From assembly GCA_902532475.1 (NCBI GenBank), contig CACAIE010000002.1, positions 11,670 through 75,669 on the forward strand: DNA of 64,000 bases, written 5' to 3'. Below the pieces are notes generated by a model. It was not told where the DNA came from and did not search any database. It saw nothing but the letters and a program-made list of their open reading frames with translations. Positions within the stretch are counted from its first letter, which is position 1, and each line of letters opens with the position of its first letter. The position numbers were made by a program, and so were the translations under genes. This DNA comes from an uncultured SAR116 cluster alpha proteobacterium. Lineage in GTDB: Bacteria > Pseudomonadota > Alphaproteobacteria > Puniceispirillales > GCA-002684695. Positions 1 through 64,000 of the stretch are shown here, piece by piece.

Positions 1-1
1 A

Positions 2-649
2 GTTGTCGGGATAGCCAGAAGATTAAACAAGTTAAAAGAATGGAGTGATGAAACAGATGGCGAGACCTCTTATTTTGCAGCTGATGTCTCAAATAGAAAT
101 CAAATAAAAAATATTGTCGATGAAGTTGTTAAAGCAGAAGGCAGCCCCGATATCCTGATTAATGCTGCTGGCTTGAACATAAGGGAGCACGCAGACGAAG
201 TTACTATAGAGGGTTGGGATAAAACCTTGGATCTAAATTTATCAGCTCCTTTTTTTATGGCGCAAGCTGTGATTGAAGAAATGAAAAAAAGAAAATGGGG
301 TAGAATTGTAAACTATGCTTCCCTGGCAAGCAGAAGAGCATTGCCAACAAGCATTGCCTATTGCGCCTCAAAAGGTGGGGTAGAACAACTTACAAGGTCT
401 ATGGCAGAAGCGTGGTCTCCTTTTGGAATTAACGTTAACGCCATTGCTCCAGGTTTTTTTCCAACAGAATTAACTGTTCCTGTTTTTAACGATAAAGAGA
501 GAACAATACGAAATGCCAAACAAACTTGCATAGGTAGAAATGGCGAACTTCAAGACTTAAATGGGCCGTTATTATTTTTATGCTCAAAGTCGTCTGATTA
601 TGTTACTGGCCAGTTGATTTTTGTTGATGGGGGTTTCACGGCAAAATGA
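2..649 (+). CDS. SDR-family oxidoreductase, 5' end cut by window edge
   Basis: Frame is open from nt 2 (VVGIARRLNK...), so the ORF-track start at 173 is an internal TTG. Has the YCASK (YxxxK) catalytic motif, NAIAPG and a C-terminal VDGGF. ATGA overlap with the next gene at 646-649. Confidence 0.85.
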   Translation, partial: VVGIARRLNKLKEWSDETDGETSYFAADVSNRNQIKNIVDEVVKAEGSPDILINAAGLNIREHADEVTIEGWDKTLDLNLSAPFFMAQAVIEEMKKRKWGRIVNYASLASRRALPTSIAYCASKGGVEQLTRSMAEAWSPFGINVNAIAPGFFPTELTVPVFNDKERTIRNAKQTCIGRNGELQDLNGPLLFLCSKSSDYVTGQLIFVDGGFTAK

Positions 650-1641
650 AAGCTTTAGTTTATACAAGTGAAAAAAACTTAGAATTTAAAGATTATGATG
701 ACCCTGTTCAAAAAGAAGGTGAGGAGTTAGTTAAAATTGACTCAGTTGGGATTTGTGGATCAGACATGCACGCCTTTTTAGGGCATGATGAAAGAAGGCC
801 CTCACCTCTTATTTTAGGCCATGAACCATCAGGGACTATTATTGGGGGTTCTGATAGTGGGAAAAGAGTAACTATCAATCCATTAGTAACATGTGGAAGT
901 TGTAGATTTTGTAAAATTCACAAAGATAACTTATGCTCAACTAGACAGATAATCTCAATACCGCCAAGAGAGGGAGCTTTTGCTGAATTCCTATCAATAC
1001 CAAAGCAAAATTTAGTTTTTATTCCTAAAAAGATCAGCTTGGAGAAAGCTTGCTTAGCAGAACCCTTAGCTTGTGGATGGCACAGTGTAAGAATAGCAAA
1101 AGACACAATTAATAATGACATTAAAAATCTTAAGTGTCTGGTCATAGGTGGTGGAGCAATTGGAATTGGCTCTGCTTTAGCTCTCAAAGCACATGGCGTA
1201 AAAAATATTTATCTAGCTGAAACAAATTCAATCAGGCATAACTTCATAAGCAAAGCTTGCGAAATGGAAGTGTTTGACCCTAATCAAAGCAATCCAATAG
1301 AAGAAGGTGATGCAGATTTGGTTATTGATGGAGTTGGAATTCGTGCAACTCGAGAAATGGCTAGTAGGTTTGTTGCACCAGGGGGAATTATAATGCATAT
1401 TGGTTTAGGTGAAGCTAAAGATGGCCTTGATATTAAAAGAATGACCCTTCAAGAAATTACATTTATTGGAACTTATACATATACTTCACAAGACTTCAAA
1501 GATACTGCTAACGCTATTTTTGATGGTCGACTTGGATCTTTAGATTGGACAGAAATAAGACCGCTCAAGGAAGGTCAAAATTGTTTTGATGAAATTTTTA
1601 ATGGAAAATCATCATCACCAAAAATTATATTAAAACCATGA
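646..1641 (+). CDS. Zn-dependent medium-chain alcohol/polyol dehydrogenase
   Basis: GICGSDMH and GHEPSG catalytic-zinc motifs, structural-zinc CGSCRFCKIHKDNLC, and Rossmann motif VIGGGAIGIG. Confidence 0.9.
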   Translation: MKALVYTSEKNLEFKDYDDPVQKEGEELVKIDSVGICGSDMHAFLGHDERRPSPLILGHEPSGTIIGGSDSGKRVTINPLVTCGSCRFCKIHKDNLCSTRQIISIPPREGAFAEFLSIPKQNLVFIPKKISLEKACLAEPLACGWHSVRIAKDTINNDIKNLKCLVIGGGAIGIGSALALKAHGVKNIYLAETNSIRHNFISKACEMEVFDPNQSNPIEEGDADLVIDGVGIRATREMASRFVAPGGIIMHIGLGEAKDGLDIKRMTLQEITFIGTYTYTSQDFKDTANAIFDGRLGSLDWTEIRPLKEGQNCFDEIFNGKSSSPKIILKP

Positions 1642-1654
1642 GAAAGGAAAAAGA

Positions 1655-1945
1655 ATGGCAGGAATACCTCAATTACTAGTTCACGAACATCATGACAATG
1701 TTGGAGTTGTTGTTGTTGAAGGTCTTAAATCTGGGACTAAAATGCTTTGCTGCATTACAGCAGATAATTCAACTTTTGAACTTGAAGCAAAAGCAGATGT
1801 CCCAATAGGCCATAAAGTTGCTTTAAGTGATCTTAAAGAAGGTGACACAGCAACGAAATATGGAGAGGATATTGGAAAATTTATAGCCAATGTTGAAAAA
1901 GGTGGCCACGTCCACGTCCACAACTTAAAAACAAAACGCTGGTAA
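1655..1945 (+). CDS. UxaA-family dehydratase/lyase small subunit (SAF domain; SuyA-like size)
   Basis: 96 aa. [24 protein letters not shown] resembles the N-terminal SAF domain of altronate/galactarate dehydratases. Has its own stop, followed by a GGGAGG RBS and the ATG of the large subunit. Confidence 0.75.
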
Positions 1946-1956
1946 GGGAGGTAAAT

Positions 1957-3138
1957 ATGTCGTCACAATATTCAAATAGAACATTTATGGGTTACAAAAG
2001 AGATAATGGTCGCGCTGGAGTTAGAAATCACGTTCTAATTTTACCTGTAGATGATATATCTAACGCTGCCGTTGAAGCGGTAGGAAATAATATCAAGGGC
2101 ACCTTAGCGTTACCTCACGCTTACGGAAGACTTCAATTCGGAGAAGACTTAGACCTTCATTTCAGAACAATGATTGGAACCGGGGCAAACCCTAATGTTG
2201 CAGCATGTATTGTCATTGGAATTGAGCCAGGATGGACCAAAACTATAGTAGACGGAATTGCTAAAACTGGAAAACCTGTTCAAGGATTTTCTATTGAACA
2301 AAATGGAGATCTTAAAACCATAATGGATGCTTCACGTAAAGCAAAAGAATTTGTCCATTACGCTTCAGAACTCCAAAAAGAAGAAATCTCAATTTCAGAA
2401 TTATGGGTATCTACTAAATGCGGTGAAAGTGATACGACTACTGGTCTGGGTTCATGCCCAACAGTAGGCAATATGTTTGATAAACTTCTGCCAGAAGGTA
2501 TTTATGGCTGCTTTGGCGAGACTTCGGAAATTACTGGCGCAGAACATATCTGCAAAAAAAGAGCTGCCAATGATGAGGTAGGTGAAAGATGGTATCAGAT
2601 GTGGCAAGCATATCAAAATGATGTAATAGAACAGTTTAAGACTGATGACTTATCAGATAGCCAACCCACCAAAGGTAATATTGAAGGAGGCCTATCTACA
2701 ATTGAAGAAAAAGCCCTAGGAAATTTAGAAAAAATAGGAAGAACTTCAAAGTATATAGATATTCTTGAACCTGCGGAAGTCCCAGAATCTGGAAATGGCC
2801 TTTATTTTATGGATAGCTCTTCAGCTGCTGCTGAATGTGTAACACTCATGGCAGCTGGTGGATATGTAGTGCACACCTTCCCTACTGGACAAGGAAATGT
2901 CGTAGGAAATCCAATAGTTCCTGTGATTAAAATTTCAGCCAACCCCAGAACAATTAGAACGATGTCCGAACATGTCGACGTAGATGTTTCAGGTATATTA
3001 AAACGTGAAATGACTATTGATGAGGCAGGAGATAGTTTGATAGAGATGATAGTGAGAACAGCAAGCGGAAGAAATACTGCCGCCGAAACTCTTGGCCACA
3101 GAGAGTTTTCTATGACAAAGCTTTACAGAAGCGCGTAA
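1957..3138 (+). CDS. UxaA-family dehydratase/lyase large subunit (SuyB-like size)
   Basis: 393 aa. Shows the C-terminal UxaA/GarD pattern ([20 protein letters not shown]). GGGAGG RBS lies 6 nt upstream. Confidence 0.8.
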
Positions 3139-3152
3139 ATTAGGAGAGCCTT

Positions 3153-3533
3153 ATGGATAATGATTTTTTTGAAAAGGGCCTTGAAAAGAGAAAGGCCACA
3201 CTTGGAAAAGAGTATGTTGAAAATAATCTAGCGAATGCAGATGAATTCACACTTCCTTTCCAAGAAGCGATGACAGCATGGTGTTGGGGTTTTGGTTGGG
3301 GAGATGAAACGATTGACCCCAAAACACGATCGATGATGAACCTGGCTATGATTGGTGCATTAGGTAAAATGCATGAGTGGGAAATCCATTGCAGAGGAGC
3401 AATTACTAATGGAGTTACTAAAGAAGAAATAAGAGCAATTATCCATGTAGTAGGCATTTATTGTGGTGTACCTCAATCATTAGAGTGCTTTAGAGTTGCA
3501 AGGAAAGTACTAGAAGAAAAGAACATGCTCTAG
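3153..3533 (+). CDS. Carboxymuconolactone decarboxylase (AhpD-like) family protein
   Basis: 126 aa. WEIHCRGAITNGVTKEEIRAIIHVVGIYCGVPQ matches the CMD-family core. AGGAG RBS. Confidence 0.75.
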   Translation: MDNDFFEKGLEKRKATLGKEYVENNLANADEFTLPFQEAMTAWCWGFGWGDETIDPKTRSMMNLAMIGALGKMHEWEIHCRGAITNGVTKEEIRAIIHVVGIYCGVPQSLECFRVARKVLEEKNML

Positions 3534-3538
3534 AAGAA

Positions 3539-4897
3539 TTGTTGAAAGGATCTGTTTTGATTGAAAAGGTAATTTCTTTTTTAAAAGATTGTAGTTTTCA
3601 AGACATCCCTGGAGTGGCTAAAGATAATTCTATTAGAAGTTTTATAGATATAGTAGGCGTTGCTGCTTCAGCAACGCAGACAGAGCTTTCAAAGATTATT
3701 AGACAACATTGCGCATCTTATTACTTACATAACCCGAAAATTAGTAAACCATCATCGATATGGTTTGACGGACGGCTAGTAAATTCAATTGGTGCGACCC
3801 TCACAAACGCAATGACAATCGACGCTTTAGATGCTCATGACGGTCACAAACTGACCAAGGGTCATGTTGGTTGTGGTGTAACACCTTCATTAATCGCGTT
3901 CATGCAATCTGAAGGGAATATGGATCCAAAAACTTTTCTTAGTAATCTTATTATAGGATATGAAATAGGAACTCGAGCAGGAATTTCCCTACACCGAACA
4001 ACAAACGATTACCATACTTCTGGCGCCTGGATTTCTCTTGCTTGCGCTGGCATAGGTTCAAATATTTTAAATTTGAATAATTCTCAAGCCAGAGAAGCCT
4101 TTGGAATTGCAGAATACCATGGACCCAGAAGTCAGATGATGCGATGCATTGACCATCCTTCTATGGTCAAAGATGGATCAGGATGGGGGGCAATGGCAGG
4201 GGTTAATGCCGCTTACCTAGCAAAAAATGGATTTACAGGTTCACCTGCAATTACAATTGAAAATGAAGAATTATCAGACATATGGTCTGACCTGGGAAGT
4301 AGATGGTACATCAATGAACAATATTTAAAACTCTACCCAGTATGCAGGTGGGCGCAGCCTGCTGTAGAAGCAACCTTAAATTTAAAAAAAAAATACAACG
4401 TTAAGCTGAATGAAATAGATAGTATTACAATCAAGACCTTCCATGAAGCGAAAAGATTAGAGGGTAAGCACCCCTCCACAACGGAGGAAGCTCAATATTC
4501 ATTGCCGCATCCAGTTGCGGTTAGTTTAATTTTTGGAAAAATTGGCGCCAAAGAAGTGTCAGAGGAACTTATTAATAATGAAGAAGTGTCTAGTCTCAGA
4601 GAGAAAATTAATGTGACGGAAAGTGAAGAATATAATAGCTATTTCCCTGAAAAACGTTTAGCTGTCGCCATCATAAAACTAAACAACGGTAAAATTCTTA
4701 AATCAGGTCCCACAGAAGCAAAAGGAGACCCTGAAAATCCACTTAATGACCTTGAAGTAAAGAAAAAATTTGAAGACTTAACCTTCAGTGTTTTAGGAGT
4801 GGAACGATCAAAAAAAATATATGAAACAATTACAAATTATCACTCTCTTGAAAGTATGCAGGAGGTTTTTTCCTTAATTACTGAGCCAATTAATTGA
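3539..4897 (+). CDS. MmgE/PrpD-family dehydratase/decarboxylase-like protein
   Basis: 452 aa with PrpD-like layout (DALDAHDGH, YHTSGAW, LKLYPVCRWAQPA). The start is TTG at 3539 or 3542 and is uncertain. Confidence 0.75.
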   Translation: MLKGSVLIEKVISFLKDCSFQDIPGVAKDNSIRSFIDIVGVAASATQTELSKIIRQHCASYYLHNPKISKPSSIWFDGRLVNSIGATLTNAMTIDALDAHDGHKLTKGHVGCGVTPSLIAFMQSEGNMDPKTFLSNLIIGYEIGTRAGISLHRTTNDYHTSGAWISLACAGIGSNILNLNNSQAREAFGIAEYHGPRSQMMRCIDHPSMVKDGSGWGAMAGVNAAYLAKNGFTGSPAITIENEELSDIWSDLGSRWYINEQYLKLYPVCRWAQPAVEATLNLKKKYNVKLNEIDSITIKTFHEAKRLEGKHPSTTEEAQYSLPHPVAVSLIFGKIGAKEVSEELINNEEVSSLREKINVTESEEYNSYFPEKRLAVAIIKLNNGKILKSGPTEAKGDPENPLNDLEVKKKFEDLTFSVLGVERSKKIYETITNYHSLESMQEVFSLITEPIN

Positions 4898-4913
4898 ATC
4901 ATGGTGATTAAAA

Positions 4914-5976
4914 CTACTGATTGTAATACTCATCAAAAGAGTTAACCACGTAATTTAAATCGTTGTCTGATATATCGAGATGCATCACCATTCGTGTCGA
5001 AGGCAATGGCTCATTTATAATTATTCCTTTATTACTTAAAAAAGATAATAGTTTCTGACTGTCTGTTTCTTTTGGCGTGAAAAAAACCATATTTGTATTT
5101 TGGATTAATTTTTGGTCAGAACTTCCATTAGTGTATTTATTTAATTCCTTGGCCAAAAACTCAGCTCTCTCCTGATCCTCTTTCAACCTTTTGACATTAT
5201 TTTCCAGAGCGTAAATGCCAGCTGCTGCAATCACACCAGCTTGTCTCATGCCTCCTCCAAGCATTTTCCTCCATCTTCTTGCTTTTGCCTCTAATGCTTT
5301 TGGCAACAAAAGCACTGATCCTGCAGGACTTCCTAAACCTTTAGACAAACAAATTGAAACCGTGTCTGCGCAACTCGCAAGATCATTTTCATTGCAATCT
5401 AATTTTGAAATAGCGTTAAAAAAACCGGGCACCATCTAGATGCGTAGACAGGTTGTGCTTTTCTGCCTCATTTTTTGCAGCATCCATCTTATCTAAAGCT
5501 ATAGCCTTTCCCGATGCTGTGTTTTCCATGCAAACTAATGTAGAAATCGGGCAATGCGAATCATCTGGTTTTACTGCTTTAAAAATATTTTCTGGTATCA
5601 TTTCATTGTCATTTCCTGTTTCAATAGGAGCCATAGCCACTCCACCTAAAACAGAAGCTCCCGCAGCTTCATCTGTAAAAATATGATACGAGTTCCCAAT
5701 GATAATCTCTTCACCTCTTGCGCAATGAGACAGAACTGAGCATAAGTTACTTTGGGTCCCACTAGTCATCAAAATACCAGCCTCTTTGCCAAGTCTTTCA
5801 GCCAGCATTTTTTCAAGTCTATTTATACTGGGATCCTCTCCGTATACGTCATCACCTACCTCGGCGTCCGCCATGATTTTACGCATGCCTAGTGTTGGCT
5901 TTGTTACCGTATCTGACCTCAAGTCGATTAATTGGTTAGATTGATTGTTAAATTTTTTTGATAAATCATATGCCAT
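4914..5976 (-). pseudogene. ltaE: Low-specificity L-threonine aldolase split by a 1-nt frameshift in a T7 run
   Basis: The N-terminal ORF (5416..5976) ends ...HLDGARFF*. The C-terminal ORF (4914..5435) reads ...PGFFNAISKL. Removing one T from the T7 run (A7 on the plus strand, 5418-5424) gives a continuous HLDGARFFNAISKL. Threonine aldolase motifs are present (DLRSDTVTKP, GTQSNL, SICLSKGLG). Confidence 0.85.
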
Positions 5977-5997
5977 GAGTCTTTTTTACCTATTTGT

Positions 5998-6789
5998 TCA
6001 TGGTATTTCTAGGAATTTTTTAATCTCTGCAACCATAGACATAGCTGCCAATGCAGAAGACCTTGGGTTTTCAGGCAACGGAAAACCTGAAACAGTAAAC
6101 CTTGAAGTTCCAAATTTTCCAGATATTTCTAATTCATGAATATTTGTAGTGATAGAACTGTCCGCAATCAGCGTAACTTTAGTTTTGTCAAATCCAACTC
6201 CAGATAAAGCGATTGTAGCTGTAACATTTGCATTTTTAGGATACAGCTTTGCTGCGTCTCTCGCAGTGCCGGAAAAATGAGTTTCTGAACCATTTTTTAA
6301 GTTGTTTAAATCTATTATTTCCTCTGCTCTTGATCCAAGCCATCCTTTTGGAGGCTTTCTTCCAATGTAAGTAACTTCATGAATGCCCCCTTGTTTTGCA
6401 GAAGATAAAATATCAAGCGATCCAATGGCTCCAGGCGCAACTATAAACTTACCCCCACCTTTTTCTGATGATGTTTTAATTTGATCAGAGAGTTTATCGT
6501 CACATAAAGCTCCTGATGATAATGTTATAAAGTGTATACCTTTTAGCAGGGCTTTTGACGCGTATTCAATTAATGCAGAATGGCCTGCACAATCTAATAT
6601 CACATATGGAGGGTCTTTAAATTCATCTAAGGAATTAACAGTTTCTAATTTTTGGCTAAGGCTTTGCAATGCCTCATTTTCTCTTCCTTTTTTACATATT
6701 ATACTGTCAATCCTTACATTGTTTTCTTGTAAGTGTTTAAATACGTAACAACCAATTGATCCAAAACCGATAATTGAAATTTTTTTCAT
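5998..6789 (-). CDS. Aspartate dehydrogenase-like NAD(P) oxidoreductase
   Basis: 263 aa. N-terminal Rossmann motif MKKISIIGFGSIG. Length and C-terminal domain pattern resemble the NadX family. Confidence 0.6.
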   Translation of the reverse strand: MKKISIIGFGSIGCYVFKHLQENNVRIDSIICKKGRENEALQSLSQKLETVNSLDEFKDPPYVILDCAGHSALIEYASKALLKGIHFITLSSGALCDDKLSDQIKTSSEKGGGKFIVAPGAIGSLDILSSAKQGGIHEVTYIGRKPPKGWLGSRAEEIIDLNNLKNGSETHFSGTARDAAKLYPKNANVTATIALSGVGFDKTKVTLIADSSITTNIHELEISGKFGTSRFTVSGFPLPENPRSSALAAMSMVAEIKKFLEIP

Positions 6790-6808
6790 TTTTATCCTAG
6801 AACTTTTT

Positions 6809-7822
6809 TTAATCAGATAACCAGCTTGGTATAGGCAAATTTTTCTCTTTCAAAAACTCCGGGTTCCATAACTTCGTAAAATACCTAGACCCAGAATCAC
6901 ATAAAATCGTAACGATGGTCTTTCCAGGCCCTAAATGTTTGGCTAAGTGTATCGCACCGGCAACATTAATCGCACTGGATCCTCCTAATAATAAACCCTC
7001 TTCAGAATGCAGGTCAAAAATAATTGGCAGAGCTTCCTGGTCAGATACTTGAAAGGCCTTATCAATTTTTGCATAGTCTAAGTTAGCGGTAATTCTTCCT
7101 TGACCAATTCCTTCACTGATTGAATTCCCCTCTGATTTAAGTTCACCGTTTTCATAGTAGTTATACAAAGCCGATCCCAATGGATCGCTCAATCCGATTG
7201 TAATGTCAGGTTTTTGCTCTTTTAAATATCTGCTTATTCCTGCAATCGTTCCACCCGAACCCACAGAACAAATAAAACCATCGATATTTCCTTTTGTTTG
7301 CTTCCAAATTTCTGGTCCTGTTGTTTCATAATGACCTTCTTGATTTGCCACATTATCAAATTGATTGGCCCAAATAACACCTTTACTATTTTCTTTTGAC
7401 AAATCATTAGCTAGTTTTTCTGAGTACCTTACATAGTTATTTGGATCTTTGTATGGCACTGCAGGAACTAACCTTAAATCAGCTCCACAAATTCTCAGCA
7501 TATCTTTTTTTTCTTGGCTTTGAGTTTCAGGTAGGACAATCACAGTTTTATATCCTCTTGCATTAGCGCACATCGCTAAACTGATTCCTGTGTTTCCTGC
7601 AGTCCCCTCTACTATCGTTCCACCAATCTTTAAATTGCCAGACTTTTCAGCGTGCTCAATGATTGCTTTTGCAGCCCTATCTTTAACTGAGCCACCAGGG
7701 TTCATAAATTCTGCTTTACCGTAAATCTCACAACCAGTTATCTCGCTGGCATTATTTAATCTAATTAATGGAGTATTTCCTATCGCTTCAATAAACCCTG
7801 AAGAAATCAAATTCATAGTCAC
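6809..7822 (-). CDS. PLP-dependent cysteine synthase / cystathionine beta-synthase family protein
   Basis: GGSVKDR PLP-lysine motif, GTAGNTGI, and SVGSGGT phosphate-binding loop. Confidence 0.85.
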   Translation of the reverse strand: MTMNLISSGFIEAIGNTPLIRLNNASEITGCEIYGKAEFMNPGGSVKDRAAKAIIEHAEKSGNLKIGGTIVEGTAGNTGISLAMCANARGYKTVIVLPETQSQEKKDMLRICGADLRLVPAVPYKDPNNYVRYSEKLANDLSKENSKGVIWANQFDNVANQEGHYETTGPEIWKQTKGNIDGFICSVGSGGTIAGISRYLKEQKPDITIGLSDPLGSALYNYYENGELKSEGNSISEGIGQGRITANLDYAKIDKAFQVSDQEALPIIFDLHSEEGLLLGGSSAINVAGAIHLAKHLGPGKTIVTILCDSGSRYFTKLWNPEFLKEKNLPIPSWLSD

Positions 7823-8004
7823 CTCAATAAATTAATGTTACTATTTTGTGGAATATACATTAAATAAAATATTAATAAATTTTATAATCAAAGTTTTACA
7901 ACTTTTATCTTTAATCACCCAGAACAGAAAACTCTTTTTATATTCCTAAAATCAATAACTTCATAAATTGTGAAAGGATCTTCAAAATCAACTAAGATTT
8001 CAAT

Positions 8005-8998
8005 TTAATGATCCAACTTACCAAGAATATCTTCTCCCTGTTGCAGAAAAAAGTATAAAAGATCTATAAATATCCAGTTCTCTTTTAATTTATTCCCTTC
8101 CCTTCGATAAATATCTATAACACGAAACTCACATTTCTTGTCACTTGCTGGCAGTCCCAAGTAACCTCCTGTTGGCTTAGCTGTGAAATTTGGCCAACCA
8201 AAAAATCCACTATAATGTCCTTCCGCTATACGGCTTATATGTCCAGTACTCGACCTATCGCTAAGTCCCGCTCGAAAAGGACCAGAGTGTTGTTGCGCAT
8301 AACGTGAAATTGTGTAAGTAGCACCTATTCCTGCGGGTCCCCACCAGATCATATCATTATGCCAAGTTCTCGCTAACTCTTCTTCTAATGGTAAGCCACT
8401 TTGCCACGACCCAATATCACTTATCATGGAATTCATAACTTCCATTGTTTTTAGTCCTTCATTAGGATCTGTTTCATCATAAAGCAAACCACTATGCGGA
8501 GCTGGGCCTGGTTGAATTAAATGCGCAGCAGCCTGTTCTTTAAATGGCTGATAACCTGCCTGCATCATTAAATGAGGAATATCAAAATAAAATGCTGTCT
8601 CAGAGATTTTTTTCATTTTCTATTTTATGGAATTCTGCATATCGAAGCATTGCAATCTTTTTAGTAGGTTGAATATTAAGCCAAGCGTTATCAAACAAAC
8701 CCATCAAATGGCCCATAGAACAAACCCAAACTGAAGAGCCTTCATCAATGAAATTCTGACCGGCAAAAAATATATCTGTTCTTCTTTGCATAGATCTTAA
8801 GGAATAGCGTAACGGACGCCAAAAGCTTTCTACTATAGTTTTAACATTTTTTTGGATTTCAAATGGGTAAAAGGCACGCCAAATATAATTTTCATTCGTA
8901 TAAGTAAGAATCACCTTCTCCATGTCATTTTCTTCAATACTATCAAGAGCAGAATAGTATTCGCGGATAACTTGCTTTTCATTTTGAAAGTTAGGCAT
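8005..8998 (-). pseudogene. Tandem SnoaL/NTF2-like (ester cyclase family) protein split by a 1-nt frameshift in an A7 run
   Basis: ORF 8600..8998 ends ...EFHKIENEKNL*. ORF 8005..8616 starts MKKISETAFYFDIPHLMMQ. The intact paralogue at 20305..21333 reads EFYRFKGDKIIEVQALWDIPELMMQ across the same point. Removing one A of the A7 run (T7 on the plus strand, 8607-8613) restores the frame. Confidence 0.8.
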
Positions 8999-9041
8999 GT
9001 GAATAAACTATGTTTTACTAATCCTATATACAATTAAATTA

Positions 9042-9061
9042 TTTTGCATACGAATGCAAAA
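9042..9061. promoter_or_regulatory. Perfect 8-4-8 inverted repeat TTTTGCAT-ACGA-ATGCAAAA, candidate LacI-type operator
   Basis: Read directly. It is CG-centred and sits in the divergent control region upstream of the ABC operon that also encodes the LacI regulator at 14093. Confidence 0.35.
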
Positions 9062-9142
9062 AAAGCTTGAAATGAAGAAAAACATCAGGTTCTATAATAT
9101 TAATTAGAATGATTCAAAATAAAAATGTTAAGGGGAAATTAT

Positions 9143-10369
9143 ATGTTTAGACAAATCTTACTTGTATTAATATTGTCACTATTTTCAGTGGCAGCTTACG
9201 CTGGCTGTGGAATTAATTCGGGATCCGTTAGAGTAATTGCTAATGACTTTCCTGCAATTCACGCAGTAGGAGATGCCGCAAAAGAATGTGATGGGGGCGG
9301 TGTAGAAATTTCAATTAATTATAATAAAGATCACAAAGATATTCATGTTGCGGCTTTAACAGCTAACCCAGCAGAATTTACTAGCTCTATAGTAGCAAAC
9401 AGTACTTTTGTTGACTTACATAACAATGGCTTAATTAGACCACTAAATGAATATGTTGAAAAGTACGGAGATGGCATAAGCAAGAATCAATTAATAACAA
9501 TTGACGGAAAAGTAATGGCTGTTGCGTTTATGGCAAACTCTGCACATTTATTTTATCGTGAAGACGTACTCAAAGCAGCAGGGCAAAATCCACCAAAATC
9601 CTTTGAAGAACTCTTAACTGTTGCAAAAGCAATTAAAGATAAGGGGCTAATGGAGCATCCTCTTGGGGGAGTTTTTAAATCAGGTTGGAATGTTGGAAAT
9701 GAGTTTGTTAACTTATACTTAGGGCATGGCGGAGAATTATTTAAAGCAGGAACGGCTGAACCAAATTTAAATAATGCTAAAGGTGTCGCAGCGTTAAATA
9801 TGATGAAAGCAATGACAGAGTATATGAATCCAGATTTTCTTACACATGATTCTAATGCTAATCAAGCGCTTTGGGAAGGCGGTAAAATAGCATTGGTTCA
9901 TCTCTGGGGATCAAGAGCTGGGGCTGTTACAGATGGTGAAAACTCAACCTCAGAAATTGAAAATAGTACCAAATTTGCTGGAGCGTTAACAGTTGGTGGC
10001 GGTTCAACACCTGCTGCAGCACTATGGTGGGACGGCTTTGTAATTGCAGCAAACATTCCAGATGCTGATGCTGAAGCAACTTTCAGAGCGTTAGCAAATG
10101 GGGTGTCACTTAAAATGGCCCAGGCTAATCAAGAAAAAGCAAATTGGATAATTAAAGGCGCTACACCTACAGCAGCTGGCGTTGGTGTTTCTGCAACTGC
10201 TCAGGCAGGAGCTCACCCGTATCCAATGGTTCCTTTTATATCCTCTCTACATGGGGCTATAGGTTCTGAAATTGTAGATTTTCTTCAGGGCAAAGAAAGT
10301 GCTGAGCAGGCCCTTTCTGATGTAGAAGCTGCATACATCACTGTAGCTAAAGAAAAGGGATTTCTCTAA
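9143..10369 (+). CDS. ABC transporter substrate-binding protein (family 1, carbohydrate type)
   Basis: Signal peptide MFRQILLVLILSLFSVAAYAGC. Start placed at ATG 9143 behind a GGGGA RBS rather than at 9125. Followed by two permeases and an ATPase. Confidence 0.85.
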   Translation: MFRQILLVLILSLFSVAAYAGCGINSGSVRVIANDFPAIHAVGDAAKECDGGGVEISINYNKDHKDIHVAALTANPAEFTSSIVANSTFVDLHNNGLIRPLNEYVEKYGDGISKNQLITIDGKVMAVAFMANSAHLFYREDVLKAAGQNPPKSFEELLTVAKAIKDKGLMEHPLGGVFKSGWNVGNEFVNLYLGHGGELFKAGTAEPNLNNAKGVAALNMMKAMTEYMNPDFLTHDSNANQALWEGGKIALVHLWGSRAGAVTDGENSTSEIENSTKFAGALTVGGGSTPAAALWWDGFVIAANIPDADAEATFRALANGVSLKMAQANQEKANWIIKGATPTAAGVGVSATAQAGAHPYPMVPFISSLHGAIGSEIVDFLQGKESAEQALSDVEAAYITVAKEKGFL

Positions 10370-10377
10370 AACCTGAC

Positions 10378-10408
10378 ACTGAGAGGAGAATTAATATCTC
10401 CTCTCAGT
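10378..10408 (+). other. Intercistronic stem-loop after the binding-protein gene (11-bp stem, 9-nt loop)
   Basis: ACTGAGAGGAG-AATTAATAT-CTCCTCTCAGT read directly. The following tract is only weakly U-rich, so it is more likely an mRNA stabiliser or partial attenuator than a full terminator. Confidence 0.5.
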
Positions 10409-10505
10409 TAATTAAAATTGGAAAATTAGTTTCTATTAATCGGGTTGCATTTTCTAGTACTTTTAGCTTGTTAGTTATAAATCAGTTTTAATTGAGGATA
10501 AAGTA

Positions 10506-11537
10506 ATGCGCCATAGAACATTTGTTAGCTTTATTTGGCCATCTGCGTTTGTAATGCTACTATTTATTGCTGTACCAATTATATCTGTAGGAGTTCAATC
10601 TCTATTTATTCAACATGAGCAAGTAATAGAAACTGTGGAAAACTGCGGTCCATTTGGTTGCAAACAAACCCAGCAAATTAATTATGAAGCGACAGAGACA
10701 TTGAGGAAAGAAAAACCCCTAGGTAGATTTGTTGGTTTAGAAGCTTACACCAATAGAAATCACTTGGCTCTTGAGGAAGTTAAAGAATCTTGGGGTACAG
10801 CAAATACCTATCAAGAATTTTATAAAGATATTATGAACTTGCCTTTTTACAAAGCGTTAGTTTTTACTTTAACATATACAGCCATTGTTACCCCGATGGT
10901 TTTGATTCTAGGTTTTCTTGTTGCTTTATCGGTAAACCGTTTGCCATCTATCTTTAAAGGCCCAACAATTTTTTGTTCATTATTGCCATTTATTGTCACT
11001 CCACTTATTGGGGCCTTGATTCTTTTTTGGATGATTGACGCAGATGGAATTATTGGTGGGACACTTCAAATTATCTTTCATAACCCTGAGTTATCACTTA
11101 AAGCTTCACCAACATTAACTTGGATTACATTAATTATATACGGCATTTGGCACTCAGCACCTTTTTCTTTTATCGTTTTTTATGCAGGCCTTCAGACAGT
11201 ACCCAAAGAAACCATTGAAAGCGCAAAAATTGACGGGGCTAATAAATGGGAACAAGTAAGGTATGTTATAATACCACATTTAATGCCTTTAGTTATATTT
11301 ATTGCTTTAATGCAACTAATGGATAATTTCCGAGTATTTGAACCCATTATAGGATTTAATGCTTCTGCAAATGCCACTTCATTGTCATGGTTGATTTATA
11401 ATGACCTAAGGGGCAGTGATGGAAACATGGTTTTTGGTTCTGCAGCGGCAACATCATTTCTGATGATTATAGGCGTATGTATTTTATTAACTCCGGTATT
11501 GATACGTACTTGGCGTTCATATCAAAAAGTCTCGTAA
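10506..11537 (+). CDS. ABC transporter permease (MalF/UgpA type)
   Basis: Multi-pass hydrophobic protein with the EAA loop ESAKIDGANKWEQVRYVIIPHLMP. Confidence 0.9.
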   Translation: MRHRTFVSFIWPSAFVMLLFIAVPIISVGVQSLFIQHEQVIETVENCGPFGCKQTQQINYEATETLRKEKPLGRFVGLEAYTNRNHLALEEVKESWGTANTYQEFYKDIMNLPFYKALVFTLTYTAIVTPMVLILGFLVALSVNRLPSIFKGPTIFCSLLPFIVTPLIGALILFWMIDADGIIGGTLQIIFHNPELSLKASPTLTWITLIIYGIWHSAPFSFIVFYAGLQTVPKETIESAKIDGANKWEQVRYVIIPHLMPLVIFIALMQLMDNFRVFEPIIGFNASANATSLSWLIYNDLRGSDGNMVFGSAAATSFLMIIGVCILLTPVLIRTWRSYQKVS

Positions 11538-11541
11538 GGAA

Positions 11542-12429
11542 ATGTTAATGATTTTTGATCAAATAAAAAAATTTAATTTTCTTACTTTACTTGCTTTAGC
11601 ATTTTTAATTCTTTGGCTGGTAATGGCAATGTTTCCCTTCATATGGACATTATGGGGGAGTTTTAAAGTTCAAGGTGATTTCTTTTCAAAACAAGACTGG
11701 AAAAACGCAATATATGGAGTTTTCACATTATCTGAAACAGGGCATTACTTTACAGGAAAAGGTTATAAAGGGGCTTGGATTATTAAAGAGTTTTGGAGAT
11801 CAACAATAAATACAATCATTGTTACCTTTTCAGTTGTAACAATCTCGCTTACATTAGGAACACTTGGAGGTTATGCTCTGGCCAGATCAGGTTTTAGGTA
11901 TGCTTTTTGGATTTTGATAATTGCACTAATTTTTAGAGCTATGCCTCATATAACTCTTGTATCTGGGTATCTGTTTCCTTTTTTCCAATTAAATATTTGG
12001 GGATATTTAGCAACAACCATCATTGTTATGGTAGCAATTAACCAGCCCTTCACATTGTGGATGCTTCATTCCTTTTTTCTAAATATTCCAAAGGAACTTG
12101 ATGAAAGCGCAATGGTAGATGGCTGCACTCGATTCCAAGCTTTTCGAAATGTTATTATCCCAGTAATGTGGCCAGGAGTCATCACCACTGGATTGTTTAG
12201 TTTTTTATTGGCATACAATGATTTTGCTTTAACTGGTTTACTTTTAACACATGAAAACCAAACTATGGTTCCAAAAATTGCTAGTTTCTTAGGAACCACT
12301 CAAGTTGAAGGCAACATAATGTATGCTGTTGCTGCAGTGGTTTCAGCTACAGCACCATTATTTGTTCTAGTAATGTTTTTTCAACGCCAAATAGTTAGTG
12401 GGTTAATAACTGGAGCTGTAAAAGGATGA
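11542..12429 (+). CDS. ABC transporter permease (MalG/UgpE type)
   Basis: EAA loop ESAMVDGCTRFQAFRNVIIPVMWPG and six predicted TM stretches. Confidence 0.9.
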   Translation: MLMIFDQIKKFNFLTLLALAFLILWLVMAMFPFIWTLWGSFKVQGDFFSKQDWKNAIYGVFTLSETGHYFTGKGYKGAWIIKEFWRSTINTIIVTFSVVTISLTLGTLGGYALARSGFRYAFWILIIALIFRAMPHITLVSGYLFPFFQLNIWGYLATTIIVMVAINQPFTLWMLHSFFLNIPKELDESAMVDGCTRFQAFRNVIIPVMWPGVITTGLFSFLLAYNDFALTGLLLTHENQTMVPKIASFLGTTQVEGNIMYAVAAVVSATAPLFVLVMFFQRQIVSGLITGAVKG

Positions 12430-12446
12430 GTACAGGAAAATAAATC

Positions 12447-13514
12447 ATGGCTAGTGTTAATCTAAGTAATTTAACTAAAAAATGGGGCGACTTTACAGCA
12501 GTTGATAACTTCAATCTTCAAATTCTAGATAAAGAATTTATAGTTCTCCTAGGGCCTTCTGGATGTGGAAAAACAACGACAATGAGAATGATTGCAGGTC
12601 TGGAAGAGATTACTCTAGGTAATGTTTTCATAAATGAAATAAAAGTTAATGATTTAGAGCCTAAAGATCGAGATATAGCAATGGTTTTTCAATCTTACGG
12701 CCTTTACCCCAACATGAATGTGTTTGAAAATATAAGATTCCCGTTAAAAGTAAGAAAGGTAGATAAGTCCACTCACGAAGAAAGAGTGATGAAAGCTGCT
12801 GAAATGGTTGAATTAAGTGAATTTTTACATAGAAAGCCTGCTGCTTTATCAGGGGGTCAAAGACAAAGGGTGGCTCTTGCCAGAGCGATCGTAAGAGAAC
12901 CAAATTTATTTCTAATGGATGAGCCTCTATCCAACCTAGATGCAAAACTTAGAGTTTCTACCCGTGCTCAAATTAAGCATTTACATCACAAGCTAAAGGT
13001 TACAACTATTTATGTTACTCATGATCAAGTGGAAGCGATGACATTAGCAGATAGAGTTGTCGTAATGAATGAAGGCGTCATTCAACAAGTCGGAACTCCT
13101 TCTAAGATATATAATCAGCCTAAAAATGTATTTGTCGCTGGCTTTATTGGTAATCCAGCTATGAATCTAATAACTGGCCAATTGGTAAAGGGTGTTTTTA
13201 AAAGTGAGAATATTGTTGTTAAGGGACTAAAAGGTCCGGATGGTCCTATTAAATTGGGCTTCAGAGCTGAGGATGCATTAGTAATTTCGAAAACCTCAAC
13301 GAAACGAAAGAGTGAAATAACTGCTCAGGTTTATACGTCTGAACTTCTTGGTGATTCAACAATGTTAACAATAAAAGTTGGCCGGGCAATGGTTATAGTA
13401 AAAGCCCATAAGGATTATCAAGCTAAAATCGGGGAAATAGTAAATATATCTATCCCTCAAAAAGTTTGTCATCTTTTTGATGCTAAATCAGGAGATAATT
13501 TACAATACACTTAA
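12447..13514 (+). CDS. ABC transporter ATP-binding protein (MalK/UgpC type)
   Basis: Walker A GPSGCGKTT, signature LSGGQRQRVALARA, Walker B LFLMDEPLSNLD, and a C-terminal regulatory domain. Confidence 0.93.
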   Translation: MASVNLSNLTKKWGDFTAVDNFNLQILDKEFIVLLGPSGCGKTTTMRMIAGLEEITLGNVFINEIKVNDLEPKDRDIAMVFQSYGLYPNMNVFENIRFPLKVRKVDKSTHEERVMKAAEMVELSEFLHRKPAALSGGQRQRVALARAIVREPNLFLMDEPLSNLDAKLRVSTRAQIKHLHHKLKVTTIYVTHDQVEAMTLADRVVVMNEGVIQQVGTPSKIYNQPKNVFVAGFIGNPAMNLITGQLVKGVFKSENIVVKGLKGPDGPIKLGFRAEDALVISKTSTKRKSEITAQVYTSELLGDSTMLTIKVGRAMVIVKAHKDYQAKIGEIVNISIPQKVCHLFDAKSGDNLQYT

Positions 13515-13523
13515 GGAGAAAAA

Positions 13524-14054
13524 ATGGTTGGTGCACGTCCAAAGCAAGCAGAACTTACAGAAGATACAGATCTTAGCAAAACCGATGATACACGTCGTGT
13601 CATAGAATCAATGTGCGATGGCATGAATGACCACAGAATTGATGATATGGATGAATTCTTTGCCACTAATTTTAGATGGATGGGGAATACGGGATGCGGA
13701 ACAAAAAATGGACTCAAAGAATTTCAAGATAATTGGCAAAGACCTTTTCAAGCTGCTTTTTCAGATAAGGTTTGTATAGATGAAGCCAGATTATTTATGG
13801 GTGAGTGGGCTGCTGCATTTGGACGACAAGAAGCCATTCATTCTGGCGAATTCATGGGAATAAAACCAACAGGGAAAAAAGTAGAAATTAGATATATGGA
13901 TTTTTGGAAAGTAAAAGAGGGACGCATAATTGACAACTGGGTAATGGTTGATTTTCCATATGTAATGGCACAATTGGGAGAGGATGCATTTAACGGTCAT
14001 GGTTGGGAAATTTTCGATAGAGGTGAAGCCTCCCCCCCCAGACCTAAGTGTTAA
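13524..14054 (+). CDS. SnoaL-like ester cyclase family protein (single domain)
   Basis: GEFMGIKPTGKKVEIRYMDFWKVKEGRIIDNWVMVDFPYVMAQLG is the typical SnoaL/ester-cyclase C-terminal pattern. Confidence 0.75.
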   Translation: MVGARPKQAELTEDTDLSKTDDTRRVIESMCDGMNDHRIDDMDEFFATNFRWMGNTGCGTKNGLKEFQDNWQRPFQAAFSDKVCIDEARLFMGEWAAAFGRQEAIHSGEFMGIKPTGKKVEIRYMDFWKVKEGRIIDNWVMVDFPYVMAQLGEDAFNGHGWEIFDRGEASPPRPKC

Positions 14055-14092
14055 TTTATGGTGGTCTTTGAAAAAGAAATGAAAGCTAAATA

Positions 14093-15121
14093 ATGACAAC
14101 AGAGAAAGTAACATCGCTTGACGTAGCAAAAAAGATTGGAGTGAGCCAATCTGCCGTAAGCAGAGTGTTTACACCAGGTGCGTCCGTTTCTAATGCAATG
14201 GAAGACAAGGTTCTCAAGGCTGCAAATGAACTAGGTTATAGGCCTAACATGCTTGCTCGATCTCTTAATACTGGGAAGTCTAAAATGATTGGGCTAGTTG
14301 TATCGTATCTGGACAATCAGTTTTACCCTGATGTTTTAGAGAGTTTATCAAGTAAACTGCAGGAAAGTGGTTATCATATTCTTATTTTTATTGCCTCAAA
14401 TGGTACTAAAAATTTTGATCAAGTTTTAAATGAAATTCTTGATTATCAAGTTGATGGAATTATCATGGCTTCCGTTGAATTGTCTTCTGTCATTTCTAAA
14501 AAAATTGATTCGGCTGGAATACCGGTAATTCTTTTAAATCGTTCTTTGGACAATATGCGGTTTTCAAGTGTCACATCAAATAATTACAATGGTGGAAAAC
14601 AGATTGCTAACTTTTTGATAAAAGGTGGACACAGGAAAATTTCTCATATCGCTGGAAATGAAAAAGCTTCAACCCAAAGAGATAGAGAAACTGGTTTTAT
14701 AGATGGGCTAAAAGAAAATGGAGTGGATTTATTTTCAAGAGAAATAGGAAATTTTGTTTTGGATGAGGCGTCCTCAGCAACAAGAAAAATGTTTTCTTCA
14801 AAAAACTCTCCTGACGCAGTGTTTGTTGCAAACGATCATATGGCTTTTGCAGTCATGGATGTTTTGAGAATGGAATTAGGGTTGAAAATACCTGAAGATG
14901 TGTCCGTTGTTGGTTATGATGATGTTAAAATTTCTTCATGGCCAAGTTACGATTTAACAACGGTTCGGCAACCTATAAACAATATGGTTGATAGAACAAT
15001 TTCTTTATTAATTTCACAATTAGAAGGAAACAAACCAGCTAAGCAAATCGAAGTAGAAGCTGAACTCATCGTTCGAAATTCAGCAAAACTTCCTAGAAAT
15101 AATTTTAACAAAAGGAGTTAA
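14093..15121 (+). CDS. LacI-family transcriptional regulator
   Basis: N-terminal HTH TSLDVAKKIGVSQSAVSRVF followed by a periplasmic-binding-fold effector domain (VANDHMAFAVMD, VVGYDD). Confidence 0.92.
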   Translation: MTTEKVTSLDVAKKIGVSQSAVSRVFTPGASVSNAMEDKVLKAANELGYRPNMLARSLNTGKSKMIGLVVSYLDNQFYPDVLESLSSKLQESGYHILIFIASNGTKNFDQVLNEILDYQVDGIIMASVELSSVISKKIDSAGIPVILLNRSLDNMRFSSVTSNNYNGGKQIANFLIKGGHRKISHIAGNEKASTQRDRETGFIDGLKENGVDLFSREIGNFVLDEASSATRKMFSSKNSPDAVFVANDHMAFAVMDVLRMELGLKIPEDVSVVGYDDVKISSWPSYDLTTVRQPINNMVDRTISLLISQLEGNKPAKQIEVEAELIVRNSAKLPRNNFNKRS

Positions 15122-15124
15122 TCA

Positions 15125-16093
15125 ATGAGGGGTTTTGACAAACATTGGAAAGATTTTCCCGATTTTATTATTGGGATAACAAATGAAATTTGGGAGAGCC
15201 GTGGAATTGCTAACCTTCATCGTTACTATTCTGATGATATTCCAGTCAGAACTCCGGCTGGTATTTCTCAAGGCAATAAAGATACCATCTCTATAACTAT
15301 GGGTACATTAGCTGAATTTCCTGACAGAACTTTATATGGCGAAGATGTAATTTGGTCTGGTTCACCTAAAGAAGGCCTTCACTCATCCCATAGAATATTT
15401 TCTACTGCCACACATCTAGGAAATGGAATATTTGGAAAAGCAACTGGCAAAAAACTTGGATACCGAATTATAGCCGACACACATGCAATCAATAATCAAA
15501 TTAATGATGAGTGGTTAGTTCGTGACCAAGGAGCAATAGTTCGCCAGATAGGATGGGACCCTAAAGATTTTGCTGTAGATTTAATCGAACGAGAAGGCGG
15601 TCCAGAAAAATGCGTTAAACCCTTTACTCCAGAGATTGATTTGCCAGGACCTTATAAAGGTAAAGGCAACCAGAATGAGTGGGGTTACAAATATGCAGAT
15701 ATACTGACTAACATTATGAATGCTAATATGTCAGTAATTCCTAAAGAATATGATCGTGCTTGCCAATTAGAGCAGCCAGGAGGGGTAACAGGTCATAGCC
15801 ATAAAGATGCAGATAGCTTTTGGATGGGTCTCAGAGCAAGTTTCCCAAATGCTAAATTTACTATTGAGCACCAAATCGGTCGAGATGATCCCATGCTTTC
15901 ACCTCGTGCAGCCATTCGTTTTGGGCTATATGGCAAACATGATGGATGGGGCACATACGGCAAGCCTACAGGTGCCAAAGTTTATATAATGGGAATTTGT
16001 CACGCAGAGTTTGGTCCTTGGGGACTGCGCCGAGAGTTTGTTTTATTTGATGAAACTTCTATATGGAAACAAATCGTATTACAGAAAGGATAA
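15125..16093 (+). CDS. Tandem SnoaL/NTF2-like domain protein
   Basis: Two repeats of the ester-cyclase pattern (GKATGKKLGYRIIADTHAINNQINDEWLVRD and GKPTGAKVYIMGICHAEF). Confidence 0.7.
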   Translation: MRGFDKHWKDFPDFIIGITNEIWESRGIANLHRYYSDDIPVRTPAGISQGNKDTISITMGTLAEFPDRTLYGEDVIWSGSPKEGLHSSHRIFSTATHLGNGIFGKATGKKLGYRIIADTHAINNQINDEWLVRDQGAIVRQIGWDPKDFAVDLIEREGGPEKCVKPFTPEIDLPGPYKGKGNQNEWGYKYADILTNIMNANMSVIPKEYDRACQLEQPGGVTGHSHKDADSFWMGLRASFPNAKFTIEHQIGRDDPMLSPRAAIRFGLYGKHDGWGTYGKPTGAKVYIMGICHAEFGPWGLRREFVLFDETSIWKQIVLQKG

Positions 16094-16100
16094 TATAACA

Positions 16101-17063
16101 ATGAAAAACATAGAATCTTGTATAGTTAGGCATGGAGATTTAATTCCTGATAGATCAGCTTTCATTGACGCTCATACTCCTGGAAGCAATTTAAAGGAAA
16201 ATTATACTATTATTGGTGATGGTGTTTCTGAATCTGCCGACAGACATGTGCATATCAAAGAAACACCAGGTTTTAATATTGGTGGCGCAGGTCAACCTCC
16301 AAAGTGCACAAACTCACTTCATATTCATCGAACAGCTGAAGTTTTTTACATCCTTTCTGGCCGTTGGAGATTTTTTTGGGGAAATGATGGAAATGACGGT
16401 GAAGTCATTTTAGAGGCTGGAGATGTATTAAACATTCCAACAGGAATATTTAGGGGTTTTGAAAATGTTGGGACAGAATATTCTATGATCATGGGTGTTT
16501 TAGGTGGAGATGACTCTGGTGGTGGAGTTATCTGGGCTCCCAAGGTAATTGAAGCTGCTAAAGCTCATGGGCTAGTTTTAGGTGAAAATGGTGTTCTTTG
16601 TGACACGAATAAGAACCAATCTCTACCAGAGGGAATTAATCCTATGAAACCTTTAACTGATGAGGAACTTTCTAAAATACCTGAAGTTTCAACCGCTGAT
16701 TTTGTTCCTAGATTTGTAGCGAGATATCTTGATATGGTGGCACTTTCAGACCATAAACCAGCTTTAGTCATTGGTGATAAAGGGATGATACATGATCGGC
16801 CTGGGTTTACTTTAGAGTTTATTAGCAAGAATTCTTTATCTTCTGATAGTTATACAAGTGATCAACATGAAGTTTTTATGGTAATGAAAGGTTATTGGAA
16901 TGTAACATTAAATAATGAAAAGGCAGTAATATCTCCTGGAGATGTTTTAACTGTTGCCCCAGGGCTTGAGCGTAGCTTATCCCCTTCAAGAAGCAATCAT
17001 GCCTCCATTTTTAGAGTTAGGAAAACTGATGATCAGGCTGGTCCAACAATCGACTTTCCTTAA
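16101..17063 (+). CDS. Bicupin-domain protein (possible dioxygenase/isomerase)
   Basis: Start placed at ATG 16101 behind an AAAGGA RBS. The ORF-track start at 16011 lies inside the previous gene. Cupin motif SLHIHRTAEVFYILSGRW plus a second beta-barrel half (VFMVMKGYWNV...PGDVLTV). Confidence 0.7.
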   Translation: MKNIESCIVRHGDLIPDRSAFIDAHTPGSNLKENYTIIGDGVSESADRHVHIKETPGFNIGGAGQPPKCTNSLHIHRTAEVFYILSGRWRFFWGNDGNDGEVILEAGDVLNIPTGIFRGFENVGTEYSMIMGVLGGDDSGGGVIWAPKVIEAAKAHGLVLGENGVLCDTNKNQSLPEGINPMKPLTDEELSKIPEVSTADFVPRFVARYLDMVALSDHKPALVIGDKGMIHDRPGFTLEFISKNSLSSDSYTSDQHEVFMVMKGYWNVTLNNEKAVISPGDVLTVAPGLERSLSPSRSNHASIFRVRKTDDQAGPTIDFP

Positions 17064-17097
17064 GCGGTTAAAACTTATTTGAATTAGGAAAATCATT

Positions 17098-18231
17098 ATG
17101 AATGAAATATTATCAACGCATGTTGGCTCACTCCCCAGAAAAAAAGATTTGTTAAAATTCATATTCGCGCGTGACAATGGAGAGGCCTATAATGAAAAAG
17201 AGTTTTTAAATTGTTTAGGTTCGTCTTGTGATGAGATAGTTAGAAGACAAGTAGAATCTGGAATTGATATAGTTTGCGATGGCGAAATTTCTAAAATTTC
17301 ATATTCTACTTATGTAAAAGATCGTTACACTGGATTTTCTGGTGACAGTCCACGTAATCCTCCTGAAGATCTTAAACTGTTTCCCGAGTTCCTAGAACGA
17401 ATAGCTAAATTTGGTGGAACTGCTCAATACAAACGTCCAGTATGCACGAGTGAAATCAAGTCAAAAGGCCGCAATGAGGTAAGCGTTGACATTAAAAATC
17501 TCAAATCGGCAATGGAAAAACATGACGTTAAAAGGGGTTTTTTAAACGCTGCATCGCCAGGTGTTATTTCTCTATTTTTGCAAAACGAATTTTATAAAAC
17601 TAGAGAAGCTTATATAGCAGCTTTAGCGGATGCTATGACCGATGAATATGAAACTATTGTAAACTCCGGTCTTGATATTCAAATAGACTGTCCAGATTTG
17701 GGACTTTCAAGGCACATGCTATTTCCAGAATTAAGTGACGAAGAATTTATTAAGATTGCTAATGTAAATGCTGAAGCGCTTAACCATGCGCTTAGGAATA
17801 TTGATCCATCAAAAGTTAGAGTTCATATCTGCTGGGGAAATTATGAAGGGCCCCATGTCTGCGATATCGACTTAAATAAAGTTTTCGACATTCTTATGAA
17901 AATAAAATCTCACTATGTATTATTTGAGGCATCCAATCCTCGGCATGCACATGAATGGACTATTTTCAGGGACCGAAAAAATGAAATTTCTGAAGAAAAA
18001 ATATTAGTTCCAGGTGTAATTGATACTACAACTAATTATGTTGAGCACCCAGAATTAGTTGCTCAAAGAATACTTCAGTTTGTAAATATAGTTGGTAAAG
18101 ATAGAGTGATTGCTGGATCAGATTGTGGATTTGGAACTTTTGCAGGGTTTGGTGCAATTGATCCAGAAATTGCTTACGCTAAATTATCTACTTTATCTAA
18201 CGGAGCTTCGTTAGCTTCAAACCGACTTTAA
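17098..18231 (+). CDS. Cobalamin-independent methionine synthase (MetE C-terminal domain)-like protein
   Basis: 377 aa. STHVGSLPR at the N-terminus, with HICWGNYEGPH and AGSDCGFG as Zn-ligand regions typical of the MetE catalytic-domain family. Confidence 0.7.
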   Translation: MNEILSTHVGSLPRKKDLLKFIFARDNGEAYNEKEFLNCLGSSCDEIVRRQVESGIDIVCDGEISKISYSTYVKDRYTGFSGDSPRNPPEDLKLFPEFLERIAKFGGTAQYKRPVCTSEIKSKGRNEVSVDIKNLKSAMEKHDVKRGFLNAASPGVISLFLQNEFYKTREAYIAALADAMTDEYETIVNSGLDIQIDCPDLGLSRHMLFPELSDEEFIKIANVNAEALNHALRNIDPSKVRVHICWGNYEGPHVCDIDLNKVFDILMKIKSHYVLFEASNPRHAHEWTIFRDRKNEISEEKILVPGVIDTTTNYVEHPELVAQRILQFVNIVGKDRVIAGSDCGFGTFAGFGAIDPEIAYAKLSTLSNGASLASNRL

Positions 18232-18267
18232 TTGAAAAATAACCTAGTTTTTCTGAAAGGAAGATAA

Positions 18268-18963
18268 ATGGATAAAGAACTTCATAATTTATTAAAAAAA
18301 GTAGACACACCTACTGTTTCAAATGCAATTGAAGTAGCGCAAGGTAAACGTGGATATAAAAATTTTACCAGAGGAACTATGCACTGTTCTGATGCAAAAG
18401 CAGGTTCAATAGTTGGTTACGCGAGAACTGCTTCTATTGCAGCTGCTGAAGCTCCTTTAGAATCTTCTGATATCATAAGGGCGCGAAGAATGAATTATTA
18501 TCAACATATGTCAGAAGGTCCAAAACCTTCGATAGCCGTTGTTGAAGACATTGATTTTCCTAACTGTGTTGGAGCGTATTGGGGTGAAGTTAATACGAAC
18601 GTTCATAAATCTTTTGGTATATCTGGTGCTCTGACAAACGGAGTTATGCGTGATTTAGGTGATTTGCCAAATGGCTTTCCTGTTATAGCCGGTTCCATCG
18701 GTCCTAGCCATATGTTTACACATGTAAAAACTATTGGGGAAGGAGCAAATATATTTGGAATGGAAGTCAAAGAAGGTGCACTGTTGCATGCTGACCAACA
18801 TGGCGCAATAGTGATCCCCGATAATGTGATTTCAGATCTCTATTCAGCAATAAACACGCTTTTAAAAACAGAAAAATTAATTCTGGAGCCATCTAAAAAA
18901 GGACCTATGTCTTTTAAAGAGTTTGAAGAAGCTTGGTCCACATTTGAAAAGAGTAGAACCTAG
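18268..18963 (+). CDS. RraA-fold protein of the long (about 230 aa) HMG/CHA-aldolase / oxaloacetate decarboxylase type
   Basis: [28 protein letters not shown] core. At 231 aa it matches aldolase-type members rather than the roughly 160-aa RraA regulators. Confidence 0.65.
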
Positions 18964-18997
18964 TTTAATTAGAATTTTACAAATAAGGTTTTTAAAA

Positions 18998-20305
18998 ATG
19001 ATAAAATATTTAAAAAAAGGAAAATCAGATACACAGAAAAATCAAGAAGAAACAGAAGTTCGAAATAAAGTTGAGGACATCTTAAAAGAGTTGAAAAAAG
19101 GGGGCGACAAGGCTGTTTTAAAGCTTTCTGAAAAATTTGATAATTATAGCCCTAAATCTTTTCGCTTAAGCCAAGAGGAAATTGAAAAGGCTATAAAGAA
19201 AGTTTCAAAGCAGGATTTAGATGATATAAAATTTGCACAAAAACAAATTCGAAATTTTGCTGAAAAACAAAGAGCATCATTAAAAGATATTGAAGTGGAA
19301 ACTCTTCCTGGCGTTATATTAGGTCACAAGAATATACCTGTTAACTCAGTTGGATGTTATGTTCCTGGAGGAAAATTTCCAATGATTGCTTCAGCGCATA
19401 TGTCAGTATTGACAGCGAGTGTAGCTGGTGTTCCAAGGATTATTGCCTCAGCTCCACCACATAATGGCGCTCCACACCCTGCAATTGTTACAGCTATGCA
19501 TTTAGCTGGTGCGCATGAAATTTATTGCATTGGAGGAATTCAAGCGGTTGGAGCAATGGCTTTAGGAACTGAGACAATTAAGCCAGTAGACATGTTAGTT
19601 GGTCCTGGCAATGCATTTGTAGCAGAAGCAAAGCGTCAACTATTTGGAATTGTAGGCATTGATTTATTTGCTGGCCCAACTGAAACTATGATTATTGCCG
19701 ACGAAACAGTTGATGCAGAAATTTGTGCCACAGATTTACTTGGCCAAGCAGAACATGGTTATAATTCTCCAGCAGTTTTAATTACAAACTCCAATAAACT
19801 TGCAAAAGAAACATTAACAGAAATTGAAAGAATTTTAAAAATTCTTCCCACTTCTGAAACTGCTTCTGCTAGCTGGAAAGACTATGGTGAAGTAATTGTT
19901 TGTGACAATTACGAAGAAATGCTTGAAACTTCTGAAGCAAAAGCTTTTGAGCACGTTCAAGTGATGACAGACCGCGATGATTGGTTTCTTGAACAGATGA
20001 CATGCTACGGAGCATTATTTTTAGGACCAAGAACAAATGTTGCAAACGGCGATAAAGTTATTGGTACAAATCATACACTTCCCACAAAAAAAGCTGGTCG
20101 ATACACAGGTGGTCTCTGGGTAGGAAAATTTCTAAAAACTCATAGCTACCAGAAGATACTTACCGACAAAGCAGCAACTATACTTGCTGAAAAATGTTCG
20201 AGATTATGCATTTTAGAAGGGTTTGTAGGCCATGCAGAACAAGCAAACATTCGAGCAAGGCGCTACGGAAGAAAAAATATTGAATATGGAAAGGCAGCAA
20301 AGTAG
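18998..20305 (+). CDS. Histidinol dehydrogenase-family NAD-dependent alcohol-to-acid dehydrogenase
   Basis: Start placed at ATG 18998; the ORF-track start at 18923 overlaps the previous gene. HisD motifs [26 protein letters not shown]. There are no other his biosynthesis genes nearby. Confidence 0.8.
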
Positions 20306-21333
20306 TGCACAGAAACAACTATCTTAAAGAGCTTATCAAACCTCTGAGAATGAGCATGTATGATTTCAGTGAGGATGAAGTCAAAAAACAACTAGACACT
20401 TTGTTTCATGAGGAAGCTATTATTCATCTTTCTCATCCTTTTGGTGATCTCAAGGGACCTGTTAATTTTTATAATAAATCACTGAAACCATTGTTTATTT
20501 CTATGCCTGACCTTGAAAGACGTGATTATATTGTGATTGCTGGAAAAACAGAAATGGACTTGGAATGGGTTGGCTGCGGTGGTTTTTTCAATGGAACCTT
20601 CATGAAGCCCTTTTTGGACATTCCTCCGACAGGTCATTTAGCTCATATGAGATTTCATGAATTTTATCGTTTTAAAGGCGATAAAATAATTGAAGTCCAA
20701 GCTTTATGGGATATTCCAGAACTTATGATGCAATCAAATTCCTGGCCTATGGCTCCAACACTTGGAAGAGAATGGTGCATCCCTGGCCCAGCAACCCTGG
20801 ACGGAATTTCAGATCAACCTTACGACGATCATAAAAGTAACTCTTCGGTTAAAGATGTTATGGATATGCTCACATCCATGAAAAAACATCCTTCAGAAGG
20901 AGGTCCAGAAGTAATGAGAATGGACTATTATTGGCATCCTAAAATGAATTGGTACGGGCCTTCCGGAATAGGAAGTAGCAGAGGTATAGAAGGGTTTAGA
21001 AACTGGCATCAAATCCCATTCCTTAATTCTATGCCTGATAGAGGAAAGTATGTAAAAGACATTACATATCATTTTTTTGGGGACTGTGATTATGTAGGCG
21101 TAACTGGTTGGCCAAATATGATCCAAACTATTTCTCATGATGGCTGGATGGGAATAGCTCCAGTTAATAAAAAAATTGAAATGCGATCTTTAGACTTTTG
21201 GAGACTAGAAAATGGTAAAATAAGAGAAAATTGGGTTATGGTAGACATCCTTGATGTTTACCATAAAATTGGTGTAGATGTATTTGCAAGATTAAGAGAA
21301 TTTAATAAAGCCAAAAATATGAAAGGTTACTAG
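20305..21333 (+). CDS. Tandem SnoaL/NTF2-like domain protein
   Basis: GTG start overlaps the previous stop by 1 nt (TAGTG). C-terminal pattern GWMGIAPVNKKIEMRSLDFWRLENGKIRENWVMVDILDV. Paralogous to 8005..8998 and 15125..16093. Confidence 0.75.
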   Translation: MHRNNYLKELIKPLRMSMYDFSEDEVKKQLDTLFHEEAIIHLSHPFGDLKGPVNFYNKSLKPLFISMPDLERRDYIVIAGKTEMDLEWVGCGGFFNGTFMKPFLDIPPTGHLAHMRFHEFYRFKGDKIIEVQALWDIPELMMQSNSWPMAPTLGREWCIPGPATLDGISDQPYDDHKSNSSVKDVMDMLTSMKKHPSEGGPEVMRMDYYWHPKMNWYGPSGIGSSRGIEGFRNWHQIPFLNSMPDRGKYVKDITYHFFGDCDYVGVTGWPNMIQTISHDGWMGIAPVNKKIEMRSLDFWRLENGKIRENWVMVDILDVYHKIGVDVFARLREFNKAKNMKGY

Positions 21334-21335
21334 AT

Positions 21336-22100
21336 TTGAAACTTCCAACCACACCATCATTTAGATTAGACAATAAAAATGCTTTAATTACTGGATCTTC
21401 ATCTGGAATTGGTTTGGGTTGTGCTGTTGCATTAGCCGAAGCTGGAGCATCAGTTGTTTTAGCTGCGAGAAGAAAAGAACCACTCGAAGAATTAAAAAAC
21501 AAACTTATAGAAAAAGGTCATAAAGCTGCAATTTTAGAATTGGATATTACTGACACAAAAAAAGTTGAAACTATCCTAAATGACCAACCTACCTTTGACA
21601 TATTGGTTAATAGTTCCGGAATGGCAAAGCATACCCCAACAATAGAAACAACAGAAGAAGACTTTAACTCTGTCATAGATGTTAACCTCAAAGGCGCATA
21701 TTTTATTACTAAAGAAGTTGCTAAAAAACTAATAAAAGAAAAAAAACCTGGCTCATTAATCAATATTTCTTCTCAAATGGCTTACGTTGGTGGAATTGAT
21801 AGAGCTGTTTACAGTGCTTCCAAACACGCTGTTGAGGGATTTACTAAATCAATGGCTATTGAGTTTGGTCCATATAAAATAAGAGTTAATACAATTTGTC
21901 CTACCTTTATCAAAACTGCTCTCACTCTTGCTACATTTGATGATCCTGAAAAAATTAATTGGGTGAAAAGTAAAATAAAATTGGGCAGAACAGGTGAAGT
22001 TGAAGACATAATGGGTGCAGCGGTTTATTTAGCATCAGACGCATCATCATTAGTAACAGGCACTTCAATTTTAATTGATGGTGGTTGGACTTCTGGATAG
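21336..22100 (+). CDS. SDR-family oxidoreductase
   Basis: TGSSSGIGLG cofactor motif, YSASKHAV catalytic YxxxK, and NTICPT. Confidence 0.9.
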   Translation: MKLPTTPSFRLDNKNALITGSSSGIGLGCAVALAEAGASVVLAARRKEPLEELKNKLIEKGHKAAILELDITDTKKVETILNDQPTFDILVNSSGMAKHTPTIETTEEDFNSVIDVNLKGAYFITKEVAKKLIKEKKPGSLINISSQMAYVGGIDRAVYSASKHAVEGFTKSMAIEFGPYKIRVNTICPTFIKTALTLATFDDPEKINWVKSKIKLGRTGEVEDIMGAAVYLASDASSLVTGTSILIDGGWTSG

Positions 22101-22211
22101 TCTAAATAGAATTTTTAAATTAGATTTTCTTTATATAATTTATTTATTTTCTCAAGATGTTAATTTATCATTAATTCAAAATAACTTCATTGGATATATT
22201 TCTGTAATTGT

Positions 22212-23486
22212 ATGAAAAAACTAAAAACTCAAGACGAATGGATTGCTAGAGCAAAAGAGGTTTTGCCTGCTGCCGGTTTTGGTAACTTTGAAAATGATAT
22301 CATTATAAAAGAAGGAAATGGGAGCAAAGTCTGGGACGAGGATGGTAATGAGTATATAGATTACCTGATAGGATCAGGGCCCATGTTATTGGGGCATGGA
22401 CACCCCGAAGTAATGGAGGCGATCCTTAAGCAACTACCTCAAGGGATGACTTTTTTTGCAAATAATTCGAAGGGGATAGAATTAGCAGAAGAAATTTGTA
22501 ATGCAGTAAAATGTTCTGAACAAGTTAGGTTTGTCAGTTCAGGTGGAGAAGCTGATATGTATGCAATGAGACTTGCTCGAGCATTTACAGGAAAAGATAA
22601 AATACTAAAATTTGAGGGGGGCTACCATGGAATGAGCGCTGAAGCTCAAATGAGTTTATCACCTTCAGTTTCGGTTAATTTTCCCCAAGCTGTCCCGGAT
22701 AGTGCGGGCATCCCTGAAAATATTCAAAAAGACGTTCTCATTGCACCTTTCAACGATCTTGAATTCATAGCGTCTATAGTTTCAGAATACCATGACCAAA
22801 TTGCTGGCATCATCGTTGAACCTCTTCAACGAATAATACCTCCATTACCTGGTTTTCTTGAAGGCTTGAGAAAAATATGTGACAGCAACAATATTCTGCT
22901 TATTTTTGATGAAATTGTTACAGGGTTTCGATTGGCTTACGGAGGCGCCCAAGAAAAATACAATGTCACACCTGATATTTGTACACTAGGAAAAATAATT
23001 GGCGGTGGCTTTCCATTAGCTGCAATTGCAGGCTCTAAAGAAATTATGTCCCATTTTGATCAATCGAGTGTTGGCAAAGATAAATGGTTAATGCAAGTTG
23101 GAACCCTTTCAGGAAACCCCATTGCTGCAGCGGCTGGTTTAAAGACTATGGAAGTTTTGAAAAGGGATGGGATGTTTGCAAAACTTCATCAACGTGGACA
23201 AGAGATTATGGATTGCATGAGCGAATGTTTTAAAAGGGCTAATATCCATCATAGAATTGTTGGAGATCCGTCATTATTTGATGTTCTTTTTATAAACGAA
23301 GACGTGAACAACTATAGAAATTCTATTAAGGCTGACGCCAAGCTCAACGCTCGTTTTAACCAAGGCCTCAGAAAACGCAAAATTTTTAAAGCTTCAGCTA
23401 AACTCTACCCAAGTCTAGCTCTAACTGATGAAGACATCTATCACACAAAAGAGGCAATTAAAGATACTGTTTTAAATTTAGTGTAA
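22212..23486 (+). CDS. Class-III (GSA-aminomutase-like) PLP aminotransferase
   Basis: GSGPMLLGHGHPEV, DEIVTGFR, and LGKIIGGGFPL (PLP lysine). Confidence 0.88.
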   Translation: MKKLKTQDEWIARAKEVLPAAGFGNFENDIIIKEGNGSKVWDEDGNEYIDYLIGSGPMLLGHGHPEVMEAILKQLPQGMTFFANNSKGIELAEEICNAVKCSEQVRFVSSGGEADMYAMRLARAFTGKDKILKFEGGYHGMSAEAQMSLSPSVSVNFPQAVPDSAGIPENIQKDVLIAPFNDLEFIASIVSEYHDQIAGIIVEPLQRIIPPLPGFLEGLRKICDSNNILLIFDEIVTGFRLAYGGAQEKYNVTPDICTLGKIIGGGFPLAAIAGSKEIMSHFDQSSVGKDKWLMQVGTLSGNPIAAAAGLKTMEVLKRDGMFAKLHQRGQEIMDCMSECFKRANIHHRIVGDPSLFDVLFINEDVNNYRNSIKADAKLNARFNQGLRKRKIFKASAKLYPSLALTDEDIYHTKEAIKDTVLNLV

Positions 23487-23487
23487 G

Positions 23488-24684
23488 TTAATGATCTAAA
23501 CCTGTGCCTCCATAGAGCCATTCAATATTATCATGCCATTCATCCTGGGATTTAGACTTCATAATTTTGTTGCGAAGTAGAGCATGAGCTCCGTCAGGAT
23601 GATAAACATGTTTTCCTATTTCTCTTGATTGCAGTTGAACTCTAGCTGTTCTTATAATCCTATTATTCTGGTAATTTAATAAAGATACTTCAATATTACT
23701 TAATCCAGGCTTCATTGCTTCAGATAAGCAAACTGCGTCCTCAATAGCCATGCATGCTCCTTGAGCTAAATATTGGAGCATGGGGTGCGCAGCATCCCCA
23801 AGTAAAGTTACACGGCCATCCACCCAGTTTGTGATTGGTTCACGATCACACAACACCCATAACTTCCAATCCTTCCCTCTTTCTATAATCTGCCGAGCAA
23901 CTGGGTTAACATGATCAAAGCCCTTCCTAACAACTTCTTTTGAAACTAACTTTCCAGCGACTGGTTTTGGAGCGTTATTGTGGTATGTAACAACTAAATT
24001 AAAAAACTTCCATCCAGAGAGTGGATAGTGAACAATATGACATTTGGGCCCTGCCCAAAGTGTTGCAGCATTCCACCTCAGTTCTTCCGGCATATCTTTG
24101 ATTGGAATAACAGAGCGGTAAGTTGTGTGACCTGAAACTTTTGGGGGACCATCCCCTACCAATTGCTCCCTTATCTTTGACCATAACCCCTCGGCACCTA
24201 TGAGTGCAGTGCCATTTACCTCATCTCCATTTTCCATTAACGCTGAAACATTTTCTCCTTTTTGCTTATAACCGACCACATGCGCGTTAGTTTGAAGTTC
24301 AACATATTTATTATTCTTGCATGCCTCGAGGAATACTGCATGTAAATCCCCTCTATGGACAACAGCATATGGATTTTTAAATCGTCTGCGAAATTTATGT
24401 CCTAAAGAAATTCTAGTAATCTCATCCCCCTTAATGGCATCCATTAATATCAAGTCGTCAATATAAACTGACATCTTCCTCGCTTGATCTCCAATTCCAA
24501 GATAGTCAAATCCATGAAAAGCGTTTGGCCCCAATTGAATTCCAGCACCAATTTCACCTAATTTTGAGGCCTTCTCCAGGACAATAGAATTTATTCCCTG
24601 CTGTGCTAAACCAAGAGCAGAAGCTAGTCCTCCTATACCTCCTCCGACAATGATAAATCTATTTTTTTTGATAGACTTCATCAA
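23488..24684 (-). CDS. FAD-dependent aromatic-ring monooxygenase (salicylate / 3-hydroxybenzoate hydroxylase family)
   Basis: GGGIGGLASALGL dinucleotide fold, LLGDAAHPM, and conserved DG region. Confidence 0.85.
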   Translation of the reverse strand: MMKSIKKNRFIIVGGGIGGLASALGLAQQGINSIVLEKASKLGEIGAGIQLGPNAFHGFDYLGIGDQARKMSVYIDDLILMDAIKGDEITRISLGHKFRRRFKNPYAVVHRGDLHAVFLEACKNNKYVELQTNAHVVGYKQKGENVSALMENGDEVNGTALIGAEGLWSKIREQLVGDGPPKVSGHTTYRSVIPIKDMPEELRWNAATLWAGPKCHIVHYPLSGWKFFNLVVTYHNNAPKPVAGKLVSKEVVRKGFDHVNPVARQIIERGKDWKLWVLCDREPITNWVDGRVTLLGDAAHPMLQYLAQGACMAIEDAVCLSEAMKPGLSNIEVSLLNYQNNRIIRTARVQLQSREIGKHVYHPDGAHALLRNKIMKSKSQDEWHDNIEWLYGGTGLDH

Positions 24685-24692
24685 TTTATTTA

Positions 24693-25340
24693 CTATTCTG
24701 CATCTGGTTGATTTTCTGGATGGGCATCTTTAAAGGCTTCCAACGAACTGCAATGATTAAAAATTTTCATAAGGATTGGCATCTCTGATAGGTCGACGTT
24801 GAACCTTTGTGCAGAAAAAATTTGTGGAACCAGACAAATATCAGCAAGACTGGGATGATCCCCAAAGCAAAAATCTAGATTGTGATTTTGATTTTTGATC
24901 ATTTCCTCACAAGCAGCAAGCCCGCCGCCCAGCCATCTCTTTAACCATTTATCAATTTGTTTACTATCTTGATTAAACTCTTCAGTAATAAACTCTTGAA
25001 CTCTCAGATTTTGCAGTGGGTGAATTTCGCACGCTATGCTTTGCGCAAAAGCTCTAACTTTAGCCTTTAAATTTGTATCTTCTGGCAGTAAATTTGGTAT
25101 GGAGTATTTTTCATCAAGCCACTCAATAATTGCCATGGATTGCGTTAATATAAATCCATCATCCTCAATCGAAGGGATCAATGCTTGTGGGTTTATTTTT
25201 TTATATTTTAAGCTATTCTGCTCACCACCATCATTTTTCAGGTGAATGAGTTTTAAATCATAGTCTATATTTTTAAGATTAAATGCAATTCTACATCTGT
25301 ACGCTGCTGAACTTCTAAAGTATCCATATAATTTTATCAT
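24693..25340 (-). CDS. maiA: Maleylacetoacetate/maleylpyruvate isomerase (GST zeta class)
   Basis: SSAAYRCRIAFNLK active-site motif of zeta-class GSTs. 215 aa. Confidence 0.8.
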   Translation of the reverse strand: MIKLYGYFRSSAAYRCRIAFNLKNIDYDLKLIHLKNDGGEQNSLKYKKINPQALIPSIEDDGFILTQSMAIIEWLDEKYSIPNLLPEDTNLKAKVRAFAQSIACEIHPLQNLRVQEFITEEFNQDSKQIDKWLKRWLGGGLAACEEMIKNQNHNLDFCFGDHPSLADICLVPQIFSAQRFNVDLSEMPILMKIFNHCSSLEAFKDAHPENQPDAE

Positions 25341-25448
25341 TAAACACTCCCTTCCGAAAAATTATCTGGTTTTCCATTAGCGGTCTGTAATGAATGTACA
25401 TAATAATTTAATATTGAAATTATCAGATATTCAAGACAAAAGTACTCA

Positions 25449-26291
25449 CTAACTTAAAGCAATAAATATTAGTCCTACTGTAACAGCTGAAGCTGCAATG
25501 ATCCTTAATTGCCACGGCCTTTCCTTAAAGATAAACAGTCCTATGATAGAGCCAAAAATAACAGAAGTTTCCCTTAAAGAAGACACAATGCCCAATGGTG
25601 TGGTTACTTTTACTGTTATAACAATGGCATAAGCCACACAGGATAAAGTTCCACCTAAGGTTCCCTGGATAACAGTTTTTTTATCCAAAATTAAATTTAA
25701 TTTTTTAGATATTCTCCAAAAAATTATTATTCCACCAATGCCCTCTAAAATAAACAACCAACTGATGTATCCAAGAGCCGTCTTCGATTCCCTTGCTCCG
25801 ATGCCATCTAAAAGAGAGTATGATGCTATGCAGATACCTGTTAACAGTGCAAAGTTTAATGCCTTATATGAAATTGAATAAAAGAAACTATACAAAGAGA
25901 GAATTATAATACCAAAGGATACAAAGATAATCCCTACCATTCCATTACCCAAGGGCAACTCACCAATAAATAAAAATGCTCCCAACGTTACTATTAATGG
26001 AGCAATACCCCTCATTAATGGGTAGACTTCACTTAAATCACCCCATTTGTAACTTTGATAAAGAAAAAATAAATAAGCGAGATGAACAATGGTAGACGCA
26101 ATCAAATACGGCCATGCCGAAAATTCTGGAAATAAAGAGAAAAAACTTAGAACAATTCCAAAAACTAAATGGGCAAGGCTAATTAAAAAAACAACTAATG
26201 ACTTTTTTTCATTAGTTTTTACTAAAGAATTCCATAAGGCATGCAGCAAAGCTGCTGTGAGAACCATAAAATAAGAAGTCAACGTAATCAT
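25449..26291 (-). CDS. DMT-superfamily (EamA-like) permease
   Basis: 280 aa with about ten hydrophobic segments and a duplicated EamA-type architecture. Confidence 0.8.
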   Translation of the reverse strand: MITLTSYFMVLTAALLHALWNSLVKTNEKKSLVVFLISLAHLVFGIVLSFFSLFPEFSAWPYLIASTIVHLAYLFFLYQSYKWGDLSEVYPLMRGIAPLIVTLGAFLFIGELPLGNGMVGIIFVSFGIIILSLYSFFYSISYKALNFALLTGICIASYSLLDGIGARESKTALGYISWLFILEGIGGIIIFWRISKKLNLILDKKTVIQGTLGGTLSCVAYAIVITVKVTTPLGIVSSLRETSVIFGSIIGLFIFKERPWQLRIIAASAVTVGLIFIALS

Positions 26292-26323
26292 AATTTACAG
26301 CACACTTCCATACTATATTTGTA

Positions 26324-27508
26324 TCAGCGAATTGATAAAAGTTCTTGAGCAACCCATTTGTTAAAATGATGAGTGGGATTGTCCATGACTGGCGAAAAAT
26401 TACCTCCATTAAATATGGGGGATTGCCTTCCTTCTTGCATGCCTTCTATAATATCTATGTCTTCAGATTGTACACTATGCCATTGTTTAAAGTTTTGCTT
26501 TCTGATTGACTTATACTTGTCTGATTTCGCGGCTTCCTCACCAACGTAATATATGTCCATATGCTCTTTAGTAAAATCATGACTGATTGGCTCTAGCCAA
26601 TAAACATAATAATGGTCCCTATGAATGCCCAACATAACGTTTGGAAAAAGGGCAACATACTCAGCGATTTTTTCTTTTTCTTTAGGCCAATTAGGGAAAT
26701 TAGGAAACGTTTCTCCTCCCTCAAATTTAGGATCGTAAACTACTGTTCCTTGCCCTGCGAACCTATTTGGCAAACCTTGAATATGATAGTGATCTTCAAG
26801 TTTTGAGTAAGAGTTCAAGCCAGGGTGAACCCAAGGCAAGTGATAACTCTCACAATAATTTTCAATTGCAAACTTCCAATTACATTTTGCCTCCAACAAG
26901 AAATAACCACTATCATCAGCATGTTTAATTAAGGATTGATCTTCTTTTGGCCAAAACTTCGACCATCTATCTTCGAGGGGCTTTATATATTCGTCAAAAG
27001 GGATCTGATTATTAGAAATATTAACAAATATCATATCAAGCCAAATATAAGACCTAACCTCATGTAAATTACTATCAGACTTATTAAAACCTTCAGCTTC
27101 ATTTCTATCCATTCCACCTAAATGTGGTGTAGACACTAATTTTCCATTCAAATCGTAAGCCCATGAATGATAAGGGCAACGTAAAGCATTTTTTATACGG
27201 CATGGTTTCTGAAGAATTTTATATCCTCTGTGACTACAAACATTATGGAAAACCCTTATTGACTGATCCTTATCTCTCAAAATAATTAACGGGATCCCAA
27301 GCAAATTAAATGGAACAGCGTCTCCTGGGTTCTTTATTGAACTTGCAACTCCAATAACAACCCATTTATCCTCAAATAGATATTTCCTCTCAAATTTTGA
27401 ATAATCCCCACCAAGATAACACTCGTTTGGAAGCCCATGCGCAGTTTCAATCGAATTGCAAACAATATCCAATTTTTCTAATGGAATATAACCTTCTATT
27501 TTTTTCAT
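26324..27508 (-). CDS. Rieske [2Fe-2S] non-haem iron oxygenase alpha subunit (N-demethylase/monooxygenase type)
   Basis: Rieske motif CSHRG-x16-CPYH and mononuclear iron motif NYCESYHLPWVH. No reductase or beta subunit gene is adjacent. Confidence 0.85.
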   Translation of the reverse strand: MKKIEGYIPLEKLDIVCNSIETAHGLPNECYLGGDYSKFERKYLFEDKWVVIGVASSIKNPGDAVPFNLLGIPLIILRDKDQSIRVFHNVCSHRGYKILQKPCRIKNALRCPYHSWAYDLNGKLVSTPHLGGMDRNEAEGFNKSDSNLHEVRSYIWLDMIFVNISNNQIPFDEYIKPLEDRWSKFWPKEDQSLIKHADDSGYFLLEAKCNWKFAIENYCESYHLPWVHPGLNSYSKLEDHYHIQGLPNRFAGQGTVVYDPKFEGGETFPNFPNWPKEKEKIAEYVALFPNVMLGIHRDHYYVYWLEPISHDFTKEHMDIYYVGEEAAKSDKYKSIRKQNFKQWHSVQSEDIDIIEGMQEGRQSPIFNGGNFSPVMDNPTHHFNKWVAQELLSIR

Positions 27509-27522
27509 TTGCCCTCCTTAAC

Positions 27523-29094
27523 CTAAAAGTCTGTTTTAACTCCACCTTCAGACTTTCTTCTTTCTACAAAAGATTTAAGTTCATCTTTAATATGTATGTC
27601 AATCTCAGGTGCTTCAAATTCATTTAAAATATTTTTCCATATTTTGTTCGCCCTTTGATGGGTCCATTCAGCCCCATCCTGTTCCCAAGCTTCATAATTT
27701 CTCCAATCGGAAAGAAACGGTGAGTAAAACGCATTTGTGTATCTTTCCTGGGTATGATCACAACCAAAAAAATGCCCATTAGGACCAACTTCACGAATAG
27801 CTTCTACAGCAAGAGAACCCTCTCCTACATCGGAAATGACAGGATCAAAGTATCTCTGAAATTGCTGTAACACCTCACAGTCCATTACAAATTTTTCATA
27901 GCTTGCAATCAAACCACCCTCTAGCCATCCAGCTGAGTGGTAAACAACATTTACACCTCCTGTGCTAGCAGACCATAAACTATTTAAGCTTTCCCACATA
28001 GCCTGGCCATCTGGAGCGTTTGCAGCACAAGCGTTTGAAGCCCTTAAAGGCAAACCATAAAACCGAGCCATTTGCCCTGTGATTTGAGTGGCCCTTATAT
28101 ATTCAGGCGTCCCAAATGCAGGTGCGCCACTCTTCATATCAACATTTGATGTAAACGTTCCAAAAACACAAGGTGTACCAGGATTAATGTATTGTAATAA
28201 AGCTATTGCAGCCAATCCCTCTGCCAATGACTGAACCACAGCACCTGTCATAGTAACAGGCGCCATTGCACCAGCTAAGGTAAATGGCGTGACAAATACT
28301 GGCTGCCCTCTCCTTGCAAATCTCATAGCGCCATCAAGCATAGGGTGGTCATGTTTCAAAGGAGAAGAAGAATTTATATTTGTATAAATTCGTGGTTTAG
28401 AAAAAAATTCTTCCTCCGAAAGCCCCGATGCAATTTTTGCCATTTCAATCGCATCTTCCACACGTTGGCTCCCCAAAGAATAAGCGTGACATACTTTATC
28501 GGTTAACGTCAATTTCTCATACAAGCAATCCAGATGTCGGACCGAAGCGTGAATATCAACGGGTTCAACAGGATACCCTCCCGCTAAATGAATGCAATTA
28601 AAATACTGGGTCAATTTCATCAGGTCTTTAAAGCTCTCAAAGTCTCCGACCCTTCTTCCTCTATCTAAATCCATAACATTCGGTGGCGAGGAAACATTTA
28701 CAAAGGCCATATTCCGACCCCCAACCTTTACAGCTCTATCAGGATTGCGAGGAATGATCTCAAATTCAGTAGGCGCTTTAGCGATCATTTCTGAAACCCA
28801 TTGCCGATCCATTTTCACATTGTCAGAACTTTTATCTACCGTGCAACCTGCATCAATTAATATGTTCTTCGCTTCTTCATTGAGAAACTCTATTCCTATT
28901 TCCTCAAGAACTTGCATTGCAGCATTGTCAACTGCTGCGACACCCTCAGCATTAAGTGGTTCAATAAAGTTATCAGTATTATAAGGTATCTTCCATTCTA
29001 ATTGCTCAATGGTTTTCTTTCCTTTTCTGAGTGATTTACTAGATCTACCTCCGGATCTTCTTGCAGTTCTTTGTGTCAATTTAGCCTCACTCAA
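27523..29094 (-). CDS. MttB-superfamily methyltransferase (non-pyrrolysine)
   Basis: 523-aa uninterrupted ORF with no in-frame TAG. Its N-terminus is similar to the partial gene at 63701. ATGA overlap with the upstream gene. Confidence 0.8.
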   Translation of the reverse strand: MSEAKLTQRTARRSGGRSSKSLRKGKKTIEQLEWKIPYNTDNFIEPLNAEGVAAVDNAAMQVLEEIGIEFLNEEAKNILIDAGCTVDKSSDNVKMDRQWVSEMIAKAPTEFEIIPRNPDRAVKVGGRNMAFVNVSSPPNVMDLDRGRRVGDFESFKDLMKLTQYFNCIHLAGGYPVEPVDIHASVRHLDCLYEKLTLTDKVCHAYSLGSQRVEDAIEMAKIASGLSEEEFFSKPRIYTNINSSSPLKHDHPMLDGAMRFARRGQPVFVTPFTLAGAMAPVTMTGAVVQSLAEGLAAIALLQYINPGTPCVFGTFTSNVDMKSGAPAFGTPEYIRATQITGQMARFYGLPLRASNACAANAPDGQAMWESLNSLWSASTGGVNVVYHSAGWLEGGLIASYEKFVMDCEVLQQFQRYFDPVISDVGEGSLAVEAIREVGPNGHFFGCDHTQERYTNAFYSPFLSDWRNYEAWEQDGAEWTHQRANKIWKNILNEFEAPEIDIHIKDELKSFVERRKSEGGVKTDF

Positions 29095-30617
29095 ATCTTA
29101 AATAGCTTTTCTATTTTCCCATTAGTGACAAATTCTTCTAGTAAAAAAGTACAGTTATTTATGTCATCATTCATTGGACGATCATCATCAATTTTGTCAA
29201 TTGTTTTTCTAACTTGTTTCCATATATTTTTAGTTAATGATGAAACTTTATCTGTTGTTTTAACATTGTTATACCTCAAGTCTAAAGCTTGGCTTGCCAC
29301 TAAACACTCCATGCCTGCAATTAATTTCATTAATTTGGATTGCTGTAACAATTTTTTTGCACAGGCTGGTGTCATTGTAGACATATCTTCAACCGACTCA
29401 GATACTGGACTTGCATCAAAGGCTATGGGCAAAGAGTATTGTTTAATTTCTACCAGGACTGAAGCTGCAGTTTTTTGAGTAGAAACGAAACCCGCAGATT
29501 TTCCTCCTACTGGGGATAAATACTTGGGAAGATCTGAAACTCTTTCATCCATAAGCCTCTGCATACGTTGCACCGATCCATTTGCAGTCATCGTATTGGA
29601 AAGCAATAAACTTTCTATCGATATAGCCAGTCCAGGATTGTGAAAATTAGGAGTAGATAAAAATTTTCTGTCATCAATTATCACTGGACTATCTGTAATA
29701 CCATTTAACTCATTTTCCCAAATTGATATTGTATGTTTTAGATTTGATTTTGCCAGGCCGATCATGACAGCCACAGTCCTGAAAGAAAGAGGGTCTTGTA
29801 TTCTTCTGCCTTGTCTTTTTAATGGTTTTAAAATTTTATAATACCAGTCAGCACATTCTTTTTGACCTGGAGAATTCCTTAAATGATTGATATCTGGCAA
29901 AAATATTTGATGATTAGCACTAAATGCCTCAATAGACATGAGGGATGACAACTGATGCATCATCAAACATGTTTTTGTTTCATTTAAAGCTTGGGCAGAA
30001 AGAGCGATAGATAGGCATGAATGATTAACTAAAACCATAGCGTCCTTTCCATCAATTTTAGGGATGTTAAGCAGTTCTGATTTTAATTTTATTTTTGAAC
30101 TTTTAATTTTTCCTTTGTCCCAAATCTTTCCCCTTCCCAGAAGGGACAAGCCAAAAGATGCATTTTGAGTAAGGTCTCCAGCTCCAATTGATCCAAACTC
30201 TGGAATTGCTGGATCAAATCCTTTCGAAAAACAGTCAATCATAAATTTATATAATTGAGGGGAAACTCCTGTGCCACCTCTTGATGATTGGATGCACCTT
30301 GTTAGAAGTGTCATGAGGCCTAAATTTTCATTTAAATAATTTCCTGAGCCTACTGCTCGGCCCTCGATGATTTGAAGTTGAAAGTTGGAAATTTCTTCCT
30401 TACTTAAACTATAATTTAGATTACCACCAAGCCCTGTATTTAAACCGTAAACTGACTTTCCTTCTTCTAAAGCTCTTTTTACATAATCAAATTCAGTGTT
30501 AATTTTTTTTAAAGATTTCTTATCCAGAATGATTCTAAGTTTATTTCTCTTTAAATTATCTAAAATTAGAAAGAACGTATTTAAGTCAATAGTTTTTCCA
30601 TCAAGAAAAATCTTCAT
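29091..30617 (-). CDS. Aromatic amino acid lyase (HAL/PAL) family protein lacking the MIO-forming Ala-Ser-Gly triad
   Basis: Aligns with hutH throughout. The Tyr loop SVYGLNTGLG is retained, but the MIO region reads GSIGA-GDL (30171..30194) where hutH has GSVGASGDL. Confidence 0.85.
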   Translation of the reverse strand: MKIFLDGKTIDLNTFFLILDNLKRNKLRIILDKKSLKKINTEFDYVKRALEEGKSVYGLNTGLGGNLNYSLSKEEISNFQLQIIEGRAVGSGNYLNENLGLMTLLTRCIQSSRGGTGVSPQLYKFMIDCFSKGFDPAIPEFGSIGAGDLTQNASFGLSLLGRGKIWDKGKIKSSKIKLKSELLNIPKIDGKDAMVLVNHSCLSIALSAQALNETKTCLMMHQLSSLMSIEAFSANHQIFLPDINHLRNSPGQKECADWYYKILKPLKRQGRRIQDPLSFRTVAVMIGLAKSNLKHTISIWENELNGITDSPVIIDDRKFLSTPNFHNPGLAISIESLLLSNTMTANGSVQRMQRLMDERVSDLPKYLSPVGGKSAGFVSTQKTAASVLVEIKQYSLPIAFDASPVSESVEDMSTMTPACAKKLLQQSKLMKLIAGMECLVASQALDLRYNNVKTTDKVSSLTKNIWKQVRKTIDKIDDDRPMNDDINNCTFLLEEFVTNGKIEKLFKI

Positions 30618-31621
30618 TAAGCAAACCTAAGCCTTTCCCCCAAACCAATTTTCTTGGCCTTTAATAGTATTTTATGGCCTAATGCGATGTCTGAAAGAGA
30701 TAAACCTCTATGCCAAAACAATATTGTCTCTTCTTGATTTTCTCGGCCTTTTTTAATACCGCAAACTATTTGCCCAAGTTCAGCATGAAGTGTTTCATGG
30801 GTAATTTTTCCTTTATCAATATGCTCCCTTAATGACCCAAAGATACCCTTGGCTTGCCCCCAATCGTCCATGACAAATTTATCCATGATATCAGGGAGTG
30901 AAAACTCAACAGCTGACATAGTACCATACGGTACAACTAAAGCTCCTTTTTTTATCCATTTTGTTTTCAAGAGAGGCTCAGGCTTAGACAATCTAGAAGC
31001 TTCAACCACTATATCAGCTTCTTGAATGCAGCTTTTCCAATCTTCAGTCACTATGATTTTCCTGTTCAAATCATTTCTCAATTTCTCAGCGAAACTATTT
31101 CTACTTTCTTCTCTTTTTGAGTGGATCCTCACTTCTTCAAAATCAAATAAATGGCACAACAGACGAACATTCCAATACGCGGTTCCTCTCGATCCTATAT
31201 GCGCTAACACTCGTGGTTTATTTATTGATAAATATTTGGCACCTATAGCAGTGATTGCCCCAGTTCTCATGTCTGTAATTCCTGTGGCATCAACTATAGC
31301 TTTTGGAGACCCATTTCTTGGGTTAAATAAAGTCAGAACACCATATTCCGAAGGTCTGTTTTCTTGGTAATTATCAACAAAATCACCTACAACCTTAGTG
31401 CCAGCACTATCGATTTCTCCGCCTATCCATCCCCTTAGAACATTAAAGTGTCCATTTGCTCCTGCCCTAGGTCTTATATGGGTTCTTGGTTCAATTTCAG
31501 TTTCTCCCTTACCCTGCATTTTGAGGCTTTTCTCAATAGAAAATAAAATTTCATTATTGGTAAGGGCAACTTTTTCGACATCAAATTTATTAATAAAATC
31601 GATGTAAACTTCAGGCGTCAT
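30617..31621 (-). CDS. Ornithine cyclodeaminase / mu-crystallin family NAD(P) enzyme
   Basis: 334 aa with family pattern (MRTGAITAIGAKYL, HIGSRGTAYW). TAATG overlap with the downstream lyase. Confidence 0.82.
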   Translation of the reverse strand: MTPEVYIDFINKFDVEKVALTNNEILFSIEKSLKMQGKGETEIEPRTHIRPRAGANGHFNVLRGWIGGEIDSAGTKVVGDFVDNYQENRPSEYGVLTLFNPRNGSPKAIVDATGITDMRTGAITAIGAKYLSINKPRVLAHIGSRGTAYWNVRLLCHLFDFEEVRIHSKREESRNSFAEKLRNDLNRKIIVTEDWKSCIQEADIVVEASRLSKPEPLLKTKWIKKGALVVPYGTMSAVEFSLPDIMDKFVMDDWGQAKGIFGSLREHIDKGKITHETLHAELGQIVCGIKKGRENQEETILFWHRGLSLSDIALGHKILLKAKKIGLGERLRFA

Positions 31622-32274
31622 GAAGATTTTCCTTCTAGTCCTTCAGAGGCTTTGCCTGAGGCTCCCGGTATCCGCATCTCAAACACTTCGGTAATTGAGG
31701 TATAATCATAATATCCTAATCTTGCTAAAGGTCTTAATTTTTTGATATCCATTTTACCGTTCTCATTAATATAATTATCATTTACATGGATACGGGTTAC
31801 TTCTCCATAAACTACATCGACGTATCCATGATTTGAGTTGCCAGTTAAACGGTGAGTTGTCAGATATTTACATTCAAAATGTGCAGGGGACTCTGCTACT
31901 CTCGGAACCTTTGTATCCATACATTCTTCTTTTGAAATACCTGCATGTAAAAACTCATCTTCAAGAAAAGGAAGCTCCATAGCTGAAATATTAACTGCTT
32001 CACGCAAATCATAAGTTGCCATATTCCATACAAACCAACCAGTTTTTTCAGCATTTATGACCGTATGCTTTCTTTCCCCTGAGGAGAGATGGTTAGCAGC
32101 GAACATCACCATAGGTGGGTCAAATGTCAGGTTTTGCCATTGGCTGTAAGGAGCAAGATTTGGCACTCCATCTTCAGAAAGCGTTGAGAGCCACCCAATG
32201 GGCCTTGGAACAGTACACGATTTAAATGGTGAATAAGGGAGAGGGCATTTTTCTTTTGTTGGAGAATAATGCAT
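31618..32274 (-). CDS. Flavin reductase-like (FMN-binding split-barrel) protein
   Basis: VPRPIGWLSTLSEDGVPNLAPYS motif typical of the flavin reductase domain family. Confidence 0.75.
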   Translation of the reverse strand: MHYSPTKEKCPLPYSPFKSCTVPRPIGWLSTLSEDGVPNLAPYSQWQNLTFDPPMVMFAANHLSSGERKHTVINAEKTGWFVWNMATYDLREAVNISAMELPFLEDEFLHAGISKEECMDTKVPRVAESPAHFECKYLTTHRLTGNSNHGYVDVVYGEVTRIHVNDNYINENGKMDIKKLRPLARLGYYDYTSITEVFEMRIPGASGKASEGLEGKSS

Positions 32275-32286
32275 AGTAAAAACCCT

Positions 32287-33954
32287 TTACTTGATACTAG
32301 GTAAATTTAGATTATGATTTTTTGCACTTTCAATTGCTATTTCATAGCCTGCATCCGCATGCCTCATAACACCTGTAGCTGGATCATTCCATAAAACTCT
32401 TTTGATTCTCTCTGACGCTTTATCAGAACCGTCACAACAAATGACCATGCCTGCATGTTGACTATAACCCATTCCTACCCCGCCGCCATGATGAAGTGAA
32501 ACCCAGGTTGCTCCACTTGCTGTATTAAGCATTGCATTGAGAAGAGGCCAGTCACTGACAGCATCAGATCCATCCCTCATCGCTTCAGTTTCTCTATTAG
32601 GACTGGCTACTGAGCCACTGTCCAAATGATCTCTTCCGATAACAACAGGTGCTGAGAGTTCACCCTTCGCAACCATTTCATTAAAAGCCAAACCCAATTT
32701 ATCTCTTTGGCCTAATCCAACCCAGCAAATTCTTGCAGGTAGGCCTTGAAATTTTATCCTTTCTCGTGCCATGTCCAACCATTTATGAAGGTGCTTATCA
32801 TCTGGAATTAGTTCTTTTACTTTAGCGTCTGTCTTATAAATATCTTCTGGGTCTCCAGATAAGGCACACCATCTGAATGGCCCTATTCCCCTGCAAAAAA
32901 GTGGTCTAATGTAAGCAGGCACAAATCCAGGGAATGAAAAGGCAGTCTCTAAACCTTCATCAAGGGCAACCTGCCTAATATTGTTTCCATAGTCTAGAGT
33001 TGGTACTCCCATATTCCAAAAATCAACCATCGCAGACACATGCTTTTTCATAGATTTTCGGGCTTCAGCTTCCACAATCTTAGGATTACTTTCTCTTTTC
33101 TCCTTCCATTCGCTTATTGACCAGCCTTCAGGCAAGTAGCCATTAGTTGGATCATGTGCACTGGTTTGGTCGGTAACAATATCTGGTCGCACTCCCATTT
33201 CAACGATCTTTGGAAAGATCGTTGCAGCGTTGCCAATTAAACCGACTGATTTAGACAATCCAGAAGAAGTCCATTGATCGATCATAGACAAGGCCTCTTC
33301 TAAAGTATTCGCTTTTTCATCTAAATAACCAGTTCTAAGTCGAAAATCGATACTATCAGAATTACATTCAACGGCTAAGCAACAGGCTCCGGCCATCACG
33401 GCAGCAAGCGGCTGCGCACCACCCATACCTCCTAACCCTGCAGTTAATATCCATTTTCCCTTTAAATCTCCTTTATAGTGTTGTCTTCCAGCTTCAACAA
33501 ATGTTTCGTACGTTCCCTGAACAATCCCTTGAGTACCTATATAAATCCATGACCCAGCTGTCATTTGCCCATACATTGCCAACCCTTTTTTATCTAATTC
33601 GTTAAAATGATCCCAATTTGCCCAATTAGGAACCAAGTTAGAATTTGCTATTAAAACTCGCGGTGCATCTTCATGTGTTTTGAAAACTCCTACAGGCTTA
33701 CCAGATTGAACAAGAAGAGTTTCATCCTCATTTAATTTCTTTAAACTAGAGAGAATTTTATCAAAATCGCTCCAACTCCTGGCTGCTCTTCCTATCCCTC
33801 CGTAGACAACCAGCTCATTCGGGTTCTCAGCTACATCAGGATGCAAGTTGTTCATTAACATACGCATCGGCGCTTCTGTTAACCAGGATTTAGCTGTAAT
33901 TTCATTACCAGTAGGAGGTATTACAACCCTTGAATTTTTAATTAATTCTGACAT
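32287..33954 (-). CDS. hutU: Urocanate hydratase
   Basis: 555 aa. [17 protein letters not shown]-binding motif and urocanase-specific conservation throughout. Confidence 0.95.
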
Positions 33955-33973
33955 CTATTCTTTCCTTTTTTAA

Positions 33974-35515
33974 TCATGAATTCAAGAACGTTGAAAACGG
34001 AATATTTAATTCTGCTTCACTTATTATAAACTTGTCCTCAAGCAAATTTGTCACTTTATTTATATCAGTTGCCATATACCTATCCTCTTTCAAACGAGGG
34101 ATATGTTTTCTAAGACAAACTATCACTTTATCCAATGCAGGTGATGTTTTTAATGGTTCTCGTGCATCAATTCCCTGTGAAGCACAAAGGAGTTCAATCC
34201 CAAAAATAGAGGATAGATTTTTATTCATTTTAAATAATCTGTATGCGCCATGAGCAGCCATTGAAACATGATCCTCTTGATTTGCTGAAGTCGGAGTTGA
34301 GTCAGTTACACAAGGATTTGCTAAATGCTTATTTTCACTCATTAGCGCTGCCGATGTAACTTCCGCAATCATAAATCCTGAATTTAATCCTGGATTATCT
34401 GTTAGGAAGGCTGGAAGGTCGTGACTGAGTGTAGGATCAACCATAAGAGCAATTCTTCTTTGAGAAATTGATCCCATTTCAGCTAAGGCTAAAGCTATTT
34501 GATCTGCGGCAAATCCAATAGGCTCCGCGTGAAAATTACCACCAGAAACTATTCTTTCTTCATCTACTAAGACTAGAGGGTTATCAGTTACTGCATTTGC
34601 TTCAATCTCAATAGTAATTGCAGCATTTTTTAAAATATCTAAACAAGCACCTAAAACTTGTGGCTGACATCTTATACAATATGGATCTTGAACTCTTTGA
34701 TCATCTTCCCTGTGGCTTTCTCGAATAATGCTCCCTAACATTAAATCCCTCATTTTTTTAGCAACAAAAATTTGACCTTTATGACCTCTTAATGTGTGAA
34801 TTTGCCCCATAAGAGGGCTAGTGGAACCCATTATGGCATCAGTAGATAAAGATGAAATAACGATTGAGTTTAAAATTGACCGCCATCCATTAAATAAATT
34901 AGCAAGGGCACAAGCAGTAGAAAATTGCGTTCCATTCAGTAACGCTAAACCTTCCTTGGGACCAAGGATGATAGGATCAATTTTTGCCTTTTTAAGCGCT
35001 TCACTTCCAGTAACTTTTTTCCCATCATAAAAAGCCCACCCTTCTCCTATCATTACAGCAGCCATATGCGCTAAAGGAGCTAAGTCCCCTGAAGCACCAA
35101 CAGATCCTTGATGAGGAATTTCAGGCACTATCCCTGAGTTAATTATTTTTTCAATTTGAATAATAGTCGACCATTTTACTCCAGAAGCACCAAGAGACAG
35201 CGATATCATTTTTAAAATCATCATAAGTCTTGTTACGTCTTCTTCAAGAGGTTCACCTACTCCTGAGCAATGACTTAAGACCAAATTTTTTTGAAGTTTT
35301 TTGCGATCTTCTTGAGGGATAACTTTGTTAGCAAGCTTCCCGAAACCTGTGTTTACACCGTAAACAGGTAAATTTCCTTTAGCCGATGCTTCAACAATTT
35401 TTGCTGCTTTTTCAACCCTATCTTTTAGCGAGATATCTAAAGTTACATTGAGTTTATTCCTAAAGATTTTCTCTAGAAAATCTAATTTGATTGATCCAGG
35501 TTTGAGAGTTTCCAT
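33974..35515 (-). CDS. hutH: Histidine ammonia-lyase
   Basis: [14 protein letters not shown] with intact ASG (codons 35087..35095) and Tyr loop [10 protein letters not shown]. Confidence 0.95.
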
Positions 35516-36735
35516 TATATTGACCCCCCAAATATTCTCTTGTAAAGAGCGTTAAATCCTATCCTGTATGAAAATTCTGAAGGATGCTCTAAATTCCATA
35601 TAGCAAGATCAGCTATCATACCTGGTTTAATCTGTCCAAGGTCTTTTAAAGATAGGGCATCCGCAGCATGTTTTGTTACGCCAGACAATGCCTCAAGAGG
35701 TGTTATCTTGAAGAGGGTTGAAGCCATATTCATTGCAAGTAAAATTGAAGTCAAAGGCGATGAACCAGGATTGCAATCAGTAGCTATTGCCATAGGCACT
35801 TTATACTTTCTAAACAATTCTATAGGAGGTTTTTGCGTTTCATTTAAAGTATAATAAGCCCCTGGTAGTATTACAGCCACACTTCCCGATTTTGACATTA
35901 ACTTGGCATCTTCTTCATTGGCATACTCCAAATGATCAATAGAAATTGCATCATAGGAAGTTGCTAACTTAACCCCACCAGAGTGGCTTAATTGCTCAGC
36001 ATGCAATTTAATTGGTAAATTTAGTTTTTGAGCAAGATCAAAAACTTCTTTTAATTGCTCCACATTTAAAGCAACAGTTTCACAAAATCCATCAACAGCA
36101 TCAACTAACCCTTCTTCATTCGCTTTTTTTAATGCCGGCAAACAAACCTCTTTGATATAATTTTCAGGATTATTTTTATATTCAGGTGCAATTCCATGCG
36201 AACCTAAAAAACTAGTTTTGATACGAATAGGTCGCAACGACTCTAATCTTTTAGCCACTCTCAACATCAGACATTCAGTTTCAATGTCCAGCCCATATCC
36301 AGATTTTATTTCTATTGTTGTGACACCGTTTCCAATCATATCATCAAGTCTCACAAGAGATGAACTTAATAAATCATCGAAACTTGCCTCTCTTGTAGCT
36401 TTCATAGTTGAAGCAATGCCACCACCTGCTTTTGCTATTTCTTGGTATGACTTACCATTTAGCCTCATATTAAATTCAGTAGATCTATTTCCGCCAAATA
36501 CTAGGTGCGTATGACAATCGATTAGACCTGGGGTTATTAATTTTCCTTTAGCGTTGTATTCATTATATTTCTTATATTTATTAGGAATATCTTTTTCTTC
36601 TCCGGACCAAACAATCTGTTCCCCATCAATAGCAATTGCTCCATTGTTTGTGATTTCAAAATCATCTTGATCATCGGACATAGGGGCCAATTTTGCATTT
36701 CTGATTAAATTTTGATTATATTGATCTTGTGCCAT
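35515..36735 (-). CDS. hutI: Imidazolonepropionase
   Basis: Amidohydrolase motifs [17 protein letters not shown] and [10 protein letters not shown]. 1-nt overlap with hutH. Confidence 0.93.
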
Positions 36736-36813
36736 TGTATGAATTATAATTTATTATAAAGAACCACTTATGATAAGACTTTAAGACATTAAATCTGTCA
36801 ACAAAAGACCATT

Positions 36814-38196
36814 ATGAATATTACGAATAAGAAAATATTTTCTAATAAAGCTCTTCTTCCAGATGGATGGGCAAATAATATATTACTTGAAATTGATAGA
36901 GCAGGTTTAATCTCTTCAGTAACAAAAAATTGCGACAAGAGTAAAATAAGTTTTGATTTAAACGAAGATATAATTATTCCCGCCATGAATAACTTACATA
37001 GCCATAGTTTCCAAAGAGCTATGGCTGGACTTTCAGAAAAACAAAGCCCAGGAGGCAATGATAGCTTTTGGACTTGGAGAGATTTAATGTACAAGTTTCT
37101 TGATCTCCTTACCCCTGAAGATATTTATTCAATCACTGCATTTAGCCAAATGGAAATGTTGGAAGCTGGATATTCTTGCGTAGGTGAATTTCATTATATT
37201 CACAATGAAATTGGTGGAAATCATTACAATAATATTGCTGAATTGTCAGAGAAGGTTTTAGAAGCATCATCAGACAGTGGAATAAATATTTGTTTGTTAC
37301 CAGTCCTTTATGAAAGAGGCGGTTGTGATGGCAGAGAACTAATCGGGGGGCAACTGAGATTTAAAAATACATTTGACAGTTATGCTAAGTTAATTGAGAA
37401 AAATACGGAACTGACTTCAAAGAGTGATAATTTTTCACTTGGTGTAGCGGCGCACTCTCTTAGAGCTGTAAATGATTATAACATTGAAAAAATGATTAGT
37501 TTGGTTGATGGGCCTATACATATACATGTCGCAGAGCAAGTTAAAGAAGTTGAAGAAATTGAAGAGGCATACAAACTAAAACCTGTAGAGTGGTTATTAG
37601 AAAATCAAGATATCAATAAGAATTGGTGTCTTATCCATTGCACCCAAATGACTGAAAATGAAACATTGGCTTTAGCTGCTTCTGGAGCTGTTGCAGGCCT
37701 CTGCCCAGTCACTGAAGCCAACCTTGGAGATGGTATATTTAATGGGTTGGAGTTTTTTAAAAATAAAGGAATTTTTGGTATTGGGACGGATTCTAATATT
37801 AATATTAGCTTGGTTGAAGAATTAAAAACATTTGAATACACGCAAAGGCTTAAACATAAAAAAAGGTCAGTAATATCTCAATCTCACAAATCAACAGGCA
37901 GAGCAGTTTTTGATAATTGCCTGAAAGGTGGATCCCAAGCTCTTCAAAGAAAAAATGGTAAAATAGAGGAAGGCTATTATGCTGATTTAATTTCACTAAA
38001 TCCTAGAAACATAGATCTCATCGGGCTCTCACAAGACACCATTCTTGATAGTTGGATATTTGCTTCAAATTATAACTTAATTGATAATCTATGGGCGACA
38101 GGAAATCTTTTAGTTAAAAATGGAAAACATATAAAACGAGATTTTATTTTCTCTAACTACAAACAAACCATTTCTAAATTAAGAAGCAAGTTATAG
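36814..38196 (+). CDS. hutF: Formimidoylglutamate deiminase
   Basis: NLHSHSFQRAMAGLSE motif, 460-aa amidohydrolase. Divergent from hutI across a 78-bp spacer. Confidence 0.85.
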   Translation: MNITNKKIFSNKALLPDGWANNILLEIDRAGLISSVTKNCDKSKISFDLNEDIIIPAMNNLHSHSFQRAMAGLSEKQSPGGNDSFWTWRDLMYKFLDLLTPEDIYSITAFSQMEMLEAGYSCVGEFHYIHNEIGGNHYNNIAELSEKVLEASSDSGINICLLPVLYERGGCDGRELIGGQLRFKNTFDSYAKLIEKNTELTSKSDNFSLGVAAHSLRAVNDYNIEKMISLVDGPIHIHVAEQVKEVEEIEEAYKLKPVEWLLENQDINKNWCLIHCTQMTENETLALAASGAVAGLCPVTEANLGDGIFNGLEFFKNKGIFGIGTDSNINISLVEELKTFEYTQRLKHKKRSVISQSHKSTGRAVFDNCLKGGSQALQRKNGKIEEGYYADLISLNPRNIDLIGLSQDTILDSWIFASNYNLIDNLWATGNLLVKNGKHIKRDFIFSNYKQTISKLRSKL

Positions 38197-39639
38197 TAAT
38201 TCAATTACTAACTCTCTTTCAAGACTAGCAGCCAGTAAATTTAATTTTTCATAAACATGATCCACTAATAGGGTCTTAGTATTCCCTAAGAAGCTAATTT
38301 TAAGAAAATTATCATCGAGCTCTAATTTCAAGTTTTTTATCAAATCAGGTAAACCTGCACATGCAGTCATGGCAAATCTCAAGGAAAGGCCAATCACTAA
38401 AGATGTATAATTGTCCTCTTTAGATAAGATTGTCGAAACCTTAAAAGGAAATTTCACTAAGTCAATTGGCCTATTATATCTATGAAAAAGGGTTTTTGCC
38501 AACCATGCTCGCTCACGATGTGTCAGTGAATTAGTTGGTAATAATAAAATTTTTTCTGCAGCGATTATACCTCTAGAACTAGTGTGCTCATTCCAAGCAA
38601 TATCAGCCATCAAACAAGATGCCTTTAACAACCGATACAATTCCTCTTTGTCGCCAATTGTAATAATCGGCTTTAGAAGGCTTTCTAGTGAAGTTGCAAG
38701 ACCAAAAAATCTTTCACTTTGTTTTGCTATTTCTTCACATGTCGCAATCAATGGATCATGTTTTACGTTTCTTATCGATAGATTCTGTAAGACAACACCT
38801 TCTCGAACACTCGTCCCACATACAACTATATTTTTTGATTTTGTATCCTTTAAAACAGTCTTCATAATTTTTGCAGCATTGCTCATTGTTGCTTTTCTAG
38901 ATTGAGGCAATCCCTTTAAGTCACCGTCTTTTTTAATAATTTTGTTTAAGATTCGATTTGCTTTTTTAGTTGGAATGGTTAGCCCATGTAGAATATCTAG
39001 AGGATATTTATTTTTCTGTTTATAGACCAAACCTAATGCTCTAAAACTACCCCCCACTCCATAGAAAAACTGACTCTCACAATCATTCTTCCATTTTAAA
39101 CCTCTTATAGTTTTTGAAAATTTCTTTTCATTAATATCTCTAAGATGTCCGTAATTAAGACTGGTACTTTCAATATTTTTTCCATTTTCAACTCTAACCA
39201 GCTCAAGACTTCCTCCTCCAAGATCTGCGATTATTCCATTAGCTTTTGGAATGTTTGCTGTAAGACCTCTAGCGACTAAGTTAGCCTCTTCTGTGCCGCT
39301 TAATATTCTAATTTTATTTCTTAAAAACTTTTCTGCTGGTTCAATAAAATCTTTTGCATTTTCTGCCAATCTTAGGGCTGCCGTTCCAATAACTAAAACA
39401 GTTTCCAATTCCGCTTTATCAATAATTTTAGAAAACCTCTTTACAGTCTCAAGAGATTGCTGAATTCTTTCTTTATTAAGTTTCTTTGTCTTTTGAACAC
39501 CTTCACCAAGCCTACAAGTAATTCTTTCATTAAATAAGGGGTAAGGATATCTTCCGTACCGATCAAAAATCACAAACCTTAATGAGTTTGAACCTATATC
39601 AATAACTGCAACTTTGCTTTGTTCAATTGAGTAATCCAA
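38191..39639 (-). CDS. ppx: Exopolyphosphatase / pppGpp phosphohydrolase (Ppx/GppA family)
   Basis: AVIDIGSNSLRFVIF and ADLGGGSLE ASKHA-fold phosphate motifs. 6-nt convergent overlap with hutF. Confidence 0.88.
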   Translation of the reverse strand: MDYSIEQSKVAVIDIGSNSLRFVIFDRYGRYPYPLFNERITCRLGEGVQKTKKLNKERIQQSLETVKRFSKIIDKAELETVLVIGTAALRLAENAKDFIEPAEKFLRNKIRILSGTEEANLVARGLTANIPKANGIIADLGGGSLELVRVENGKNIESTSLNYGHLRDINEKKFSKTIRGLKWKNDCESQFFYGVGGSFRALGLVYKQKNKYPLDILHGLTIPTKKANRILNKIIKKDGDLKGLPQSRKATMSNAAKIMKTVLKDTKSKNIVVCGTSVREGVVLQNLSIRNVKHDPLIATCEEIAKQSERFFGLATSLESLLKPIITIGDKEELYRLLKASCLMADIAWNEHTSSRGIIAAEKILLLPTNSLTHRERAWLAKTLFHRYNRPIDLVKFPFKVSTILSKEDNYTSLVIGLSLRFAMTACAGLPDLIKNLKLELDDNFLKISFLGNTKTLLVDHVYEKLNLLAASLERELVIELL

Positions 39640-39659
39640 AGATCATCTTTCATTAGGAG

Positions 39660-40583
39660 TTAGAATATTTTTGGAACATATAACTCATCAGGAAGAGTTT
39701 GTCTTTCATAATCAGGATCAAAGACTCTCTCTGGCAATTCAACTTTTTCATGCTCAATGTCGGTATAAGGAATTTTTGATAAAATATGAGTTATACAGTT
39801 TAGTCTTTCTCTTTTTTTATCATTCCCCTCAACAATGTACCAAGGAGCTTCTTTTGTATTTGTTCTTTTAAACATCACCTCTTTTGCTTTAGTATACTTT
39901 TCCCAATACATGCGTGCCATCAAATCAACTTCTGATAATTTCCACTGTTTAAGAGGGTCATTAGCCCTCATTAAAAATCGTAATTGTTGTTCTTCATCTG
40001 AGATAGAAAACCAATACTTTAAGAGAATAATACCAGAACGTATTAACATTTTTTCAAATTCAGGGACATCACGATAAAATTGCTCTACTTGTTCTCTAGT
40101 TGCAAATTTCATAACTTTTTCAACACCCGCTCGATTATACCAAGACCTATCAAATAAAACGATTTCTCCTCCAGCAGGCAAATGCGGAACGTATCTTTGA
40201 AAGTACCACTGCGTTTGCTCTCTTTCAGAAGGTGGAGGAAGTGCAACGACCCTGGCAACTCTCGGATTTAATCTTTGAGTAATTCTTTTAATGACACCAC
40301 CCTTTCCAGCGCTGTCTCTTCCTTCACAGATAATAAGAACTTTAGCACCCGTGCTCTCAACCCAATCTTGTAGTTTTATTAATTCTGCTTGAAGTTTGAG
40401 TAAATTATTAAAGTAAATACGATTTTCTAGTGCTTTAGGTTTCTTACCACGGTAAATCTTTTTGATGTAATCTCTTGTCTCTTTGCTTAAAATAGGTTCA
40501 CTGAACTCTGCTTCAAACATTTCATCCAAAGTTTCATTGAGTTCTGCTTCTATCCATTCTTCAGCATCTTCAAATTTGCCCAT
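39660..40583 (-). CDS. ppk2: Polyphosphate kinase 2 (single-domain)
   Basis: ICEGRDSAGKGGVIKRI Walker-A-like motif and lid region FDRSWYNRAGVE. Confidence 0.9.
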   Translation of the reverse strand: MGKFEDAEEWIEAELNETLDEMFEAEFSEPILSKETRDYIKKIYRGKKPKALENRIYFNNLLKLQAELIKLQDWVESTGAKVLIICEGRDSAGKGGVIKRITQRLNPRVARVVALPPPSEREQTQWYFQRYVPHLPAGGEIVLFDRSWYNRAGVEKVMKFATREQVEQFYRDVPEFEKMLIRSGIILLKYWFSISDEEQQLRFLMRANDPLKQWKLSEVDLMARMYWEKYTKAKEVMFKRTNTKEAPWYIVEGNDKKRERLNCITHILSKIPYTDIEHEKVELPERVFDPDYERQTLPDELYVPKIF

Positions 40584-40621
40584 CTAGAACCCCTAAAATG
40601 ATTACCAAAAGTATATTATTA

Positions 40622-41119
40622 TTAGTTTAGCAAAATATCTTTAGGTTTTATAGCTGTATCTATTTTAAAATCTTTATATTCTAGTTTAGATTTTTGATCA
40701 TTATGCAATAATAAATGGCATACAGCAGATGTTGGAAATAAAAAGAAAAAATCATCATCAATTTCAGTAACAAAATCGTATAAGCCAGGGTTATGCCCTA
40801 TTAAGATGATATTATTATTTTTTGAAATATATTTATTAAGAATGCTTAGTAGACTATCACTTGAAGCTAAATAAAGTTCTTCCAAGATTTCAACTGCAGG
40901 TTTTTCACTAAATGCAGATAAAGTTAGTTCTAAAGTTTCTCGAGTTCTTTTTGATGAGGAGCACAAAATTAAATCAATATCGGGACATTTTTCATTGATA
41001 ATTTTTGACATAACAGGAACATCTCTCAGTCCTCTTTTTGCTAGCGGTCTTTCACTGTCTATAAGATCGAGATGCTTCCAATTTGATTTTCCATGTCTAA
41101 ATAAAAAAATATTCTTCAT
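40622..41119 (-). CDS. Histidine phosphatase superfamily protein (SixA-like)
   Basis: LFRHGKS RHG catalytic motif, a second His in LIGHNPG, 165 aa. Confidence 0.75.
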   Translation of the reverse strand: MKNIFLFRHGKSNWKHLDLIDSERPLAKRGLRDVPVMSKIINEKCPDIDLILCSSSKRTRETLELTLSAFSEKPAVEILEELYLASSDSLLSILNKYISKNNNIILIGHNPGLYDFVTEIDDDFFFLFPTSAVCHLLLHNDQKSKLEYKDFKIDTAIKPKDILLN

Positions 41120-41257
41120 AAAAATTAATATGTAATTAACAAAATTTATTAACGTTCTTTTTTAAAAAATACTTACATAGCAATGTTTACAACCTAAAAA
41201 AATTTCCTTAGATAATAAATATTAGAGATAAGAAAACATTAAACTAGGTTATTATTA

Positions 41258-42292
41258 ATGGCAATTGGTATAAATGGATTAGGTCGTATAGGAAGACTTG
41301 TATTAAAAGATTTTTTCGGAGGACTTAACCGAAAGTCAAATAATAAAGATATAAATATTTTACATTTGAACGAACCAAATTGCGATGCAAAGACACTTTG
41401 CCACCTTTTAAAATTTGATAGCATACACGGCATTTGGGATGCTTCAATAAATCAGATAGGTAATAAGAAAATTTCAATTAATGGAAAAGATATAATATTG
41501 ACGAACTATAAAAATCCTTGTGATATAAATTGGAATAATTCTGGATGTTCACTAGTTTTAGATTGCACTGGAACTTTCTTAACAAAAAACAAGCTTAAAA
41601 GATATTTTGATAGAAATATAAAAAAAGTTATTGTTTCTGCGCCTATCAATGATCCTGAAGTCTTGAATATTGTTTTCGGTGTAAACGATCATCTTTATAA
41701 TCCAGAAAAATATAATATTGTAACTGCTGCATCATGCACTACTAATTGTCTTGCTCCGATTGTAAGTATTATTCATAAAAATTTTGAAATATTAAAAGGA
41801 CAAATATCAACTATACATAACCCTACAAATACAAATGTTCTTTTAGACAAACCTCATAAAGATTTAAGAAGAGCGCGTTCATCCATGCTTTCTATGCACC
41901 CTACTTCTACAGGAAGTGCCAAAGCAATTGGATTAATATTCCCAGAGTTAAATGGGAAACTTGATGGTCACGCTGTAAGGGTTCCTGTTATTAATTCAAG
42001 TTTAACAGACTGTGTTTTTCAATTAAATAAAAACTGTAAAGCAAGTGAAGTAAATAATTTATTTAAAAGGGCTGCTGAGCAAGAATTAAAAGGTATTTTA
42101 GGCATTGAATTTAATCCTTTGGTGTCAATAGATTTTGTGAACGACACAAGAAGCAGCATTGTTGATGCGCCAAGTACATTGGTAACTGATAGTAATTTAC
42201 TTAAAATTTACTCTTGGTATGATAATGAAACAGGATATGCATGTAGAATGAGCGATATAGCAAAAATGGTATATAATTCATTAAATGTTTAA
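41258..42292 (+). CDS. Glyceraldehyde-3-phosphate dehydrogenase, ArsJ-associated type
   Basis: INGLGRIGR NAD motif and catalytic ASCTTNCLAP. Its 3' end overlaps the following MFS gene by 8 nt. Confidence 0.85.
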   Translation: MAIGINGLGRIGRLVLKDFFGGLNRKSNNKDINILHLNEPNCDAKTLCHLLKFDSIHGIWDASINQIGNKKISINGKDIILTNYKNPCDINWNNSGCSLVLDCTGTFLTKNKLKRYFDRNIKKVIVSAPINDPEVLNIVFGVNDHLYNPEKYNIVTAASCTTNCLAPIVSIIHKNFEILKGQISTIHNPTNTNVLLDKPHKDLRRARSSMLSMHPTSTGSAKAIGLIFPELNGKLDGHAVRVPVINSSLTDCVFQLNKNCKASEVNNLFKRAAEQELKGILGIEFNPLVSIDFVNDTRSSIVDAPSTLVTDSNLLKIYSWYDNETGYACRMSDIAKMVYNSLNV

Positions 42293-43478
42293 TTTAAAAA
42301 ATTTCCTTATAATTACAAATACATATTTATTTTTTTCCCTTACTGATGGTGCAATTAGAATGATAGTGCTCCTTCATTTTTTTCATCTTGGATTTTCTCC
42401 TTTATCACTAGCATTTTTATTTCTGCTTTATGAGTTAGTAGGTGTAATCACAAATCTAGTTGGCGGATGGTTTGCTTCCTTTTATGGTATCAAAAGAATG
42501 TTTACATTTGGAGTTTTACTTCAAATTTTTGGTTTATTGTTTTTATCATTTTATTCACCTTCATGGGAAATATACTCCTCCATAATATGGGTAATGATTG
42601 CACAAGGCATATCAGGCATTGCAAAAGATATTTCTAAAACGTCATCAAAGTCAGCTATAAAAATAGTTTCTGGAGATGGAAAAGGAATCTTATTTAAATG
42701 GGTGTCATGGTTTACAGGCCTAAAGAATGCTTCAAAAGGTTTAGGGTTTTTTGTTGGAAGTTTGTTAATTGAAATAATTGGGTTCCAGTATTCTCTATAT
42801 ATCTTGATATTTTTCCTAAGTATTTGTCTGTTTTTTTTATTCTTCTTAGATAGTGAAATAGGGGTTTTGAAAACTTCAAAAAATTTAAAACAATTTTTCA
42901 GCAAGTCTAAGAATATAAATATTTTATCAATTGCAAGGTTATTTTTATTTGGATCTCGCGATATGTGGTTTGTTGTAGGTCTTCCACTATTCCTCTATTC
43001 AGCTGGTTGGTCGTTTTGGCATGTTGGATCTTTTCTTGCCTTTTGGATTATTGGTTATGGCTTTTGCCAATCATCTATTCCGTTTTTAATTACAAGAAGC
43101 ACTGATGGTTTAACTCTAGAAATTTCATCAGCAAAATTTTGGGTATTTATGCTGACGATTATTCAACTAGTATTACTCATTTTGATTAACTTAAATGTTC
43201 AATATATTTCACCAGAGAAAATTCTTATATTCGGTCTATTAATTTATGGAGGTGTTTTTTCCATTAATTCTGCTTTACACTCTTATCTAATTTTAGCGTA
43301 TTCACGCAATTCATCTGTTGCCGAAGACGTAGGTTTTTATTATTCATCAAATGCATTAGGAAGATTTTTTGGAACTTTTTTGTCTGGATACTTATATCAA
43401 ACAGTTGGAATATCGGGCTGCATTGGTGGATCATTTATTTTTATTTTAATAAGTTTTTTTGTAATAAGAAAATTATGA
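42285..43478 (+). CDS. arsJ: MFS transporter resembling organoarsenical efflux permease ArsJ
   Basis: 397-aa, 12-TM-like protein. The N-terminal region MIVLLHFFHLGFSPLSLAFLFLLYELVGVITNLVGGW resembles ArsJ as I recall it. Coupled to a GAPDH gene, which is the hallmark arrangement. Confidence 0.65.
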   Translation: MFNLKNFLIITNTYLFFSLTDGAIRMIVLLHFFHLGFSPLSLAFLFLLYELVGVITNLVGGWFASFYGIKRMFTFGVLLQIFGLLFLSFYSPSWEIYSSIIWVMIAQGISGIAKDISKTSSKSAIKIVSGDGKGILFKWVSWFTGLKNASKGLGFFVGSLLIEIIGFQYSLYILIFFLSICLFFLFFLDSEIGVLKTSKNLKQFFSKSKNINILSIARLFLFGSRDMWFVVGLPLFLYSAGWSFWHVGSFLAFWIIGYGFCQSSIPFLITRSTDGLTLEISSAKFWVFMLTIIQLVLLILINLNVQYISPEKILIFGLLIYGGVFSINSALHSYLILAYSRNSSVAEDVGFYYSSNALGRFFGTFLSGYLYQTVGISGCIGGSFIFILISFFVIRKL

Positions 43479-43568
43479 AAAAAAAATAATTTTGTGTATT
43501 GTAAAATGGATAAATTTTAATTATACCGCACTTAAATTTAAACCTTGTTCTTTAAGAAATTTTCCAAA

Positions 43569-45068
43569 ATGAAAGATCCTAAATTAGAAAATCGTTATGT
43601 TAATGATCTTAGAAGATTAGATTATTCTTACAATCAATCATTATTCAGAATAACTAACTGGGGTACAGTTTTAATTGCTATTTTCTTTTTATTGTTAACT
43701 GGTATCTGCGTAGATTATTTTATTTCTGACAGAATTGATAATAAAATTTTGCTAGTTATCGCAGCTGTTATTGGTGGCTACATGGCATTAAACATAGGTG
43801 CTAATGACGTGGCAAATAACATGGGGCCTGCAGTAGGTGGCAAGGTTCTAGCAATTACTACTGCTGTCATCATTGCTGCAATTTGTGAAGCTGCAGGAGC
43901 ACTATTAGCTGGTGGTGATGTTGTAAAAACGGTTTCCAAAGGAATTATCATGGTTGATAGTTCGATTTCTACAGATAGCTTTAGATATTTAATGTTAAGC
44001 GCATTACTTTCTGCTGCATTATGGATTAATTTAGCAACTATATTAAATGCTCCTGTATCGACTACTCACTCAATTGTTGGAGGTGTTTTAGGTGGTGGTC
44101 TAGCTGCTGCAGGAATGAATATAGTGAATTGGTTCACTATGGGAAAAATTGCTGCAAGCTGGGTTATTTCGCCAGTTCTTGGTGGAATTATTGCTGCATT
44201 ATTTTTATTATTTATTAAAATTAAAATACTTAATAAGGATAATAAAATTAGTGCTGCAAAACAATGGATACCGGTACTAATAGCTTTAATGGCAGCTGCT
44301 ATCACTGCATATATGACCATTAAAGGTTTCAAAAAAATCTATAAGGCATCATTTGTTGAAATATTGAGTTATACAACATCTATAGCAGTCTTATCTTACT
44401 TGATTGCAAAACCATTTGTTAATAGGAAAATTTTACAACTAAAAAATGAAAAAAAAGATATTTACACACTTTTTAATTTTCCTTTAATTATTGGTGTTGG
44501 ATTATTATGTTTTGCTCATGGCGCTAATGATGTAGCTAATGCTGTTGGTCCATTGGCAGCAATTGTTTCAACATTTAATGATACAAATGAAATTGCTTCT
44601 AAAGTTAGTATCCCCTTCTGGGTTATGTTTATAGGGGCAGTAGGAATTTCTTTTGGACTTCTTCTATTTGGCCCCAAATTAATAAAAACAGTTGGCCAAA
44701 AAATTACCAGGTTAAATGCACCTAGAGCATATTGTGTTGCCATATCTTCAGCTATCACTGTTTTAATAGCAACAACGCTTGGATTGCCTGTGAGTTCAAC
44801 ACACATTGCAATAGGTTCAATATTTGGAATTGGGTTTTTGAGAGAATTTTTAGAAAATCCAAATAAACAAAAAATTAAACCAGGCCATATATTAAATGAC
44901 ACTGCAGAAGAGGCTTTTGCTGAACATGATAGAAGAATTAAAAGAAAACTAGTTAGAAGAAAATTTTTATATTCTATTGCCGCTGCATGGATAATTACGG
45001 TTCCTGCATCTGCATTAATGGCTGCTACTATTTATTTTATTTTATCTAAATTAACTTCCATGGCTTAA
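43569..45068 (+). CDS. pit: PiT-family inorganic phosphate transporter
   Basis: Duplicated GANDVAN signature (IGANDVANNMGP and HGANDVANAVGP). Start is either ATG 43569 or TTG 43545. Confidence 0.9.
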   Translation: MKDPKLENRYVNDLRRLDYSYNQSLFRITNWGTVLIAIFFLLLTGICVDYFISDRIDNKILLVIAAVIGGYMALNIGANDVANNMGPAVGGKVLAITTAVIIAAICEAAGALLAGGDVVKTVSKGIIMVDSSISTDSFRYLMLSALLSAALWINLATILNAPVSTTHSIVGGVLGGGLAAAGMNIVNWFTMGKIAASWVISPVLGGIIAALFLLFIKIKILNKDNKISAAKQWIPVLIALMAAAITAYMTIKGFKKIYKASFVEILSYTTSIAVLSYLIAKPFVNRKILQLKNEKKDIYTLFNFPLIIGVGLLCFAHGANDVANAVGPLAAIVSTFNDTNEIASKVSIPFWVMFIGAVGISFGLLLFGPKLIKTVGQKITRLNAPRAYCVAISSAITVLIATTLGLPVSSTHIAIGSIFGIGFLREFLENPNKQKIKPGHILNDTAEEAFAEHDRRIKRKLVRRKFLYSIAAAWIITVPASALMAATIYFILSKLTSMA

Positions 45069-45474
45069 GCCTTTTAAAATCTTCTAGGACTAAAAGGTAA
45101 TCTTCTCTACTTGCCACTTTTGATACATCTTTCAAAAGAGCCCAGTGCCTCTGTCTTTTTGTTTTGTCTGGCCATTCATTATCCTGATTTTCGACAACTA
45201 ATGGATAAAAAGTCACAGAATTGGAAATCATGCCATTACTTGTTAACTTTGTTATAGGCTTAGTAATTGGGTAATTCTTCATCATAAAACCTTTGGCACC
45301 AGCCTCATTGTATGTTTCCCTGTAACAGGCATCTTCATGACTTTCTCCGTCATGTAATGTACCTTTCGGTAGTATCCACCTACCTCTAGCTTGAGAAGTT
45401 ACAAAAAGAACAGCAACCTTATTTTTATGAACTTTAAAGGGTACGCTTCCTATCTTATGCATTATTGTTTCCAA
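45046..45474 (-). CDS. NUDIX hydrolase
   Basis: NUDIX box GTLHDGESHEDACYRETYNEAGA. 23-nt convergent overlap with pit. Confidence 0.85.
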   Translation of the reverse strand: METIMHKIGSVPFKVHKNKVAVLFVTSQARGRWILPKGTLHDGESHEDACYRETYNEAGAKGFMMKNYPITKPITKLTSNGMISNSVTFYPLVVENQDNEWPDKTKRQRHWALLKDVSKVASREDYLLVLEDFKRLKPWKLI

Positions 45475-45493
45475 AATTATGCCTCCAGATTAC

Positions 45494-46303
45494 TTAATTT
45501 GGTGGATGATTTTCTTTAATAAACCCTTTAAGAACCGATAAAGCTTGGTCTGCTTCTTCCAATAAAATCATATGCCCACAATTTTTTATAACTTCCACCT
45601 CAGAATTATCTATTGCTTGGGCAAGCTTTTTCCCTTCTTTAAGTGGACACATTTTATCTTTATCACCTAGAATATTAATTGTTGGGCATTTAACATTTTT
45701 TGCAGCTTCAAGACCATTTTTGTAATTATCACAGGCTCGAAAATCAACGCCTAAGACTTTAATAGAACCATTTTTTACAATTGTTCCTCCTAGATTTATA
45801 TGATGCAAACCAGGAACTGGGTGGCCGCCAAAGTGACCACCAGGACCGTGGGCCCAGTCCATCATTAAGTCAACGGCTTTTGGATCGCCTTTTTCAGCAA
45901 GTTCTAAAAGTTCTGGGTTCATAGGAATAGCACTCGCACCTCCCATTAGACTTAATGATTTTATTTTTTTAGGATATTTTGATGCGCATTCGATTAGTAC
46001 CAAGCAACCTTGTGAGTGGCCAACTAGTGACGCTTCATCATAACCAACTGAATCGATAACGTCAGATATCCAGTCAGCCATGTCTTCAATTGATTTAAGT
46101 GGAGGACCTTCAGAGGCACCATGGCCAGGTAAATCGATTGCTAAAACACTGTAGCCATGAAAAGCAAAATAGCGTGTCTGTAAAACCCATGTTATATGAC
46201 TTAGTCCACTCCCATGAACAAAGATCAGAAGTGGCTTATTTTTATCAAAGGGTTGGCCACCAGTAGAAGCAAAAACTTCTTTATTATTTACTTGAAATTT
46301 CAT
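45494..46303 (-). CDS. Alpha/beta-fold hydrolase
   Basis: HG oxyanion motif FVHGSG, nucleophile elbow GHSQG, C-terminal GH. ATGA-type overlap with metY. Confidence 0.85.
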   Translation of the reverse strand: MKFQVNNKEVFASTGGQPFDKNKPLLIFVHGSGLSHITWVLQTRYFAFHGYSVLAIDLPGHGASEGPPLKSIEDMADWISDVIDSVGYDEASLVGHSQGCLVLIECASKYPKKIKSLSLMGGASAIPMNPELLELAEKGDPKAVDLMMDWAHGPGGHFGGHPVPGLHHINLGGTIVKNGSIKVLGVDFRACDNYKNGLEAAKNVKCPTINILGDKDKMCPLKEGKKLAQAIDNSEVEVIKNCGHMILLEEADQALSVLKGFIKENHPPN

Positions 46304-47610
46304 TCTGCAGCCATTAACTGTGATCTTTTCGCAGCCCTAAAACCATTGTCAAAGTCGTTGATAATATCTTGGACATCCTCAATTCCAACTGAAAATCTAA
46401 TCATGTCTTCAGTCAAACCTGCATGCTTCATTGTTTCAGCATCCATCTGAGCATGAGTAGTTGATGCTGGGTGAATGACAAGAGTTTTAGAATCGCCTAC
46501 ATTTGCAAGATTTGAAGCTAACTTAACAGCATCAATAAATGCTTCACCTGCTTTTCTTCCTCCTTTAACTCCGAAAGCAATCATAGAGCCTGCTCCCTTT
46601 GGTAAAATCTGTTTTGCAATCTTATGATCTGGATGGTCTGGCAAATCCGGGTGTGCTACCCAAGCCACTCCTTCATGATTAGTCAGGTACTCAAGCATAC
46701 TCTTTGCATTTGATAAATGCTTGTCCATTCTGACAGAGAGTGTTTCAATCCCTTGAAGAATATTAAATGCGTTCGTTGGGCTCATACACGGGCCCATGTC
46801 TCTCATGCCTTCCGCCCTTGCTCTCATTGTAAAGGCAACTGGGCCAAACTCCTCAGAGAATGAAAGTCCATGATAACCAGGATATGGCTCCGTCATAGTT
46901 GGGAATTTATCATTTTGTTGCCAATCAAATTTACCCCCTTCAACTATAATTCCTCCCATTGATGTACCGTGGCCACACATCCATTTTGTCAGTGAATGAA
47001 CTATAATATCTGCTCCAAAATCAAAAGCCCTACAAAGATAAGGTGTATTAAACGTACAATCAACCACTAGTGGAATGCCTGCTTTGTGTGCAATATCCGA
47101 TACTTTTGGAATATCCATAATTTCAAGACCGGGATTTCCAATGATTTCTCCAAAAATCATTTTGGTGTTTGGTTTAATTGCTTTTTTAAACCCTTCCGTG
47201 TCACCTGGTTTTACAAATGTTGTTGTTATGCCAAAACGAGGAAGTGTTAATCTTAACAAGTTAACTGTACCACCGTATAACTGGGAGGAAGCAACGATAT
47301 GATCTCCAGAATTAGCCAAAGTCATAATTGTTAAATAAACAGCACTTTGCCCAGAAGCGGTTGCTATAGCGGCAGTGCCCCCCTCTAAAGCACATACCCT
47401 TTCTTCTAAAACTCCAACCGTTGGATTGGAAATTCGGCTATATATATGCCCGCCCTGCTCTAAATTAAAAAGCGCAGCTGCATGATCTGTATCCTGAAAT
47501 ACATACGAAGTGGTTTGATAAATTGGCACTGCTCTAGAACCAAAATTTTTATCTGGTTGGTGACCTCCATGCAAACTAAGAGTGTCAAATTTATACGTAC
47601 TTGGATCCAT
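46300..47610 (-). CDS. metY: O-acetylhomoserine aminocarboxypropyltransferase (sulfhydrylase)
   Basis: PLP lysine motif HSLTKWMCGHG. Trans-sulfuration family conservation, 436 aa. Confidence 0.9.
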   Translation of the reverse strand: MDPSTYKFDTLSLHGGHQPDKNFGSRAVPIYQTTSYVFQDTDHAAALFNLEQGGHIYSRISNPTVGVLEERVCALEGGTAAIATASGQSAVYLTIMTLANSGDHIVASSQLYGGTVNLLRLTLPRFGITTTFVKPGDTEGFKKAIKPNTKMIFGEIIGNPGLEIMDIPKVSDIAHKAGIPLVVDCTFNTPYLCRAFDFGADIIVHSLTKWMCGHGTSMGGIIVEGGKFDWQQNDKFPTMTEPYPGYHGLSFSEEFGPVAFTMRARAEGMRDMGPCMSPTNAFNILQGIETLSVRMDKHLSNAKSMLEYLTNHEGVAWVAHPDLPDHPDHKIAKQILPKGAGSMIAFGVKGGRKAGEAFIDAVKLASNLANVGDSKTLVIHPASTTHAQMDAETMKHAGLTEDMIRFSVGIEDVQDIINDFDNGFRAAKRSQLMAAE

Positions 47611-47715
47611 TATAAACTCCCTATATCCTAACTAAAACTTTTTTGAAATATTTAGGAAGTTTCTAACAAATTAGGACTAGCAAAGTCCATATTAAAATTA
47701 TAAAAGTATTATTTT

Positions 47716-48786
47716 TTATAAACTCCTTCTAGCTCTTCTTCTCGAAGTTCTTTTCAATTTTGGAATGGAGCTAGATTGAGTGCTATCTTTCCAGGGCACT
47801 CCAAGTTCAGAATTTATTCTTTTCATAAAAACATCTTCATCAATGATTGACCCACTTGAAGATTTTATGTTTTCAAAATTTGAAACTTTATTGAGAACAA
47901 TATTTTTGATTGCTCTAATATGCTCAGGTGTAGTCCCGCAACAGCCTCCCACAATGTCAACACCAATGTCTTTACACAAGCCTGCATATTTTGACATAAT
48001 TTCTTCTGTTCCTTTATAGAATATTTTTCCTTCTTTATATTCAGGAATTCCACAGTTGCCTTTAGCAACTAATAAAATGTCCTCATTGAGATTTTCTTTC
48101 ATTTCTTTGATTGACAAAAGTAATTCTGGAGGCCCGATACCACAGTTAGCGCCTATCCCAATTGGCTTGACTTTCCTCTTACTAATAAACTTAAGAAATT
48201 CGTGAGGGGTAACACCCATCATTGTCCTCTTGGAAGTATCAAATGACATCGTTACAACCGCCCCTAATTCAGACTTTTCGGATGCATGTAAAGCTGCGTC
48301 TACTTCTTCTAATGACGAAAGAGTTTCTATCCATAAAAAATCAACGCCGCCCTCCTTAAGACTAATTGCTTGCTCATAAAAAATGGAGGCAGCTTTCTCA
48401 TAGGTTAGATTTCCTCCGATAGACTTAAACAATTCACCTGTAGGACCAACTGAGCCTCCAATTAAATTTTCATTTTTGTTCTTACTTAAACTGATTGCTT
48501 TTCTAGCTAGGGATGCAGCCTCTAAATTAATGCTCTTTACCTTATTTTCACAGTCGTGAAGTTTAAGTCTAGATGAGTTTGCGCCGAAAGAGTTGGTTAG
48601 AATAATATCTGCACCAGCTTTTATAAATTCTTGATGTAAATTAATTACATTATCTGGTTTGATTAAATTCCATAACTCTGGAGGATCACCAGTTTCCAGT
48701 CCTTTGGAAAAGTAGTTTGTTCCTGTAGCTCCATCAGCGATTAAAACGCCATGCTTAGTTCTGTAATTTCTGAGTAGATTTTTCAT
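47716..48786 (-). CDS. bhmt: Homocysteine S-methyltransferase family protein (betaine-homocysteine methyltransferase-like)
   Basis: Hcy-binding domain with Zn ligands (GANCG and GGCCGTTPEHI). Start placed at ATG 48786, 7 nt after a GGAG RBS, not at the TTG at 48816. Confidence 0.85.
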   Translation of the reverse strand: MKNLLRNYRTKHGVLIADGATGTNYFSKGLETGDPPELWNLIKPDNVINLHQEFIKAGADIILTNSFGANSSRLKLHDCENKVKSINLEAASLARKAISLSKNKNENLIGGSVGPTGELFKSIGGNLTYEKAASIFYEQAISLKEGGVDFLWIETLSSLEEVDAALHASEKSELGAVVTMSFDTSKRTMMGVTPHEFLKFISKRKVKPIGIGANCGIGPPELLLSIKEMKENLNEDILLVAKGNCGIPEYKEGKIFYKGTEEIMSKYAGLCKDIGVDIVGGCCGTTPEHIRAIKNIVLNKVSNFENIKSSSGSIIDEDVFMKRINSELGVPWKDSTQSSSIPKLKRTSRRRARRSL

Positions 48787-48790
48787 CTGA

Positions 48791-48847
48791 ATTCTCCGCT
48801 TTAGTGCTTTAGACAATCAGGGCGCACAAGTTGTAGTTTAAATGCCC
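48791..48847 (-). promoter_or_regulatory. Candidate RBS-proximal SAM-V-like pseudoknot aptamer
   Basis: Minus strand GGGC...GCCC stem, loop GUGC able to pair with the downstream GCAC, then UAAAGCGGAG containing the RBS. Its position after a SAM-II-like aptamer and terminator matches the tandem SAM-II/SAM-V arrangement published for marine bacteria. The fold was not verified. Confidence 0.35.
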
Positions 48848-48871
48848 AGCTTTAAAAAAAAGCCTAATCTC

Positions 48872-48898
48872 AAAAAAAAACCCAGCTATAAAACTGGG
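48872..48898 (-). terminator. Intrinsic terminator inside the bhmt leader (riboswitch expression platform)
   Basis: Minus strand CCCAGUU-UUAU-AGCUGGG followed by U9. The upstream UUGGG can pair alternatively with CCCAG as an anti-terminator. Confidence 0.7.
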
Positions 48899-48906
48899 AA
48901 ACCCAA

Positions 48907-48958
48907 TTTTTTAGCTGTACTTATAAAAGCGCCCGCAAGCTAATAAACAAATCGGCGC
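48907..48958 (-). promoter_or_regulatory. SAM-II-like riboswitch aptamer
   Basis: Minus strand GCGCC-GAUUUGUUUAUUAGCUUGCG-GGCGC-UUUUAUAAGUAC-AGCUAAAAAA. It has a P1 stem, a U-rich loop with AGCUUG and a 3' AGCUA able to pair with the loop UAGCU, which is the SAM-II H-type pseudoknot pattern. Lies upstream of a methionine-cycle operon. Confidence 0.6.
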
Positions 48959-48964
48959 TAATTA

Positions 48965-48993
48965 ATTTTAACATAAATTGTTCGTGGGATCAA
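48965..48993 (-). promoter_or_regulatory. Sigma-70-type promoter for the riboswitch-bhmt-metY transcript
   Basis: Minus strand TTGATC-N17-TAAAAT, ending about 7 nt before the aptamer P1 stem. The -35 lies inside the palindrome GTGGGATCAATCCCAC (48984-48999). Confidence 0.5.
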
Positions 48994-49156
48994 TCCCACT
49001 CTTTTAAAAAATTATTTTTCTTTCTTACTTGACGAATGGCAAAGATTAGTTTTTACAATAGGTAGTAGTTTGCATTTATCATCTATACAATATATAGTAT
49101 AATCTCTCTACCTAGAGAGGATTTAAATTTTATTTTTTGGCTGATGGAGAAATCAA

Positions 49157-49429
49157 TTGTCTAAAGGAAATAATACAGATAATAACAAGAGTGTTGTTTT
49201 GCCATTTAAAGGCAAGACAAAAAACAAGTTTAAAAATGCTGCGATGCTTGTGGCAATTGACATGCCTAATAACTCAGAAAACTTACCCGAAGAACTTCTA
49301 ACTAAATTTATAGAAGAAAAATTTGAAGCAGCAGTCTTGCATGTGGAGTATATAGATATTGAATTCCCATATGAGAAAGAGAGTTTTGCGATGAACTCGG
49401 TAAATGATAACAGGCCAAAGATCAAATAA
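49157..49429 (+). CDS. Hypothetical small protein (90 aa, Lys/Asn-rich N-terminus, acidic C-terminus)
   Basis: TTG start 6 nt after a GGAGA RBS. I recognise no family. Its composition is more protein-like than that of the fully overlapping antisense ORF. Confidence 0.4.
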   Translation: MSKGNNTDNNKSVVLPFKGKTKNKFKNAAMLVAIDMPNNSENLPEELLTKFIEEKFEAAVLHVEYIDIEFPYEKESFAMNSVNDNRPKIK

Positions 49430-49556
49430 TTCAAGTTAATATTATAGAAATTTTACGTTCTAGATTTATCTTTTAGGTTTAATTTTCTTGAAAATTTTGT
49501 TTTCAATTTCACCATAAACTTTTATCTATAAATAGATATTTAATACAGGTGAAAAC

Positions 49557-50519
49557 ATGAAAATAGGATTTATTGGGTTGGGGAATGTTGGTAGCAAATT
49601 ATCAACTAATCTTATCAAAAATAATTATGACCTTACTGTAAGAGATTTAAATGAAGACTTGTCCTCTTCTTATTTAGCAATGGGTGCCAAATGGGCTAAA
49701 TCTCCCAAAGAATTAGCTGAAAATTCAGAAATGATTATTACATGTCTTCCTTCTCCTAAGGCATGCTCTGAAGTGATGGAAGGTAAAGACGGTATAATTG
49801 AAGGTCTTTCGAAAGGGAAAATATGGGCAGAAATGTCAACAACAGATTTTGAAGAAGTACAGCGTGTGGGGAAATTAGTTCTTGAAGTGGGTGGCGAGCC
49901 AATGGACTGCCCAGTTTCAGGAGGATGCCACAGAGCTGCAACAGGAAATATTTCAATATTTTCAGGGTGCAAAAGAGAAACCTTTGACAAAGCACTACCA
50001 GTTTTAAAAACCTTGGGTAGAAGAATACTACATTCAGGAGATCTTGGCAGTGCTTCGATATTAAAAGTAGCAACAAATTATTTAGCAACAACAAACCTAA
50101 TCTCAGTTTGCGAGGCTTTAATTACATGCAAAGCACAAGGGCTTGATTTAAACACTACATTCGAAGCGTTCAAAATTTCTTCAGGAAATTCATTTGTTCA
50201 TGAAACAGAAGGGCAAGTGATTTTGAATGGTTCTCGTGATATTAATTTTACCATGGACTTAGTACTAAAGGATATCGGTCTATTTGATGAAATAGCAAAG
50301 AAAAATAAAATTCCCCTGGAAATTTCACCTTTAATCAACAAAATCTTTCAAGATGGTCAGAAAAAATATGGCCCCAGGGAATGGTCTCCAAACATTATAA
50401 AAAGGCTGGAAGATGCTACTGGCATATCGGTTTTAGCCCCAGGTTTTCCTGCAAAAATAGTTGATGATGAAGAACCTGAAAAAGGCTATGAAGTGATCCC
50501 TACTGGATCACAAAGTTAG
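49557..50519 (+). CDS. 3-hydroxyisobutyrate dehydrogenase-family (beta-hydroxyacid) NAD(P) oxidoreductase
   Basis: MKIGFIGLGNVG Rossmann start and the 6-PGDH-like C-terminal domain pattern (KVATNYL). Confidence 0.85.
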   Translation: MKIGFIGLGNVGSKLSTNLIKNNYDLTVRDLNEDLSSSYLAMGAKWAKSPKELAENSEMIITCLPSPKACSEVMEGKDGIIEGLSKGKIWAEMSTTDFEEVQRVGKLVLEVGGEPMDCPVSGGCHRAATGNISIFSGCKRETFDKALPVLKTLGRRILHSGDLGSASILKVATNYLATTNLISVCEALITCKAQGLDLNTTFEAFKISSGNSFVHETEGQVILNGSRDINFTMDLVLKDIGLFDEIAKKNKIPLEISPLINKIFQDGQKKYGPREWSPNIIKRLEDATGISVLAPGFPAKIVDDEEPEKGYEVIPTGSQS

Positions 50520-50530
50520 TAAAATTTGCG

Positions 50531-50561
50531 AAAAAAAAGGGTGGATAAACCCACCCTCTTT
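50531..50561. terminator. Bidirectional intrinsic terminator between convergent genes
   Basis: A8-AGGGTGG-ATAAAC-CCACCCT-CTTT. The 7-bp GC-rich stem gives a U7-8 tail on the minus strand and a weaker U tract on the plus strand. Confidence 0.7.
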
Positions 50562-50580
50562 AAATTATGTTTGCTATTGC

Positions 50581-51912
50581 TTAATTGTCAGTAGCGTCTT
50601 TTAAAATTGCATTTGCATCATCATTTAATTTATTAAGAGTAGACATAATATCGTCTCCATTAATGATTGCAGCGTATGCTTTTTCAACTTCACCTCTTAC
50701 AGAATAATAACCTGGAACAGCAGGTTCACCTTTACCATATTTTATAAAACCTAAAGTTTTATCATATTGAGGCGAAGCATCTCTCATTTTTTGAATAGCG
50801 GGATGATTAGCTGAAGATGCCCTAACAAAACCATATCCACTTTCAGTTGACCATACGGCTGAATTTTCACTATTCGAAATATATTTCATCCACTGATAAG
50901 CCGCAACCATTCTGTTAGCATCTCCTGTATTACCCATAATAAGACCACCACCATAAAGATTTAACACTGGTTCTGAAGTTGAATAAGATATTGGAGCAAC
51001 ATCCCATACCCCATTATAACCTCCTTCGATAGCTTTCTGGAAATATGTGATCCCTGAGGTTGAGCCTGCTGAAAATAAAACTGATCCCTGCCCAAGATAT
51101 TGCTGGTCTGTGTATTTGCCTCTTGCAGCAATTGCGCAACCTTTATTAGCCATACCCTGAATAAATTCCATAGCTTCAACCGCTTTTGGTCCGTTCAAAA
51201 TATAGTTGCCATTATCATAATCAAATACATCACCACCATGAGCAAAAACCCATGCTGCAAAGTTACTTGCGTCAGTATCTATTTCATAACCATAACTTGG
51301 TTCCTCGCCCATTTTTCCACTAAAATCTTTATTAGTTGCAGCGCATGCAGCCTCTGCAAAATCAGCAGGAGTTTTCGGATCGTCAAGGCCTAATTCATTT
51401 AACCAGTCTTTATTGTAGTATAGAATTTCAACAGATTTACCAGACTCATGAAGTAATTTAGGATTGCCATCGAAATACGGTGTAAAACCTACAGTCCAGT
51501 TAGCACCCCAGTCATCGATATCAGCCTGAGTAACTCCCCACTTTTTACTATTAGCAAGCGGCGTCTGATCAATTGCAGCTGTAACAATATACATATCAGC
51601 AGCAGCATTTCCATATCCTCTAGCAACATCAGCTATGTCTTTTGTACCAGCAGAGGACATCATAGCAGATTGGACTTTACCATAATGACCCTTGTGAACA
51701 ACATTAACCTTTATACCAGTCTCTTCTTCAAATCTTTGAGCTCTAGCTTTCATCGCATCGAGTCTTTCATCAGAGTACTGAACCCAGAATTCAACTGTTT
51801 GACCAACTGGATTTGCGTTTTCAATATCGTCAGCAGTAACTGCGAATGATTTGCCAGAAATTAAGATTAAAGAAGCAAAAAATAAATTTATTATTATTTT
51901 TAATAGTTTCAT
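50581..51912 (-). CDS. ABC transporter substrate-binding protein (family 1, carbohydrate/polyol type)
   Basis: Signal peptide MKLLKIIINLFFASLILISGKSFA. Start placed at ATG 51912 behind a GGGGG RBS. Adjacent to two permeases. Confidence 0.85.
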   Translation of the reverse strand: MKLLKIIINLFFASLILISGKSFAVTADDIENANPVGQTVEFWVQYSDERLDAMKARAQRFEEETGIKVNVVHKGHYGKVQSAMMSSAGTKDIADVARGYGNAAADMYIVTAAIDQTPLANSKKWGVTQADIDDWGANWTVGFTPYFDGNPKLLHESGKSVEILYYNKDWLNELGLDDPKTPADFAEAACAATNKDFSGKMGEEPSYGYEIDTDASNFAAWVFAHGGDVFDYDNGNYILNGPKAVEAMEFIQGMANKGCAIAARGKYTDQQYLGQGSVLFSAGSTSGITYFQKAIEGGYNGVWDVAPISYSTSEPVLNLYGGGLIMGNTGDANRMVAAYQWMKYISNSENSAVWSTESGYGFVRASSANHPAIQKMRDASPQYDKTLGFIKYGKGEPAVPGYYSVRGEVEKAYAAIINGDDIMSTLNKLNDDANAILKDATDN

Positions 51913-52005
51913 TACAACCCCCAAATTTTAAATATGTTTAATTTTTGATACTCATATTCTTCTATCATTTTATAGTTACATATTTGTGTCAAATATGTAC
52001 TGCAC

Positions 52006-52878
52006 TTATTCTTTTATACCAAAATTAGATATGCTTTCAATGAATAATCTTTGAGTGAAAAAATATAAAAGCAGGATAGGCGCTATGGCAATTAAACACG
52101 CTGCCATAAGTAAGTGAAAATTTGGCCCTACCTCTCTCACAAAGCTGTATATTGATACAGTAACAGGATACCAATCCTCTTTAGTTAAGATTAAAAGAGG
52201 CCATGCAAAACTATTCCATGCAATGATAAAAGTAAATAAACCCGCAGTCACAATTATAGGCATACTCATGGGAACTACGATTCGCGTTAAAAAATAAAAA
52301 TGTGATGCTCCATCAAGACGCGCAGCATCCCACAATTCATTTGGTATTTTTTTAAAGTATTGCCTAAGTAAAAAGATAACAAAAATATTCCCCATAAAGG
52401 GCACTGTTAAACCTTGCAATGTGTTCATCCATGAGGAGCCAAACGGTAAAGGAATTATTTCACCTCTTATAATCAGCAAATGAGGAAGCAAAGTAATAAT
52501 TTCCGGGATCATCAATGATAAAAGTAACAAATAAAAGATTAAATTTTTAAAGGGAAATTCAATTCTAGCAAAGGAATAAGCTGCAGGGATACTGGTTATT
52601 AGAACTCCGACCACAGTGATTGAACTAATAATAATACTGTTAATTGTATATTTTTGAAAATTATTAGAAGTCCATACCTCCAAGTAGTTCTCAAGCATCG
52701 GAGTTCTAGGAAAAACGTACTGATTAATAGCTTCTCCTGCAGTCATCAAAGAAGTCATAATCATGTAAAAGAACGGGTAAATCGATATAATAAAAACAAT
52801 TGTTAATATTATATAAGGAACTCTAGTTTCTGAATTAAAGATCTTAGTCATAATGAATTTTCTTTCTGAAAATGACAT
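52006..52878 (-). CDS. ABC transporter permease (MalG type)
   Basis: EAA loop DAARLDGASHFYFLTRIVVPMSMP. An alternative start at 52851 would reduce the overlap with the upstream gene. Confidence 0.88.
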   Translation of the reverse strand: MSFSERKFIMTKIFNSETRVPYIILTIVFIISIYPFFYMIMTSLMTAGEAINQYVFPRTPMLENYLEVWTSNNFQKYTINSIIISSITVVGVLITSIPAAYSFARIEFPFKNLIFYLLLLSLMIPEIITLLPHLLIIRGEIIPLPFGSSWMNTLQGLTVPFMGNIFVIFLLRQYFKKIPNELWDAARLDGASHFYFLTRIVVPMSMPIIVTAGLFTFIIAWNSFAWPLLILTKEDWYPVTVSIYSFVREVGPNFHLLMAACLIAIAPILLLYFFTQRLFIESISNFGIKE

Positions 52879-53974
52879 ATTGTGAGATCGCTAAAACATT
52901 TAGCAAAACAAACAATATAACACCTTCGGCTGCTGCGTATCCATATTTGACCCTACCCCAAAAGTGATCAAAAATTTCAATCGTGACAACATCCATTGTG
53001 TCACCAGCTGACGATGTTTGCATTACAAATATGCTATTAAATGCTTGGAATGTATTTATAAAACCTGTGAGCGCTAAAAAGAAAATTATAGGCATTAGCA
53101 AAGGAACGGTAATTTTTATAAATGTTTGCCATCTTGATGCACCCTCTACTCTTGCTGCCTCATACAAGTCACTTGGAATAATTGACAATCCTGCAAGTAG
53201 GATGATTGCGTAATAACCAGTATATGACCAAATACCATAAAAGATTGATGAAGTTAAAGCTAAGCTTGGACCTGCAAAAAGACCATCAATTTTTACTCCA
53301 AAAAGAACTTCGGTGATTGGCCTTTTGTCAAAGAGCCATAGCTGTGGTTCAATTCCAAAAAATCCTACAAATTGGTTTAAAAAAGAGGTTTCAGCTTTAC
53401 CAAATATAAGGAAAAACACAGCTGCACCCATCACAGCAGGAGTAATATACGGGAATAGTAATATCATTTGAAAGAATTGTTTTCCTGCTAATTTTTGATA
53501 AAGCGCAAATGCTATTACAAGTCCCAGGCCAATCTCAAAAATAATTGTAAAAAACGCATAGTATAAAGTGTATATCAAAGCGTATAGATAGTCTTCATCA
53601 CCTTGATCAACCATTATACTCCAATTGATATTAATTAAGTAAATACCAATTGATAAGATTGTTAATGAAGAAATTAAAACATATATTTTTTGTTTGAATT
53701 GATAACGATCTTTGTACTCACTCCAAATCCAATAACTTAGTATCAGCGCTAATAGCCCTAAAATAAAAACAAAAAAAGCCGGAATGCTGCCCAAAATCCG
53801 TTCATAATTCTCAAAACCTAAAAATCTTCCTTTAAAGACTTTCCACTTATGAACGCTCATATACATTCCAAAAAAAACTGGAAAAACTCCAAAAAGGCTT
53901 ATTAAAAGCACTGCAGGTGAAATTAAAGAATAACCAACTATTTTCTCTGAATGTTTTCTTAAAAAATTATTCAT
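52844..53974 (-). CDS. ABC transporter permease (MalF type)
   Basis: EAA loop EAARVEGASRWQTFIKITVPLLMP. Multi-pass hydrophobic protein. Confidence 0.88.
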   Translation of the reverse strand: MNNFLRKHSEKIVGYSLISPAVLLISLFGVFPVFFGMYMSVHKWKVFKGRFLGFENYERILGSIPAFFVFILGLLALILSYWIWSEYKDRYQFKQKIYVLISSLTILSIGIYLININWSIMVDQGDEDYLYALIYTLYYAFFTIIFEIGLGLVIAFALYQKLAGKQFFQMILLFPYITPAVMGAAVFFLIFGKAETSFLNQFVGFFGIEPQLWLFDKRPITEVLFGVKIDGLFAGPSLALTSSIFYGIWSYTGYYAIILLAGLSIIPSDLYEAARVEGASRWQTFIKITVPLLMPIIFFLALTGFINTFQAFNSIFVMQTSSAGDTMDVVTIEIFDHFWGRVKYGYAAAEGVILFVLLNVLAISQYVIFRKKIHYD

Positions 53975-54082
53975 AAATTTTTGGTTTTTTTATCAATAAA
54001 ATTAAACACACTATATCTAAACTCATATGACTATAATTTTAAAGTCATAAAAAACTTAAGTTATTTTATGACTATTATCTAT

Positions 54083-54979
54083 TTAAATATTTTTAGAAAA
54101 TTCAATTAATTTCTTAGTGTTTCTGACACATTTTTCAAGATCTTTCCAAAAATCTGGATTTAATTCGATGTTAAAGACAGTGTCTGATGTTGGTTTTATA
54201 TTCGAAATCACTTTTTCCCAGGGAATATTCCCTTCACCAACTGGCAAGTGTAAATCACCATCACCAAGAGCTAAAGCTTCAGATTTTGTTAAATAAGAAT
54301 TGATAAAATTCAATTTACCAAAACTATCATGCACATGCCAATGATCAGATAACCTTCCAAGATCAACAGCGTTACTCATAAAATCAGATTGGAAAGCCTC
54401 ACAACACAAATAGGCGTGACTTACATCAAAGCAAGCTCTTATATTATTATGGTTTATTAAATTTATTTCTTCTGAAAGCTTACTTGGTAAAGCAGTGTGC
54501 AGTGACTTTGAGAAAGGGAAAATGTTCTCTACATAAATCAACAAATTCTTTTCCGCAGCAAAATCACCAATTCGTTTTAGATAGTTACGCTGCAGTATGT
54601 ATTTTTCTCTTAAGCTTCTATCATTATCAATATCACAGTAACCTGTATGAATAATTATTTTTGTAACGCCTAACCTATGAGCAACGTCAATGTAAGCTTT
54701 AGCAAGGATTTCATAATGATTTAGATTTTCTTTTTTATCGAGAAAATTGACAACCATTGGACCATGAAGAGTAATTTCACCTGAAAAATTATCTAAAATA
54801 TTTTGAATTTTATCTATTCTTTGACTAACAACGCATCCATCGATGATCAAGTCCTGTGCAAAACCCATTAACTCAATGCTAAATGGATTAAAACTAGTTA
54901 CTTCATGAACTCTTTCTTGAAAATCAATGGCATCTCTGGAGTTGCTTCTTAAGGAAATTCCTAATTTTGGTTCATTCAT
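54083..54979 (-). CDS. Xylose-isomerase-like TIM-barrel protein (sugar phosphate isomerase/epimerase family)
   Basis: 298 aa with the family pattern of metal ligands (IIHTG, YVENIF, FDVSHAY, HVHD). Confidence 0.7.
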   Translation of the reverse strand: MNEPKLGISLRSNSRDAIDFQERVHEVTSFNPFSIELMGFAQDLIIDGCVVSQRIDKIQNILDNFSGEITLHGPMVVNFLDKKENLNHYEILAKAYIDVAHRLGVTKIIIHTGYCDIDNDRSLREKYILQRNYLKRIGDFAAEKNLLIYVENIFPFSKSLHTALPSKLSEEINLINHNNIRACFDVSHAYLCCEAFQSDFMSNAVDLGRLSDHWHVHDSFGKLNFINSYLTKSEALALGDGDLHLPVGEGNIPWEKVISNIKPTSDTVFNIELNPDFWKDLEKCVRNTKKLIEFSKNI

Positions 54980-55015
54980 TTTATTTCATAAAAAAGCATT
55001 GAGTTAAAATAAAAA

Positions 55016-55357
55016 TTATTTTTTATCCTCTAGATATTCATAAGCCAGCTGAGCTATTTGTTCCGATCTTAATCCTGATAAACAATACGCAAAAATCGGT
55101 TTTTTCTTACCTTCGAGTATGCCTGCAAAACTTTTAACATCTTCCATAGAGAGCTTTAAAGGAGAAAAAGGTATGTACTCAACTGACAAACCATGGTTTT
55201 CTGCTTCTCGTTTTATAAATTCAATATTTGTTTGGCCCTCCCCTTCATTATCAGGTCGATTGCAAATGATTGTTCTGATTCCAAGATTCACTAAATCTTT
55301 AACATTCCCCTCATTGATTTGTGGACCAATGTATAAGTCATTATTTATTTTTTTCAT
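55016..55357 (-). CDS. DUF442/TIGR01244-type phosphatase-fold protein (sulfur-transferase-associated domain)
   Basis: 113 aa. YIGPQINEGNVKDLVNLGIRTIICNRPDNE matches the N-terminal domain of Blh-type proteins. CLSGLRS looks like a CX5R-like loop. Confidence 0.6.
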   Translation of the reverse strand: MKKINNDLYIGPQINEGNVKDLVNLGIRTIICNRPDNEGEGQTNIEFIKREAENHGLSVEYIPFSPLKLSMEDVKSFAGILEGKKKPIFAYCLSGLRSEQIAQLAYEYLEDKK

Positions 55358-55388
55358 TTTTATCTTCTCAAAATATTATTGATAATTT

Positions 55389-56252
55389 TCATAATTTATT
55401 TATTGGAATCTTTAAATAATTAACGCCATTATCCTCTTCTTCTGGTAAGTCTCCAGCCCTCATATTCACTTGTGTAGCTGGTATAATTAACTTCGGCATA
55501 CTTAAAGTTGCATCTCTTGCCTCACGGGTTTCCACAAACTTATCTTCAGAAACCCCATCTTTTACATGGATATTATTTTTCCTTTGTTCTGAAACTGTTG
55601 TTTCCCAGGCAACTTCCCTTCCTCCAGGCCCATAATCATGGCATATAAATAACCTTGTTTCTCCAGGCAAATTTAAAACTTTTCTAATTGATCTATATAA
55701 TGTCCTTGCATCGCCCCCAGGAAAGTCAGCTCTTGCAGTGCCTCCATCTGGCATAAATAAGGTATCACCAACAAATGCAGTGTCTTCAATTAAATGAACC
55801 ATACAAGCAGGTGTATGCCCTGGCGTGTGTATGGTCTTAGCATTTAGTTCTCCTATTTTATAGGTATCATTGTCCTTGAATAGCTTATCAAATTGACTCC
55901 CGTCACGCTCAAATTCTGTCCCTGCATTAAAAATTTTCCCAAACGTATCTTGGACTAATATTATTTCTTCCCCTATCCCTATTTTCCCCCCTATTTTCTC
56001 TTGAATATAAGGTGCAGCAGACAAATGATCGGCATGCACATGGGTTTCAATAATCCAATCAATAATCAATTTATTCTGTGCAATATATTCAATCATCAAG
56101 TCAGCATGTTTAGTGGATGTCCTTCCTGAAGCCATATCAAAATCTAAAACTGAATCAATCACCGCACATTTTGAAGTTTCTTTATCCTCAACTACATAAC
56201 TGATAGTACCTGAAGCACTGTCATGAAAAGGTTTAATAATTGGTGTGCTCAT
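55389..56252 (-). CDS. Metallo-beta-lactamase-fold persulfide dioxygenase (ETHE1/Blh type)
   Basis: ETHVHADH metal motif, TPGHTP, and LFICHDY. The 287-aa length is typical of proteobacterial type II PDOs. Confidence 0.75.
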   Translation of the reverse strand: MSTPIIKPFHDSASGTISYVVEDKETSKCAVIDSVLDFDMASGRTSTKHADLMIEYIAQNKLIIDWIIETHVHADHLSAAPYIQEKIGGKIGIGEEIILVQDTFGKIFNAGTEFERDGSQFDKLFKDNDTYKIGELNAKTIHTPGHTPACMVHLIEDTAFVGDTLFMPDGGTARADFPGGDARTLYRSIRKVLNLPGETRLFICHDYGPGGREVAWETTVSEQRKNNIHVKDGVSEDKFVETREARDATLSMPKLIIPATQVNMRAGDLPEEEDNGVNYLKIPINKL

Positions 56253-56452
56253 ATTCTCTAGCCTATAAATTATCTAAATAAAAAATAGTTGGTATAATTT
56301 TAATAATTATAATATTAGAAACTATTTCAATAAAAACTTTATGACAACAGTCTTAATTTATTATAAAAATTTATCAAAATAAATTATAGTCTAAGCTTAA
56401 TTAATAATTATGTATTTTGAAATAACGCAATTTAATAAAAAGGAGAAGGATA

Positions 56453-57955
56453 ATGGCTAATATTGGACATTATATCAGCGGAAAACATTATGAAGGAAAA
56501 TCAAACCTTAATAAACCAGTATTTAACCCTGCTACAGGTGCCTCAGAAACAAAAGTGAACCTTGCAAATAATGATGAAGTCAATTTAGCCGTAGAATCTT
56601 CTAAATCAGCCTGGAAGGATTGGTCAAATCAACCCCCATTAAGAAGAGCTAGGGTATTAGATAAGTTTAAATATATTTTAGATGAAAGACGTGAAGAACT
56701 CGCACAGTGTATTAGCAGTGAACACGGTAAAACCCATGAAGATGCATTAGGTGAAGTAACAAGGGGTTTAGAAGTTGTTGAATTTGCTGTAGGAGCACCT
56801 CACTTACTAAAAGGTGACTATACTGAAAACGTTGGCTCTGAAGTTGATAGTTTTAACGTCAGACAATCTTTAGGAGTTGTAGCTGGTATAACTCCATTTA
56901 ACTTTCCTGCTATGGTTCCTATGTGGATGTTTCCTATTGCGCTTGTTTGTGGCAATTGTTTTATTTTGAAGCCTTCAGAAAGAGACCCATCGCCATCTCT
57001 TTTAATAGCAAAATGGTTAACGGAAGCTGGTTTACCAGATGGCGTTTTCAATGTTGTTCAGGGTGATAAAATAGCAGTTGATGCCATTCTAAATCATCCT
57101 GATATTAAATCGATTAGTTTTGTTGGTTCAACCCCGATAGCAAGATATATTTATACAACTGGAACATCAGCCGGAAAAAGAGTGCAGGCTTTAGGAGGAG
57201 CCAAAAATCATATGGTAATAATGCCTGACGCTGATTTAGATATGGCTACAAATGCACTAATGGGTGCAGCTTATGGTTCTGCAGGAGAAAGATGCATGGC
57301 TGTCTCTGTTGCTGTCCCTGTTACAGATAAAGTAGCTGATGCACTCGTAGAAAAGCTTGTCCCAAAGATTGAAGCATTAAAGATTGGACCTTCCGTTGAC
57401 CCCGCTGCAGAAATGGGACCGCTTATTACAAGTGAAGCTTTAAACAAGGTATCTGGTTTTATAGAAGCTGGTGTCGATGAAGGAGCCAAGCTTGTAGTGG
57501 ATGGAAGAAATAGAAAACCCTCGATGCAAGGATATGAGAATGGTTTTTTCATAGGCGGCTCTTTATTCGATAATGTAACTAAAGACATGTCTATTTATAA
57601 AAATGAAATTTTTGGTCCTGTATTATCTGTTGTTAGAGCCAATGATTATAAATCTGCAGTCGATCTCATCCATGGACATGAATATGCAAATGGTGTCGCA
57701 GTATTTACCAGGGATGGAGATGTGGCTCGAGGATTTTCTAATGAAATTGAAGTTGGAATGGTTGGTGTTAATGTTCCAATCCCTGTTCCAATGGCATTTC
57801 ACAGCTTTGGAGGATGGAAGTCCTCTTTATTTGGAGACCACCATATGCATGGGATGGAAGGCATTAGGTTTTATACAAGACTTAAGACAACAACTGTACG
57901 CTGGCCACGAGGCCAACGAACGGACCCTCAATTTACGATGCCTACACTCGGTTAA
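56453..57955 (+). CDS. mmsA: CoA-acylating methylmalonate-semialdehyde dehydrogenase
   Basis: ALDH fold with SAGERCMA catalytic Cys context and FVGSTP. AAGGAG RBS. Confidence 0.9.
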   Translation: MANIGHYISGKHYEGKSNLNKPVFNPATGASETKVNLANNDEVNLAVESSKSAWKDWSNQPPLRRARVLDKFKYILDERREELAQCISSEHGKTHEDALGEVTRGLEVVEFAVGAPHLLKGDYTENVGSEVDSFNVRQSLGVVAGITPFNFPAMVPMWMFPIALVCGNCFILKPSERDPSPSLLIAKWLTEAGLPDGVFNVVQGDKIAVDAILNHPDIKSISFVGSTPIARYIYTTGTSAGKRVQALGGAKNHMVIMPDADLDMATNALMGAAYGSAGERCMAVSVAVPVTDKVADALVEKLVPKIEALKIGPSVDPAAEMGPLITSEALNKVSGFIEAGVDEGAKLVVDGRNRKPSMQGYENGFFIGGSLFDNVTKDMSIYKNEIFGPVLSVVRANDYKSAVDLIHGHEYANGVAVFTRDGDVARGFSNEIEVGMVGVNVPIPVPMAFHSFGGWKSSLFGDHHMHGMEGIRFYTRLKTTTVRWPRGQRTDPQFTMPTLG

Positions 57956-58563
57956 TTATAATCAAATTCAGGATTGCCGACATATTGAGGATCAAATGGC
58001 TTCCTTGAAAAGATTTCATTAATTAGGGGCTCAAAGTATTCCAATGTTTTGCTTGGATAATTTGGATCAAATGACATTTGATCCCAATCTCTGCAAAACC
58101 TATCACAAGAATCAAACCATTTATGATGTTTATAATTTTCACGTAATGATTTATTTATCCCAATTTCTTCACCTTGATAATCTTCTGGACCAAAGTAGAA
58201 CATTTGAAATAACCCGTGCATAGAAATAATCCAAGTCACTTCTTCCCTTACATATGGCCTTATTATCGTAGCCGCCAATTGAGAATGATTAGCTGGAGCT
58301 AATTCATCTCCCAAATCATGTATTAAAGCACCAATGATTAATTCTTTGTCAGCTCCGTCTGCCTCGGCCCTTGTGGCAGATTGAAGAGAGTGCTCAAGTC
58401 TTGAAATGCGATAGCCAGGGAGTGAATTATCTAAATTTTTTAAAGCTAATATAATTCTTTCAGAAACATTTTTTGTGAATTCTACTTCGCGTTTGTGCAA
58501 AAATTGATATTCTTCAGGTGTGCCTTCATCCATCCTTTTGAAATTAACCTTATCCATTATCAC
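57952..58563 (-). CDS. HD-domain protein resembling PhnZ/MIOX-type diiron oxygenases
   Basis: LEHSLQSATRAEADGADKELIIGALIHDLGD plus downstream His/Asp ligand candidates (NHSQ, SMHG, WDQMSFDP). 4-nt convergent overlap with mmsA. Confidence 0.5.
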   Translation of the reverse strand: MIMDKVNFKRMDEGTPEEYQFLHKREVEFTKNVSERIILALKNLDNSLPGYRISRLEHSLQSATRAEADGADKELIIGALIHDLGDELAPANHSQLAATIIRPYVREEVTWIISMHGLFQMFYFGPEDYQGEEIGINKSLRENYKHHKWFDSCDRFCRDWDQMSFDPNYPSKTLEYFEPLINEIFSRKPFDPQYVGNPEFDYN

Positions 58564-58714
58564 CTACCTTAAAAATAATTTCTATTAATATATCTATAAA
58601 ACTATATTTAAATATCATAAATAAATAAAATAATTTATAGTTTTATTCTTTTTGACTTTGAAAATTTATGAAAATGTTGAATATAAAATTACCAAATAAT
58701 TTAAGGAAATATAA

Positions 58715-61204
58715 ATGTTAGAAGAGCATATTAGTCCAGATGCCAAAGATAAAAATAGTAAACTTCCATCACATGCCAGGGTTGTTGTTATCGGTGGGGG
58801 TGTTGTCGGTTGCTCAGTACTTTATCATTTAACTTTACATGGTTGGAAGGATGTAGTGCTATTAGAAAAAAATGAGCTTACATCTGGCTCTACATGGCAT
58901 GCAGCTGGAAATTGTCCAAATTTTGTTGGCTCATGGACTATGATGAAAATGCAATCTTATTCTACTGAGTTATACAGGAAATTGGGTGATTTAGTTGATT
59001 ATCCGATTAATTACCATGTTACTGGCGCAATTAGACTTGCGCATTCAAGGCAAAGAATGGAAGAATTTAAACATGTTTGCTCTATGGGAAAACAAATGGG
59101 AGTTGAGTTTGAAATGCTCACAAACAGTCAAATCAAAGAGCTACACCCATTTATAGAAACACATGATCTTGATGGTGGACAATGGGATCCTCTTGATGGA
59201 GATATAGACCCTGCGCAATTGACCCAAGCTTTAGCAAGAGGCGCCAAAAACAATGGTGGAAAAATTATTAGATTTTGCCCCGCTACCAAAGCAGAAAGGC
59301 TAAATGATGAATGGGTTGTTAGTACACCTAATGGAAAAATTACATGTGAATATGTTGTAAATGCAGCTGGTTATAGAGCTGCAGAAATCGGTTTAATGTT
59401 TGGCAGAAATGTCCCTTGTGTTTCGATAGCTCATCAGTATCTTATAACTGAGCCTATTCCAGAGCTAGAAGCCTTAAAATATAAAGTGCCACTCGTCAGG
59501 GATCCTGACTCATCATATTATTTAAGGCAGGAAAAACATGGGCTCTTATTAGGCCCATATGAAAAAAACTGCAAAGCTCACTGGACAGCAAAAGACGATC
59601 CAATGCCTGAAGACTTCTCATTTCAACTATATAATGATGATTTAGAAAGGCTGGAATGGTATATTGATGATGCTTGTAAACGGGTGCCTTTGCTAGGAAG
59701 CGTTGGTATAACTAGAGTTGTTAATGGGCCCATTCCTTATGCTCCTGATGGGCTGCCTCTTATTGGTCAAATGCCAGGAGTAAAAAATGCTTTTGAGGCT
59801 TGCGTATTTACTTTTGGAATAGTGCAAGGTGGAGGAGCTGGAAAACTTTTGGCAGATATAATAGTGGAAGGTGAATCAGAAACTGATTCTTGGGCTGTAG
59901 ATCCAAGAAGATACACAAATCATGTTGATCAAGAATACACTCAAGCAAAAGCCATTGAAACTTATAGCCATGAATACGCAATGCATTTTCCTCAAATTCA
60001 ATGGCCTGCAGGAAGGCCAGCAAAAACATCTCCTATTTACAATGAATTATTATCTGCAGGAGCGGTAATGGGTTCTTATGGAGGTTGGGAAAGAGCTGAC
60101 TGGTTTACAGAAAATGAAAGTTTAAAAAAACCTGCAACATCTTATGATAGACAACATTGGTTTGATGACGTAGCAAAAGAATGTGAAAATGTTTCAAAAA
60201 ACTGTGGATTAATTGATTTAACTGGTTTTTCTAGATTTGAGATTTCAGGTGATGGCGCCTCTCAATGGTTAGAAACTATGATAACTGGCAATCTGCCTAA
60301 AATTGGCAAAGTAGGTTTGATCTATTTTTCCTCTCCTCTGGGCAAAGTATTAACTGAAATGACAGCCACAAGAATCTCAGAAAATAATATCTGGCTTTTA
60401 ACTGGGGCAGGAGCATACTGGCATGATAGAGATTGGCTATATTTTAATCTTCCAAAAAACACGGATATTAACATAGAGGATACAACTCATAATTTAGGTA
60501 CTCTATTATTAACAGGGCCAAAATCTGATTTGTTACTTTCAAACTTAACTCAGGAAAAACTTGATAAGATAAACTTTCCTTGGCTAACTCACAAAGAGGC
60601 ATCCTTATGTGATGAAATTTGTCGTATTCTTAAAGTGTCTTATGCAGGTGAAAAAGGCTATGAAATTCATGTTGCAAATGAAAAAATGCTCAAAATATAC
60701 CATGAGATTATAAAATCAGGTAAAGAGTATAATTTGTCTCATTTTGGCATGCTAGCTCTAGATTCTATGCGACTAGAAAAAAATTACAGATCATGGAAAA
60801 GTGACCTTACCTCAGATTTTACCATTCTCCAAAGCGGTTTAAAAAGATGGTTAAATCTTAGCAAAGAAAATTTTATTGGTAAAGATTCCTTGAAAAGAGA
60901 ATTAGAAATTGGTGTTACAAAAACGTTTGTAACCCTTATAGTTGAAGACCCAGAAGACAATGAACCTTTTGGTGAGCCAGTTTATTTATCTCCAGTTTTT
61001 TCAGGCGACAATTATCTTGGCCCTATTGTTTCATCAGGATATGGGCACAGAGTAAAAAAATCAATTTCAATGGCGATACTAGATAACAAAATTCTGCAAG
61101 GATTAAATGATCAAATATATATAGAAGTTTTAGGCAGAAAGAGGAAAGCAAGTATCGTCAAACAGGCTTTGTATGATCCAGAGAATAATAAACTAAGGAG
61201 TTGA
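58715..61204 (+). CDS. Dimethylglycine/sarcosine dehydrogenase-like protein (FAD DAO domain plus GcvT folate-binding domain)
   Basis: VVVIGGGVVGCS, SGSTWHAAG (covalent-flavin His context), and a C-terminal aminomethyltransferase-like domain (YAGEKGYEIHV). Confidence 0.88.
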   Translation: MLEEHISPDAKDKNSKLPSHARVVVIGGGVVGCSVLYHLTLHGWKDVVLLEKNELTSGSTWHAAGNCPNFVGSWTMMKMQSYSTELYRKLGDLVDYPINYHVTGAIRLAHSRQRMEEFKHVCSMGKQMGVEFEMLTNSQIKELHPFIETHDLDGGQWDPLDGDIDPAQLTQALARGAKNNGGKIIRFCPATKAERLNDEWVVSTPNGKITCEYVVNAAGYRAAEIGLMFGRNVPCVSIAHQYLITEPIPELEALKYKVPLVRDPDSSYYLRQEKHGLLLGPYEKNCKAHWTAKDDPMPEDFSFQLYNDDLERLEWYIDDACKRVPLLGSVGITRVVNGPIPYAPDGLPLIGQMPGVKNAFEACVFTFGIVQGGGAGKLLADIIVEGESETDSWAVDPRRYTNHVDQEYTQAKAIETYSHEYAMHFPQIQWPAGRPAKTSPIYNELLSAGAVMGSYGGWERADWFTENESLKKPATSYDRQHWFDDVAKECENVSKNCGLIDLTGFSRFEISGDGASQWLETMITGNLPKIGKVGLIYFSSPLGKVLTEMTATRISENNIWLLTGAGAYWHDRDWLYFNLPKNTDINIEDTTHNLGTLLLTGPKSDLLLSNLTQEKLDKINFPWLTHKEASLCDEICRILKVSYAGEKGYEIHVANEKMLKIYHEIIKSGKEYNLSHFGMLALDSMRLEKNYRSWKSDLTSDFTILQSGLKRWLNLSKENFIGKDSLKRELEIGVTKTFVTLIVEDPEDNEPFGEPVYLSPVFSGDNYLGPIVSSGYGHRVKKSISMAILDNKILQGLNDQIYIEVLGRKRKASIVKQALYDPENNKLRS

Positions 61205-63678
61205 CGTTGAATATTCCCAAACAAGCAAATGTGATCATTATTGGGGGTGGAGTTATAGGATGCTCTATAGCATATCACTTAGGCAAATTGGGTTGGAAAG
61301 ATATAGTATTGCTTGAAAGAAAAAAATTAACCAGCGGAACCACATGGCATGCCGCAGGTTTAATTGCCCAACTCAGAGCCACACAAAATATGACTAGGTT
61401 AGCTAAATATAGCCAAGAACTATATTGGGATCTAGAAAAAGAAACAGGCGTGGTTACTGGTTTTAAAAGAAACGGATCTATGACAGTTGCCCTTACAGAG
61501 GAAAGACTTGAAGAGCTTAATAGACAAGCTGATATGGCAAGAGCTTATGATGTAGAAATTGAAAACATTAATAAATCACAAATCCAAGAACGGTATCCTC
61601 ATTTAAACACTGAAGATGTCCTTGGTGGGGTTTGGCTTCCTAAAGATGGTCAAGCTGATCCAGTTAATATTACCCTTGCTTTAGCCAAAGGGGCTAGGAA
61701 TTTTGGTGTCACTATTATCGAAGACCTTAAGGTTAATTCCATTGAAACTAATGATGGGAAAGTTAAAGCTGTTAGAACTCACCAAGGTATAATAAACGCT
61801 AATTATATTGTCAACGCTGGTGGAATGTGGGGTCAAGAAATTGGTAATATGGCAGGAGCCTCGGTCCCATTACACGCATGTGAACATTTTTATATTGTAA
61901 CCGAACCAATTGATAACTTAACGCCCGAATTACCAGTTTTAAGAGTCCCAGATGAATGTGCTTACTACAAAGAGGATGCAGGCAAAATTTTATTAGGTGC
62001 TTTTGAGCCAAATTCAAAACCATGGGGTGGCGATGGAATACCCGAAGACTTTGAATTTGATAGCTTGCCAGAAGATTTTGATCATTTTGAACCTATTCTT
62101 GAAAGAGCTGTTAAGAGATTTCCTTTTCTGGATAAAGCAGGAATAAAAACATTTTTTAATGGACCTGAAAGTTTCACTGTAGATAACAGATACCTTCTTG
62201 GAGAAACTCCTGAAGTTAAAAATTTTTTTGTTGCAGCTGGATTTAATTCTGTTGGGATCCAATCTGCTGGAGGAGCTGGAAAAGTTTTGGCTGATTGGAT
62301 AAATTCAGGGAGACCAACTATTGATCTTTGGGAGGTTGATATAAGAAGAATGATGCCCTTTCAAAAAAATAAAAATTATCTCCGAACCCGAGTTTCTGAG
62401 ACATTAGGTTTATTATACGCTGATCATTTTCCATATCGACAATTTGAAACTGGAAGAAATATAAAAAGAAGCCCAATTCATTTTCATCTTGAAAAACAAG
62501 GAGCATGCTTTGGGGAAACGTCTGGTTGGGAAAGGCCTAATTGGTTTTTGAATGAAAATGAATTAAGTCAGAAAAAAATACCGGAATATAAATATTCATG
62601 GAAAAGGCAAAATTGGTTTTCAAATAGTGCCCACGAACATAAAGCAGTAAGAAACTCTGTAGGTTTATTTGATTTGTCCAGTTTTGGTAAAATCAAATTA
62701 AGTGGAAAAGATTCAGAAGACTTTCTTCAAAAAATATGTGGTAACAACATAGCAGTACCCGTTGGGAAAATAGTTTATACACAATTTTTAAATGATGACG
62801 GAGGCATTGAATCAGATGTTACAATTACAAGACTGTCATCAGATGAGTTCATAATTGTAACGCCAGCAGCCACTATACAGAAAGACCTAAACTGGATAAA
62901 AAACCATATCCCAACTGATGCGCATTGTTTTTCTTACGATGCCACTTCATCTGAAGCGGTAATATCTGTAATGGGGCCCAACTCACGTAAATTTCTTCAA
63001 CCGTTAATTTTAAACTCTTTAGATAATGAAGATTTTCCTTTTGGACATGCCAAGGAAATTGAAATAGGCATGAGCATAGCTAGAGCTCATAGGATAAGTT
63101 ATGTTGGTGAGTTAGGTTGGGAAATTTATATTTCATCAGACATGGCTGCACATGTTTTTGAACAAATACAAGAAAGGAGTGCAGAAATGCCCATTAAGTT
63201 ATGTGGCTTACACAGCCTTGATAGCTGTAGAATTGAAAAAGCATATAGGCATTATGGTCATGACATTTCAACTGAAGACAATATAATTGAAGCAGGGCTT
63301 GGATTTGCCGTTAAAACTCAAAAACCCAAAAGTAAGTTTGGTGATTTTATTGGTAAAAATGCTGTCGAAATAAAAAAACAAGAGGGTGTTGAAAAAAGAT
63401 TAATGCAATTTGTTTTAAACGATCCTGAACCATTATTATATCATAATGAACCCATAATAAAAGATGACAGAATTGTTGGTTACCTTACAAGTGGTAACTT
63501 TGGGCATCATTTAGGTTCTTCTGTTGGAATGGGCTATGTGACTTGCAAACAAAAAGGTGAAAGTCCAGAAGAACATCTTAAGGGAAATTACATGATTGAT
63601 GTGGCCGGCAAAAGATATTCTGCCACCGCTTACTTGAAACCTGCTTATGATCCATTAAGCAATAATGTTAAAATTTAA
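61201..63678 (+). CDS. Second dimethylglycine/sarcosine dehydrogenase-like paralogue
   Basis: IIIGGGVIGCS, SGTTWHAAG, YVGELGWEIYI. TTG start overlaps the previous stop. Clearly diverged from the upstream copy. Confidence 0.88.
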   Translation: MTLNIPKQANVIIIGGGVIGCSIAYHLGKLGWKDIVLLERKKLTSGTTWHAAGLIAQLRATQNMTRLAKYSQELYWDLEKETGVVTGFKRNGSMTVALTEERLEELNRQADMARAYDVEIENINKSQIQERYPHLNTEDVLGGVWLPKDGQADPVNITLALAKGARNFGVTIIEDLKVNSIETNDGKVKAVRTHQGIINANYIVNAGGMWGQEIGNMAGASVPLHACEHFYIVTEPIDNLTPELPVLRVPDECAYYKEDAGKILLGAFEPNSKPWGGDGIPEDFEFDSLPEDFDHFEPILERAVKRFPFLDKAGIKTFFNGPESFTVDNRYLLGETPEVKNFFVAAGFNSVGIQSAGGAGKVLADWINSGRPTIDLWEVDIRRMMPFQKNKNYLRTRVSETLGLLYADHFPYRQFETGRNIKRSPIHFHLEKQGACFGETSGWERPNWFLNENELSQKKIPEYKYSWKRQNWFSNSAHEHKAVRNSVGLFDLSSFGKIKLSGKDSEDFLQKICGNNIAVPVGKIVYTQFLNDDGGIESDVTITRLSSDEFIIVTPAATIQKDLNWIKNHIPTDAHCFSYDATSSEAVISVMGPNSRKFLQPLILNSLDNEDFPFGHAKEIEIGMSIARAHRISYVGELGWEIYISSDMAAHVFEQIQERSAEMPIKLCGLHSLDSCRIEKAYRHYGHDISTEDNIIEAGLGFAVKTQKPKSKFGDFIGKNAVEIKKQEGVEKRLMQFVLNDPEPLLYHNEPIIKDDRIVGYLTSGNFGHHLGSSVGMGYVTCKQKGESPEEHLKGNYMIDVAGKRYSATAYLKPAYDPLSNNVKI

Positions 63679-63700
63679 TCTTCTTTAAGGAATTAATTTT

Positions 63701-64000
63701 ATGGGTGATGTTGAAATTAATAAAAGGGGCAAAAGATCTGGAGGCAGAACTGCCAGACGACTGAAAAGGTCAGCACCGCTACCCGATAATATTAAACCTA
63801 TTGGTCCTGGAATGGTTGGCGGTTCATATAAGCCACTTTCGCGCAATGATATTGCAGCAATAGAGCAAACTATTTTCCAATTATTAGAAGAAGTAGGACT
63901 TTCTCAAGCACCTGATACCGGAATAAAAAAAATGCAAGAATATGGAGCAATATTAGGTGATGATAAAAGATTAAGGTTCAAAAATGACGTAGTAAAAAAG
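63701..64000 (+). CDS. MttB-superfamily methyltransferase, 3' end cut by window edge
   Basis: First 100 codons (MGDVEINKRGKRSGGRTARR...IEQTIFQLLEEVGL) parallel the N-terminus of the 27523..29094 protein (RTARRSGGRS...AAMQVLEEIGI). Confidence 0.75.
   Translation, partial: MGDVEINKRGKRSGGRTARRLKRSAPLPDNIKPIGPGMVGGSYKPLSRNDIAAIEQTIFQLLEEVGLSQAPDTGIKKMQEYGAILGDDKRLRFKNDVVKK

Follow-up and report, generated by a model that had tools for sequence, protein, structure and literature searches.

The six genes that open the window, the 64,000-nucleotide stretch of DNA from an uncultured SAR116 cluster alphaproteobacterium analysed here, very probably represent the 3' two-thirds of an operon for the catabolism of 2,3-dihydroxypropane-1-sulfonate (DHPS), with a predicted core of hpsN-hpsO-hpsP-suyA-suyB and with a CMD-family gene and a PrpD-like gene as a genus-specific 3' extension (Table 1). 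DHPS is an algal sulfonate whose bacterial breakdown to pyruvate and sulfite is well known and is mainly attributed to Roseobacters and SAR11. Since a low-GC SAR116 genus carries the complete fused hpsNOP-suyAB operon, this genus would count among the consumers of DHPS and sulfolactate. The original prediction held that the locus resembles a DHPS-sulfolactate system and that, given its two additional genes, the chemistry might be new. The likeness can be stated more strongly, because each core enzyme is orthologous to characterised HpsN, HpsO, HpsP, SuyA or SuyB; the locus adds a known pathway in a further lineage and no new chemistry.

All six of the tightly coupled plus-strand open reading frames originally described are present. 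The first two overlap by 4 nt, and the subsequent ones are separated by 13, 11, 14 and 5 nt. The SDR gene extends beyond the window and encodes 253 aa in full (L002:11557-12318, G000:C2), and the operon reaches further upstream, to a HisD-family gene and more. This seventh gene ends 7 nt before the start of the SDR gene and encodes a clear HpsN orthologue, and the unit is therefore hpsN-hpsO-hpsP-suyA-suyB. DUF3604 and GMC-oxidoreductase genes lie ahead of the SAR116 operon.

Table 1. Genes of the SAR116 operon and its 3' neighbour (window coordinates unless marked otherwise; families from Pfam/NCBIfam).
Feature	Coordinates	Strand	Evidence
hpsN orthologue, 435 aa, outside the window	L002:10243-11550 (about -1426..-119 in window coordinates)	+	PDB 8v35, motif
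hpsO-like SDR, 3' 215 codons (cut by window edge)	2..649	+	adh_short; PDB 8wwf
hpsP, Zn-dependent (S)-DHPS dehydrogenase orthologue, 331 aa	646..1641	+	ADH_N + ADH_zinc_N; PDB 8wwd
suyA, predicted (2R)-sulfolactate sulfo-lyase small subunit, 96 aa	1655..1945	+	galactarate dehydratase N-terminal region; identity to reference SuyAs
suyB, predicted (2R)-sulfolactate sulfo-lyase large subunit, 393 aa	1957..3138	+	GD_AH_second + GD_AH_C; tree
PcaC-like CMD-family gene, 126 aa	3153..3533	+	CMD
MmgE/PrpD-family gene, 452 aa	3539..4897	+	MmgE_PrpD_N + C
threonine-aldolase-like (Beta_elim_lyase) gene, split into ORFs of 173 + 186 aa	4914..5976	-	Pfam

The product of the upstream gene scores 566 bits against the sulfopropanediol 3-dehydrogenase structure PDB 8v35, versus 260 bits against the best histidinol dehydrogenase, and is 60% and 57% identical to the HpsN proteins of Paracoccus versutus and Cupriavidus pinatubonensis, respectively. 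HpsN is distinguished by a diagnostic loop, G-R-Y-A/S-H, which contains the sulfonate-binding His126 and replaces the G-S-A-P-L of HisD, and its catalytic residues include E318, H319 and D352 (PMC11382572). When aligned, the SAR116 protein reads GGRYAH in this loop, as do HpsN of C. pinatubonensis and P. versutus, and it retains the catalytic and Zn residues Glu318, His319, Asp352 and Lys353, all of which are invariant alignment columns. A HisD-family gene inside the window (18923/18998..20305; Histidinol_dh, 457 bits) had originally been put forward for this role. The gene exists and its product is 45–47% identical to HpsN, but it reads G-K-F-P-M at the motif, which makes it a protein neither of the HpsN type nor of the canonical HisD type; it was rejected as HpsN, and the role falls to the gene immediately before the window.

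The proposal that the UxaA-family enzyme is split into proteins of 96 and 393 aa holds as well. The junction, TGG TAA GGGAGG TAAAT ATG, indicates that the stop codon, ribosome-binding site and ATG are real. The split is no frameshift, since P. versutus and C. pinatubonensis also have a 96 + 393 aa pair, as do a further 29 alphaproteobacterial loci. The seeming lack of suyA in the sister genome G005 is an artefact of a 100-N gap. The 96-aa protein matches positions 6-78 of the galactarate dehydratase N-terminus model TIGR03248 (E-value 3.4e-9), and no match to the Pfam SAF domain was obtained at E <= 0.001. Identity to the P. versutus and C. pinatubonensis proteins is 71% and 47% for SuyA and 80% and 67% for SuyB, and near-identical proteins carry the JGI label '(2R)-sulfolactate sulfo-lyase subunit beta'. 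With two subunits that fit the about 10 kDa and about 42 kDa of the known enzyme, the larger of which falls inside the clade of both reference SuyBs (SH-aLRT 100, stem of 2.6 substitutions per site), and with a position directly after hpsN-hpsO-hpsP and TauE-family genes elsewhere in the genome, SuyAB of the SAR116 locus is, as judged from its sequence, an orthologue of (2R)-sulfolactate sulfo-lyase.

It was also suggested that the split enzyme dehydrates an unusual sugar acid, for which the dehydrogenases would prepare the substrate. The family names would fit, as Pfam/NCBIfam return only galactarate/altronate dehydratase domains and the SDR scores 320 bits against PDB 6le3, named gluconate 5-dehydrogenase. 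This interpretation is nevertheless ruled out by the tree, in which the 393-aa protein groups with SuyB while fused UxaA and GarD lie outside the clade and far away, and by the distribution of identities. The protein shares only 27–37% of its residues with every other UxaA-family protein, compared with the values given above for SuyB of two DHPS/sulfolactate clusters, and its identities to homologues encoded on plasmids form a bimodal distribution, with one group at >= 59% and the other at <= 37%. Together with the sulfonate-binding His motif of the upstream HpsN and the absence of any sugar-acid kinase or aldolase gene from the operon, these observations leave the sugar-acid route with a negligible probability.

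The sulfonate assignment extends to the two dehydrogenases encoded between hpsN and suyA. HpsP scores 405 bits against PDB 8wwd and 100 bits against the next PDB match, and is 53% and 42% identical to HpsP of P. versutus and C. pinatubonensis, respectively. The structures 8wwd, 8wwe and 8wwf form a series in which 8wwd is the Zn-ADH, and we take it to be the DsHpsP of PMC11131964. The key residues described for HpsP, the catalytic His59 together with Glu60 and Glu139 (PMC11131964), are all conserved in the alignment to 8wwd. The best PDB match of the HpsO-like SDR is 8wwf, '(R)-DHPS dehydrogenase HpsO' (334 bits), and its identity is 59% to P. versutus HpsO and 48% to C. pinatubonensis HpsO. 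The catalytic triad Ser145, Tyr158 and Lys162 is invariant in the alignment, including that with 8wwf. Position 147 is Ala (ASLASRR) in all three sequences of the genus, from the SAR116 genome and two sister species, whereas the HpsO proteins of P. versutus, C. pinatubonensis and Ruegeria pomeroyi have Gln there. Gln147 of R. pomeroyi HpsO hydrogen-bonds the C2-OH of (R)-DHPS, and the Q147A substitution abolishes most activity (PMC11131964). An HpsO variant that lacks this stereo-determining residue is an oddity of the locus, and its substrate may therefore differ.

From orthology, HpsN, with Zn and NAD+, would convert (R)-DHPS to (R)-sulfolactate in two oxidation steps, HpsP would oxidise (S)-DHPS, and the HpsO-like SDR would use (R)-DHPS or a closely related compound; HpsO and HpsP would be makers of sulfolactaldehyde under the 2024 model and a joint racemase under the older one. 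SuyAB would then cleave (R)-sulfolactate to pyruvate and sulfite, and the latter probably exits via one of the TauE-family exporters. A search of the SAR116 genome, which is 65% complete, for sulfite exporters yielded five TauE-family genes and no PF03601 exporter gene. The same incomplete genome yielded neither a DHPS transporter nor a regulator resembling HpsR. A LacI regulator and ABC transporter in the window (9125-15121) were considered for these roles and rejected, the regulator being 25–27% identical to HpsR and the binding protein and permeases having no match. TRAP genes precede the operon in sister genomes and are missing here, as are a TauE gene and two dehydrogenase genes, a difference in gene content that we flag as a further oddity.

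The 3' extension encodes members of two families whose best known representatives do not match. The CMD gene, with AGGAG 8 nt before its ATG, scores 115.6 bits against the PcaC model TIGR02425, below the cut-off of 155.7 bits; no pca genes are nearby, and a function as 4-carboxymuconolactone decarboxylase of the beta-ketoadipate pathway is not supported. The protein lacks a CxxC motif. The PrpD-like protein reaches 49 and 55 bits against the PrpD equivalogs TIGR02330 and NF006943 (cut-offs 458 and 575) and has no prpB or prpC nearby, so that a function as 2-methylcitrate dehydratase PrpD is not supported either; it is only weakly related to solved members of its family (IRG1, 52 bits; IDS epimerase, 48 bits; PrpD, 43 bits). 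The ribosome-binding site ahead of its TTG codon at 3539 is weak, and alignments with homologues begin at about residue 7-13; translation may therefore start a few codons further downstream. ESM Atlas look-ups for both proteins gave generic family names only. No terminator was found between suyB, the CMD gene and the PrpD-like gene, and promoter and terminator scans gave counts at the level expected from shuffles. The 14 and 5 nt spacings and the lack of a detected terminator make co-expression likely, and both genes are probably co-transcribed with suyAB.

Both genes follow suyB in seven of the eight genomes of the genus and in this genus only; the linkage is absent at 29 other suyB loci, and in other lineages the slot after suyB holds ComC-like Ldh_2, SlcC-like or SuyZ genes. 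The conserved, co-directional arrangement in this slot could suggest that the two proteins are working parts of a SAR116-specific C3-sulfonate extension, for example in epimerisation of (S)-sulfolactate or a second beta-elimination, and the MmgE/PrpD family does include an epimerase and dehydratases, which deprotonate the carbon alpha to a carboxylate. In addition, among 400 sampled Alphaproteobacteria (a sample that includes the unpublished genome G279, used in the tally only), CMD orthologues with 74–88% identity occur in 24 genomes, and SuyB is encoded in 9 of these 24 versus 24 of the other 376, an odds ratio of 8.8 that is above expectation and is confounded by common ancestry and marine habitat. 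A CMD-PrpD-family pairing also recurs twice elsewhere (L058 and L125). We nonetheless consider this extension unlikely. Outside the genus, neither suyB nor hpsN lies within 9 kb of the PrpD-like orthologues (46–53% identical) at any of 79 loci in named genomes, and neither gene is near the CMD orthologue at any of the 29 listed CMD loci. ComC-like orthologues stand alongside CMD-PrpD in G005 and G002, so the pair is no replacement for them. As ComC-like (47–49%) and SlcC-like (47–50%) dehydrogenases are encoded elsewhere in genomes of the genus, no pathway gap needs either protein, and the idea that they fill a missing sulfolactate-racemase step is unsupported.

The usual neighbours of the PrpD-like subfamily indicate betaine or acyl-CoA metabolism: threonine-aldolase-like and MttB proteins, acyl-CoA ligase, dehydrogenase and hydratase, OpuAC (betaine uptake) and GlxA/AraC-type regulators. 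A threonine-aldolase-like orthologue is directly upstream of the PrpD-like gene at 10 of the 79 loci, in other lineages, and in the SAR116 family f2. At our locus, the threonine-aldolase-like gene, intact in sister genomes (353 aa), converges on the PrpD-like gene; it is context, outside the sulfonate route, and the most likely functional association of the PrpD-like gene is with this neighbour or with an osmolyte/betaine-type route, not with desulfonation. The aldehyde dehydrogenase that adjoins CMD in other taxa is not the one encoded upstream of the SAR116 operon (32–34% identity only). It is unlikely that the two proteins, perhaps joined by the products of the DUF3604 and GMC-oxidoreductase genes upstream, genuinely take part in a longer C3-sulfonate pathway, where they might act on (S)-sulfolactate as a second lyase or as an epimerase that needs no cofactor; a PDB sequence search with the DUF3604-like protein gave no match. 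Were this the case, such an activity would be new to the CMD family and to the MmgE/PrpD family alike. With the adjacency limited to a single genus and each family usually found in other settings, the expectation of new sulfonate chemistry finds no backing from comparison, and the two genes look like add-ons limited to the genus. The third oddity of the locus is that, in this genus alone, two widespread marine enzyme subfamilies are probably transcribed together with suyAB.

Among known systems, UxaA and GarD (PDB 6u7l) share the domains GD_AH_second and GD_AH_C with SuyB, and the GarD N-terminus is matched by SuyA; these enzymes are fused single chains of about 500–520 aa, 27–31% identical and outside the SuyB clade. 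The P. versutus plasmid pTAV3 (L004) has the highest identities found among named loci, and its subunits are also of 96 and 393 aa. SuyAB has been characterised in its sister species, Paracoccus pantotrophus. In Paracoccus, suyAB is apart from hpsNOP and adjoins a GntR regulator and a PF03601-type exporter, with SlcC-like and Ldh_2 (ComC-like) genes and a TTT transporter nearby, whereas SAR116 has both modules fused. The cluster of C. pinatubonensis (JMP134 type; HN-2 plasmid p2, L003), hpsN-hpsO-(MFS)-hpsP-suyAB, encodes all five core enzymes in an identical order, and its HpsN shares the motif and catalytic residues of the SAR116 protein. It contains an internal LacI-type regulator and MFS transporter and no CMD or PrpD gene, whereas the SAR116 operon, in this genome, has no transporter or regulator and is flanked by the DUF3604 and GMC-oxidoreductase genes before and the CMD and PrpD-like genes after. 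Of 10 alphaproteobacterial loci viewed at 20 kb, 7 have the fused hpsN-hpsO-hpsP-suyA-suyB order. Marine alphaproteobacterial (Roseobacter-type) operons read hpsR-TRAP-hpsN-hpsO-hpsP-suyA-suyB-(comC-like)-(suyZ), with enzymology described in PMC11131964. SAR116 HpsP shares H59, E60 and E139 with this type, whereas SAR116 HpsO has Ala for Gln147. The Roseobacter-type operons start with a LacI regulator and TRAP genes and end with ComC-like and/or SuyZ genes, whereas the SAR116 operon ends with the CMD and PrpD-like genes.

SAR116 has here a genuine hpsNOP–suyAB operon for DHPS and sulfolactate, which adds a new member to a known pathway. It was found in a metagenome-assembled genome of 1.94 Mb that is 65% complete, of whose contig C2 the window spans positions 11670–75669. 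The six plus-strand ORFs that open the window have the coordinates originally predicted for them, and their domain assignments were confirmed: an SDR, a Zn-ADH, a 96-aa protein matching the N-terminal part of galactarate dehydratase, a 393-aa protein with GD_AH_second and GD_AH_C domains, a CMD protein and an MmgE/PrpD protein. Neighbouring genes either overlap, by 4 nt, or are at most 14 nt apart, and the small and large UxaA-family genes are truly separate, with a TAA stop, a GGGAGG ribosome-binding site and an ATG between them. Although hps and suy genes have already been described in marine Alphaproteobacteria, we found no description in that literature of an hpsNOP–suyAB arrangement from SAR116 that continues into CMD and PrpD-like genes.

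Features of the hpsNOP–suyAB locus and of the loci compared with it (L002, stretch of the same contig read upstream of the window)
Feature	Location	Strand	Remarks
Upstream genes	L002:2-6004	operon strand	TauD (taurine dioxygenase-like), acetolactate-synthase-like TPP enzyme, DMFA2_C-domain protein, succinate-semialdehyde-dehydrogenase-like ALDH
Segments compared with sister genomes	L002:4469-6249, L002:10196-10243
hpsN	L002:10243-11550		HisD family
hpsO-like SDR	L002:11557-12318; window 2..649	+	complete gene, 253 aa, read in L002
hpsP (Zn-ADH)	window 646..1641	+
suyA	window 1655..1945	+
suyB	window 1957..3138	+
CMD	window 3153..3533	+	126 aa
PrpD-like	window 3539..4897	+
Threonine-aldolase-like	window 4914..5976	-	split into 173-aa and 186-aa ORFs; intact (353 aa) at the same position in sister genomes
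HisD paralogue	window 18923/18998..20305
Sister locus L219	G001:C1:38000-51500
hpsN locus L217	G127:C1:2421000-2440999		another alphaproteobacterium

The original prediction left two substrates in view, a C3 sulfonate to be desulfonated or an unusual sugar acid to be dehydrated, and proposed a phylogeny of the large subunit with SuyB, UxaA and GarD. Near-identical SuyB-like proteins bear the label "SAR116 cluster bacterium" at NCBI, and JGI calls them "(2R)-sulfolactate sulfo-lyase subunit beta". When the 393-aa protein was compared with all PLSDB plasmids, the identities were bimodal, with 11 records at 60–90%, one at 59% and the rest at or below 37%, proteins annotated as altronate or galactarate dehydratase being among the last group. 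In a maximum-likelihood tree built from 39 sequences (among them 28 orthologues from Alphaproteobacteria, Rhodococcus jostii RHA1, the two reference SuyBs, three fused UxaA/GarD proteins and four other split UxaA proteins), the query fell within the clade of both reference SuyBs (SH-aLRT 100, stem of 2.6 substitutions per site), with every sugar-acid-type and other split UxaA member outside. The large subunit is therefore of the SuyB type, and the sugar-acid dehydratase alternative fails on this placement. Within a 400-genome sample of the class, SuyB is present at 67–87% identity in 33 other genomes. A split UxaA pair on plasmid 3 of Variovorax sp. PBL-E5 is just 36% identical to SuyB and falls outside its clade; with GntR, hydroxyacid dehydrogenase, TctC and Ldh-family genes around it, it shares the architecture of sulfolactate (slc/suy) clusters, and it may act as a lyase on a related 2-hydroxy acid.

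A 435-aa HisD-family gene ends 7 nt before the SDR gene. Its product scores 566 bits against sulfopropanediol 3-dehydrogenase HpsN (PDB 8v35), compared with 260 bits for the best histidinol dehydrogenase, and in the alignment it has the HpsN-specific G-R-Y-A-H loop together with Glu318, His319, Asp352 and Lys353, the motif and catalytic residues being those defined in PMC11382572. The HisD gene originally cited in support of HpsN is a different one, lying within the window among SnoaL-like, cupin, RraA-like and Meth_synt_2 genes. It is 45–47% identical to HpsN and has G-K-F-P-M at the position of the G-R-Y-A-H loop, so that the supporting argument was aimed at the wrong gene; judged by its loop, this paralogue fits neither the HpsN (GRYAH) nor the HisD (GSAPL) type. 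For the full SDR the top PDB match is 8wwf, (R)-DHPS dehydrogenase HpsO (334 bits), and the Zn-ADH scores 405 bits against 8wwd, with the next entry at 100 bits, and keeps the HpsP residues His59, Glu60 and Glu139 (PMC11131964).

Upstream of hpsN lie a GMC oxidoreductase gene and a 777-aa DUF3604-like gene, followed by a 245-nt AT-rich gap and then, on the operon strand, the ALDH, DMFA2-like, TPP-enzyme and TauD genes; taken with hps and suy, these resemble an organosulfonate/amine island. Sister genomes of the genus (loci L219, L220 and L221), one of which has operon proteins 92–99% identical to those of this contig, carry genes that this contig lacks: between ALDH and DUF3604 they have a TRAP transporter (DctP/Q/M) and a further two genes on the minus strand, ahead of ALDH a TauE-like gene, and between GMC and hpsN an SDR and HIBADH-family pair; here, short spacers of 245, 78 and 47 nt replace these genes. 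Homopolymer frameshifts, which may be sequencing errors, also occur nearby. In this genome no DHPS transporter and no regulator like HpsR could be recognised. In the proposed search for sulfite exporters and oxidases, the genome showed five TauE-family genes, which fits the report of many tauE genes in SAR116 metagenome-assembled genomes (10.1101/2024.12.10.627767), and neither a PF03601 (SuyZ-type) nor a molybdopterin sulfite-oxidase domain was found in its 65% complete sequence.

The CMD and PrpD-like genes had been proposed as partners in new sulfonate chemistry, an idea that the loci compared do not bear out. The order suyB–CMD–PrpD is kept in seven of the eight genomes of the genus, the eighth (79% complete) giving no PrpD-like match, and neither CMD nor PrpD adjoins suyB at any of 29 suyB loci outside it. 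Conversely, 29 loci with orthologues of CMD (50–88% identical) were read, and suyB was near none of them. Although PcaC-like, the CMD protein scores under the PcaC cut-off and has no CxxC motif. Its conservation across the class is unusually high, at 74–88% identity in many alphaproteobacterial families, 1.2-Mb genomes included (loci L046–L069), and its contexts vary (ALDH, Rieske oxygenase, GcvT-like and others). High-identity CMD orthologues co-occur with SuyB above chance (odds ratio 8.8, p = 3e-5), which is a lead only, because non-independence among the sampled genomes and the marine character of both genes confound it. As judged from gene order, CMD and PrpD-like form a genus-specific 3' extension for which a role in sulfonate catabolism has no comparative-genomic support.

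Outside the genus, the PrpD-like subfamily keeps other company. Neither suyB nor hpsN lies within 9 kb at any of 79 loci with orthologues (46–53% identical), which come from Rhodobacterales, Rhizobiaceae, Acidimicrobiales, Granulosicoccaceae and others. A threonine-aldolase-like gene, the commonest immediate neighbour of this subfamily in other lineages, lies directly upstream in ten of the 79 and in family f2 of SAR116, whose locus adds an enolase-superfamily gene and a Rieske oxygenase gene to the two. MttB-family methyltransferases are nearby at 14 loci, and acyl-CoA ligase, dehydrogenase and hydratase genes, OpuAC binding proteins and GlxA/AraC-type regulators recur. Within the window, a threonine-aldolase gene of this kind converges on the PrpD-like gene at a distance of 16 nt. 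These recurrent neighbours and the convergent gene make it most plausible that the PrpD-like gene is part of another module, one with a link to amino-acid or betaine metabolism. The subfamily is widespread in marine members of the four named groups (80 loci, L116–L195), and its enzyme appears to be linked to betaine or osmolyte catabolism.

According to a 2024 pathway model, (S)-sulfolactate must go via sulfopyruvate (PMC11131964). CMD and PrpD gain no support as gap-fillers for this step, since this genome and G002, G006 and G007 of the genus have SlcC-like genes (47–50% identity to that of P. versutus), and there are ComC-like genes (47–49%) in G005 and G002, both of which also have CMD–PrpD; from this gene content, neither a gap nor a replacement is seen that the two would fill.

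Ten suyB loci read at 20 kb usually have the order LacI regulator–TRAP–hpsN–hpsO–hpsP–suyA–suyB, followed by ComC-like Ldh_2 and/or SuyZ, and in a SAR116 genome from a different family the order is suyAB–SlcC-like–ComC-like. At L217, hpsN (68% identical, the closest found to SAR116 hpsN) is followed directly by hpsP–suyA–suyB–ComC-like, without hpsO, and a GMC oxidoreductase gene, 44% identical to that upstream of the SAR116 operon, is divergent from hpsN, a second GMC–hpsN linkage. A tblastn search of plasmids with the HpsN-like protein yielded two reference loci: plasmid p2 of C. pinatubonensis strain HN-2, with the order LacI–hpsN–hpsO–MFS–hpsP–UxaA(small)–UxaA(large), and P. versutus pTAV3, with hpsN–SDR–ADH near GntR–UxaA(small)–UxaA(large)–exporter. 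Pairwise identities to these loci are 57–60% for HpsN, 48–59% for HpsO, 42–53% for HpsP, 47–71% for SuyA and 67–80% for SuyB. Gln147 of R. pomeroyi HpsO hydrogen-bonds the C2-OH of (R)-DHPS and is reported to set (R)-DHPS recognition (PMC11131964). Whereas this residue is Gln in HpsO of R. pomeroyi, P. versutus and C. pinatubonensis, the three sequences compared from the SAR116 genus all have Ala here, with two Arg coming after it (ASLASRR), which suggests that the substrate or binding mode of the HpsO-like SDR is altered.

Follow-up and report, generated by a model that had tools for sequence, protein, structure and literature searches.

The nine packed genes that begin with the histidine-utilization (hut) genes of this SAR116 cluster alphaproteobacterium were found, with high confidence, to be a concatenation of four units, namely hut, a flavin reductase gene, an OCD–lyase pair and an MttB–Rieske–EamA cassette. 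A histidine-breakdown operon is joined here to three separable add-ons, among which only the lyase–reductase pair, widespread and misannotated, probably feeds an ergothioneine-like histidine betaine to urocanate. The explanation as a whole, comprising the four units together with the chemistry proposed for the pair, is offered tentatively, as a compromise that stands a little below even confidence.

Organization of the Gene Run

ORF calling in the window, the whole 64,000-nt stretch of DNA that was analysed, gave nine ORFs on the minus strand from 36735 to 25449 (Table 1), and families were assigned with Pfam and NCBIfam profiles using curated equivalog cut-offs. The first-pass annotation had described nine packed same-strand genes, and the coordinates bear this out together with its spacings: hutI and hutH overlap by 1 nt, 19 nt separate hutH from hutU and 12 nt separate hutU from the flavin reductase gene, followed by overlaps of 4 nt (flavin reductase/OCD), 1 nt (OCD/lyase) and 4 nt (lyase/MttB) and by spacers of 14 nt (MttB–Rieske) and 32 nt (Rieske–EamA). 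Its family assignments agree with the Pfam and NCBIfam results. The lyase/MttB overlap, given earlier as ATGA, has the length claimed but not the sequence, which reads AAG ATT TGA with a TTG start (TTGA); the gene models of MttB in relatives, at 518 aa, would put it at the following TTG (29079), 11 nt past the lyase stop. As the annotation had also reported, no terminator-like site was predicted between genes on the minus strand inside the run, with counts below those of shuffles, and the sole minus-strand site in the run is a weak 5-bp stem within hutU. The same-strand run extends past 25449, where a 108-nt gap is followed by maiA and an FAD monooxygenase gene; these have a Cupin_2 gene upstream in relatives and are not part of the histidine/betaine gene set. 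The whole gene order recurs in a SAR116 MAG as well as in marine contigs (L002, L085, L086, L099–L107), and the arrangement is therefore not due to chance.

Table 1. Genes of the run and its surroundings, with coordinates in the window.
Gene or product	Coordinates	Strand	Profile evidence and remarks
hutF-like amidohydrolase, formiminoglutamate deiminase type	36814..38196	+	PF01979; divergent from operon
hutI, imidazolonepropionase	35515..36735	-	TIGR01224, 431 bits (cut-off 298)
hutH, true MIO-dependent histidine ammonia-lyase	33974..35515	-	TIGR01225, 646 bits (cut-off 539); GASGDL motif
hutU, true urocanate hydratase	32287..33954	-	TIGR01228, 950 bits
Flavin_Reduct protein, hutU-linked accessory gene	31618..32274	-	PF01613
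OCD/mu-crystallin family enzyme, conserved lyase partner, probable NADPH-dependent reductase	30617..31621	-	PF02423, 155 bits
MIO-less HAL-fold lyase, predicted trimethylammonia-lyase, Arg87/Lys382 clade	29091..30617	-	PF00221, 331 bits
Non-pyrrolysine MttB-superfamily methyltransferase, separate quaternary-amine cassette	27523..29094	-	PF06253, 713 bits
Rieske non-haem oxygenase alpha subunit, CntA/GbcA/choline-monooxygenase type	26324..27508	-	PF00355+PF00848
EamA/DMT permease, travels with MttB–Rieske in the window's clade	25449..26291	-	PF00892
maiA, maleylacetoacetate/maleylpyruvate isomerase type GST	25340-24693	-	TIGR01262, 277 bits
FAD_binding_3 monooxygenase	24684-23488	-	PF01494

The hut Genes and the Flavin Reductase

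The genes hutI, hutH and hutU, with the divergent hutF, are the ordinary histidine-to-glutamate pathway; the hutF-like gene is kept in its divergent position at no fewer than 11 hut-linked loci (at least 11), and its orthologue in L085 carries HutF_N. Against the thiourocanate and S-methyl-thiourocanate hydratase models the window's hutU scored 672 and 690 bits, respectively, below the cut-offs of 930 and 880, and the hydratases linked to the lyase likewise satisfy the hutU model but neither NF058530 nor NF058531, which identifies them as true HutU. The flavin reductase, whose best PDB match is the NtaB-like 3bpk, is primarily linked to hutU as a common downstream companion: among metagenome loci collected around it, hutU is the immediate upstream neighbour at 32 of 71, whereas OCD follows at only 14 of 62. 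Nevertheless, it accompanies OCD–lyase without hut in some genomes (L007, L089).

Modularity across Genomes

The neighbourhoods of the lyase were counted at 80 species-level genome loci. A true hutU was found directly upstream on the same strand at 16 of these and the flavin reductase at 9, whereas MttB accompanied the lyase at 3 and the Rieske gene at 2, exclusively in the window's own SAR116-like clade. The proposed co-occurrence with hut genes was upheld for the lyase, which is linked to hut non-randomly. In a sister lineage (L095, L108–L111) OCD and lyase have been deleted and hut, flavin reductase, MttB, Rieske and EamA kept; L095 aligns to window positions 32400–31431 and resumes only at 29210, which marks a clean deletion of 2.2 kb, and its OCD and lyase remnants are riddled with stops while the flanking genes are intact. 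Roseobacter-type contigs carry hut, flavin reductase, OCD and lyase without MttB, and every combination of hut, flavin reductase, OCD–lyase and MttB–Rieske–EamA was met across genomes. A single nine-gene pathway was not supported, as the full set does not co-occur across genomes.

These observations bear on the earlier model, in which six genes formed one pathway, MttB and Rieske (with the flavin reductase) demethylating hercynine or ergothioneine stepwise and OCD and lyase converting N-methyl- or dimethylhistidine to histidine or urocanate. The tight packing and synteny of the nine genes in the SAR116-like clade speak for it, as do the NtaA-type monooxygenases, capable of N-dealkylation, that adjoin the pair in soil rhizobia, and the MtgB residues R312/H348 kept in MttB, the Arg/His pair through which acidic quaternary amines are bound by their carboxylate. 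However, MttB and Rieske are missing from at least 77 of the 80 lyase loci, the deletion lineage retains both without OCD–lyase, their orthologues at 75% identity occur in choline/glycine-betaine or stand-alone contexts, and prior demethylation would destroy the substrate of the characterised MIO-less lyases, which need an intact trimethylammonium group. The model is consequently considered distinctly improbable. Its conversion of an N-methylated histidine derivative survives in the lyase, with urocanate as the most likely output; the union of six genes does not, given the deletion lineage, the orthologue contexts and the hutU-linked flavin reductase.

The modular reading also covers the downstream genes. 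MttB is an uninterrupted ORF without an in-frame amber codon, as in the non-pyrrolysine MttB superfamily; its orthologues (70–77% identity) are found in Paracoccaceae without hut, lyase or Rieske, those at ~75% identity as solitary genes close to cobalamin or DMGDH genes. The Rieske protein, with CntA (6y8j) as best PDB match, has thousands of homologues in marine data (73–87% identity), and in other marine contigs a 75%-identity orthologue adjoins Aldedh (BADH), DMGDH and BHMT. The run contains neither a reductase nor a corrinoid partner for MttB or Rieske; the corrinoid protein serving MttB would come from another locus. EamA is retained with MttB–Rieske in the deletion lineage. Judged by these relatives, MttB–Rieske–EamA is most likely an independent quaternary-amine cassette for choline or glycine-betaine-type substrates, presumably fused downstream by happenstance in the SAR116-like lineage. 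Its placement immediately behind the hut genes, seen in the deletion lineage too, may nevertheless reflect a role related to histidine.

The MIO-less Lyase

The lyase was confirmed to be MIO-less and a HAL homologue of the kind acting on histidine betaine, reading GSIGA-GDL where the window's own hutH reads GSVGASGDL; the one-residue deletion that removes Ala-Ser-Gly is common to all 121 + 83 clade members. An identity as MIO-dependent HutH was ruled out by the absent ASG triad and by a TIGR01225 score of 273 bits against a cut-off of 539. Its HAL fold, its catalytic Tyr and the Gln and Arg that bind the carboxylate, together with the lack of MIO, group the lyase with ergothionase and histidine-betaine lyase, the known trimethylammonia-lyases, and its structure model (pLDDT 91) gave ergothionase 6s7j as top Foldseek match (TM 0.90). 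Every characterised MIO-less homologue requires a trimethylammonium group. Residues Y57, R87, Q274, R280, K382, E410 and D411 are invariant in the 121 + 83 sequences. Lys382 aligns with Lys384 of the Treponema denticola (Td) ergothionase (Td QKT motif), a residue on which binding of the thiolate depends and which gives way to Asn or Gln in lyases of sulfur-free substrates. The imidazole N(tau)-binding His (HAL His83) is absent, its place being taken in all members by Arg87, which would add a second cation beside imidazole C2; alignment with HAL and ETL puts both Arg87 and Lys382 where the pocket faces the ring and not where it holds the leaving group. A function as a trimethylammonia-lyase feeding urocanate is considered fairly probable.

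The OCD-Family Partner and Its Contexts

At 69 of the 80 loci the lyase has the OCD gene (62–75% identity) as its same-strand neighbour, and the pair forms a two-gene unit in hundreds of Alpha- and Betaproteobacteria. The enzyme keeps the R46/K75/R119 triad in alignment with AlaDH, Pyr2C reductase and SbnB, which places it in the OCD/mu-crystallin family, and fails every named equivalog (ornithine cyclodeaminase, AlaDH, EutC, LhpI, SbnB and BhcD), with scores against NCBIfam equivalog models of at most 152 bits for cut-offs of 266–472. Its beta2 strand ends in RIHSKRE, as in NADPH-dependent CRYM, and H58, R63, R145, H304 and R305 are invariant in the subfamily. By these signatures, it is probably an NADPH-dependent reductase. 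The triad of this family normally binds the carboxylate on the reacting carbon; here, we infer that it is used for a C2-sulfonate or thiolate.

The lyase could instead be a plain hercynine trimethylammonia-lyase like HBTL of Shewanella woodyi, with OCD in a side job such as the oxidation of N-methyl- or N,N-dimethylhistidine to imidazole-pyruvate, or as an amino-acid dehydrogenase. This activity is proven for HBTL, its direct urocanate product suits the adjacent true HutU, and OCD retains the alpha-carboxylate triad that is usual in enzymes acting on amino or imino acids. Nonetheless, the position of the clade's invariant Lys is occupied by Asn or Gln in HBTL and the N(pi)-methyl-HB lyase, which also keep the His that is Arg in the window's clade, a single step leaves unexplained both the adjacency of OCD and its conservation, which exceeds that of the lyase, and the NADPH-type signature favours a reductase over a catabolic dehydrogenase. 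This alternative is regarded as rather unlikely. The trimethylammonia-lyase with a reductive partner is preferred, since a hercynine lyase alone requires no partner step, yet OCD is nearly obligatory.

In Rhizobium acidisoli and R. lusitanum the pair lies within OpuAC-type (quaternary-amine) ABC transporter operons, and NtaA/DmoA-type FMN monooxygenases and SsuA/PhnD-like proteins recur next to it; the lyase clade is common in Rhizobiaceae. These neighbours point to a betaine substrate, although the rhizobial binding protein is of a generic OpuBC/ProX type and not closest to EgtUC, and some pair loci adjoin homogentisate or protocatechuate genes instead of hut. Sulfite exporter and sulfite oxidase genes were not enriched in the neighbourhoods of the pair. 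Betaproteobacterial pair loci use a family-5 (Dpp, peptide/opine-type) ABC transporter with a LysR regulator, which would suit degradation of an N-(carboxyalkyl)histidine, be it an opine (histopine) or a histidine-containing opine metallophore, the lyase releasing urocanate and an amino acid or OCD cleaving the opine bond as SbnB; moreover, OCD resembles SbnB and archaeal AlaDH as much as any other member. Such a substrate seems very improbable in view of the quaternary-amine binding proteins at rhizobial loci, the characterised MIO-less relatives, all of them trimethylammonia-lyases, and the predicted orientation of Arg87 and Lys382.

Proposed Pathway

In the proposed pathway, the predicted lyase would eliminate trimethylamine from the alpha-carbon of a histidine betaine bearing an anionic group at imidazole C2, the candidate being ergothioneine or its sulfonate or sulfinate. 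The OCD enzyme would transfer a hydride from NADPH to C2, with the sulfur group leaving as sulfite or sulfide; a reductive step is suggested by the CRYM-like NADPH signature, the carboxylate-binding triad and the extra invariant basic residues, though removal of the sulfur group by this enzyme is itself held to be somewhat doubtful. Urocanate is the expected output because the linked hydratases are true HutU and not thiourocanate hydratases, and it would be finished by HutU, HutI and HutF. From these features we infer which substrate is used, in what order the two steps occur and what chemistry OCD performs. The earlier statement that no pathway is described calls for some qualification: the literature contains trimethylammonia-lyases acting on ergothioneine, hercynine and N(pi)-methyl-hercynine, and stepwise demethylation is therefore unnecessary for reaching urocanate.

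Comparison with Known Systems

The window's MttB and Rieske proteins share superfamilies with MtgBCD, the cobalamin-dependent glycine betaine demethylase of marine Alphaproteobacteria (PMC12478193), and with oxygenases of the CntA/GbcA/choline-monooxygenase type, and their orthologues lie, as in those systems, near DMGDH, BHMT, BADH and cobalamin genes. They differ in that MttB has Ser and Gly in place of the cation-pi pair Y97/F356 of MtgB (D. hafniense type), and the Rieske protein, with its Rieske and catalytic domains present, reaches 113 bits against a cut-off of 670 in the GbcA equivalog model NF058607. The OCD enzyme shares with the mu-crystallin/ketimine reductase and Pyr2C reductase branch the PF02423 fold, the Arg-Lys-Arg triad and the CRYM-like signature, but has an altered dinucleotide loop (GSRGTAYWN) and a unique WHRG motif.

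The ergothionases (Treponema denticola 6s7j, Burkholderia sp. HME13 and Shewanella oneidensis SO_3057), the top structural neighbours, share with the window lyase the HAL fold without the MIO triad, the catalytic Tyr, the Gln/Arg carboxylate binders, the imidazole Glu and the Lys384 equivalent, at only ~25% identity and with the N(tau)-binding His replaced by the invariant Arg. They adjoin thiourocanate hydratase and Ert genes, or a flavocytochrome, whereas the window lyase adjoins a true urocanase and an OCD-family gene and, with no signal peptide apparent in its sequence, is cytoplasmic, unlike that set; the thiourocanate hydratase found beside the lyase in the Ert-type aerobic ergothioneine pathway is absent from the window locus. 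HBTL (Swoo_3913) and the N(pi)-methyl-HB lyase (SO_3299) are also MIO-less, give urocanate-type products and trimethylamine, and are coupled to a urocanate-consuming enzyme. Unlike the window lyase, they are periplasmic, feed anaerobic urocanate reductases, have no OCD partner and differ at the Lys382 and Arg87 positions. Yan, Huang and Zhang (ACS Catal 2022) reportedly described an ergothioneine sulfonate catabolic pathway in Agrobacterium radiobacter. That pathway reportedly involves a rhizobial "ergothionase", and the window-type clade, common in Rhizobiaceae, at times has SsuA-like and FMN-monooxygenase genes beside it; the 2022 work may already describe the pathway proposed here.

Gene Organization

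Nine minus-strand ORFs were found to span positions 36735–25449 of the window, and their families were assigned with Pfam and NCBIfam. The gene order and spacings described in the first-pass annotation were reproduced from the ORF calls. One sequence detail differed: the 4-nt lyase/MttB overlap, given there as ATGA, reads TTGA, and MttB begins with TTG; the true MttB start is possibly the next TTG, 11 nt past the lyase stop, as in the 518-aa gene models of relatives. The reported lack of a terminator inside the run also held, no intergenic terminator-like site being predicted on its coding strand. The hutF gene lies upstream in divergent orientation. The organism, a SAR116-like alphaproteobacterium, has a low GC content (about 36%), and the genome contigs nearest to the window belong to a MAG labelled Rhodobacterales (98% identity) and to a SAR116 MAG.

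Genes of the minus-strand run, with positions in the window and assigned families
Gene	Position	Strand	Family or model
hutI		minus	TIGR01224
hutH		minus	TIGR01225; GASGDL MIO motif present
hutU		minus	TIGR01228 (950 bits); thiourocanate hydratase models below their cut-offs
Flavin-reductase-like protein	31618–32274	minus	PF01613
OCD-family protein	30617–31621	minus	PF02423
Lyase	29091–30617	minus	PF00221
MttB		minus	PF06253
Rieske/Ring_hydroxyl_A oxygenase		minus	Pfam
EamA permease		minus	Pfam

The same-strand run extends past EamA with maiA and an FAD monooxygenase gene. SAR116-like relatives carry a 345-aa gentisate-dioxygenase-like Cupin_2 gene between EamA and maiA (15227–16264 in locus L085 and 10211–11248 in L095), where the window (25341–25448) and the compared locus L001 have just a 108-nt gap, so that maiA and the FAD monooxygenase stand there without a ring-cleavage gene. 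A conserved plus-strand cluster at 16011–23486 of the window encodes a Cupin_2 protein, a MetE-like Meth_synt_2 protein, a 231-aa ORF, a HisD-family dehydrogenase, a SnoaL-like protein, an SDR and a class-III aminotransferase; its families were also found near the Rieske orthologue in L093–L095, and its HisD-like and SDR genes recall sulfonate (DHPS) dehydrogenases. A BHMT-type homocysteine S-methyltransferase and an aldehyde dehydrogenase, at 47716–48816 and 56453–57955, may belong with MttB/Rieske betaine metabolism.

Separable Units within the Run

The six genes after hutU had been read as one module, an interpretation that did not survive, since parts of the run come apart both in a lineage with a natural deletion and in the gene neighbourhoods where orthologues occur. 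The 98-kb marine contig L095 carries hutI–hutH–hutU–flavin reductase divergent from hutF, followed after 345 nt by MttB, Rieske, EamA, cupin, GST and FAD monooxygenase genes. Its DNA matches the window through roughly the first 190 nt of the OCD gene and again from roughly the last 120 nt of the lyase gene, and the remnant is riddled with stops, which marks a clean 2.2-kb deletion of both genes. The same type of arrangement was found in four metagenome contigs (L108–L111), and the converse case, hut–flavin reductase–OCD–lyase without MttB, in roseobacter-like contigs. Tight packing and overlapping stop and start codons thus do not amount to one pathway here, which calls for caution in operon-based inference.

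The Rieske protein has thousands of marine homologues (73–87% identity), and a 75%-identity orthologue in SAR11-like contigs adjoins aldehyde dehydrogenase, dimethylglycine dehydrogenase and BHMT-type methyltransferase genes, with no hut, lyase or MttB gene near it in those contigs. Orthologues of MttB (70–77% identity) are common in Paracoccaceae; those of Algicella marina and Pontivivens ytuae are solitary genes beside cobalamin genes or DMGDH, which fits the shared MtgC/MtgD corrinoid system of marine bacteria (PMC12478193). Compared with D. hafniense MtgB, the window MttB has the Arg/His pair that binds an acidic quaternary amine and lacks the glycine-betaine cation–pi pair.

The flavin reductase is mainly a hut companion. 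Among 80 metagenome loci anchored on its gene, hutU lay directly upstream in 32 of 71 and OCD downstream in just 14 of 62; flavin reductase and OCD–lyase also occur together away from hut in a handful of genomes (L007, L089). A role as the Rieske reductase was rejected, the gene being linked to hutU in lineages without a Rieske gene. In many marine lineages without OCD–lyase, a PF01613 gene is often found directly 3' of hutU (L113–L178). To our knowledge, no role has been described for a PF01613 flavin-reductase-like protein in histidine utilisation.

The Conserved OCD–Lyase Pair

The neighbourhoods of the lyase were scanned with one genome per species (80 loci), and the window proteins were mapped onto them. 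The OCD gene was adjacent to the lyase on the same strand in 69 loci, within 10 kb in a further two and not found nearby in nine, four of which are contigs ending short. Flavin reductase (9/80), MttB (3/80) and Rieske (2/80) were far rarer, the MttB and Rieske matches all coming from the clade of the window apart from an unrelated MttB in Prosthecomicrobium. As a Pfam census of 64 immediate neighbours revealed no third conserved partner, the conserved unit is OCD plus lyase; the same census held no sulfite-handling gene. The suggested check for hut co-occurrence was run and tied the pair to hut far above chance: true hutU with hut neighbours lay directly upstream on the same strand in 16 of the 80 loci, and hutU was directly upstream in 15 of the 59 having at least 6 kb of upstream sequence, chance adjacency to one roughly 5-kb operon in a several-Mb genome being estimated at well under 1%. 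Across Alpha- and Betaproteobacteria, the OCD proteins are 62–75% identical and the lyases just 31–45%.

A protein search of a plasmid collection returned only distant lyase members, two of them informative. In Roseovarius faecimaris, the pair lies within an extended hut locus. This locus (L082, CP034348; 959–3267 and 5695–8880) also carries two insertions: between hutG and hutU, genes for a family-III CoA-transferase and an acyl-CoA dehydrogenase, which may feed in imidazole propionate, and between flavin reductase and OCD, a TRAP transporter.

Features of the MIO-less Lyase

The lyase had been described as MIO-less, and the alignment bears this out: GSIGA-GDL replaces the GSVGASGDL of the window hutH, and all clade members compared share this one-residue deletion in the MIO triad. 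Among 120 database homologues and 82 genome and plasmid loci, Y57, Q274, R280, K382, E410 and D411 are also invariant. So is Arg87, in the place of the His that binds imidazole N(tau) in histidine ammonia-lyase (HAL), ergothionase and histidine betaine trimethylammonia-lyase (HBTL). K382 aligns with Lys384 of T. denticola (Td) ergothionase (PDB 6s7j), the mark of a sulfur-containing substrate, where lyases of sulfur-free substrates have Asn or Gln. Ergothionase ranks first among the structural neighbours of the AlphaFold model (pLDDT 91), with HALs practically equal (TM 0.90 versus 0.89–0.91), so that the fold search does not separate the two. The protein probably works like a trimethylammonia-lyase. 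Public records name all lyases of this clade 'histidine ammonia-lyase', and the misannotated protein, which cannot make MIO, is carried by hundreds of genomes and abundant marine metagenome clusters.

Among close relatives (L002, L085, L086, L102–L107), the lyases are 57–63% identical, with all catalytic residues intact, against 84–93% for flanking genes; either unusually fast evolution or an allele swap by recombination is involved.

Substrate, Product and Role of the OCD Partner

The substrate of the pair is most likely a quaternary amine, as suggested by rhizobial operons with OpuAC-type transporters. The Rhizobium acidisoli operon combines the pair with genes for an OpuAC-type ABC transporter, for two FMN monooxygenases of the NtaA/DmoA family and for a PhnD/SsuA-like protein. 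In R. lusitanum, genes for an OpuAC binding protein, a PhnD/SsuA-like protein and a permease are interspersed with the pair. Further OCD–lyase loci again have the two monooxygenase genes and the SsuA-like gene; tblastn with the rhizobial sequences found no FMN monooxygenase in the window. The PhnD/SsuA-like protein (PF12974) recurs beside the pair in soil Alphaproteobacteria (L050, L052, L059, L065, L072), and lies at 9276–10076 in L084 (R. acidisoli plasmid) and 13529–14347 in L096. An EgtUC-like identity of the rhizobial binding protein was rejected; it is of the generic OpuBC/ProX type, which supports a betaine, not ergothioneine specifically. Diphthine and trimethyl-homoserine were rejected as substrates for want of supporting context.

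The end product should be urocanate, given that the linked hydratases are true urocanases by sequence, with no thiourocanate hydratase among them according to the NCBIfam models. Of the proposal that these genes feed an N-methylated histidine derivative into the Hut pathway, a probable histidine-betaine feeder is retained, without the six-gene module; stepwise demethylation was judged unlikely.

A hercynine lyase would need no partner, yet OCD is nearly obligatory, which argues for a second chemical operation. The OCD partner looks like a reductase, its subfamily having the family Arg-Lys-Arg triad, a CRYM-like NADPH signature where NAD-dependent members carry Asp, and extra invariant basic residues. 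An invariant GSRGTAYWN replaces the GxGxxA dinucleotide loop at residues 143–151, and a LFWHRGLSLSD motif unique to the subfamily occupies residues 301–311; both features may point to an unusual way of binding the cofactor or substrate.

Proposed Pathway

The quaternary-amine context, the urocanate output, the reductase-like partner and the invariant Lys382 and Arg87 beside C2 point to ergothioneine, or an oxidised sulfonate/sulfinate form, as the putative substrate. The lyase would remove trimethylamine, and OCD would deliver hydride to C2 and expel sulfite or sulfide, the sulfonate or thiolate sitting where the carboxylate sits on the imine carbon of ketimine substrates. It is possible, if doubtful, that the OCD partner is a new NADPH-dependent reductive C–S-cleaving enzyme converting 2-sulfo- or 2-thio-urocanate to urocanate, and that SAR116, roseobacters and rhizobia degrade ergothioneine-type antioxidants in two steps. 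The lack of sulfite-handling genes nearby, the generic binding protein, the family-5 ABC transporter of Betaproteobacterial loci and the aromatic-catabolism genes adjoining some loci count against the proposed pathway.

Trimethylamine is a climate-relevant, nitrogen-rich compound. If true, the two-step pathway would tie the Hut pathway to a widespread antioxidant through conversion of ergothioneine-type betaines to urocanate, provide an oxygen-tolerant trimethylamine route in SAR116 and roseobacters, release trimethylamine and inorganic sulfur aerobically in sea and soil from a source that has so far gone uncounted, and add a new activity to the OCD/mu-crystallin family. The notable remainder is a very widespread, misannotated Arg87/Lys382 lyase with a nearly obligate OCD-family partner and a predicted chemistry.

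Comparison with Known Lyases

The lyase type itself is already known from published ergothionase and HBTL work. Literature searches on hercynine with MttB, ergothionase with cyclodeaminase, and hutH2 returned nothing relevant; a 2022 ACS Catal paper (Yan, Huang and Zhang) on ergothioneine sulfonate breakdown in Agrobacterium radiobacter may already cover the OCD–lyase module. Papers on ergothionase, HBTL and the S. oneidensis lyases establish that HAL homologues lacking MIO release trimethylamine from histidine betaines. The characterised enzymes, all of which require a trimethylammonium group, are the T. denticola ergothionase, the HBTL of Shewanella woodyi and the lyases of S. oneidensis that act on ergothioneine and on N(pi)-methyl-histidine betaine. 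The window lyase forms a distinct clade with about 25% identity to any of them, and unlike HAL, ergothionase and HBTL, this clade has a second cationic residue beside ring C2.

Follow-up and report, generated by a model that had tools for sequence, protein, structure and literature searches.

The window, by which we mean the whole 64,000-nucleotide stretch of DNA from an uncultured SAR116 alphaproteobacterium that was analysed, encodes within a hut operon a paralogue of histidine ammonia-lyase (HAL) that, judged from its sequence, is unable to form the MIO cofactor and belongs to a one-residue-deletion clade together with the Treponema ergothionase. We hypothesize, at odds slightly better than even (a probability of about 0.55), that it is a cytoplasmic, MIO-free enzyme of the trimethylammonia-lyase branch, which would convert an N-alpha-trimethyl-histidine derivative, with hercynine as the leading candidate, to urocanate and trimethylamine. 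Trimethylammonia-lyases as a kind are already known, those for ergothioneine, hercynine and N-pi-methyl-hercynine having been described between 2013 and 2026, and the subclade with arginine at position 87 (R87) appears to be a variant of them. The genes of the region are:

25449..26291, minus strand, EamA-family permease, the last tightly spaced gene of the operon
26324..27508, minus strand, Rieske oxygenase alpha subunit, weakly GbcA-like (glycine betaine monooxygenase)
27523..29094, minus strand, MttB-family methyltransferase, non-pyrrolysine type, 4-nt overlap with the lyase stop
29091..30617, minus strand, MIO-free HAL-superfamily lyase (PAR), 508 aa, assigned to the R87/K382 subclade of the trimethylammonia-lyase clade
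30617..31621, minus strand, ornithine cyclodeaminase/mu-crystallin (OCD) family gene, overlapping the lyase start by 1 nt, the tightly conserved partner
31618..32274, minus strand, Flavin_Reduct (split-barrel) protein (FlRed), 4-nt overlap with the OCD gene
32287..33954, minus strand, hutU, canonical urocanate hydratase (950 bits; 672 with the thiourocanate hydratase model, cut-off 930)
33974..35515, minus strand, hutH, bona fide histidine ammonia-lyase with Ala-Ser-Gly (ASG)
35515..36735, minus strand, hutI, imidazolonepropionase
36814..38196, plus strand, hutF, formimidoylglutamate deiminase, divergent from the operon

A HAL-type fold without the MIO triad

The lyase is a member of the HAL/PAL family, as a sequence-only reading of this DNA had claimed for 29091..30617, and it is full-length: the aromatic amino acid lyase model PF00221 scores 331 bits over residues 24-471, a match to the full-length fold, and the AlphaFold modelling that the same reading had called for gave a confident HAL-type structure (AF2, pLDDT 88.8, pTM 0.91). 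The protein misses the NCBIfam histidase cut-offs (TIGR01225, 273 vs 539; NF006871, 297 vs 524) and is 28% identical to the HutH of the same operon (BLASTP, E = 4e-49). The top PDB match of the model in Foldseek is ergothionase 6s7j; the TM-scores for HAL and ergothionase are the same (0.89-0.90), so this ranking alone does not discriminate between them. Overall similarity likewise favours neither (157 bits against ergothionase, 153-177 against HAL), and what ties the lyase to ergothionase is therefore confined to the tree and to derived residues that both have in common.

A protein 98% identical to the lyase is present independently in metagenomes and in a MAG, 49 columns are invariant in 21 diverse family members, and the one-residue loop deletion occurs in 127 of the 127 members examined, which together argue against chance or sequencing error. 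The lyase aligns with its cytoplasmic relatives from its residue 4 onwards and so shows no N-terminal leader, and on this basis it is probably cytoplasmic. The elements of its active site are:

30426..30455, minus strand, catalytic Tyr loop SVYGLNTGLG; Tyr57 corresponds to Tyr53 of P. putida HAL
30357..30359, minus strand, codon of Arg87, which takes the place of the imidazole N-tau-binding His83 (HAL) or His84 (ergothionase)
30171..30194, minus strand, loop GSIGAGDL (residues 142-149), replacing GSVGASGDL; BLASTP alignment with a one-residue gap
29778..29798, minus strand, QDPLSFR (residues 274-280), with the Gln and Arg that bind the carboxylate and, as in ergothionase, Leu for HAL Tyr280
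29472..29474, minus strand, Lys382 codon, equivalent to ergothionase Lys384; Asn/Gln in hercynine-type lyases, Val in HAL

The Ala-Ser-Gly codons of HutH lie at 35087..35095; in the lyase the alignment reads GSIGA-GDL against GSVGASGDL, and since the Ser is absent MIO cannot form. The missing Ser and the loop shorter by one residue had been recognized from the sequence alone, as had the retention of SVYGLNTGLG, and all three hold. The coordinates then given for the loop motif are right for GSIGAGDL, and the longer motif as written extends beyond them. Across the family the shortened loop reads Ala-Ser-Asp in 41 of the 127 members; in the window protein it reads Ala-Gly-Asp.

Membership of the deletion clade

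With ergothionase as query we retrieved 150 representatives and tabulated about 130 full-length ones, among which the deletion is, with two exceptions, always accompanied by Leu or Ile at position 277. A tree of 178 sequences, computed by neighbour joining only and without a PAL/TAL outgroup, splits the ASG histidases from all deletion-type proteins, the lyase and ergothionase among them, in 200 of 200 bootstraps. The lyase combines the loop deletion with the replacement of Tyr280 by Leu, the marks of a trimethylammonia-lyase, and its family and the ergothionase family have further derived states in common that HAL lacks: besides the deletion and Leu277 (HAL Tyr280), these are Asn66, Phe279, Gln381-Lys382 and Val/Ile409. 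All characterised members of the deletion clade, namely the ergothionases Td_ETL and SO_3057 plus Swoo_3913 and SO_3299, eliminate trimethylamine from N-alpha-trimethyl-histidine derivatives (bioRxiv 10.1101/2025.08.13.670108; 10.64898/2026.04.22.720169). The view of ergothionase as the characterised MIO-free member of the fold, held in the earlier reading, is outdated, a hercynine lyase having been reported in 2025.

A predicted pocket unlike those of characterised relatives

Tyr57, Gln274, Arg280 and the N-pi ligand Glu410 are invariant in the family, and Asn324-Phe325 is invariant or nearly so, in a clade that diverges to less than 30% identity; this argues for retained lyase chemistry. Arg87 is equally invariant (127/127), the N-tau-binding His never being kept there, so that of the two imidazole ligands the Glu is retained and the His is replaced. 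Where Asn would be the third ligand of the carboxylate, the window lyase has Ser310 (Ser in 86 and Asn in 41 of the 127 family members). Lys382 is invariant, and its counterpart in ergothionase, Lys384, binds the thiolate (bioRxiv 10.1101/2025.08.13.670108). Because His83 is invariably Arg, the substrate is not simply transferable from known enzymes, and with Ser310 as well an assignment to hercynine or ergothioneine would be no straightforward transfer; the change of His to Arg and of Asn to Ser, with Lys382 kept, predicts a pocket unlike that of every characterised relative.

The differences are best seen case by case. Ergothionase (Treponema denticola Td_ETL, PDB 6s7j; S. oneidensis SO_3057) resembles the lyase in its MIO-free HAL fold, its equally shortened loop, QDPLSFR with its Leu where HAL has Tyr280, the Gln-Lys pair that includes the Lys384 site, Asn66, the catalytic Tyr, the Gln/Arg carboxylate site and the N-pi Glu. 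The two are only 26% identical, however; His84 is replaced by Arg87, and Arg61, Trp65, Glu146, Glu326 and His412, all conserved in the ergothionase family, are absent from the lyase, which has no thiourocanate hydratase nearby and, in at least 61 of 81 loci, has an OCD-family gene as its partner. The Shewanella woodyi histidine betaine lyase Swoo_3913 and the S. oneidensis N-pi-methyl-hercynine lyase SO_3299 are likewise MIO-free HAL homologues, which form urocanate-type products and trimethylamine and are genetically coupled to a urocanate-consuming enzyme. Both are periplasmic and feed urocanate reductases in anaerobic respiration, whereas the lyase has no leader, its neighbours belong to the aerobic Hut pathway, and no urocanate reductase adjoins it; according to the text of the paper both keep the N-tau His and have the neutral Asn/Gln for Lys384, where the lyase has Arg87 and Lys382. 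HutH shares the fold and the equivalents of Tyr53, Asn195, Gln277, Arg283, Phe329 and Glu414, but the lyase lacks Ala-Ser-Gly, has Tyr280 and His83 replaced and stays under the curated hutH cut-offs.

Operon and genomic contexts

In the window the gene order is hutI-hutH-hutU-FlRed-OCD-lyase-MttB-Rieske-EamA, with gaps of -4 to 32 nt, from which we take the genes to be co-transcribed, in agreement with the earlier claim that the lyase shares an operon with HutU. A scan for promoters and terminators yielded no more sites than shuffled sequence and thus tells nothing about transcription units. The HutU is a true urocanate hydratase below the thiourocanate hydratase cut-off, and thiourocanate, which had been suggested beside urocanate as a product for it, would be ill-suited to this enzyme. 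The OCD partner, the FlRed-like gene and the overlapping MttB gene had been left out of the sequence-only reading. The MttB gene has no in-frame stop and is hence of the non-pyrrolysine type; as a homologue of quaternary-amine methyltransferases overlapping the 3' end of the lyase gene, it is a local hint of betaines. MttB is a neighbour in 8 and Rieske in 10 of the 81 loci, both only in SAR116-like ones, and we therefore dropped MttB as general support for a betaine substrate and keep it as local evidence. Gentisate genes lie downstream in the window.

Elsewhere, hut genes occur near the lyase in about 25% of 81 genomes; SAR116, several roseobacters, Rhizobiaceae and soil metagenomes all provide instances of this adjacency. 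In 22 of the 81 loci, from several taxonomic orders, a canonical hutU is found no more than 7 kb from the lyase, and the urocanase is canonical in 22 of these 22; coupling to a thiourocanate hydratase or another thiourocanate consumer, as in ergothionases, was not found in the window or in these 22 loci. Other R87-type (sister) lyases sit inside OpuAC-type (quaternary-amine) ABC operons, one of whose binding proteins has matches among the binders of choline/betaine and to EgtUC, which binds ergothioneine (6.6e-48), and a HutC regulator (283 vs a cut-off of 220) heads the Rhizobium operon of this type. The transporters beside the PAR subfamily proper are not betaine-type: EamA in the window, Dpp-type SBP_bac_5 in some 6-8 lineages and a TakP-like TRAP system in Roseovarius. 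Some loci adjoin gentisate or homogentisate genes or Mo-hydroxylases instead of hut genes, and in one (L004) homogentisate genes share a single operon-like array with FlRed-OCD-lyase. Many lyase-OCD pairs have no hut genes in the stretch examined, some standing alone behind a LysR regulator.

The OCD-family partner

At least 61 of 81 loci show translational coupling between the OCD gene and the lyase, FlRed lies directly upstream of the OCD gene in 15 of the 81, and in the window OCD and FlRed belong to the same module as the lyase. Accessory genes vary, a flavin reductase in marine lineages and a cytoplasmic PhnD-like protein in soil lineages. Identity in the OCD protein is 60-74%, far above the 27-46% of the lyase; a point against the hercynine reading is that a simple hercynine lyase needs no OCD, yet nothing else in the module is as well conserved. 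The OCD protein scores 155 bits with PF02423 and stays below all NCBIfam subfamily cut-offs (best, archaeal AlaDH, 152 vs 409); its PDB matches are AlaDH, Pyr2C reductase and SbnB, the last of which has an N-substituted glutamate as substrate. The protein appears to keep the carboxylate-binding Arg/Lys/Arg positions of the family, if the residue assignments that we assume for the alignment are right.

OCD orthologues also pair with a true ASG HutH, where no trimethylamine arises, so that action of the OCD on trimethylamine looks unlikely; the carboxylate-binding positions that it appears to keep point the same way. Others directly follow an S-methyl-thiourocanate hydratase and its desulfurase, and no deletion-type lyase was detected beside these genes within the stretch examined. 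Solitary orthologues in metagenomes have uninformative neighbours (MFS, MarR, glycosyltransferases). A literature search for a pair of OCD and MIO-free lyase found nothing.

Proposed reaction and alternatives

We infer the leaving group, substrate and product as follows. The alpha-nitrogen of the substrate would already be a good leaving group, most likely trimethylammonium, which would make an electrophilic cofactor needless. Tyr57 would take the beta-proton while Gln274 and Arg280 held the carboxylate, and the amine would exit into the cavity that the shorter loop and the change of Tyr280 to Leu create. The most likely substrate would be an N-alpha-trimethyl-histidine derivative, hercynine first, with a ring-substituted variant possible; urocanate would be degraded by the co-transcribed HutU, HutI and HutF, and trimethylamine released. 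The hut operon, the OpuAC-type operons and HutC support a histidine-betaine substrate. The earlier suggestion of a betaine lyase thus gains from the clade, the hut operon and the betaine-type transporter operons of relatives, although Arg87 and Ser310 block a simple assignment. A broader proposal, which we regard as speculative, is that lyase and OCD, with FlRed in marine and the PhnD-like protein in soil lineages, form an unrecognised Hut accessory branch in which the OCD catalyses a new NAD(P)-dependent imidazole-acrylate or imidazolone step: the lyase would cleave trimethylamine from hercynine-type or ergothioneine-type betaines, and the OCD might, for example, reductively remove a 2-substituent and thereby give modified histidines access to the usual pathway through urocanase.

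A specifically ergothioneine-type enzyme, acting on a 2-thio or anionic ring, seems to us unlikely. Here Lys382 and Arg87 would bind the thiolate, and the OCD, as an NAD(P)H enzyme, would with the flavin reductase desulfurise thiourocanate to urocanate for HutU; the absence of a thiourocanate hydratase nearby and the canonical state of 22 of 22 urocanases mean that such a urocanate-forming step is needed, which would give the OCD a job. The invariance of Lys382, replaced in non-thiol lyases, fits this, as do the second positive charge of Arg87, where the ergothionase family has an extra Arg in the Tyr loop, the resemblance of a sister-clade OpuAC binding protein to EgtUC, and the OCD orthologues that follow S-methyl-thiourocanate genes. 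We found no precedent, however, for a desulfurising reductase in the OCD family, whose enzymes normally require an alpha-carboxylate beside a C=N bond; the OCD pairs with a true HutH where no sulfur is involved, and the ergothionase-family Arg61, Trp65, Glu146, Glu326 and His84 are absent. We also give a low probability to a betaine not derived from histidine, or to an opine-like, N-substituted amino acid whose acidic or phenolic side chain would be held by Arg87 and Lys382, for which hut adjacency would reflect shared regulation or a catabolic island. Such a substrate would agree with the loss of the imidazole-binding His, with the Dpp/opine-type SBP_bac_5 genes that several lineages have beside the pair, with the TRAP system of alpha-keto-acid type in Roseovarius, with the homogentisate and gentisate contexts, with the pairs outside hut loci and with SbnB among the closest solved relatives of the OCD; but the N-pi binder Glu410 never varies, hut genes adjoin the lyase repeatedly, every characterised enzyme of the clade acts on a histidine betaine, and without MIO a secondary amine leaves far less readily. 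We rank an N-substituted glutamate or opine lyase below the histidine-betaine reading on account of the hut, HutC and OpuAC contexts.

It is very improbable that the protein is no lyase in vivo and serves as an altered partner or subunit of the OCD, or acts on urocanate-type enoates by, for instance, addition or isomerisation. The steeper conservation of the OCD, the translational coupling, and OCD orthologues without any lyase or beside urocanase-type hydratases would suit that role, but the fold is predicted with high confidence to be of the tetramer type and the near-invariant catalytic residues speak for lyase chemistry. Least credible of all is ordinary histidine ammonia-lyase activity, with MIO or an equivalent electrophile built from some other triad: the Ala-Ser-Asp relatives do offer a Ser, but the realigned window protein has none, so that a methylidene is impossible and the triad which the sequence-only reading had named as fatal to its proposal is absent; moreover Tyr280 is lost, the scores lie far under the hutH cut-offs, a true HutH is encoded three genes upstream, and the second hutH homologue of P. 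fluorescens, hutH1, is dispensable for growth on histidine (PMC8034625).

Implications and distribution

If the histidine-betaine reading is true, a widespread gene gains a function, its routine label as histidine ammonia-lyase is a systematic misannotation, and abundant marine heterotrophs can convert histidine betaines aerobically, in the cytoplasm, to urocanate and trimethylamine. Trimethylamine is a methylated amine that matters for both climate and nutrition, and ergothioneine, like hercynine, is made by marine cyanobacteria. The Arg-for-His replacement and the near-universal OCD partner would then point to a chemistry or specificity outside the three characterised types of trimethylammonia-lyase, and would open the old puzzle of a second hutH to direct tests in genetically tractable rhizobia.

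Sinorhizobium meliloti reportedly has a hutXWV-hutH2 operon, in which a second HAL-like gene lies beside a hut-controlled ABC transporter of the ProU/OpuC type. Precisely the same arrangement, with an R87-type lyase and an OCD, is present on Rhizobium plasmids, and Rhizobium leguminosarum is one carrier of the R87-type lyase-OCD operon; S. meliloti hutH2 and P. fluorescens hutH1 may belong to the R87 clade. Should the accessory-branch proposal be true, it would explain why rhizobia, and perhaps pseudomonads too, have a second hutH; it would also make marine SAR116 and roseobacters a source of trimethylamine from cyanobacterial hercynine. Marine Synechococcus produces hercynine and derivatives of it (PMC3826126), which speaks for the histidine-betaine reading. 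In a collection with one genome per species we found 439 relatives of the lyase, among them proteins of SAR116, roseobacters, Rhizobium, Methylobacterium and Rhodoferax.

A histidase paralogue with a shortened MIO loop

Sites in the lyase, its partner gene and HutH (window positions)
29091..30617, minus strand: lyase, 508 aa
30171..30194: GSIGAGDL loop of the lyase
30426..30455: Tyr loop SVYGLNTGLG of the lyase
30617..31621, minus strand: OCD, ornithine cyclodeaminase/mu-crystallin family
33974..35515, minus strand: HutH
35087..35095: ASG codons of HutH

The lyase matches PF00221 over the whole length of the histidine ammonia-lyase (HAL) fold (331 bits), and it scores below the curated histidase cut-offs of TIGR01225 (273 vs 539) and NF006871 (297 vs 524). 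HutH, encoded three genes upstream, is genuine (646 and 681 bits) and carries GSVGASGDL, with the Ala-Ser-Gly (ASG) triad that forms MIO. The two proteins are 28% identical (BLASTP, E = 4e-49), and their alignment contains a single-residue gap that sets GSIGA-GDL of the paralogue opposite GSVGASGDL of HutH. The sequence-only reading had located the GSIGAGDL loop and the ASG codons correctly, and its claim that the paralogue has no MIO holds: the loop reads Ala-Gly-Asp, without Ser, so that formation of the methylidene-imidazolone is impossible. The deletion is not an artefact, given that metagenomes and a MAG also contain a protein 98% identical to the lyase, that all 127 of the 127 family members examined have the one-residue deletion, and that 49 columns are invariant among 21 diverse members.

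The operon reads, along the minus strand, hutI, hutH, hutU, Flavin_Reduct, OCD, lyase, MttB-family gene, Rieske oxygenase and EamA permease, with intergenic gaps of -4 to 32 nt, and hutF is divergent from it. A consensus promoter and terminator scan of the window was uninformative. In the window, hutI, hutF and hutU all score above the cut-offs of their equivalog models, and hutU stays below those for both thiourocanate and S-methyl-thiourocanate hydratase. The MttB homologue (27523..29094, minus strand), with a 4-nt overlap between its start and the lyase stop, has no in-frame stop and is therefore a non-pyrrolysine member of its family; characterised members of this kind demethylate quaternary amines. 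A weakly GbcA-like Rieske oxygenase follows (26324..27508, minus strand), both families being linked with quaternary-amine demethylation, and we saw no corrinoid protein or reductase partner near the pair.

The lyase belongs to a large family, with members at 33-63% identity among 5.8 billion proteins searched. In a collection with a single genome for each species there were 439 relatives, from SAR116/Puniceispirillales, many roseobacters, Rhizobiales, Granulosicoccaceae, Leucothrix, Rhodoferax/Comamonas and others. The lyase gene of the window is 98% identical to that of a MAG named "uncultured Rhodobacterales", compared with about 60% for SAR116 MAGs; G+C in the window is 36%.

Relationship to known MIO-free enzymes

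Characterised MIO-free enzymes include the ergothionases of Burkholderia and Treponema denticola; SO_3057, whose substrate is ergothioneine; Swoo_3913, which converts hercynine to urocanate and trimethylamine and has Asn for Lys384 (ergothionase numbering); and SO_3299, which acts on N-pi-methyl-hercynine and has Gln for the same residue. The authors hold that a trimethylammonium group is a strict requirement of MIO-deficient lyases, and they read Lys384 as marking a thiolate substrate (bioRxiv 10.1101/2025.08.13.670108; 10.64898/2026.04.22.720169). Since such lyases have been published, the general idea of the sequence-only reading describes a known enzyme class; the novel part is the Arg87 subclade, the lyase's own sub-branch of the deletion-type HAL homologues. 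A column-wise comparison set the lyase family beside 120 T. denticola ergothionase relatives and 23 ASG histidases.

Residues in the three groups (window lyase numbering)
Position: lyase family; ergothionase family; HAL
MIO loop: one residue shorter; one residue shorter; ASG, full length
61: Thr; Arg; Thr
65: Gly/Ala; Trp; Lys
66: Asn; Asn; Leu
87: Arg (127/127); His; His
146: Ala; Glu; Ala
277: Leu; Leu; Tyr (Tyr280, HAL numbering)
279: Phe; Phe; Ile/Leu
310: Ser (86) / Asn (41); Asn; Asn
326: His; Glu; His
381-382: Gln-Lys; Gln-Lys; Glu/Gln-Val
409: Val; Ile; Gln
412: Met/Val; His; His

By this comparison the lyase and ergothionase families have seven derived states in common, namely the deletion and those at positions 66, 277, 279, 381, 382 and 409. 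The lyase family retains the catalytic Tyr57, Gln274, Arg280, Asn324-Phe325 and Glu410. It lacks the residues conserved in the ergothionase family at positions 61, 65, 146 and 326, and it is unlike both other groups at positions 87 and 412 and partly at 310.

An exhaustive HMMER search with ergothionase as the query yielded 150 cluster representatives, about 130 of which, being full-length, were tabulated. Among these, the one-residue-deletion representatives have Leu or Ile at position 277, with two exceptions, and about 19 combine Arg87 with Lys at 382 (Arg in one). Most deletion-type proteins outscore every ASG histidase when compared with ergothionase. In a tree built by neighbour joining only, without a PAL/TAL outgroup (178 sequences, 494 columns), the ASG histidases, together with one odd protein with a three-residue deletion, are split from all one-residue-deletion proteins, the window lyase and ergothionase included, in 200 of 200 bootstraps. 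A single clade holds all Arg87 sequences plus four His87 sequences, with weak support (47/200). A different HAL homologue, at comparison locus L088 (8271..9809, minus strand), has a three-residue deletion (GSVGY---LSH) and keeps His83 (HAL numbering); it groups with the ASG histidases, like the cluster representative P0370, is paired with a BCCT betaine-type transporter (9802..11397), and may represent an independent loss of MIO.

The AlphaFold2 model of the lyase is a confident one (pLDDT 88.8, pTM 0.91) and has ergothionase 6s7j as its top PDB match (E = 5e-27, TM 0.89). The next match, P. putida HAL, has an equal TM-score, so the structure comparison is by itself indecisive.

Gene neighbourhoods of the lyase family

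Within 7 kb of the lyase in 81 genome loci, the most frequent neighbour is OCD, which directly adjoins the lyase, usually overlapping its start, in at least 61 loci; the true number is larger, since antisense ORFs hide the gene where GC is high. We also found hutU (22 of 81, all canonical urocanases), hutH (20), hutI (19), hutF (15), Flavin_Reduct directly upstream of OCD (15), Rieske oxygenase (10) and, in SAR116-like loci only, MttB (8). The OCD-lyase order is inverted in Rhodoferax. The adjoining transporter is EamA in the window, Dpp-type SBP_bac_5 in about 6-8 lineages and TakP-like TRAP in Roseovarius. Some loci consist of a LysR regulator and then the lyase-OCD pair alone; homogentisate-pathway genes precede one pair and a molybdenum hydroxylase another. 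In Roseovarius faecimaris (L003, 959..3267), a CaiB-type CoA-transferase and an acyl-CoA dehydrogenase lie between hutG and hutU of the hut operon, an insertion that may provide a route from imidazole propionate. This roseobacter and Rhizobium leguminosarum are both cultured, and both carry an Arg87-type lyase-OCD module.

The strongest independent evidence is the context of the more distant Arg87 lyases, which come from Methylobacterium (representatives P0274, P0311 and P0305) and about 70 Rhizobium plasmids. These lie within an OpuAC-type ABC transporter operon, with OCD and a PhnD-like protein. The OpuAC protein of one such locus, L090, has among its matches choline/betaine binders, ProX and, at 6.6e-48, the ergothioneine binder EgtUC. 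In Rhizobium the first gene of the operon encodes a repressor scoring above the cut-off of the HutC equivalog model (283 vs 220). This HutC-OpuAC-lyase operon would correspond to the S. meliloti hutXWV-hutH2 operon, which is histidine-induced and encodes a transporter of histidine and betaines.

The OCD partner

No other part of the module is as well conserved as OCD: the OCDs of the Rhizobium, Methylobacterium and Roseovarius modules share 60-74% identity with that of the window, whereas the matching lyases share only 27-46%, and mean column identity is 75% in an alignment of nine OCDs. The orthologue group is very tight and spans alphaproteobacterial orders (window 30617..31621, minus strand; L092, L110, L114 and L120). 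OCD falls outside all characterised subfamilies, and even the nearest, archaeal alanine dehydrogenase, gives 152 vs a cut-off of 409; its PDB relatives are AlaDH, Pyr2C reductase and SbnB.

Scanning metagenomes with the OCD alignment turned up 80 loci. Neighbours of the OCD orthologue there include a deletion-type lyase (32), a PhnD-like protein that has no signal peptide (about 27), hut genes (16) and an OpuAC-type transporter (14); many OCDs are solitary, with uninformative neighbours. OCD directly adjoins a true ASG HutH in two loci, and in L110, L114 and L120 it immediately follows S-methyl-thiohydantoin desulfurase and S-methyl-thiourocanate hydratase genes, both of which pass their models in L110, the locus tested for both (543 vs 450 and 956 vs 880). 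OCD therefore belongs with histidine-derivative catabolism generally, in a role wider than trimethylamine release. A search of one literature library found no report of a pair of OCD and MIO-free lyase.

In soil and rhizobial modules OCD is followed by a PhnD/PtxB-like protein of periplasmic-binding fold (270 aa), which has no signal peptide and may act in the cytoplasm, either as a ligand binder or as an enzyme (L092 13616..14434; L090 8165..8977; L110 7009..7821). The window has no such gene, and has a flavin-reductase-like gene instead.

Candidate substrates

On sequence and context, the best-supported reading is that the lyase would be a cytoplasmic trimethylammonia-lyase-type enzyme, supplying the co-transcribed Hut enzymes with urocanate made from an N-alpha-trimethyl-histidine derivative. 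The interpretation in the sequence-only reading is supported in part. Its enzyme class is probably correct; thiourocanate is disfavoured as the direct product. Two important features are missing from that reading, the replacement of His by Arg and the OCD partner. Ordinary histidase activity is very unlikely.

Hercynine would be the simplest candidate substrate, because the neighbouring urocanases are canonical and hercynine is made by marine Synechococcus (PMC3826126). The Arg87/Lys382 pocket is, however, unlike that of every characterised enzyme, and would suit an ergothioneine-like substrate, whose ring carries an anionic substituent, at least as well; a step towards urocanate would then be needed from OCD, alone or together with the flavin reductase. 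If the OCD step is new chemistry, the finding would gain in significance. A substrate that is not a histidine derivative is a less probable option, in keeping with the varied transporters and the aromatic-pathway genes among the neighbours.

Other genes in the window

Methylated-amine metabolism is abundant in the window, which encodes a betaine-homocysteine S-methyltransferase (47716..48816, minus strand; 389 vs 338) and tandem DAO-GcvT fusions of the dimethylglycine/sarcosine dehydrogenase type (58715..61204 and 61201..63678, plus strand). A cluster at 14093..23486 (plus strand) looks catabolic rather than biosynthetic; it comprises a LacI regulator, two SnoaL-like proteins, a bicupin, a MetE-like protein (Meth_synt_2), an RraA-like protein, an SDR, a class-III aminotransferase and a gene (18923..20305) that passes the hisD domain model (442 vs 244). 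After the operon lie genes for a 3-hydroxybenzoate 6-monooxygenase and a maleylacetoacetate/maleylpyruvate isomerase-type GST (23488..25340, minus strand). SAR116 relatives (L001, 15227..18132) have a cupin gene, probably a ring-cleavage dioxygenase, between EamA and GST, where the window has a 108-nt gap. Two ORFs at 38191..40583 (minus strand), known by position alone, lie where the syntenic L001 has Ppx/GppA and PPK2 (Pfam), and are unrelated to the lyase finding.
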